Made by a program: the position numbers and the translations under genes. The notes beneath the pieces are model-generated. The model was not told where the DNA came from and ran no database searches. It worked only from the letters and a program-made list of their open reading frames with translations. Shown piece by piece: positions 1-25,864 of a stretch of DNA of 25,864 nt (its first letter is position 1; every line of letters starts with the position of its first letter). The stretch comes from Verrucomicrobiota bacterium (GTDB taxonomy: Bacteria > Verrucomicrobiota > Verrucomicrobiia > Limisphaerales > CANJSG01), in contig JBBRDN010000038.1 of the NCBI GenBank assembly GCA_038203875.1, forward strand, positions 1-25,864, read 5' to 3'.

Positions 1-58
1 CGTGGGAAAGTCCAGCAGCCAGAACGATCGCAGTAACGGCGGAGAAAAGTGCTTTCAT
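1..58 (-). CDS. N-terminus of an exported or membrane protein (5' end only, runs off the left edge)
   Basis: A minus-strand ATG (plus-strand cat at 56-58) opens a frame that leaves the window: MKALFSAVTAIVLAAGLSH... This is Lys plus a hydrophobic stretch, like a signal peptide. Only 19 codons are visible. Confidence 0.3.
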   Translation of the reverse strand, partial: MKALFSAVTAIVLAAGLSH

Positions 59-155
59 AGGTTGAATTGTTGAAACGCTTCTACCGGCCTCTGACGACGA
101 CGCGCAACAAACATTCGGGGAAAGTGGCGGCACGACCACCGGATTAAGCCGGGAT

Positions 156-2846
156 CTACCCGCCGAAACACACCCGCCGATAGGCCAAGGCCATCTGGCC
201 CATCGAGAAGCGTTCGGCCACATGCTTCCGAGCGGCCTCACCAAATCGAGGCCAGCTTTCCGGTGCAGCGACGAGTTCCACCAGCGCCTCGGCGAAGGCC
301 GCGACGTCTCGTGCGGGAACCAACCGGCCCGTCACGCCGTCCAGAACCTGCTCGCTCGCCCCGCCCACATCCGTGGCCACGACCGGCAATCCGGCGGCGA
401 GCGCTTCGAGCGATGCATTTGGACAACCGGCTGGCTCGGAACTCATGAGAAAGAGATCTAGGCCATCGAGAAACTCGTCAGTGTCCGGAAGCTCTCCCAG
501 CCATCGGATTGGCAGTCCATCCGCCAAGCTCTGGAGTTTGCTAAAGTAGTCCTGGCACCCCGGCTCCACCCTTCCTGCTACGCGGAACTCGAAGTCCGGC
601 AATCGCGCCTTGGCCAGTTGCAGCGCGGCGATCACATCCTCCAACCGTTTCTGCGGATTAATCCGGGAAGCCGTCCCGAAAATCAGACGATCGCCGGAAC
701 GACGTCCCGGCGATCTCGGTTTCGGCATCGGCACGCCATTGGGAATCACTTCAACCGGTGCGCCCAACTGGGCCGCAAGGCCGACTTCGGCGGTGTATTT
801 CACCACCACACAACCCAACCGCCTCCCATAGTCGGTCGCTGTGAGATAAGGCATGCCCGGATGGGGGCTGGTGAAGAAGCGTTCCAACGACTGGAAAAAC
901 ATTTCACCGGGACTGACATCGATGATCCGTATCGTCCACAGCGCGTCGGCCAGCAGCATTTTGTAGATGGGAATGACGTTCCAGAAAACGACGGCGGCCG
1001 GCGGATCGGCATCGAGCGCCGCCAGGAGATCATCGACGAGCTGCTCTTCCGGCACACTGCCATGCGGCCCAAAAACCCGGACCTCCACACCGCTCTTACG
1101 CAAAGCCCGGGTGCCCGCCGTTGGATGTTCCGGAGGCTCTTGCAGGACAGCCGCACGGACGCGAACGCCGTCACCGGCCATCTGCCTGAACAGACGCCGC
1201 GCACTTGTCTGGGCTCCGCCCATGGAGAAGTTGTTCGTGACCAGCCAAAGGCCTTCTCCCGGCGATTTGGTTCCCGACAGAACCCGTCGGTATGAAGCCA
1301 GATACCGCTCGGTCATCCGCTCGGCGGTGAAGTGGCGGCAGACCCGCTCGCGGGCTCCGGAATGATCCGTCTCCGAAGCGGCGATCACGGCCTTGGCGAA
1401 GTTTTCCGCCGAAAATTCCAGCGGAAGAACCGTGACCGCCGGGTTGTCCGCAGCCACTTCGCGAGCGCCGGCCGTGGCGGTGCAGACCACGGGCCGGTTC
1501 ATCACCAACGCTTCCAGATGGGTCAGGCTGAGGCCTTCATGGGCGCTGGCGGAAACCACCACGTCACCTGCCGTCAGCAAGGCCGCGACGTCGTCCAACG
1601 CACCCGCCCAATGCACATGATCCTGAAGACCCAGCCTCGCGACCTCGGATTGAACGGCTTCTAAACTGGCCTGCGCTTCAGGAAGATTCCCGGAAGCCTG
1701 CCCGGCGAAAACCAGTCGCGCTTCTCGTGTCCCTCTGAGCTTGAGCCGCACCTCCGAGAGCACGGCCGGAAGCAGGTGCAGGCGTTTCTGCGGCCGCGGA
1801 TTGGCGATGGCGAGGAGGACCGGATCCGATTCGCCAAAGCCCCATCGCTCACGCCAGTTCCGACGGACCGCCCCACCCACTTTCTCCGGGTCCATCAAAT
1901 CCACATCGACACCGTTCCAGACCGTGCGGATGGGCACTTCCATGCCGACGCTCCTCAGCTCGGCTTCGACTTCCAGCGAACATGCGGCCAGCAGCGCCAC
2001 GCCGTCGCCGCGCGAGGTTTCCAGTCCGACGGGCCAGCCCGCGCGGGAGTTGTGGACGGACACGACGCAGGGAATTCCGGTCGCGACGAGCCGACGCACT
2101 TCGTCGGATTTGAAGAGATGCAGATGAAGCAGGTCGAAGCCCCCGGCCACCTCGAGCAACGTGTCGAAAGTTGAGCGTCGGCCGGCGGACAATTTTTCGA
2201 GGTCGAGCCATTCCTTCGGCTTCGGGAACGCGTCGCGTGTCGGCCGAAACGGCGCGGCCAGCCGGACGTTCACCCCGCGCCGCGCCAGCTCCGTCGTCAA
2301 CGAAAGCGCGATGCGCTCGGCGCCGCCGCGCTGGATGCTGGTGACCGCTTGGATCACGCGCAGTCGCGGATCGAAGGCGATCCGCAAGTCCGGCCAGGCC
2401 ACGAGGCGGATTCGTTCACGGCGTTCGAGGATTAGCTCCAGCAACGGCCGTTTGCTGCCACCCCCGCTGGCGAGTTCCTTAACCATCCGCGAATCGAGGA
2501 AGACCGCCTCGGGCAGCTCCGCCGTGGACCAAGCCGAAGTTTGCACGGCTCCATTCAGCCAAGCGGGCCAGTCCGAATTCACGCCGTGTTCCGGAACGAT
2601 CCCCACCGCGCAAACCCCAAGCCCCGTCGCGCTTGAAGGAGGAACCGGCACCAGCCCTGTTCCAAGAAACCATGTTCCGGCCTTAAGCAAAACGACCGGA
2701 GATTCCAATCCGGCTTGGGGCAGAAACGCATCGACTAGCGGCTCACTGATGACGACGCCTTCGAGCCCGCGCTGCCGGAGTGAGCGCAGGGTCCGCGTGA
2801 CGAGGTGCGCCGACTGACCGGGAGTTTGCCAGACGAAGATCTGCAC
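156..2846 (-). CDS. Large multidomain glycosyltransferase with two tandem GT4 (glycosyl transferase group 1) modules
   Basis: 896-aa ORF with a GTG start at 2846 and TAG at 156-158. Module 1 starts RVIQAVTSIQRGGAERIALSL and carries SAHEGLSLTHLEALVMNRPVV (E-x7-E type motif). Module 2 starts LWLVTNNFSMGGAQTSARRL and carries SSEPAGCPNASLEALAAGLPVVATDVGGASEQV. The first ~160 aa match no motif I recognise. Confidence 0.85.
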   Translation of the reverse strand: MQIFVWQTPGQSAHLVTRTLRSLRQRGLEGVVISEPLVDAFLPQAGLESPVVLLKAGTWFLGTGLVPVPPSSATGLGVCAVGIVPEHGVNSDWPAWLNGAVQTSAWSTAELPEAVFLDSRMVKELASGGGSKRPLLELILERRERIRLVAWPDLRIAFDPRLRVIQAVTSIQRGGAERIALSLTTELARRGVNVRLAAPFRPTRDAFPKPKEWLDLEKLSAGRRSTFDTLLEVAGGFDLLHLHLFKSDEVRRLVATGIPCVVSVHNSRAGWPVGLETSRGDGVALLAACSLEVEAELRSVGMEVPIRTVWNGVDVDLMDPEKVGGAVRRNWRERWGFGESDPVLLAIANPRPQKRLHLLPAVLSEVRLKLRGTREARLVFAGQASGNLPEAQASLEAVQSEVARLGLQDHVHWAGALDDVAALLTAGDVVVSASAHEGLSLTHLEALVMNRPVVCTATAGAREVAADNPAVTVLPLEFSAENFAKAVIAASETDHSGARERVCRHFTAERMTERYLASYRRVLSGTKSPGEGLWLVTNNFSMGGAQTSARRLFRQMAGDGVRVRAAVLQEPPEHPTAGTRALRKSGVEVRVFGPHGSVPEEQLVDDLLAALDADPPAAVVFWNVIPIYKMLLADALWTIRIIDVSPGEMFFQSLERFFTSPHPGMPYLTATDYGRRLGCVVVKYTAEVGLAAQLGAPVEVIPNGVPMPKPRSPGRRSGDRLIFGTASRINPQKRLEDVIAALQLAKARLPDFEFRVAGRVEPGCQDYFSKLQSLADGLPIRWLGELPDTDEFLDGLDLFLMSSEPAGCPNASLEALAAGLPVVATDVGGASEQVLDGVTGRLVPARDVAAFAEALVELVAAPESWPRFGEAARKHVAERFSMGQMALAYRRVCFGG

Positions 2847-2858
2847 GACCTGAGTTCT

Positions 2859-3377
2859 TCAGTAGGCGGGCGGCGCGGGCGGTTGGAAGGTGGACGAAGT
2901 CGGAGGCGGAGGCGGTGAATCGTCGTATTGATGGGTTCTCCGCCACGTTTCGGCGGTCAGCAGATCACGCGAGAAGGTGCTGCCCGAGTCACTCACGACC
3001 ACGTCCGGATCGATGCCCGATTCCGCCGGCGTCACATGGGTGATTTCCACATGGTCCGGCCTTTCTCCGGTAAAGACGAAGTGGCCGTCTGGTCCGGGCG
3101 CGAACTGCACCTGGCTGGTCCGGCCACCAGAGGCGACGAGGTAGCGGTAGCCGATGAACATGCCCGCGGCCACGGCGGCGCTGCGGAGCCAAAAGCCGTC
3201 GGGCGCCACAGTCACCCGCACCGTCGAAACAAGGTCCGCCCGCGACGAGGTGAACAGCTGTGCGGCACCGCCGCCCGCCGTGGCGTTTCGTCGTCGCGAC
3301 GCGATGAGGACGACGACAACGATTATGAAAACGGCGGCAACGGCGACCACCAGGAGTATCGGAGCAAATGGCATCAT
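2859..3377 (-). CDS. Single-pass membrane protein with proline-rich C-terminal tail (hypothetical)
   Basis: The ORF track gives 2859..3446, but that overlaps the upstream gene. An internal ATGATG at 3377/3374 lies 25 nt after the upstream stop and gives MMPFAPILLVVAVAAVFIIVVVVLIASRRR (TM helix plus positive patch). The C-terminus is DDSPPPPPTSSTFQPPAPPAY. GC3-rich codon usage is consistent with coding. Confidence 0.6.
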   Translation of the reverse strand: MMPFAPILLVVAVAAVFIIVVVVLIASRRRNATAGGGAAQLFTSSRADLVSTVRVTVAPDGFWLRSAAVAAGMFIGYRYLVASGGRTSQVQFAPGPDGHFVFTGERPDHVEITHVTPAESGIDPDVVVSDSGSTFSRDLLTAETWRRTHQYDDSPPPPPTSSTFQPPAPPAY

Positions 3378-3402
3378 GTTGTCGAATGCGATGGCGTTGG
3401 TT

Positions 3403-4296
3403 TCACTTCGGGAGCTCCACGACGAGGCGGAATCCGTTGTCGGCATTGCGGGCCGAAGGGCTGTTCCGATACCGGGCCGCCGACCGGCAGAACTTCGCGT
3501 CTCTCAACCACGATCCGCCACGCAGCACTCGGCGCGGAGTGTCGACGGCGGAAGCGGGTCCGGCCGGATCGACTACGGCCGTCGAGGCGTTAGGAGCGTG
3601 CCAGTCTGAACACCATTCAAAGACGTTGCCGGCCATGTCATGCAGACCCCAAAAGTTCGCGCGCTTTCCTCCGACGGGATGCGTCGAGCCGCCCGAGTTG
3701 CCGAGGTGCCAGGCGATTTCGTCCGCTGTTCCCGATTGGAACGCACCGGTGCTTCCCGAACGGCACGCGAACTCCCATTCCGCTTCCGACGGAAGACGGC
3801 AGACGCGACCGGCCTTGCGCGAGACCCAGGAACAGAAAGCGCGTGCATCATCGAATGTCACCATCACGACGGGATGCGTCGCAATCTGCGGGAATCCGGG
3901 ATTCCGCCACGTGAACTCCTTCCGCTGGACGAGTTCCTTGCCGTTCCAACCGAAGCCGCCCGAAGGACCACGCTCGGCCTCGGTGCGGTAACCGGTGTCG
4001 CGGGTGAAAGCCTCGAACTGCCCGACAGTGACGGATTCGCGGCCGATGAAGTAGTCGCGGGTCAATCGCGCCCGATGCTGGAGCTCATCGGGATTTCGGC
4101 CGGGTTCGTTGGTTGGAGAGCCCATCATGAATTCCCCCGCGGTGATCCGGACTAGTTCGACCGCCTGGCCATTCGTCAGCGATATCGACAGTCCGGGAGC
4201 CGCCGCGAGCAGACCGTTCGTTCCCCAGAAACAGGCGACAGAAAGCAGGAGGGCGGTCAGCTGTCGACGGCCTTGGACTAGGGGCCACGAATTCAT
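3403..4296 (-). CDS. Exported FGE-sulfatase (SUMF1/EgtB/PvdO) domain protein
   Basis: N-terminal signal-like segment MNSWPLVQGRRQLTALLLSVACFWGTNGLLAAAPG. Family motifs present: HPVVMVTFDDARAFCSW, RLPSEAEWEFACRSG, GNVFEWCSDW, VLRGGSW, NGFRLV. The CxxxxC catalytic pair of true formylglycine-generating enzymes is not visible after RGGSW. Confidence 0.85.
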   Translation of the reverse strand: MNSWPLVQGRRQLTALLLSVACFWGTNGLLAAAPGLSISLTNGQAVELVRITAGEFMMGSPTNEPGRNPDELQHRARLTRDYFIGRESVTVGQFEAFTRDTGYRTEAERGPSGGFGWNGKELVQRKEFTWRNPGFPQIATHPVVMVTFDDARAFCSWVSRKAGRVCRLPSEAEWEFACRSGSTGAFQSGTADEIAWHLGNSGGSTHPVGGKRANFWGLHDMAGNVFEWCSDWHAPNASTAVVDPAGPASAVDTPRRVLRGGSWLRDAKFCRSAARYRNSPSARNADNGFRLVVELPK

Positions 4297-4411
4297 CGGC
4301 CGAGTAGAAGGAAGCGCCGCGGGTTTGCCAACCAGTTCCAGCGGCGAAGCGCCAAGCGCCGGTGTTGTCGAACAAAGGCTCCCGGCTTAGCGTCCCTCCA
4401 GTCTCAAGCCT

Positions 4412-4681
4412 ATGACCCGTCACCAAGTCCTCGACCTCTACTTCATGGACGCCCGCTGCAAGCTCATCGAGCTGGCCGCCTTCCTCGACCGCGTCGACCG
4501 TGGCACGGGCGACGCCGACTTCCGTCTCGCGGCCTTCCGCGACGCGATGAAGCACCTCGCGGACGGCGAACCAAAGCGTGCCGAAGCCGTCCTGCTCTCA
4601 CTGAGCGACCCCACCCAAGAACCCATCGCCAAGGCGCCGGGCAAAGGCGCGGTCGGCGCGTGGCCTGGTAACCAATCCTGA
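4412..4681 (+). CDS. Small hypothetical protein (89 aa)
   Basis: ATG-initiated ORF with a natural-looking helical sequence (MTRHQVLDLYFMDARCKLIELAAFLDRVDRG...). It ends 14 nt before the next gene on the same strand. I recognise no domain. Confidence 0.5.
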   Translation: MTRHQVLDLYFMDARCKLIELAAFLDRVDRGTGDADFRLAAFRDAMKHLADGEPKRAEAVLLSLSDPTQEPIAKAPGKGAVGAWPGNQS

Positions 4682-4695
4682 CTCAACCACGGCCC

Positions 4696-5178
4696 ATGCC
4701 CGCCTCAGCCAAACCCGGAACAAAGGCCGTCAGCGTGCGGTTGATTTGCGAAGCTCTGCCTCCAGATCGTTTCGAGGGCTTCGACGGTCGCCACGATGTC
4801 AGGGCCTACTTGCAGACGAAAGACGGCCATGAGCCGGGGCAACCTTCGGGGAAAACGGCGCTGCATTGGCTCACGGAAATCACCGTTAAATCCGACGCGA
4901 AGGGAAACCCCGACTTTTCTGGAACAACCGTCCAAGGCAAGCGGGCCGAGCGGTTCTTTTACCTGAGCTGGTCCAGCGAACTGGGCAGCCAGCGTGCAAT
5001 GTTTCGCCGGATGAAGATTCACCTGCGTTCCGTGACCGAGGCGCAGGTCGCGCAAGGCGTCAAATCCGGCGGAGCCTTGGTCGCCCGCGTCCATGCCGTG
5101 GCCAAGGATGGTGGGCCGGCGTGCGCCTCGGTGCCCCTGCTGGGCGGCGCGTGGAATGTCGAGTCGCAGCCAACGTAA
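4696..5178 (+). CDS. Uncharacterised protein, DUF5990-like
   Basis: 160-aa ORF. The central segment DFSGTTVQGKRAERFFYLSWS....AMFRRMKIHL resembles my recollection of the DUF5990 family (G-P-x-VQG...RF-YL-W...MFRR-K-L). This needs an HMM check. Confidence 0.55.
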   Translation: MPASAKPGTKAVSVRLICEALPPDRFEGFDGRHDVRAYLQTKDGHEPGQPSGKTALHWLTEITVKSDAKGNPDFSGTTVQGKRAERFFYLSWSSELGSQRAMFRRMKIHLRSVTEAQVAQGVKSGGALVARVHAVAKDGGPACASVPLLGGAWNVESQPT

Positions 5179-5205
5179 TCTGCAGCACCCGACCCTCGCC
5201 GCCGG

Positions 5206-5526
5206 TTATTTGGTTCGTCGATCCCCGATCGAGGTCTTGCGCCCTTCGATCGCGTAATAGAGCAGGTGGGTCGCGCCGATGCCGACGGGGATCGCGGCGA
5301 ATTCCGAGGAGAAGAGATTCCAGGAGAAGAATAGCATTCCAAGACCAATGCCCAACCAGACGAGACCGGGCTTCAATCTGGTGCCCGGGCGCTGGAACTG
5401 ACCCGGGCCATGCGTTGGGCGACGGTGGCGGTGTCGGGCTGTCTGGGTGCCGTTTTCTTGGTGCGCCGAACGATCTCGGAGATGCTTGGGTTGGGTCGTT
5501 GGTTTCACTGAACGCCTGCGGATCAT
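5206..5526 (-). CDS. Small membrane protein (hypothetical)
   Basis: The ATG at 5526 is preferred over the GTG at 5556. It has an Arg/His-rich N-terminus followed by two hydrophobic helices (PGLVWLGIGLGMLFFSWNLF and FAAIPVGIGATHLLYYAI). Third-codon positions are GC-biased. No recognisable family. Confidence 0.4.
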   Translation of the reverse strand: MIRRRSVKPTTQPKHLRDRSAHQENGTQTARHRHRRPTHGPGQFQRPGTRLKPGLVWLGIGLGMLFFSWNLFSSEFAAIPVGIGATHLLYYAIEGRKTSIGDRRTK

Positions 5527-5592
5527 GGGGCCGTATGATCCGCTGAATCCCGGCACTACCGCTCCCGTCGGTGTTCCGCTACGCTAGATCTC

Positions 5593-6402
5593 ATGCGCTA
5601 CATCGAACCCCATGGCCACATGGTCAGCCGGACGACCGATGACTATCAGGACATGGTCACGGCCGGCTGCGCGGCCGTGTGCGAACCCGCCTTCTGGGCG
5701 GGCTACGACCGTTCGTCGGTGGACGGCTTCCGCGACTACTTCCGCCAGCTCACGGAATACGAACCCGCCCGCGCCGCGAAGTATGGCCTGCCCCACTTCT
5801 GCTGGCTCTGCATCAATCCCAAGGAGTCGGAGGACGTGTCCCTGGCCAAGGACGTCATCGGTATCATCCCCGAGTTTCTCGGCCGGCCCGGAGTTTTGGG
5901 CATTGGCGAGATCGGCTTGAACAAGAATTCGCGCAACGAGATGCAGGTTCTCGAAATGCACGTCGACCTCGCGGCCCGGCATGACCAGCTCATCCTCGTC
6001 CACACGCCGCATCTGGAGGACAAATTGAAGGGCACGAAGCTGATTCTCGACGTGTTGAAGAACGATCCGCGCATCAAGCCCGAGCGCGTGCTCATCGACC
6101 ATGTGGAGGAACACACGGTCAAAGTCGTCATGGACCATGGCCATTGGGCGGGCATGACGCTCTACCCGATCAGCAAATGCACCCCGGCCCGGGCGGTGGA
6201 TATCCTCGACGTCTACGGCAGCGACCGCCTCTGGATGAACTCGGCGTGCGACTGGGGCGAAAGCGTGCCGCTGGCCATCCCGCGGACCGCGTTGGAAATG
6301 CGTCGCCGAGGCTGGACCGCCGAGGCCGTGGACAAGGTGATCTACCAAAACCCGATCCGGTTCCTCAGCCAGAGCCCGAAGTTCACGCTGGCGAAAAGCT
6401 GA
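5593..6402 (+). CDS. TatD-family metal-dependent hydrolase (amidohydrolase superfamily)
   Basis: 269 aa with an N-terminal HxH-type motif (MRYIEPHGHM). Also GIGEIGLN, LILVHTPH and LIDHVEEH, typical of the TatD-related hydrolase fold. Confidence 0.8.
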   Translation: MRYIEPHGHMVSRTTDDYQDMVTAGCAAVCEPAFWAGYDRSSVDGFRDYFRQLTEYEPARAAKYGLPHFCWLCINPKESEDVSLAKDVIGIIPEFLGRPGVLGIGEIGLNKNSRNEMQVLEMHVDLAARHDQLILVHTPHLEDKLKGTKLILDVLKNDPRIKPERVLIDHVEEHTVKVVMDHGHWAGMTLYPISKCTPARAVDILDVYGSDRLWMNSACDWGESVPLAIPRTALEMRRRGWTAEAVDKVIYQNPIRFLSQSPKFTLAKS

Positions 6403-6423
6403 GCACGCGCGTCGTCTAGCGGC

Positions 6424-6876
6424 ATGAGCGAGACCACCGAAGAAACCATCTGGAAGGGAACTCCGTCCGCCGCGCTGGATTTCTGGCTGAACTTGGGCTG
6501 CATCCTGATCCTGCCGATCCCTTGGGCTCTCGCCCGTTGGATCCAGCGGAAGAACACCTTGATCGAGATCACGACGGAGCGGCTGCGGACCACGACGGGG
6601 GTCATGTCGAAAAAGGTCGAGGAGACGGAACTCTACCGGGTTCGGGATACGACCTTCCTGCAGCCTTTCATGTTGCGACTCTTCGGTGTTGGGAATCTCC
6701 AACTGAGCACCGACGACGCGACGACGCCGAGCCTGCTTCTTTCCGGCATCCCGGCGGATCAATCGTTGCGCGACAAACTGCGCAAGGCCGTCGAAACCTG
6801 CCGTGACCGGAAACGCACAAGGGTCTCGGAACTTGGCGGAGCGGTGGACGCCGATGGAGACGCACCGCGCCACTGA
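6424..6876 (+). CDS. Membrane-anchored bacterial PH domain (bPH_2 / YdbS-YdbT-like) protein
   Basis: 150 aa. It has a hydrophobic hairpin (LDFWLNLGCILILPIPWALARWI) followed by ITTERLRTTTGVMSKKVEETELYRVRDTTFLQPFMLRLFGVGNL, the usual bPH_2 pattern. It starts 21 nt after the TatD-like gene, so they probably share an operon. Confidence 0.75.
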   Translation: MSETTEETIWKGTPSAALDFWLNLGCILILPIPWALARWIQRKNTLIEITTERLRTTTGVMSKKVEETELYRVRDTTFLQPFMLRLFGVGNLQLSTDDATTPSLLLSGIPADQSLRDKLRKAVETCRDRKRTRVSELGGAVDADGDAPRH

Positions 6877-7204
6877 AAGACCCATTTGGACGGATCCTGT
6901 CATCGCCAAATGGACGCGGAAGGACCCCGCCCCAGACGTCGTGCCCGAGACAGGACCCCATCGTTGACGCCTGCCACGGCCGCCTCCTCGGAGTTCTGAA
7001 CCAATTCCGCCGCTCACCGGAATCCAAGGCGTTCCGGCTGCGCAATTCCTGCACTGTGGAAGGCATTTCCATGCACTTCTTCAATTTTATCTGCGGGATG
7101 AACGAAGATAAGTAGGTTCGTGCTGCCGGGTTCCACTTCGGCGCACAGAATTCGTAACGGCCTTCGCCACGGGGTGTCTTCTCGACCGAGTGACAACCGC
7201 GAAA

Positions 7205-8119
7205 ATGAATTTGATCGATGTCCGGTCCGGAAAAAACGTGGTTCGTCCGAAGGAGAACCACGTGGTGTCCAGCTCCGGGGGCAATTGGGAAGGGATTCAG
7301 CTTGAGGAAATGCGCCATGACGGATGGAAGGGTGCCGACGTCGTTCTCGAGTCCCATGTGATCTCCCTGACGCTCGGCGAGCCCATCACACTGAATTGGC
7401 GCGTCGGAGGCCGGAACCAGCCCGGGACCGCGATGCCCGGCCATGTCTCCTTCATCCCCGCAGGAGTCCCCTTCTCGTCGTCGTTCGACTGCCCGGCCTG
7501 GTATATCAACGTTTGGCTGAGCCCCCAGTTCGTCGCCCAGGCGCTCGGATCCGCCGGACTGGGCCTTGTGGAATCTCTCGTGCCCCGTTGCTGCTTCAAG
7601 GATGAGACCATCGCGGCGCTCATCAAATCGCTGCACGCCGAAGCGCAGCTCCAGGATTCCGGAAACCCCGGACGAGCGGCACTCCTCGGAGCCCGGTTGG
7701 CCGCTCAACTCGTTCGTTGCGCCACAGCCGGCGACCCGACCGATCGGTTTGATCCGCGCCCGCTTTCGCTCGTCAAGTTGCGCCGGGTAGTAGAATTCAT
7801 CCAACACCGACTCGAGGAGCCGGTGTCCCTGGGCGAAATGGCCGCCGTGGCCGGACTAAGCGCATGGCATTTCGCCCGCGCCTTCAAGCTCGCGACCGGG
7901 ACGTCGCCCCATTCGTTCCTGCTCCGCCGCAGACTGGTGAAGGCCGACACCATGCTCCGGCAAACCGACGAGGCCGTTTGCGATGTCGCGACAAAATCCG
8001 GGTTCTGCGACCAGAGCCACCTTTCGATGCACTTCCGCCGCGCCACCGGGATGACACCGGCACGCTGGCGGAAGTCGTTCGTGTCAACGCCCAGCCTGGA
8101 AATCTCCGCTGCGGCATAG
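7205..8119 (+). CDS. AraC/XylS-family transcriptional regulator
   Basis: C-terminal double HTH: SLGEMAAVAGLSAWHFARAFKLATGTSPHSFLLRRRL and VCDVATKSGFCDQSHLSMHFRRATGMTPARWR. The N-terminal half is cupin/AraC-binding-like. The ORF track starts at GTG 7190; I prefer ATG 7205 (MNLIDV...). Confidence 0.85.
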   Translation: MNLIDVRSGKNVVRPKENHVVSSSGGNWEGIQLEEMRHDGWKGADVVLESHVISLTLGEPITLNWRVGGRNQPGTAMPGHVSFIPAGVPFSSSFDCPAWYINVWLSPQFVAQALGSAGLGLVESLVPRCCFKDETIAALIKSLHAEAQLQDSGNPGRAALLGARLAAQLVRCATAGDPTDRFDPRPLSLVKLRRVVEFIQHRLEEPVSLGEMAAVAGLSAWHFARAFKLATGTSPHSFLLRRRLVKADTMLRQTDEAVCDVATKSGFCDQSHLSMHFRRATGMTPARWRKSFVSTPSLEISAAA

Positions 8120-8203
8120 CCACCGCGAACTCGGCACGCCGGCGCCATTAAGCCGATGCGGCCGCTTGCCGCCGCCCCGGGCCGGGACTAGCCTCGCGCC
8201 ATT

Positions 8204-9355
8204 ATGGAAAGCGATGTTCCGCCGCCCAGTTCCCCGCCGCCGCCTCCGCCGGCACTTCCTCCGATCATCCGGCAGCGCCCGGTCCAAAGGCCGCCGTCGC
8301 CCGAGGCTCCACGCCCTCGGGGCGGCGCCACGGGCTGGATCATCCTGACCGTCATTCTCGTGGTGGTGGCGGGAGGCGTGTTCGTCCTGTCGCTCCTCGG
8401 TTCCGTGGTCGGCGGAGGTCCGGCGACCATGGGCAGCCACGGTGGCCGCCATGGGCTCATCATGAGCACCATCGAGGACAACAGCGCCGGCGATGACATC
8501 CTCGTGATAGAGATGAACGGAGTCATCATGAGCGGAAGCATGGGCGGCCACGGCCTGAGCATTGTCGAACTGGTGAAGGAACAGCTCGAGATCGCCAAGG
8601 AACGGAAACGCGTGAAGGCCGTGATCCTCCGGGTGGATTCCCCGGGCGGCGAAGTGATGCCGTCCGACGACATCGCCGAACTCATCCGCAAGTTCCAAAA
8701 GGAATCCAAGAAGCCCGTCATCGCCCAGATGGGCTCCGTGGCTGCGTCCGGCGGCTATTACATCAGCGCCCCGTGCCGCTGGATCGTCGCCAACAAACTT
8801 ACCATCACCGGCAGCATCGGCGTCATCATGTCCGGCTACAACTACCGCGGCCTGATGGACAAGGTCGGCGTGCGTGCGGAGGTCTTCAAGAGCGGCAAGA
8901 TGAAGGACATGCTCAGCAGCTCGAAGAAGGAGGACGAAATCCTGCCCGAGGAACGGGAGATCGTGATGAACATGATCATGGAAACCTACGGCACGTTCAC
9001 CAATGTCGTTTCCACCGGCCGCTCCAAAGCCGCGGAGCTGAACGGCGCCGAAGGACGAAAACTATCCGGCTCGTGGGCTTCTTTTGCGGATGGCCGTATC
9101 CTCACCGGCAACCAGGCCTACGAACTCGGATTCGTCGACGAGATCGGCAATTTCGAGACCGCCGTGGCCAGGGCGAAGACCTTGGCAAACATCTCCAACG
9201 CCAATCTCATCCAATTCCAGGCACCGTTCGACCTCGGAAGCCTGTTCCGGATATTCGGAAAGACCGAAACGAAGACCCTGAAGATCGATCTCGGCGTCGA
9301 GACGCTGAAGCTGAAGAAGGGCTATCTCTATTTCATGATGCCCACGGCCCTGTAA
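8204..9355 (+). CDS. sppA: Signal peptide peptidase SppA, 36K type (S49 family)
   Basis: Motifs RVDSPGGEV, GSVAASGGYYIS (nucleophile Ser) and TITGSIGVIMSG. It has a proline-rich cytoplasmic N-terminus followed by one TM (WIILTVILVVVAGGVFVLSLL). Confidence 0.9.
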   Translation: MESDVPPPSSPPPPPPALPPIIRQRPVQRPPSPEAPRPRGGATGWIILTVILVVVAGGVFVLSLLGSVVGGGPATMGSHGGRHGLIMSTIEDNSAGDDILVIEMNGVIMSGSMGGHGLSIVELVKEQLEIAKERKRVKAVILRVDSPGGEVMPSDDIAELIRKFQKESKKPVIAQMGSVAASGGYYISAPCRWIVANKLTITGSIGVIMSGYNYRGLMDKVGVRAEVFKSGKMKDMLSSSKKEDEILPEEREIVMNMIMETYGTFTNVVSTGRSKAAELNGAEGRKLSGSWASFADGRILTGNQAYELGFVDEIGNFETAVARAKTLANISNANLIQFQAPFDLGSLFRIFGKTETKTLKIDLGVETLKLKKGYLYFMMPTAL

Positions 9356-9388
9356 GGCCGGAAACCCACAACCAACCACTTACCCGCC

Positions 9389-10012
9389 ATGAGGTCGGTC
9401 CACGTCGTTTCCCATCCGATCGTGCAGCACAACCTCGCCCTGCTGCGCGACAAGAGAACCAAGCCGCCCGAGTTCCGGCGCCTCCTTGGCGAGATCGCGA
9501 TGCTGATGGTGTTCAAGGCCACCGAATCTTTCGCCACGCGGCCTCGCAAGGTCACGACGCCGATGGGTCCGGCCACCGGATCGGAGCTTCGCCATGATGT
9601 CCTCGTAGTCCCGGTCCTGCGCGCCGGCCTCGGCATGGCCAATGCCATTCTCCAAGTCATCCCGCAGGCCCAGGTCGGTTTCGTAGGCCTCAAGCGCGAC
9701 GAAAAAACGCTCAAGCCCGTGACCTACCACGAGAGCCTGCCGAAGAACCTCAGCCGGTTCGAAATCCTCCTAGTCGATCCCATGCTGGCCACCGGCGGAT
9801 CGACCATCGCCGCCTTGGACCTGCTCCATGAACGGAACGCCTGCCACGTCCGCATGATCAATCTCGTCTGCGCGCCTGAAGGCATCCGCGCCGTGCGCGC
9901 TAAGTATCCACGGCTCGCCATCTACTCCGCCGCCATCGACACCCGCCTGAACGAACGCGGCTTCATCATCCCCGGACTCGGCGACGCAGGGGACCGACTG
10001 TTCGGCGTCTGA
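9389..10012 (+). CDS. upp: Uracil phosphoribosyltransferase
   Basis: 207 aa with the HPIVQHNLALLRDKRT N-terminus. PRPP loop LVDPMLATGGSTIAAL and C-terminal uracil-binding motif IIPGLGDAGDRLFG. Confidence 0.93.
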   Translation: MRSVHVVSHPIVQHNLALLRDKRTKPPEFRRLLGEIAMLMVFKATESFATRPRKVTTPMGPATGSELRHDVLVVPVLRAGLGMANAILQVIPQAQVGFVGLKRDEKTLKPVTYHESLPKNLSRFEILLVDPMLATGGSTIAALDLLHERNACHVRMINLVCAPEGIRAVRAKYPRLAIYSAAIDTRLNERGFIIPGLGDAGDRLFGV

Positions 10013-10031
10013 CCTGAACCCATTCCCCAGC

Positions 10032-11144
10032 ATGGCCAGGTCCGAACACCGCCTCCTCATTGGTTCGTCGGACCACAACCCCGACATGCTCTACGCCACG
10101 GGCTTGTTAACCCGCGAGTCGTTGGTCTGGCTCAAGGGCACTGGCAAACCTGTCGTTGTCATGGCGACAAATCTTGCGACCGCGTCCCAAAAACTGCTGC
10201 CCAAGCTCCAGGTCCTTACGGCGTCCCAAGTCGTCGGAAAGGGATGCTCGAACGAAGCCGCCGTCATCCTGAAGCTGCTTGAAGGCCGGAAGGTGAAGCG
10301 TGTTGTCGTCTCCGAAACCTTTCCGCACGGCCTCGCCCGGGCGCTGAGACGCTGGAAGATCAAGCTGAAGGTCGTTTCGCCGTTCTTCCCGGAACGCATG
10401 GTCAAGACGGCCGACGAGGTGAAGAAGATTTCCGCCGCACTCACCATGGCGGAAGTCGGCCTCGCGGAGGGCATCCAGGCGATCAAACGCTCCAAGGTCT
10501 CGCGCGACGGACTGCTCCACCTCGGCGGCACGCCGCTGACCTGCGCCAGGGTCCGCTCGATCATCGAGACGGCAGTGCTGCAAGCCGGTGGCCATCCCAT
10601 CGGCGCCGCAGTCGGCAGCAACTGGCACAACCATGAACCGGTCGAGGGCGGCGAAGGCCCGCTCAAGCCGAACCAACCAATCACCCTCGCCGTCTCGCCG
10701 CGCTCACGGAAGACGGGCTACTTCGGGGAACTGGCCCGGACCGTCGTCAAGGGCCGTGCGCCAGAGGCTGTCCGAAGGATGTTCCACACTGTAAAAACCG
10801 CGCGGCGGCTCGCCCTTGGCCTGGTCGTTCCTGGCTGTTCCGCGGCGGACATCCACAAAGCGGTGGCCGACTACTTCGCCCGCGAAGGGTTCTCCACGCT
10901 TCCCGATGCGACACCACGGGAAGGATTCCATTCCCCGTTCGGACACGGCCTCGGGGCGGAGCTCCACGAAGCTCCCTTCCTGTGCGCGGGTTCGAAAGAA
11001 CTCCTTAAGCCGGGTCATGTCGTGACGTTGGAACCCAGCCTGCACTACCCGGCTCTCGGATGTATCCGCCTGGTGGATGCCGCTTGGGTAGGCCCGAAAG
11101 GTGCCCGCAACCTCGCCAAGTTCGAGACCGTCCTCGAAATCTAA
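10032..11144 (+). CDS. M24-family (Xaa-Pro aminopeptidase/creatinase fold) protein with a divergent metal site
   Basis: Pita-bread fold motifs FGHGLGAELHEAP and VVTLEPSLHYP. The positions usually holding the two Asp ligands and the last Glu read ITLAVSP, GELARTV and IRLVDAA. Confidence 0.75.
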   Translation: MARSEHRLLIGSSDHNPDMLYATGLLTRESLVWLKGTGKPVVVMATNLATASQKLLPKLQVLTASQVVGKGCSNEAAVILKLLEGRKVKRVVVSETFPHGLARALRRWKIKLKVVSPFFPERMVKTADEVKKISAALTMAEVGLAEGIQAIKRSKVSRDGLLHLGGTPLTCARVRSIIETAVLQAGGHPIGAAVGSNWHNHEPVEGGEGPLKPNQPITLAVSPRSRKTGYFGELARTVVKGRAPEAVRRMFHTVKTARRLALGLVVPGCSAADIHKAVADYFAREGFSTLPDATPREGFHSPFGHGLGAELHEAPFLCAGSKELLKPGHVVTLEPSLHYPALGCIRLVDAAWVGPKGARNLAKFETVLEI

Positions 11145-11288
11145 CCCCACAAGTCCGGCATCCGGACGAATAGAAAGCCGGCACTGGTTTTCCACTTGAG
11201 CGAACCCTGCTCCGGGTGGTCTTTATCACTGCCCGACGATCCGGCGAGCCGTTTGCAAAACCGGAGATTCGGACAACTCTATCGAACC

Positions 11289-12185
11289 ATGAAACGCGTC
11301 TTTCTGTTCCTCATGACAAACATGGCGGTGATCCTGGTGATCTCCGTCGTGACGAGCCTGCTCGGTGTTAACCGCTTCCTTACCAAGAGCGGCATCAACT
11401 ACGAGGCCCTGCTCGTCTTCTCCGTCATCGTGGGCTTCGCCGGCAGTTTCATCTCCCTCGCGCTGTCCAAGTGGATGGCCAAGATGTCCTACAGCATCCA
11501 GGTCATCGAACGTCCCAGCAGTCAGGCCGAGGAATGGCTCGTCTCCAAGATCGCGGAGCAGTCGAAGAAGGCCGGCATCAAGATGCCCGAGGTCGGCGTC
11601 TACGAGAGCGACGAGGTCAACGCCTTCGCCACCGGTCCGTCGCGGAACAACTCCCTCGTGGCGGTGAGCTCCGGCCTCATCCGCCGCATGAACCTGCGCG
11701 AGATCGAAGGCGTCCTCGCCCACGAGGTCTCCCATATCGCCAATGGCGACATGGTGACGATGACGTTGCTCCAAGGCGTCCTGAATACCTTCGTCGTCTT
11801 CTTCTCCCGCATCATCGGGTTCGCGGTGGATAACTTCCTCCGCCGCGGAGAAAACGAAAACCGGGGCCCCGGCGTGGGCTATTTCATCGGCTACATCATC
11901 TGCGAGATCCTGCTCGGCATTCTCGCATCGATCATCGTCATGGCCTATTCGCGTCGCCGCGAGTTCGCCGCCGACGCCATGGCCGCCAAGTTGGAGAGCA
12001 AGGACGCGATGGTCTCAGCGTTGCGCCGGCTGAAATCGATCACCGAAGGCGGCGGCATCATCGACGATCGCTCGCAGGCCCTGAGCGCCTTCAAGATCAA
12101 CGGCAAGCCCTCCGGCTTCATGGCGCTGTTCTCCAGCCATCCCCCGTTGGAGGACCGCATCGCCGCGCTCGAAAGCGCGCGCTGA
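11289..12185 (+). CDS. htpX: Zinc metalloprotease HtpX (M48 family)
   Basis: The ATG at 11289 gives MKRVFLFLMTNMAVILVISVV. It has the HExxH motif (LAHEVSHIANGD), four hydrophobic helices and the C-terminal SSHPPLEDRIAAL motif. The TTG-extended ORF from 11196 is probably not used. Confidence 0.9.
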   Translation: MKRVFLFLMTNMAVILVISVVTSLLGVNRFLTKSGINYEALLVFSVIVGFAGSFISLALSKWMAKMSYSIQVIERPSSQAEEWLVSKIAEQSKKAGIKMPEVGVYESDEVNAFATGPSRNNSLVAVSSGLIRRMNLREIEGVLAHEVSHIANGDMVTMTLLQGVLNTFVVFFSRIIGFAVDNFLRRGENENRGPGVGYFIGYIICEILLGILASIIVMAYSRRREFAADAMAAKLESKDAMVSALRRLKSITEGGGIIDDRSQALSAFKINGKPSGFMALFSSHPPLEDRIAALESAR

Positions 12186-12207
12186 TCCAGGCCCGAGCAT
12201 CCGATTC

Positions 12208-12246
12208 GAAGCCGTCCGGGACAGGTGTCCTCGACGGCTTTGTTGC
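12208..12246 (+). terminator. Rho-independent terminator downstream of htpX
   Basis: AAGCCGTC (12209-12216) pairs with GACGGCTT (12233-12240). An inner helix GGGAC/GTCCT surrounds an AGGT loop. The structure is followed by TGTTGCG (U-rich) and sits between the convergent htpX and GNAT genes. Confidence 0.55.
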
Positions 12247-12260
12247 GCTCGCCGAATGGG

Positions 12261-12803
12261 CTACTCGCCCTTCAGACGGCTCAGGCAAAAGCAGTCCTGC
12301 GGTTCCGGGCTGATGTTTTGGAGGCTTTCCCACCGGCGGAGGATTCCCTCCATCTTGAAGCCGGCTTTCTCCAGCACGCGCCTGGAAGCCGGATTGTCGA
12401 CGTGGGCCACGGTCCACACACGCCAGATCTCCGGCTGGGCCAGCATCCAGTCCGTCCAGGCACGCACGGCTTCGCTCATGTAACCCTGTCCCCAGAACTG
12501 CTTCGCCAGCACATAGCCGAGGCTCGCCTTGCCGGTCTCCGGACGCAGCTCGATCATGCCGAGAATTTGGTCGTCCGAACGTCGTTGGATGATGAAGGGA
12601 TACGCGCTTCCTTCGGTCCACGAATCGATGCACCACGACAGGAACCCGACCGTCTCCGATACATCCACGTGCGGCTTCCAGATGAGGTGACGCGAAACCT
12701 CGGGATCACGCGTGTAGAGCTGGAAGAGCGTCTCCGCGTCCGTCAGCAGCGGCGGACGGAAGCTGAGGCGTTGGCTGAAGAACTCCTTGGGCGGAACGGT
12801 CAT
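12261..12803 (-). CDS. GNAT-family N-acetyltransferase (RimJ/RimL-like)
   Basis: 180 aa. LSFRPPLLTDAETLFQLY is an N-terminus typical of RimJ/L-type GNATs, and QFWGQGYMSEAVRAW is the acetyl-CoA loop. HVDNPASRRVLEKAGFKMEGILR is also present. It starts 6 nt after the upstream stop. Confidence 0.85.
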   Translation of the reverse strand: MTVPPKEFFSQRLSFRPPLLTDAETLFQLYTRDPEVSRHLIWKPHVDVSETVGFLSWCIDSWTEGSAYPFIIQRRSDDQILGMIELRPETGKASLGYVLAKQFWGQGYMSEAVRAWTDWMLAQPEIWRVWTVAHVDNPASRRVLEKAGFKMEGILRRWESLQNISPEPQDCFCLSRLKGE

Positions 12804-12809
12804 GGGAGA

Positions 12810-13742
12810 TCACTTTCCGATGCGGCGGATCTCCAGGCTCCAGTCCGGGCCTGATCCGATTCCATGCTTCTTGGCGAAGCTGTCCATGTTCAAAGCGACT
12901 GAAACCTCCAGCAAACTGTTCAGGAACAGCAGGGGTTCGCCAGCCTTCACCGCACCGAACGTGGCGAGATAAGGCGCCTGTCCCGAGTGGACCAGCTTTC
13001 CGTCTTTCAACACCCGGAAGCTGAACCGGTCGCCGATCTTCGCGCCGAGCGTGTCGAAGAGCGGCTTCTCGATATTCGACCAGACGTTGCCGTATTGCAC
13101 GTCGAGCACCGGAATCGTCCCAAACAGCGCACCGTCCTTCGCCGCGGCTTTGGTGTAGGGAATGGCGACGACGCCGTTGGTCAGCCGTGGGCCCACGTCC
13201 TCGAACTTCAGCTTACCCGTCGCGAGCTTCGCGCCCACGTAGGCGAACACGTCGCGGCCGTGGAACGTGTAGCTGGCCTCGCTTCCTTTGAGCCGCTGGC
13301 GGGGCGCGTCGATCTCCCGCAACTCCGCCACGCCGAGCGTCTCGGCGACAAAAGTGAGCGTGCCGTTGTCCGGCGTGACGAAGAGGTGCCCCGTCTTTGC
13401 GCGCATCACCACGCTGCGCCGTTCCGTGCCGACACCGGGATCGACGACGGAGACGAACACGGTGTTACTCGGCCAATAGGCGGCGGTCTGCTTCAGCCGG
13501 AACGCGGCTTCCCACACGTTGTAAGGCGGGATCTCGTGGGTGATGTCGAACTGTTTAAGCGCCGAGCTGACACCGAAGGCCACGCCTTTCATCGCCGAGA
13601 CCGCTCCGTCCTTCAGGCTGAAGTCCGACTGGAACACCAACGCCGCCTCTGCGGCGCGAAGCTCTGCGGAGAGGTTCGCCGCCAGCAATAGAGCGACAAC
13701 GACTGCACGGACAAACACCGAGAGGAGTAGTTCGAGACTCAT
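12810..13742 (-). CDS. SAM hydroxide adenosyltransferase / SAM hydrolase family protein (DUF62, PF01887-like) with N-terminal signal peptide
   Basis: The ATG at 13742 gives MSLELLLSVFVRAVVVALLLAANLSAELRAAEA, followed by family motifs LVFQSDFSLKDGAVSAMKGV, VVDPGVGTERR, FVTPDNGTLTF and TFHGRDVFAY. The 394-aa ORF-track version (to 13994) overlaps the divergent transporter gene and is rejected. Confidence 0.85.
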   Translation of the reverse strand: MSLELLLSVFVRAVVVALLLAANLSAELRAAEAALVFQSDFSLKDGAVSAMKGVAFGVSSALKQFDITHEIPPYNVWEAAFRLKQTAAYWPSNTVFVSVVDPGVGTERRSVVMRAKTGHLFVTPDNGTLTFVAETLGVAELREIDAPRQRLKGSEASYTFHGRDVFAYVGAKLATGKLKFEDVGPRLTNGVVAIPYTKAAAKDGALFGTIPVLDVQYGNVWSNIEKPLFDTLGAKIGDRFSFRVLKDGKLVHSGQAPYLATFGAVKAGEPLLFLNSLLEVSVALNMDSFAKKHGIGSGPDWSLEIRRIGK

Positions 13743-13854
13743 AAAGCGTTCTGTTCTGACGAAGCCGTGAGATTCCAATATCGAATGGTTGAAGGCAAAT
13801 CCGGAGCGGGAGTTGCGATGCGGCCCCGTTGGGCCAGAGTGCCGTTGCTGTCGC

Positions 13855-14832
13855 GTGAAAAACTTTCTGGCCCGCAACTGGTTCATCGTCTCGCTGCCCC
13901 TGGCCATCGCACTCGCATGGCTTGTGCCCGATGCGGGCGCTACGGGTGGATGGCTACGGAGCGAGGTCACCACCAAGCTGGGCGTCGCCCTCATCTTTCT
14001 TTTTCAAGGGCTTACGTTGCCGTCGTCCGCCCTCAAGCAGGGCGCCTCCCAATGGCGGCTCCACCTGCTTGTGCAGGCCTTCACGTTCCTTTTGTTTCCA
14101 CTGATCGGCATGGCGCTGGATGCGTTGGCCGGACGTCATCTGCCGCCGGATCTGCGACTTGGTTTCCTGTTCCTGTGCGTTCTGCCTTCGACGGTGTCCA
14201 TGTCCGTCGTGCTGACGGGACTCGCCGGCGGCAACACGGTGGGCGCCATCTTCAACGCCGCTCTCTCGAACATCATCGGCGTGTTCATCACGCCGATCTG
14301 GGTCGCTTGGCTCATGAAATCCGGGGGCCAATCCCAGCCTCTCGGCGGGGTGGTGAAGGAGGTCGTCGTGCTGCTGTTGCCGCCGTTGGCGGTCGGGCAA
14401 CTCATCCGTGTGTTCGCCACGTCCTGGGCCGACCAGAACAAGAAGCGCCTCGGCAACGCCGCCAGCGGACTGATCCTGTTCCTGGTCTTCACCGCGTTCT
14501 GCAATTCGGTGAAGGCGCAGTTCTGGGCACAGCAGAGTGCGGGCGTTCTGTTCGCGGCATCGGCTGGAGTGGTTCTGATCTTCATCATCGCTATCGCTTT
14601 AATCGAAGTCCTCGCACGGATGTTCAAACTGGATCGGCCCGATCGCATCACCGCCACTTTCTGCGCCCCGCAAAAAACGATCGCCTCCGGCATCCCGCTT
14701 GCGAAGGCCATCTTCGGCGCCCACCCGGGCCTCGGACTGATCTTGCTCCCGATCCTCTTCTACCATCCGCTCCAACTGATCGTCTGCGGAGTGCTAGCCG
14801 ACCGATTCGCCCGCCAGAAGCCGAAACCGTAA
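13855..14832 (+). CDS. Bile acid:sodium symporter (BASS/SBF-like) family transporter
   Basis: Polytopic membrane protein. VKNFLARNWFIVSLPLAIALAWLVPDAG resembles the N-terminus of YfeH/SBF-like proteins, and multiple TM helices follow (LGFLFLCVLPSTVSMSVVLTGLAGGN etc.). The start is ambiguous: GTG 13855 is preferred, and TTG 13789 is the longest option. Confidence 0.8.
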   Translation: MKNFLARNWFIVSLPLAIALAWLVPDAGATGGWLRSEVTTKLGVALIFLFQGLTLPSSALKQGASQWRLHLLVQAFTFLLFPLIGMALDALAGRHLPPDLRLGFLFLCVLPSTVSMSVVLTGLAGGNTVGAIFNAALSNIIGVFITPIWVAWLMKSGGQSQPLGGVVKEVVVLLLPPLAVGQLIRVFATSWADQNKKRLGNAASGLILFLVFTAFCNSVKAQFWAQQSAGVLFAASAGVVLIFIIAIALIEVLARMFKLDRPDRITATFCAPQKTIASGIPLAKAIFGAHPGLGLILLPILFYHPLQLIVCGVLADRFARQKPKP

Positions 14833-14855
14833 GGCGGTCGCCCTCTCGGACGGCG

Positions 14856-15818
14856 TCATTTGATTTGTCGGACGATCTCGCGCAGCACGATCGACGCATG
14901 GGCTGACACCGGGCCTTCGGTCGTGTCGGCGGCATTGACGCCTTCCTGCCCACCGGCGAGATCGCTCAGGCTGCGCACGATCAGAAAAGGTTTCTTGTTG
15001 GCCCAACAGACCTGGGCGATGGCGGTGGACTCCATGTCGAGGCAGTCGGCCTTCCAGACGCCGAAGGCCCATTTGCGATATTCGCGGTTGTCCATGAACA
15101 CCGGTCCGGCAATGCCGTTTCCCCCCACGCTGACCTCCGCTTTCCGACCGGCGTAGGCCAGGGGCGGCACAGTCTTCAGCGCCCGGCGAGCGGCATCCAG
15201 CAGACCGGGATCGGCCGGAAAGAAAGCCTGGCGCTTCGGCTTGTCCATGCCGTCGCGAACCGTCCAGACGTGGTCGGGAAACATGAACCCGAAATTCGTG
15301 TAGGGCGGCTTGAAGTAGTCGGGCAGCACGTAGCCGGAACCGTCCGGCTTCGGATTGAGATAGGCGGCCTCGGAGTGGTGGAACCACTTGTCAGGCACGA
15401 CGACGTCGCCGATGTGGTGGGCGGGATTGATGCCGCCCGCGATGCCGGCGAAGAGCACGTGCGAAATCGGGAACCGCTCCAGGGCCAACTGCGTGGTCAT
15501 GGCCGCGTTCACCATGCTGACGCCGCTGGGGAAAAGCAGGAGATCACGTCCCTCAAACCTCACGTGCTTGAAGGCGACTCCGTTGATGGTCGTGACCTCC
15601 ACCGGTTGACCGCCATTCAGGAAGGCGGCTTCGTTCGCCGCGATCTCGGGGCCATAGGCCGACATCACCGCGACGAAGCGGGTGGCGGGTTGTCCGTGGT
15701 CGGCGGCCTTTCGGGGCGAAGCGCAGCCCGGGACGAAGACGAGGAGGAAGAGGGGGAGAGTCCATCGGAGCGTGAAGGTTCGGTGCGAAACCCGTGTCCG
15801 TTCAGTTGGTGTCTTCAT
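14856..15818 (-). CDS. Exported nucleoside phosphorylase/nucleosidase-fold protein (PNP_UDP_1, MTA/SAH-nucleosidase-like), probable lipoprotein or signal-anchored
   Basis: The N-terminus MKTPTERTRVSHRTFTLRWTLPLFLLVFVPGCASP is a signal sequence with a lipobox-like VPGC. Fold motifs are LLLFPSGVSMVNAAMTTQLAL, FAGIAGGINP and CLDMESTAIAQVC...IVRSLSDLAGG. Its ATG overlaps the permease stop (ATGA at 15815-15818). Confidence 0.8.
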   Translation of the reverse strand: MKTPTERTRVSHRTFTLRWTLPLFLLVFVPGCASPRKAADHGQPATRFVAVMSAYGPEIAANEAAFLNGGQPVEVTTINGVAFKHVRFEGRDLLLFPSGVSMVNAAMTTQLALERFPISHVLFAGIAGGINPAHHIGDVVVPDKWFHHSEAAYLNPKPDGSGYVLPDYFKPPYTNFGFMFPDHVWTVRDGMDKPKRQAFFPADPGLLDAARRALKTVPPLAYAGRKAEVSVGGNGIAGPVFMDNREYRKWAFGVWKADCLDMESTAIAQVCWANKKPFLIVRSLSDLAGGQEGVNAADTTEGPVSAHASIVLREIVRQIK

Positions 15819-17143
15819 TTCCAGATGAGATGGGCGAGGAAAAGGACCCCGAGACCGTAGGCGAGCGGCGTGACTTCACGGCCCCGGCCGCAGCCAAGCA
15901 TGAAGCCGACATAGACCACGAACCCGACCGCCATGCCTTCCGCGATGCTGAAACCGAGCGGCATCAGCAGCATGATCAGGACTGCCGGAACCGCCTTGGC
16001 GAAGTCGCGCAGATCCAGCTCGGCGATGCTTTGCATCATGAAGATGCCGACGATGACCAGAGCCGGGGCGGTTGCCGCGGCAGGGATGATCGCAATCAAC
16101 GGATTGAAGAACAGCGCAAGTAGGAAGCACGCGGCCGTGGTGATTGCGGTGAGTCCGGTGCGACCGCCCGCTTCGACACCCGCGGCGGATTCGATGTAGC
16201 TTGTGACCGTCGATGTTCCGAGCGTGGAACCCACCATCGCGGCCGTCGCATCGGCCGTGAGGGCGCGACCGATCCTGGGGAGGTTGCCATTTGCATCGAG
16301 CAGGCCGGCGCGTTGGCAGACACCGATGAGCGTTCCCATGTTGTCGAACAGGTCCACGAAGAGCAGCGCAAACACGACCGGAAGACACACGCGCCAGTTC
16401 TGCCAGAAGTAGCCGAAGTCCAGTTGGAAGAACGTAGGCGCCAGCGACGCCGGAGCCGCGACGAGCGACGCCGGCAATGAGGTCATCGCCGTTTCCACGC
16501 CATCGGCGCCTTTCGTCTTCAGGAAAAAACCGGCCGCCGTCAGTGCCAGAACGCCAAGGATGATTGCTCCCGGAACCTTCCTCGCGACCAGCACAGCCGT
16601 GAGGATGAGCCCCACCAGAACCAGCAACGGGCCTGGTTGCCCAAAATCGCCCAGCGTCACGAAGGTGGCCGGGTTCGCCACGATCACGCCGCCGTTCTTC
16701 AATCCGATGAACGCGATGAACAGACCGATGCCGCAGGTGATCGCGAGCTTCAGCTCACGCGGAATCGCCTCGATCAGGCGGCGCCTGATGCCGGTGATGG
16801 ACAGGACGAAGAAGATGGCGCCGCTATAGAAGACGAGCCCGAGCGCGGCCTGCCACGGGATCTTCATTGCCCCGCAGACGGTGAAGGCGAAGAAGGCGTT
16901 GATGCCCATCCCGGGCGCGAGGGCGATGGGATAGTTCGTCATCAACGCCATCAGGACCGTCATCAGGGCCGAGGCGAGAGCGGTCGCGGTGATGAGCGCG
17001 CCCTTGTCCATTCCGCTGGCGCTCAGGATTCCGGGATTCACCGCGAGGATGTAGGCCATCGCGGCGAACGTCGTCAGGCCGGCGACGAGCTCCTTGCGGA
17101 CGGTGGTTCCGTGGGCGTTCAGTTGGAAGAGGCGTTCCAGCAT
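15815..17143 (-). CDS. NCS2-family purine base permease (AzgA/PbuG-type adenine/guanine/hypoxanthine transporter)
   Basis: The ATG at 17143 gives MLERLFQLNAHGTTVRKELVAGLTTFAAMAYILAVNPGIL, the hallmark N-terminus of AzgA-like permeases, with ~12 or more hydrophobic helices. The upstream 57-codon extension in the ORF track is Arg/Pro-rich and non-protein-like. Confidence 0.9.
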   Translation of the reverse strand: MLERLFQLNAHGTTVRKELVAGLTTFAAMAYILAVNPGILSASGMDKGALITATALASALMTVLMALMTNYPIALAPGMGINAFFAFTVCGAMKIPWQAALGLVFYSGAIFFVLSITGIRRRLIEAIPRELKLAITCGIGLFIAFIGLKNGGVIVANPATFVTLGDFGQPGPLLVLVGLILTAVLVARKVPGAIILGVLALTAAGFFLKTKGADGVETAMTSLPASLVAAPASLAPTFFQLDFGYFWQNWRVCLPVVFALLFVDLFDNMGTLIGVCQRAGLLDANGNLPRIGRALTADATAAMVGSTLGTSTVTSYIESAAGVEAGGRTGLTAITTAACFLLALFFNPLIAIIPAAATAPALVIVGIFMMQSIAELDLRDFAKAVPAVLIMLLMPLGFSIAEGMAVGFVVYVGFMLGCGRGREVTPLAYGLGVLFLAHLIWK

Positions 17144-17166
17144 GATGGGGGGTGGAGTGGATGCGT

Positions 17167-19053
17167 TCAGGGACTTGGCAGGACACGGACGGAAAGGGAC
17201 GAAGGCGCGGCGGCGGACCGGTAGACGCGTTGCGTGGCCTTGCGGAAATCCTCCGGCTTCGCCTGCGGGATGGTCACGAAGATCTGGGGATTGCGGTCGA
17301 CGAGCGGAAACCAAGAGCTCTGCACGTGGATTACGACGCGGTGTCCGCGACGGAAGGTGTGGAAGACATCGGGGATGGTGAACTCGATCTTCGTCTGTTT
17401 TCCGGACTCCATCGCCTCAGGTTTCTCGAAGCTGTTGCGGAACTTCCCGCGCATCACGTCGCCTCGGACGAGCTGCTGGTAGCCGCCCATCTTCACGTTC
17501 GCCGGATTCGGAGTCGGATCGGGGAAGTCGCCCGAGTAGGCATCGACCAGTTTGATCACCCAGTCGGAGTCGGTCCCGGTGGTCGAGACGTGAAGCGTGG
17601 CCTTCAGCGGACCGGCCATGGTGAGGTCCTCCGTCAGCGGCTCGGTCTCGTAGACGAGCACGTCCGTCCGGCTCGCGGCGAGCCGCTGGTCTTCGAGCGG
17701 GTAGTGACGCGGATAGCTCGTCGACATCTCCGCAGTGTAGGGAACCGGTTTCGCCGGATCGCTGACGTATTCATCGAAGGCCTCGCCGGTCGACGTCGGC
17801 GGTGCGAAAGCCATCTTGCCCTTCGCCTGAAAGTAGAGCGTCCGCTCCACTGATTTCTTAGGCGGCCAGGCATCGAAGCGTTTCCATTGAAGCGTGCCCA
17901 TCTCGAAGACCATGGCTTCTGGCAGCGCGAAATTCGTGTCGTCCTTCAGATAATGCCGGAAGAATGGAAGCTCGATCTTCTCGCGGTAGAACTCGGAGGT
18001 CTTCGCCTTGAAGTCGACGCTGCCGAGCTTGTCGCCAGGGCCTCGCCCCCAGGCACCGTGCGACCACGGACCCATCACAAGGAGGTTGGTGATGCCGGGG
18101 TTCAGCTTCTCCGTCCAACGGTAGGTCTCGAGCGCGCCGAACAGATCCTCGGCGTCGAACCACCCGCCCACGGTCAATACGGCGCAGCGGACGTTCTTCA
18201 AGTGGGGCCGGATATTGCGGGCCTTCCAGTAGTCGTCGTAGGTGGGATGCGACAGGAACTCCTTCCATTCGGGAACCCGGCCTTTGAGATGTTTCGACTC
18301 CAACTCGGACAACGATCCCGCGCGCAGGAAGAAGTCGTAGCCATCGGGCGTGCCGAAGTTGAAAGGTTTCAAGTCCTCATGCAGCGGATCTTCGGCGCGT
18401 TGGGCGAATGTATGAAAGAATCCCACGTTCTGTGTGAGGTAGACGGCGCCGTTGTGGTGCATGTCGTCGCCGATGAACCAGTCGGTGATCGGCGCCTGCG
18501 GCGACGCGGCCTTGAGCGCGGGATGGCCGTCGATCATGCCCATGGACGTGTAGAAGCCGGGATAGGAGATGCCGAACATGCCGACACGGCCGTTGTTGTT
18601 AGGGATGTGCTTCACCAGCCAGTCGATCGTGTCCCAGGCGTCGCTGCTTTCATCGATGTCTTTCGGGCCGCTCTTGGCCGGATTGAACGGGCGCACGTGC
18701 ATGAAGACCCCCTCGGAGCCGTAGCGCCCGCGCACGTCCTGCGAGACGAGGATGAACTTGTCCTTGGCCAATGTGAGGAAGGAACCCGACGGATCGCCGA
18801 AATTCGCCGAGCCATAGGGCTTCAGCGCATAGGGCGTGCGCGTGAGCATGATCGGATACGGCTTCAGGTCGTCCTTCGGAGCATAGACGCGCGTCATGAG
18901 CTTCACGCCGTCGCGCATCGGGATCATGTGCTCGAACTTGGTGTAGTGCTCGGCGAACCACGCGGCGTTGTTCGTAGCTGATGCATCCGCGGCATGCAGG
19001 ACTGTCACGGGCGCGAGGAGAAGGGCGAGCAGGAGAAGGAGAACGGGCTTCAT
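17167..19053 (-). CDS. Exported CocE/NonD-family serine hydrolase (S15; X-Pro dipeptidyl peptidase / alpha-amino-acid ester hydrolase-like)
   Basis: The ATG at 19053 gives the signal peptide MKPVLLLLLALLLAPVTVLHAADA. It then reads MIPMRDGVKLMTRVYAP...IMLTRTPY, with nucleophile elbow GMFGISYPGF and a C-terminal jelly-roll region (ATLHVSTTGTDSDWVIKLVD). The 116-codon upstream extension is rejected. Confidence 0.85.
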   Translation of the reverse strand: MKPVLLLLLALLLAPVTVLHAADASATNNAAWFAEHYTKFEHMIPMRDGVKLMTRVYAPKDDLKPYPIMLTRTPYALKPYGSANFGDPSGSFLTLAKDKFILVSQDVRGRYGSEGVFMHVRPFNPAKSGPKDIDESSDAWDTIDWLVKHIPNNNGRVGMFGISYPGFYTSMGMIDGHPALKAASPQAPITDWFIGDDMHHNGAVYLTQNVGFFHTFAQRAEDPLHEDLKPFNFGTPDGYDFFLRAGSLSELESKHLKGRVPEWKEFLSHPTYDDYWKARNIRPHLKNVRCAVLTVGGWFDAEDLFGALETYRWTEKLNPGITNLLVMGPWSHGAWGRGPGDKLGSVDFKAKTSEFYREKIELPFFRHYLKDDTNFALPEAMVFEMGTLQWKRFDAWPPKKSVERTLYFQAKGKMAFAPPTSTGEAFDEYVSDPAKPVPYTAEMSTSYPRHYPLEDQRLAASRTDVLVYETEPLTEDLTMAGPLKATLHVSTTGTDSDWVIKLVDAYSGDFPDPTPNPANVKMGGYQQLVRGDVMRGKFRNSFEKPEAMESGKQTKIEFTIPDVFHTFRRGHRVVIHVQSSWFPLVDRNPQIFVTIPQAKPEDFRKATQRVYRSAAAPSSLSVRVLPSP

Positions 19054-19139
19054 GGGCCGAGGCTGACTTACTTCGGCGCCTCCGTGAAGCCCGCGGCGAT
19101 CTCCGAAAGCCGACTCGGCCGAGAGCAAAGCGGTCATGG

Positions 19140-20552
19140 TCAATGGACGATCCCCCAGCGCCGTTTGGCGAAGCCGTAGCTGATAGGCTTGGAATCCTGG
19201 AGCGCGGCGGCCCAGTTGGAACCGAGCCTGGTCTCGTAGGCTTTGATGTCGCGGTCGTAGTCGGCGATGAGCTTTTCCTTCAAGGCCGGTTCGGCGAAGG
19301 ACCACTTGAGCGAATTGCGGCCGCATTGGACAAGTTCGTCCCACGTGAGCGCGAACTCGGTCACGGCGGTCATGTATTCGTCGGTCATGTTCGAGTCCCA
19401 CATGCCGGAGTCGTCGGTCGAGAGCGCGACGGGAATGCCTGTGCGGAGCAGTTCCGCGAAATGGTGCTGGGAATAGTTGTCGACGTATTCGAGCAGCAGG
19501 TTGCTGACGAGGTTGATCTCCACCATGGCGATGCCGGAGCGGAGATGGAGCACGAGGTCTTCGTCGGTCAGGATGTTGTTGCCGTGGCCGAGTCGCGTCG
19601 CGCCGAGCAGCAGCGTGTCCCGCATGTGCGGGTTGGCCTCGTCCACTTCGCCCGCATGGATGGCGAGACCGATGCCGGAATGTTTGAGGCGCATCTTGCG
19701 GTAGGTTTCGAGGAAACGGCGCGGGTGGCCTTTGTCGTTGTCCTCGCGGCCGGCCATGTTGATGCCGACCCAGAGATCGCGGTGGCGGCTGACGAAATCG
19801 TAGGCCTGCTCGACCATCTTTTCGGCCACGGGCGTGAAGCGAAGCACCACGACCTGCCAGCGCATCTCGACGCCGGTGGCCTTGGCGTCCGCCTGTTCGA
19901 GACGGGACTTGAGGCGGCGATGAAGTTCGTCGGGATCGACCGCCGCGCCCTTCGCATCGAGGAGCCCGACGGGAATCGTCTGCGGCTCAATATAACGCAC
20001 GCCTTCGGCTCCGTAGCGCTTGGCCGTCTCGACCGTCATCTCCAGGAAGACGTCCACGCTGCGGCCCATCGCGCCGAGACGCGGCCATATCTCCTCGAAG
20101 AACTCGTTGCGGCCTTCGCCTGGGGCATCGAGGCGGAGCGAGTTGATGAACGCTTCGCGCTGCGTTGCGGAGAGGGTGTCGAGCGGGGTGAATTCGGCCT
20201 GGGCGCATGCAGGAAGCGTCTTCCAGGTGAACTCGGCGATGGTCTGGAACTTCCGCCAGGAGTTCGTTTCTTCAGGACATCCACCGGCTTTGAGGCGGGT
20301 GAAGAAGCGATTCCCGCCATTTCGCTTCGCATCGGGGGCGACGGCGAACAGATCCTCCATCCGCCAACTGCCGCCCGCGTGGTGGTGCAGGTCGCCGGCT
20401 TTGGGCATCGCGTAGAGGAAGCGGTAGAGTTCGGCCTTGGTGGCGTTCGTCTTGAACTGGTCGAAGCGCGCGGCGAACTCCGAGGCGGATGCGGAAAGCC
20501 GCAAAAAAGCACAGAGAGCGCAAAGGATAGGCAGCGCAAATCGGAGTTTCAT
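19140..20552 (-). CDS. Exported adenosine deaminase family protein (long, ADA2/ADGF-like architecture)
   Basis: Signal peptide MKLRFALPILCALCAFLRLSASA. Zn and catalytic motifs appear intact: GDLHHHAGGS (HxH), LAIHAGEVDE (His plus Glu), RLGHGNN and ALSTDDSGMW. The spacing from HxH to HAGE is ~243 residues, longer than in classical cytosolic ADA. The ATG overlaps the NUP stop (ATGA at 20549-20552). Confidence 0.85.
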   Translation of the reverse strand: MKLRFALPILCALCAFLRLSASASEFAARFDQFKTNATKAELYRFLYAMPKAGDLHHHAGGSWRMEDLFAVAPDAKRNGGNRFFTRLKAGGCPEETNSWRKFQTIAEFTWKTLPACAQAEFTPLDTLSATQREAFINSLRLDAPGEGRNEFFEEIWPRLGAMGRSVDVFLEMTVETAKRYGAEGVRYIEPQTIPVGLLDAKGAAVDPDELHRRLKSRLEQADAKATGVEMRWQVVVLRFTPVAEKMVEQAYDFVSRHRDLWVGINMAGREDNDKGHPRRFLETYRKMRLKHSGIGLAIHAGEVDEANPHMRDTLLLGATRLGHGNNILTDEDLVLHLRSGIAMVEINLVSNLLLEYVDNYSQHHFAELLRTGIPVALSTDDSGMWDSNMTDEYMTAVTEFALTWDELVQCGRNSLKWSFAEPALKEKLIADYDRDIKAYETRLGSNWAAALQDSKPISYGFAKRRWGIVH

Positions 20553-21583
20553 GGTTTTGGTGCTTCCTTCTCGAACGTGGCCCAGCCGTCGACCAGGGCG
20601 TTCACAACCTTGCTGCCGGCGAGCCAGGCGGATTCGAGGGCCGGTTCCATGCCGCTATATTCCTCGGTCATGCTTTCGGAAGACTTCTGGCCAGGCCTCG
20701 GCATGCAGTAGTTGCTGCCGGTGCGGAGGAAGAGCAGTCGCTGGAAATCCACTTTGCCCATCTTGGAAAGGCGCTCCATCGCGTTGCAGATGCCCTGATC
20801 CTCCATGTTGGTCATGACGAAGTCGCCTTCGCCCCCGGTGTAAAGCCTGGTCCAGTCGTTGGCCCACTTGGTCATCACCGTGCCATGCCAGTAGCGGCAG
20901 GAGCCTAGGCTCTCGCCAAGGATGACCTTGGGCGGCGCGGAACCCTTCTCGAAGCCTGTAAACTCGGCCCGGTGTTTCCTGGCCGCATCCGTTTCCGGAA
21001 TGGCGATGTCCTTGGTCAGAGAATAGGCCCAGCTCACGAGCGACGGGTTGAGCTTCCACGCCATCGGCTTGGGCGCCCAGGCGGCGTCCTTGGGAATCTC
21101 GTTCGGTTTCTTGCCGCCAATGGGGACGATGCCATAGGGCCATTCGGCGGGTGCTTCCCGCGAATCGATCTCGTAGGCGATGTCGCCATCGACGACCCAT
21201 CGCGCCCATGCGGCGCTGCCAACGGACGCGTTCTCGGGATCGACGCCCGCGATGCCGTTGACGAGCCAGTAGGTCTTGGAGAAATCAAACCGGGGATCGG
21301 CCATCAGCGCCATGACCTGCACGGCACTGCGGACGGTAGTGCCGGAGACGAACCCATAGACACCGGCTTTATTATAGCGCAGCTGTCGATCGACGCCGGG
21401 AACGACGATGGAATTGGTCAGTTTCGCGCGCTCGACCCAGAACTGGAATTCGCCCGGCTTGTCACCGGTATCGGCGCCGACTTCGAATGTCGCGACGACC
21501 ACCACCTTGGGGCGGATCATCTGGGCGGCGTCCGAGGCGCCGAAACCGAGAAGGAGTAAAATGATGGACGAGAGGAGTCTCAT
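20549..21583 (-). CDS. Exported 'purine nucleoside permease' (NUP, PF06516-like) family protein, soluble PNP/UDP-like fold
   Basis: The ATG at 21583 gives the signal peptide MRLLSSIILLLLGFGASDAAQ. It then reads KVVVVATFEVGADTGDKPGEFQFW, GVYGFVSGTTVRSAVQVMAL and YWLVNGIAGVDP, as in NUP-family proteins. There is no further hydrophobic helix. Confidence 0.8.
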   Translation of the reverse strand: MRLLSSIILLLLGFGASDAAQMIRPKVVVVATFEVGADTGDKPGEFQFWVERAKLTNSIVVPGVDRQLRYNKAGVYGFVSGTTVRSAVQVMALMADPRFDFSKTYWLVNGIAGVDPENASVGSAAWARWVVDGDIAYEIDSREAPAEWPYGIVPIGGKKPNEIPKDAAWAPKPMAWKLNPSLVSWAYSLTKDIAIPETDAARKHRAEFTGFEKGSAPPKVILGESLGSCRYWHGTVMTKWANDWTRLYTGGEGDFVMTNMEDQGICNAMERLSKMGKVDFQRLLFLRTGSNYCMPRPGQKSSESMTEEYSGMEPALESAWLAGSKVVNALVDGWATFEKEAPKP

Positions 21584-21627
21584 TGAAACTGAACGGTCCC
21601 GGTGGGTGAACGGACGACGGACGCGGT

Positions 21628-21668
21628 CAAAGAAAAACCGGGCGGCGGACGAAAGTCTCGCCGCCCGG
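21628..21668 (-). terminator. Strong rho-independent terminator immediately after the TonB-dependent receptor gene
   Basis: CCGGGCGGCG (21638-21647) is the perfect reverse complement of CGCCGCCCGG (21659-21668). An inner GAC/GTC helix surrounds a 4-nt loop. On the minus-strand RNA the hairpin is followed by UUUUUCUUUG (plus 21628-21637). It starts 18 nt after the TBDT stop codon. Confidence 0.75.
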
Positions 21669-21686
21669 CTCAAACCACAGGAGGAA

Positions 21687-24104
21687 TCAGAACTTGAACG
21701 TGACCGTGCCTTCGGCGCGGAACGGCAGGTCGGCGACGATAGACTCGTTGCCGTAGACGTTGTTCGGCGCGCTCCAGTTCTTCTCGTCGGTGACGTTGAG
21801 AAGCGCGATCTTCGCGTCGAACTTCTTCGACTTGTAGAAGAGCGTCAGGTCAAGGGTGTATTGCATCGGGATGACGAGCGTTCCCGTGTTGTTGTTGTTG
21901 ATCTCGCTGGTCAGGACGACGTTCGCGGAGGCACCGAAGCCCTTGTAGATCTTGTAGGACGCGAGGACGTTCATCAGGTGCTCGGGAACACCCTGGCGCT
22001 GGTAGGTCCCGGGATAGGTCAGGCTGAAGAACCGGTCCTGGAACGGAGTGAGGCTCGTATTGCCGACGTCAAAGAGATCACCCGAATTCTGGGCGTGGAC
22101 CTTGGAGTCGGTGTAGGAATAGCCAAACGTCATGTAGAAGTTCCGCGTCGGCTGGTAGTTGGCCTCGAACTCGACGCCCCGGGTCTCGAACTCGGAAATG
22201 GCGCGGGTCTGCGAGTTCACGTTGCCTCGGGTCTGCTGATAGACCGCAAAGTTCAGGAACAGCTTGCCCTCCATGAGGCTCGACTTGGCGCCCAGCTCGA
22301 ACAATTCGGCCTGCGTGCGCAGGCTTCCCATCGCGAAATCATTGGCCCCGCCCGTCGTGTAGCCGCCGCCGTTGCCGACAGCGCCGGCACCGTTTTGGCT
22401 CCAGTTGTAGCTGAAGTAAGTCGAGACGGTGGGGGTGAGCTTGTAGATGGCGCTGGCGTTGGCGCTGGGCAGTCCGAACGTGACGCTGTCGCCACGGAGG
22501 AATCCGGCGGGATCCTTGTAGTCGAGGTCGACGAAGTCGATCCGACCGCCGCCGAGGATCGAGAACTTGTCGGTGATCCGCCAGTCGTGCTGGTAGTAGG
22601 GCCCGACGAAGAGCGACTTGGATTCGCCGGAATCGCCGTTGTCCGGAGTGTAGAAACGTCCGGGCCATCCCGGGACGGGCACGCTGGTGAACGGGTTCGG
22701 GAAGTTCACCGAGTTGTAGAGGTTGATGAAGTTGTGATCCTTCGTCAGATCCCAGGCGTTGGCCGGCTCGGAAAAGAAGTCGTTGTAGGCCTTGACCTGC
22801 TGGTAGCGGATATCGAGTCCGGTGTTGATCTGGTGGCTGTCGAGGTTGAAGCGGAACTCGGTGCGGTTCTCGATGCTCCAGCTCGGATTGATGATCTCGG
22901 AGTAATAGTAGGACGAGAATGTCTCGCGATCGACGAAGCGGAACAACGTGTTGTTGCCGATGTCGAGCTTGGGCGTCGCATGGAAAGTCTGGACGAGCTG
23001 GGCGTTGTAGCTGAAGCCCTCGGAGTTGTCGCCGGGGCGCAGCAGGCGCTGGCTGCGGTCGATCTGGACCTTGGGCCCGAGCGCGATGCGGTTGACGGCC
23101 GGAAACCCGGAAGTGACCCAACGCGAGTTCTGCGGATCGGAGATCGGAGCGGGTGCACCGCCGACCACGTTGATGTTTCCGAAGGTGATCGGATTACCCG
23201 CTCCGTCACGGTAGCCAAGGAAGGCGCCGCCGGAGAAATCCTGAGCGGGATTGTTGTTCACGCCGGTTTGGTAGGTTCCGTTGTCGATCAACTCCTGGGT
23301 GACACGGTTGATGCCGAAATTCTCGGTGTATCTGGCCCAGAAGAACTCCGTGTTGAAGAACGCCTCATATCGCTCGCTGGGATTCCACTGGAGGGCTCCG
23401 TAGATCGCCTGGGTCTTCTTGAAGCCGTCGGAGTAGTAGCTACCCGAGTCCTCACCCGAATAGCTGACGCGGTAGGCGGCTTTCTTGCCCGGAAGCGGCC
23501 CGCCGAAGTCGGCTGACCAGCGGTAGGTGTCCCACATGCCGACCGTGCCGGAGACGTCGCCGTGGAACTCGTCGAAGAACGGGCGTTTGGTGATGAGGTC
23601 GACGTAGCCGCCGACATACTGGGAGGGGCCGTAGACCGCGGTGGCCGGGCCTTTGACGATGTTGACGGACTCGACGGAGTTAAAATTGACCGGCAGACCG
23701 TTGCCGTTGCTTGTCAGGCCGAGGCGCATACCGTTGACGAAGGTGTCGCCGATCTGCGTGCGGATGTCGGGCGTGGTGGGCGCGCCGAAGTTCGACCGCG
23801 TGTAGGAACTGGAGGTGAGCTTCGAGAAGTCGCGAACGTCCTGGATGCTGATGGCGTCGAGCTGTTCACGGGAAATGATCGTGACGTTGCGCGGCGTCTC
23901 GAGGATCGACCGGTCAGTGCCGTAGACCGAGTTGAAGGGACGGGCCGTCGGGACGACCTGCTCCTCCAGCGGCACGCCTTCGACGATGATACGATCGAGT
24001 TTCGTGACCTCGCTGCCGGCAGGCGGGGTGTTCGTCTGGGCAAGGAGCGGCGTCGCCACGCCGAGGGAGGCGAGCGAGACGGAAAACAGTTTCCGGGTTT
24101 TCAT
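21687..24104 (-). CDS. TonB-dependent outer-membrane receptor
   Basis: The ATG at 24104 gives the signal peptide [24 protein letters not shown] TonB-box-like DRIIVEG follows, then plug motifs ([25 protein letters not shown]) and a long beta-barrel rich in alternating aromatic residues. The C-terminus TVTFKF ends in Phe. There is no N-terminal STN/anti-sigma signalling extension and no SusD-like partner. Confidence 0.9.
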
Positions 24105-24336
24105 TTTGTGCAGTCGGTCCAAAAAGGAACAGGTGTGGTTGGTTGGAAATGAAACACGGCCGCGACCTAGGACATCTTCGAAGCCGTATCCGCAGTCGAG
24201 CAGGGTCCATTCCACCAAGTCAACCCCGGCCGTTCCAGCCCACCCGACGCAGGGCATATCGTCGGGATGCGCGCGCCTTCGAGGCGGTTGGTCGAGCAAA
24301 TCGAACTCCCCGACTCCTCCGGCTCGACAAGTCGGT

Positions 24337-24366
24337 TGAACAGGCGTGGACACTGGACAAGACTCC
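24337..24366. repeat. Intergenic direct repeat, copy 1 (TGAAC-A-GGCG-N2-GACACTGGACAA-N1-CTCC)
   Basis: An exact 12-mer GACACTGGACAA lies at 24349-24360, with flanks similar to copy 2. It sits in the divergent region between the TBDT gene and the adenine deaminase gene. Confidence 0.45.
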
Positions 24367-24422
24367 ATCCGTTATCCGCGCGCGGTTCGCTCGGTCCACC
24401 CGATCGCCGGGTTCCGATTCGA

Positions 24423-24455
24423 TGAACCGGCGACGACCGACACTGGACAATCTCC
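24423..24455. repeat. Intergenic direct repeat, copy 2 (TGAAC-C-GGCG-N6-GACACTGGACAA-N1-CTCC)
   Basis: An exact 12-mer GACACTGGACAA lies at 24439-24450, exactly 90 bp from copy 1. It ends 7 nt before the adenine deaminase ATG. Confidence 0.45.
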
Positions 24456-24457
24456 CA

Positions 24458-25864
24458 ATGATCACACGCTTCTCCGTCGCTCCGCTCTGGCAGATGACCC
24501 GCCAACTTGCCGCTGTCGCCTCGGGCAGATCGGCGCCGGACCTCGTCATCACCGGCGGTCGCGTGTTGTCCACCTACACCGAACGCACGCTGCCCGACCG
24601 CGAGATCTGGATCAGCGGCGGCCGCATCGCCGCGGTGAAGCCGGCTGGCGAGGCCAAGAAGCTGGGTTTCACCACGAAGTTCTACGATGCGCGCGGCGGC
24701 ATCCTCGCGCCGGGCCTGGTTGATCCGCACGTCCACATCGAATCCTCGATGATGACCGCGTGTGCCTATGCCGAAGCCGCGCTGCTCAACGGCACGACCA
24801 CCCTCTTCTGCGACAGCCACGAGATCGGCAATGTCTGCGACACTGCGGGCATCGAATGGATGCTGGAAGATGCGCGGCAGGCGCCGCTAAATATCTTCCT
24901 CACTGTTCCCAGCACCGTTCCGGCGACGAATCCCGACCTCGAGACCGCCGGTGGCGATCTCACACCCGCGAAGATCGGCGCGCTCTTCGACCGATGGCCG
25001 GAAGCCGTTGCGCTCGGCGAGAAGATGGACTTCATCCCGGTCTGCCTGGGCGATGAACGCAGCCACGGACTAATCGCAGAATCGCTCAAGCGCGGCCGGC
25101 CCGTCTGCGGCCACATCTACGGACGAGAATTCGTCGCCGCCTATGCTGCCTCGGGCGTGACGGACACCCATGAAGCCATCGACCGCGAGATCGCCAACGA
25201 CTTCCTCGAAGCCGGCATCTGGATCTTCCTGCGCGGCGGCAATCCCGCGACGCCGTGGCATTCGCTCCCGCTCGCGATCAAGGCCGTCACCGAACTCGGC
25301 GCGAACCCCAAGCGCGTCTGCGTCTGCACCGACGACCGCGATGCGGACGACCTGTTCCTCTTCGGCCTCGACTGGGTCACGCGCCAGGCCATCACCGCCG
25401 GCGTGAAGCCCGAGACGGCTTGGAGCATGGGTTCGCTCCATGGCGCGACGCGCTATGGCTTCGACGGCGAATTCGGCGCGCTCGGCCATTCCCGTCGCGC
25501 GGACATCGTTCTCCTGAACGACTCGCTCGAAGTGCAGAACACCTGGTTCGGCGGCGAGCTCATGGTCGAGAACCGTCAACCAACACCGCTGCTCGCCGAG
25601 CAGGTGAGCAAGCACCGCTACCATTATCCCGCAGCCGCCTACAGCACCGTCCAAGTCTCCGACGACGTGAAACTGATCCCGGAGTTGCCGACCAATACGG
25701 TCACGGCAAACGCCATCCGTGTCGCACTGCCGGGCATCATCACCTTCCATGAACGAATCGAGCTCACGCCTGAGGCTTCATGGGAGGAGCACTTCCGGAA
25801 ACACAACCTCTGCTTCGTCAGCGTGGTTGAACGCTACGGCCGTTCGAAACGCGTCGGTCTGGGT
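24458..25864 (+). CDS. ade: Adenine deaminase (3' end beyond window)
   Basis: This frame is open from ATG 24458 to the window end (469 codons), which is why it is absent from the ORF track. Motifs: [28 protein letters not shown] (metal-binding HxH), [34 protein letters not shown] and ADIVLLND. There is no signal peptide. Confidence 0.88.

Follow-up and report, generated by a model that had tools for sequence, protein, structure and literature searches.

Enterobacteria take up nucleosides through the Tsx channel and NupC/NupG and process them with the cytoplasmic enzymes DeoD and Add. In the Bacteroides ribose-utilisation systems (rus PULs), nucleoside hydrolases as well as ribokinases accompany a SusC/SusD pair (bioRxiv 10.1101/574913), and in plants the apoplastic nucleoside hydrolase NSH3 is found together with nucleobase/nucleoside importers (PMC4688390). 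In this study, we analysed a window of 25,864 nt (the whole stretch of DNA considered here) from a Verrucomicrobiota genome. We propose, with a probability of about 0.62, that its purine locus is a TonB-dependent utilisation system for adenine nucleosides and 5'-substituted adenosines, with adenosine, and probably SAM, MTA or SAH, as candidate substrates. As in the enterobacterial scheme, adenosine would be converted to inosine and then to hypoxanthine. However, in the proposed pathway an energised receptor acts at the outer membrane, deamination and glycosidic cleavage take place in the periplasm, and it is the base, not the nucleoside, that is carried across the inner membrane. Like the rus PULs, the locus encodes a TonB-dependent outer-membrane transporter together with nucleoside-cleaving enzymes for scavenging, but it has neither a SusD partner nor ribokinases, its receptor is not of the SusC type, its cleaving enzymes (NUP and an MTAN-like protein) have the MTAN/PNP fold instead of being IUNH-type hydrolases, and its host phylum is a different one. 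It additionally encodes a nucleobase permease along with a SAM hydrolase and a deaminase, so that the useful product would be the base and not ribose. Nucleoside cleavage outside the cell followed by import of the product is shared with the plant system, although NSH3 belongs to an unrelated enzyme family (IUNH) and is eukaryotic, without outer membrane or TonB.

ORF and family searches found all nine genes of the preliminary description at the coordinates given there. The receptor gene (21687..24104, minus strand; Pfam Plug and TonB-dependent barrel) encodes an outer-membrane protein of 805 aa with a signal peptide; homologues carry the automatic name 'catecholate siderophore receptor'. A sigma-54-type -24/-12 promoter-like element, TGGAATGGACCCTGCT (24199..24214, minus strand), is located 110 nt upstream of its start codon. 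This copy is degenerate, with AAT in place of CAC, and canonical TGGCAC-N5-NTGC has no match anywhere in the window. In relatives, a TGG-N9-YTGCT island is present at -93 to -112 within diverged flanking sequence, and the canonical motif occurs in 28 of 99 receptor upstream regions (0.085 expected). A sigma-54-type element is thus predicted to precede the receptor gene clade-wide. Downstream of the receptor gene, RNA folding revealed an intrinsic-terminator-like hairpin (21626..21671, minus strand) with a 16-bp GC-rich stem and a U-run (-45.2 kcal/mol, z -3.65), the stability of which was equalled by 0 of 200 shuffles. A sub-threshold Rfam match to Chloroflexi-1 over the same stretch was taken as chance. 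The contiguous gene set described earlier is in place, but a strong terminator parts the receptor gene from NUP, so that a single transcript is not assured. Two ATGA start/stop overlaps, at 20549-20552 between NUP and the deaminase gene and at 15815-15818 between the permease and MTAN-like genes, are both present.

The NUP-family protein (20549..21583, minus strand; PF06516, E 1.7e-106) gave no detectable sequence match to solved structures. Foldseek with its AF2 model (pLDDT 86.5) returned MTANs as best matches (prob 1.0, TM about 0.7 on target). By motif spacing and a profile alignment of 18% probability, M260-E261 and R287..S290-N291 fall on the M-E and R..S-D positions of MTANs, and 119 of 121 NUPs have Asn at the position of the catalytic Asp. 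NUP is therefore modelled as a soluble MTAN/PNP-fold protein with Asn replacing the catalytic Asp, which makes the name 'purine nucleoside permease' a misnomer, and it is a putative periplasmic 6-oxopurine nucleosidase. Yeast carrying the C. albicans NUP grows on adenosine and does not gain sensitivity to toyocamycin (PMC9431476), which, as we read it, is more readily explained by extracellular nucleosidase action than by a permease. About 58 NUP genes of Opitutaceae and the proteobacterial NUP genes examined are solitary, and thus NUP does not require the receptor.

The deaminase (ADA; 470 aa, 19140..20552, minus strand; Pfam A_deaminase) carries the HxH, HAGE, GHG and TDD motifs, and its JGI homologues are named 'adenosine deaminase CECR1'. 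The AF2 model (pLDDT 90.3) reached TM scores on the query of 0.73-0.75 against ADGF/ADA2 structures and 0.61-0.63 against ADA1-type structures; the model thus points to an ADGF/ADA2-like enzyme. Like the secreted eukaryotic members (human ADA2, PDB 3lgd; Helix pomatia AMP deaminase), it is a long-form protein with an export signal and intact catalytic motifs. In contrast to these, it is a bacterial and presumably periplasmic protein whose gene shares an operon with that of a nucleosidase; it is about 18% identical to them and has no detectable Pfam A_deaminase_N, with TIGR01431 below cut-off. Since AMP deaminase is among the ADGF relatives, nucleotides may also be substrates. The MTA/SAH-nucleosidase-like protein (320 aa, 14856..15818, minus strand; PNP_UDP_1, with MTA/SAH nucleosidase as best NCBIfam matches) was aligned with PDB MTANs and keeps all catalytic residues: the equivalents of E12, M173/E174, R193 and D197 are retained in 27/27 sequences, as in cytoplasmic MtnN/Pfs, the fold of which is also that of NUP. 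Unlike MtnN/Pfs, both proteins are predicted to be exported, Asn takes the place of Asp197 in NUP, and the MTAN-like protein has an insertion of about 85 aa and a lipobox N-terminus (...LLVFVPGC), so that the window copy is a predicted lipoprotein. The SAM hydroxide adenosyltransferase (DUF62-type, here SAM hydrolase; 12810..13742, minus strand, start codon position uncertain; Pfam SAM_HAT_N and SAM_HAT_C) matches PDB 2zbu at 2.9e-39 with DPGVGTxR and FHGRD kept. It had been regarded as a flanking gene; in relatives, however, its gene is found next to the receptor gene or is flanked by ADA and the permease, and it is a core member of the cluster.

The NCS2-family nucleobase permease (15815..17143, minus strand; Xan_ur_permease, E 1.4e-46) is an inner-membrane protein, and adenine deaminase (Ade; 24458..25864, plus strand, divergent and cut by the window end; TIGR01178, E 1.6e-65) is cytoplasmic; full-length Ade orthologues adjoining the receptor carry Adenine_deam_C. 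Export signals, which had been claimed for the locus enzymes, are present in the window and are kept in the orthologues, as judged by a home-made hydrophobicity and charge heuristic: a signal-like N-terminus was scored in 114/121 NUPs, 33/43 ADAs, 25/28 MTAN-like proteins (12 with a lipobox) and 22/23 SAM hydrolases, versus 2/31 adenine deaminases and 0/40 permeases as controls. As expected from the earlier description, the window copy of Ade has none.

Three further genes are additions. The exported CocE/NonD serine hydrolase (17167..19053, minus strand; Peptidase_S15 and PepX_C / CocE_NonD) matches PDB 4pf1 at 1e-133 and 1mpx at 5e-122, and GxSYxG, GDD, D-x-E-D and GPWxH are all conserved in an alignment over its full length. 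Like the Xanthomonas/Acetobacter alpha-amino acid ester hydrolases (PDB 1mpx, 2b4k; full-length similarity, E 1e-122), it retains the catalytic Ser/Asp/His, the Tyr oxyanion residues and the acidic cluster, and it is predicted to be of the true alpha-amino-acid-ester-hydrolase type. In contrast to those enzymes it is inserted in a purine-scavenging operon, and in this lineage only: among 169 related loci, a true orthologue occurs solely in the nearest relative of the window locus (L001). Amino-acid cleavage, previously suggested as a pathway step, is thus not conserved, and the hydrolase is a lineage-specific accessory. The opposite-strand SBF_like (BASS-type) transporter (13789..14832, plus strand; Pfam E 1.1e-96) is likewise confined to L001 among relatives and not a conserved member. 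The same distribution was seen for the GNAT (12261..12803, minus strand; family search), which an NCBIfam search relates to antibiotic acetyltransferases.

Conservation of the cluster was followed from two anchors. In the NUP-anchored survey (80 genomes), NUP is immediately preceded by the receptor gene in 22 loci and followed by ADA in 18; the permease is present in 14 loci, the MTAN-like gene in 13 and the SAM hydrolase in 9. The receptor-anchored survey covered 80 metagenome loci with receptor orthologues (46-77% identity), 72 of which entered the 5-kb neighbour count. A purine partner lies within 5 kb of the receptor in 61/72 (NUP 28, NCS2 27, Ade 26, ADA 22, MTAN-like 14, SAM hydrolase 10). 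Among the 42 loci with both flanks of at least 5 kb, 40 have a purine gene and 24 the permease within 8 kb; NUP and ADA occur together in 23, NUP only in 5, ADA only in 3 and neither in 11. Partner orders and orientations vary widely, with additional arrangements in L084-L086 and L171-L172. The surveyed loci are phylogenetically related, so that counts and Fisher tests overstate independence. The linkage is far beyond chance, and the co-conservation anticipated in the preliminary description is found in many rearranged orders. In Opitutales, the locus adjoins a manganese-uptake cluster with Nramp/MntR-type genes. The purine module is shared with the alphaproteobacterium Sphingobium sp. V4, where a plasmid carries LysR beside NUP, a long ADA, a TonB-dependent receptor (24% identity), a second NUP and the permease.

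Taken together, export signals, co-conservation and receptor family support the envelope-targeted, receptor-headed scavenging suggested earlier; we assign roles to the exported enzymes on the grounds of family, fold and residues, and infer the activities, the uptake and the substrate. The receptor, probably under a sigma-54-type promoter, would bring a scarce substrate through the outer membrane. In the periplasm, SAM hydrolase would convert SAM to adenosine with removal of methionine, the ADA2-like deaminase adenosine to inosine, and NUP, with its Asn at the leaving-group position, inosine to hypoxanthine, and the MTAN-like lipoprotein with its catalytic Asp would release adenine from MTA, SAH or adenosine. 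Free bases would enter via the NCS2 permease, and cytoplasmic Ade would convert adenine to hypoxanthine for salvage and ammonia. The ester hydrolase, SBF transporter and GNAT would be additions specific to the window lineage. Adenosine, MTA and SAM are small enough for the porins of model bacteria, and linkage is the only argument that a TonB-dependent receptor is needed.

TonB-dependent receptors usually handle compounds that are too large to pass porins or too scarce for this route. Potentially, the receptor could therefore import nucleotides, NAD-type dinucleotides or short oligonucleotides rather than nucleosides. The bases would then be produced at the nucleotide level by the ADGF-like deaminase and the PNP-fold proteins, or by nucleases or phosphatases with genes outside the locus. 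The AMP deaminase among the closest deaminase structures, a Metallophos gene near the receptor in L086 and a PhoD gene in L085 fit this explanation. However, the Pfam search found no phosphatase, nuclease or nucleotidase in the window cluster, such genes are not recurrent partners in the receptor-anchored survey, and the presence of SAM hydrolase and of the MTAN-like enzyme suggests 5'-thio/5'-sulfonium adenosines instead of phosphates; we regard nucleotide import as unlikely.

That the receptor is an ordinary metal-chelate (siderophore/metallophore) or vitamin receptor, which adjoins purine-salvage genes without a common substrate, is very doubtful. The automatic names, the Nramp/MntR-type neighbours in Opitutales, a plug region akin to enantio-pyochelin and pseudopaline receptors and a generic TonB-siderophore subfamily as best NCBIfam match would suit it, yet all family scores are far below their cut-offs and limited to the plug region, as is every similarity to solved receptors, and no NCBIfam equivalog reached its own cut-off. 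The receptor thus did not match a characterised siderophore or B12 receptor family, and the Rfam search of the window found no cobalamin or other riboswitch. Furthermore, although gene order is extensively rearranged, 40/42 loci with long flanks keep the purine linkage, Sphingobium has an unrelated receptor in the same module, and the receptor promoter-like element is apparently of the sigma-54 type. Many nucleoside antibiotics would be inactivated by periplasmic deamination or deglycosylation, and the exported enzymes might accordingly form a defence or detoxification system that protects the cell from toxic analogues of adenosine or from aminoacyl-nucleoside antibiotics, with the ester hydrolase taking off the aminoacyl group and the receptor as an unrelated neighbour or the countered entry route. 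The carboxylate cluster recognising a free alpha-amino group in the hydrolase and the nearby GNAT would agree with this, but both genes are limited to the window and its nearest relative, the consistent base importer and cytoplasmic Ade partners indicate product use, and sigma-54 promoters are more typical of nutrient control; we give this explanation a very slim chance.

The reading as a TonB-dependent system for adenine nucleosides and 5'-substituted adenosines is hence preferred. The pairing of receptor, exported enzymes and base importer recurs in >100 related loci, and for this reason it appears to be a nutrient-uptake system of an undescribed kind.

The genes assigned in the preliminary description were all confirmed by ORF and family searches, at their claimed coordinates and in their claimed families, and both of the ATGA start/stop overlaps that it had reported are real. 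On the minus strand of the window (G+C about 63%), a TonB-dependent receptor (21687-24104) is followed by a protein of the NUP family (20549-21583; PF06516, E = 1.7e-106, profile positions 2-312 of 313), a long adenosine deaminase, ADA (19140-20552), a CocE/NonD hydrolase (17167-19053), an NCS2 permease (15815-17143; Xan_ur_permease PF00860, E = 1.4e-46) and an MTA/SAH-nucleosidase-like protein, here MTAN-like (14856-15818). An SBF_like transporter (13789-14832, plus strand), a SAM hydroxide adenosyltransferase with the N- and C-terminal SAM_HAT domains of Pfam (12810-13742, minus strand; SAM hydrolase below) and a GNAT protein (12261-12803, minus strand) flank one side, and a divergent adenine deaminase, Ade, begins at 24458 on the plus strand and is cut by the window end. 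The genes before 12261 encode a glycosyltransferase, an exported FGE-sulfatase-domain protein (3403-4296, minus strand), a DUF5990 protein (4696-5178, plus strand), a TatD-like protein, an AraC regulator, SppA, an M24 peptidase and HtpX. The FGE-sulfatase-domain and DUF5990 genes, in the left half of the window, are unrelated to the purine finding, and no purine link is evident among the genes before 12261 except for a uracil phosphoribosyltransferase of pyrimidine salvage (9389-10012, plus strand), which some 2.3 kb separate from the nearest end of the purine cluster. Between the two lie the M24 peptidase and HtpX genes, both syntenic in the nearest related locus, L001. Metagenome-assembled genomes of Limisphaerales/Pedosphaerales-type Verrucomicrobiota are the closest relatives of the window.

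Linkage of these genes was followed from two anchors. Among 80 NUP loci (one genome per species; window proteins used as tblastn queries), 22 have the receptor immediately upstream of NUP and 18 have ADA after NUP; the permease is present in 14, the MTAN-like gene in 13 and the SAM hydrolase in nine. The remaining 58 loci, mostly from Opitutaceae, carry NUP alone. When metagenome contigs were instead anchored on receptor orthologues (46-77% identity), at least one purine partner was found within 5 kb in 61 of the 72 loci with usable flanks (NUP 28, NCS2 27, Ade 26, ADA 22, MTAN-like 14, SAM hydrolase 10), and within 8 kb in 40 of the 42 loci with at least 5 kb on each side, counts that do not represent independent events since the loci share descent. 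Of the long-flank receptor loci, only L126 and L154 lack a recognisable purine partner over those 8 kb. Gene order and orientation are highly variable: a leftward ADA and a rightward receptor can face leftward NCS2 and NUP genes and a rightward SAM hydrolase; Ade may directly precede a co-oriented receptor; a rightward receptor can be followed by a leftward NCS2 and rightward MTAN-like and Ade genes; or leftward SAM hydrolase and receptor genes diverge from NUP, two PNP genes, NCS2 and ADA. That the linkage persists through such rearrangement is good evidence of shared function, and the proposed co-conservation around the receptor is borne out.

Two members of the cluster had been given a role that conservation alters. 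The CocE/NonD hydrolase is in the cluster as described, but as a core step it was rejected on conservation in both surveys, since in the NUP-anchored survey it occurs, like the SBF transporter and GNAT, beyond the window only in L001 (91% NUP identity). The SAM hydrolase does belong to the cluster, but not as a mere flank: in relatives it lies beside the receptor or between ADA and the permease, the latter in seven relatives and thus in the slot that CocE/NonD occupies in the window. In the long-flank loci NUP and ADA occur together in 23, NUP only in five, ADA only in three and neither in 11, and NUP is anti-correlated with adenine deaminase. This pattern suggests two partly alternative routes, a putative ADA plus NUP route and a putative MTAN-like plus Ade route, both of which would be present in the window. 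Several loci carry two NUP paralogues in one cluster, 46-48% identical to the window NUP (L003 and L005, 11164-12129; L053, 8913-9893; L059, 4614-5606; L089, 9833-11023 and 15228-16403), which suggests NUP enzymes of differing specificity. In Opitutales, a manganese-type uptake set (Nramp, a DtxR/MntR-like repressor, ABC-3, Phenol_MetA_deg and Usp) repeatedly adjoins the purine/receptor locus (L084, 2736-6676; L086, 1-3685; L171, 15887-17407; L172, 13058-16265). This adjacency may be lineage synteny or may hint at a metal need in the deaminases.

The receptor has an N-terminal plug domain (PF07715, residues 68-162) and a beta-barrel domain (PF00593, residues 353-764). Of the NCBIfam models, the generic TIGR01783 scores best, with 124.9 bits (cut-off 223.5) and over residues 69-262 only; the receptor falls far below the cut-offs of FoxA, FhuA and other curated receptor families, and the solved structures in the PDB resemble it in the plug region only. 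An Rfam search of the receptor leader returned no riboswitch, only two sub-threshold chance matches. By these comparisons the receptor falls outside the characterised siderophore and B12 families. Full-text literature searches turned up no account of a TonB-dependent receptor whose gene is linked to NUP, ADA or adenine deaminase. Of known systems, the Bacteroides ribose-utilisation PUL comes closest; it combines SusC/D with IUNH hydrolases and ribokinases and targets ribose (bioRxiv 10.1101/574913). In contrast to that system, the window has no SusD-like gene next to the receptor; Pfam scans of the window genes gave no SusD family match, and the gene after the receptor is NUP. The plant apoplastic NSH3 (PMC4688390) resembles the logic proposed here, in which cleavage outside the cell is followed by import of the product.

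The family name of PF06516 presents NUP as a membrane permease, a reading that was rejected. The AF2 model (pLDDT 86.5) is globular alpha/beta with a single N-terminal signal helix and lacks multiple transmembrane helices, and it matches MTA/SAH nucleosidases and other PNP/UDP-fold enzymes (probability 1.0, TM about 0.7 on the target). As modelled, NUP is a soluble enzyme fold with a signal helix. Single-sequence and profile searches gave no PDB relatives, and an exact-sequence look-up of the window NUP gave no match. A shallow hhalign comparison covered 15 columns only; a deeper profile alignment with the MTAN-like family was full-length at low probability, and places M260-E261 of NUP on the Met-Glu ribose-binding pair of MTAN and R287..S290-N291 on Arg193..Ser196-Asp197, with consistent motif spacing. 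The Asp197-equivalent position is Asn in 119 of 121 NUPs. In MTAN, Asp197 protonates N7 of adenine, and in trimeric PNPs an Asn at the equivalent position goes with 6-oxopurine specificity. From this we infer that inosine or guanosine is the substrate of NUP, which would account for its association with a deaminase. A stand-alone NUP on a Caballeronia grimmiae plasmid (L087, 8001-8900) has Asp (LRTGSD) at the position of the verrucomicrobial Asn and is a natural variant bearing on the proposed Asn/Asp specificity rule. The C. albicans NUP in yeast gave growth on adenosine and no sensitivity to toyocamycin (PMC9431476). These data are compatible with an extracellular nucleosidase, a reading that is ours and not that of the authors of that study.

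The partner deaminase is ADA2-like in structure. Over its whole length, its AF2 model (pLDDT 90.3) fits ADGF/ADA2 structures with a TM on the query of 0.73-0.75 (3lgd 0.74, 9ntg 0.75) versus 0.61-0.63 for ADA1-type enzymes, the HxH, HAGE, GHG and TDD motifs are intact, and the protein carries a signal-like N-terminus. The fit agrees with the long ADA2/ADGF layout, in which the ADA barrel bears an insertion and a helical extension at the N-terminus. Among ADGF sequence profiles, A_deaminase_N (PF08451) gave no match and TIGR01431 gave 76.4 bits against a cut-off of 315. In a partial protein of 521 aa from an Acidobacteriota MAG (P0309), residues 6-66 match the C-terminal part of a PNP_UDP_1 domain and continue in frame into a long ADA domain. 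This protein may stem from a fusion of nucleosidase-fold and ADA2-like deaminase genes, or may be an artefact of assembly or gene calling.

In the MTAN-like protein, the equivalents of Glu12, Met173/Glu174, Arg193 and Asp197 (E. coli numbering) are kept in 27 of 27 sequences, in agreement with the alignment to PDB 4qez. It scores exactly at the cut-off of TIGR01704 (73.8 bits) and at 98.4 versus 169 bits for NF004079, a match split by an insertion. Judged by these residues, the protein should release adenine. The SAM hydrolase aligns with DUF62 proteins, including PDB 2zbu, and keeps DPGVGxxR and FHGRD, the Asp/Arg/His motifs of SAM hydroxide adenosyltransferases; against the (R)-SAM hydrolase equivalogs and fluorinase it reaches 114 versus 350, 108 versus 470 and 88 versus 400 bits. 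The CocE/NonD protein is related over its full length to alpha-amino acid ester hydrolases, and its GISYPG, GDD, D-A-E-D and GPWSH motifs align with 1mpx and 4pf1. The nucleophile, oxyanion tyrosines, His and acidic cluster are kept; in 1mpx these correspond to the Ser-Asp-His triad, the Tyr oxyanion residues and an acidic cluster that serves the alpha-amino group. The permease has no NCBIfam match, and it may belong to the AzgA subfamily, which has adenine/hypoxanthine/guanine specificity, given an N-terminal similarity to PbuG-type permeases. The truncated Ade scores 221.6 bits against a TIGR01178 cut-off of 472.5; full-length Ade orthologues beside the receptor carry Adenine_deam_C.

Export of the enzymes was assessed in orthologues from 172 related loci, whose N-termini were scored by a charge and hydrophobicity rule. 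Signal-like N-termini were observed in 114 of 121 NUPs, 33 of 43 ADAs, 25 of 28 MTAN-like proteins and 22 of 23 SAM hydrolases; among the controls, two of 31 adenine deaminases and none of 40 permeases were signal-like. The heuristic takes the best candidate start codon and leans towards positives, but the clean controls speak for a genuine result. Because the N-terminal sequences vary among orthologues, the conserved feature is the signal character. By this rule the export signals proposed for these four enzymes are borne out. The receptor also has a signal-like N-terminus. The MTAN-like protein is probably a lipoprotein, since it has a lipobox in the window (…VFVPGC) and in 12 orthologues.

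A scan for sigma-70-like promoters found none, and blastn of the receptor upstream regions revealed no conserved sequence beyond the nearest relative. A k-mer count in 99 such regions uncovered TGGCAC-N5-NTGC, the consensus of sigma-54 -24/-12 promoters, in 28 of them (0.085 expected; none on the opposite strand), and in relaxed form in 50 of the 99. The motif lies 40-120 nt before the receptor start codon. A second frequent k-mer motif was rejected as a regulatory element, being the coding 3' end of adenine deaminase. The subclade of the window shares an island, TGGAATGGA(C/G)C(C/T)TGCT, at -108 to -110 amid otherwise diverged spacers. The window copy of the candidate sigma-54-type element (TGGAAT-N5-CTGC, 24199-24214, minus strand) keeps GG, GC and its position but not CAC; it is degenerate, and the promoter call is therefore tentative for the window locus. 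The receptor stop codon is followed at once by a strong intrinsic-terminator-like hairpin (21626-21671, minus strand; 16-bp GC-rich stem and U-run, -45 kcal/mol, z = -3.65), some 43 nt ahead of the NUP start. Expression of the downstream genes would thus require read-through or a separate promoter, and the hairpin implies different expression levels for the receptor and the downstream enzymes.

Outside the phylum, NUP stands alone on the Caballeronia and Azospirillum replicons, with no linked purine genes. On a megaplasmid of Sphingobium sp. V4, a LysR gene adjoins a module of NUP, long ADA, TonB-dependent receptor, another NUP and NCS2 permease, in this order, with a cytoplasmic-type ADA and an amidohydrolase just upstream of the module; its NUP and ADA proteins have signal-like N-termini. 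The receptor is only 24% identical to that of the window, and the module was thus seemingly assembled with a different receptor lineage. No other relatives of the Sphingobium receptor were found in the plasmid collection.

Taken together, the interpretation as an envelope scavenging locus for adenosine-containing compounds is supported as far as computation allows, and at that level the window would represent a locus for TonB-dependent utilisation in which both the substrate class and the enzyme set are new. The sequences document the families present, the folds with their catalytic residues, the signals for export and a receptor-purine linkage that persists in relatives; the steps that follow are proposed. 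Potentially, adenine nucleosides and 5'-substituted adenosines enter through the receptor when their concentration is low. The SAM hydrolase would then yield adenosine, ADA would convert it to inosine and NUP would release hypoxanthine, while the MTAN-like lipoprotein would release adenine. Free bases would be brought in by the NCS2 permease, and the cytoplasmic adenine deaminase would finish the conversion to hypoxanthine with release of ammonia. It is tempting to speculate that the receptors form an unrecognised, sigma-54-controlled clade of TonB-dependent transporters dedicated to adenine nucleosides and metabolites derived from SAM, working with periplasmic enzymes that break the substrate down to the base, and that members of the 'purine nucleoside permease' family are 6-oxopurine nucleosidases, periplasmic or extracellular, dependent on a partner ADA2-like deaminase. 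We place the probability of this joint reading at slightly below one half (about 0.45).

If it is true, a nucleoside utilisation locus would be widespread in freshwater and soil Verrucomicrobiota and independently assembled in sphingomonads. It would extend the substrates of TonB-dependent uptake to purine nucleosides and SAM by-products, tie sigma-54 control to purine scavenging and reveal periplasmic bacterial counterparts to the secreted ADA2/ADGF deaminases of eukaryotes. A long-standing misannotation would also be mended, as thousands of "purine nucleoside permease" database entries would belong to a soluble nucleosidase-fold family with a testable specificity rule (leaving-group Asn versus Asp, paired with a deaminase versus adenine deaminase). 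For the uncultured Verrucomicrobiota that are abundant in freshwater and soil, the locus would provide a concrete route for harvesting dissolved purines.
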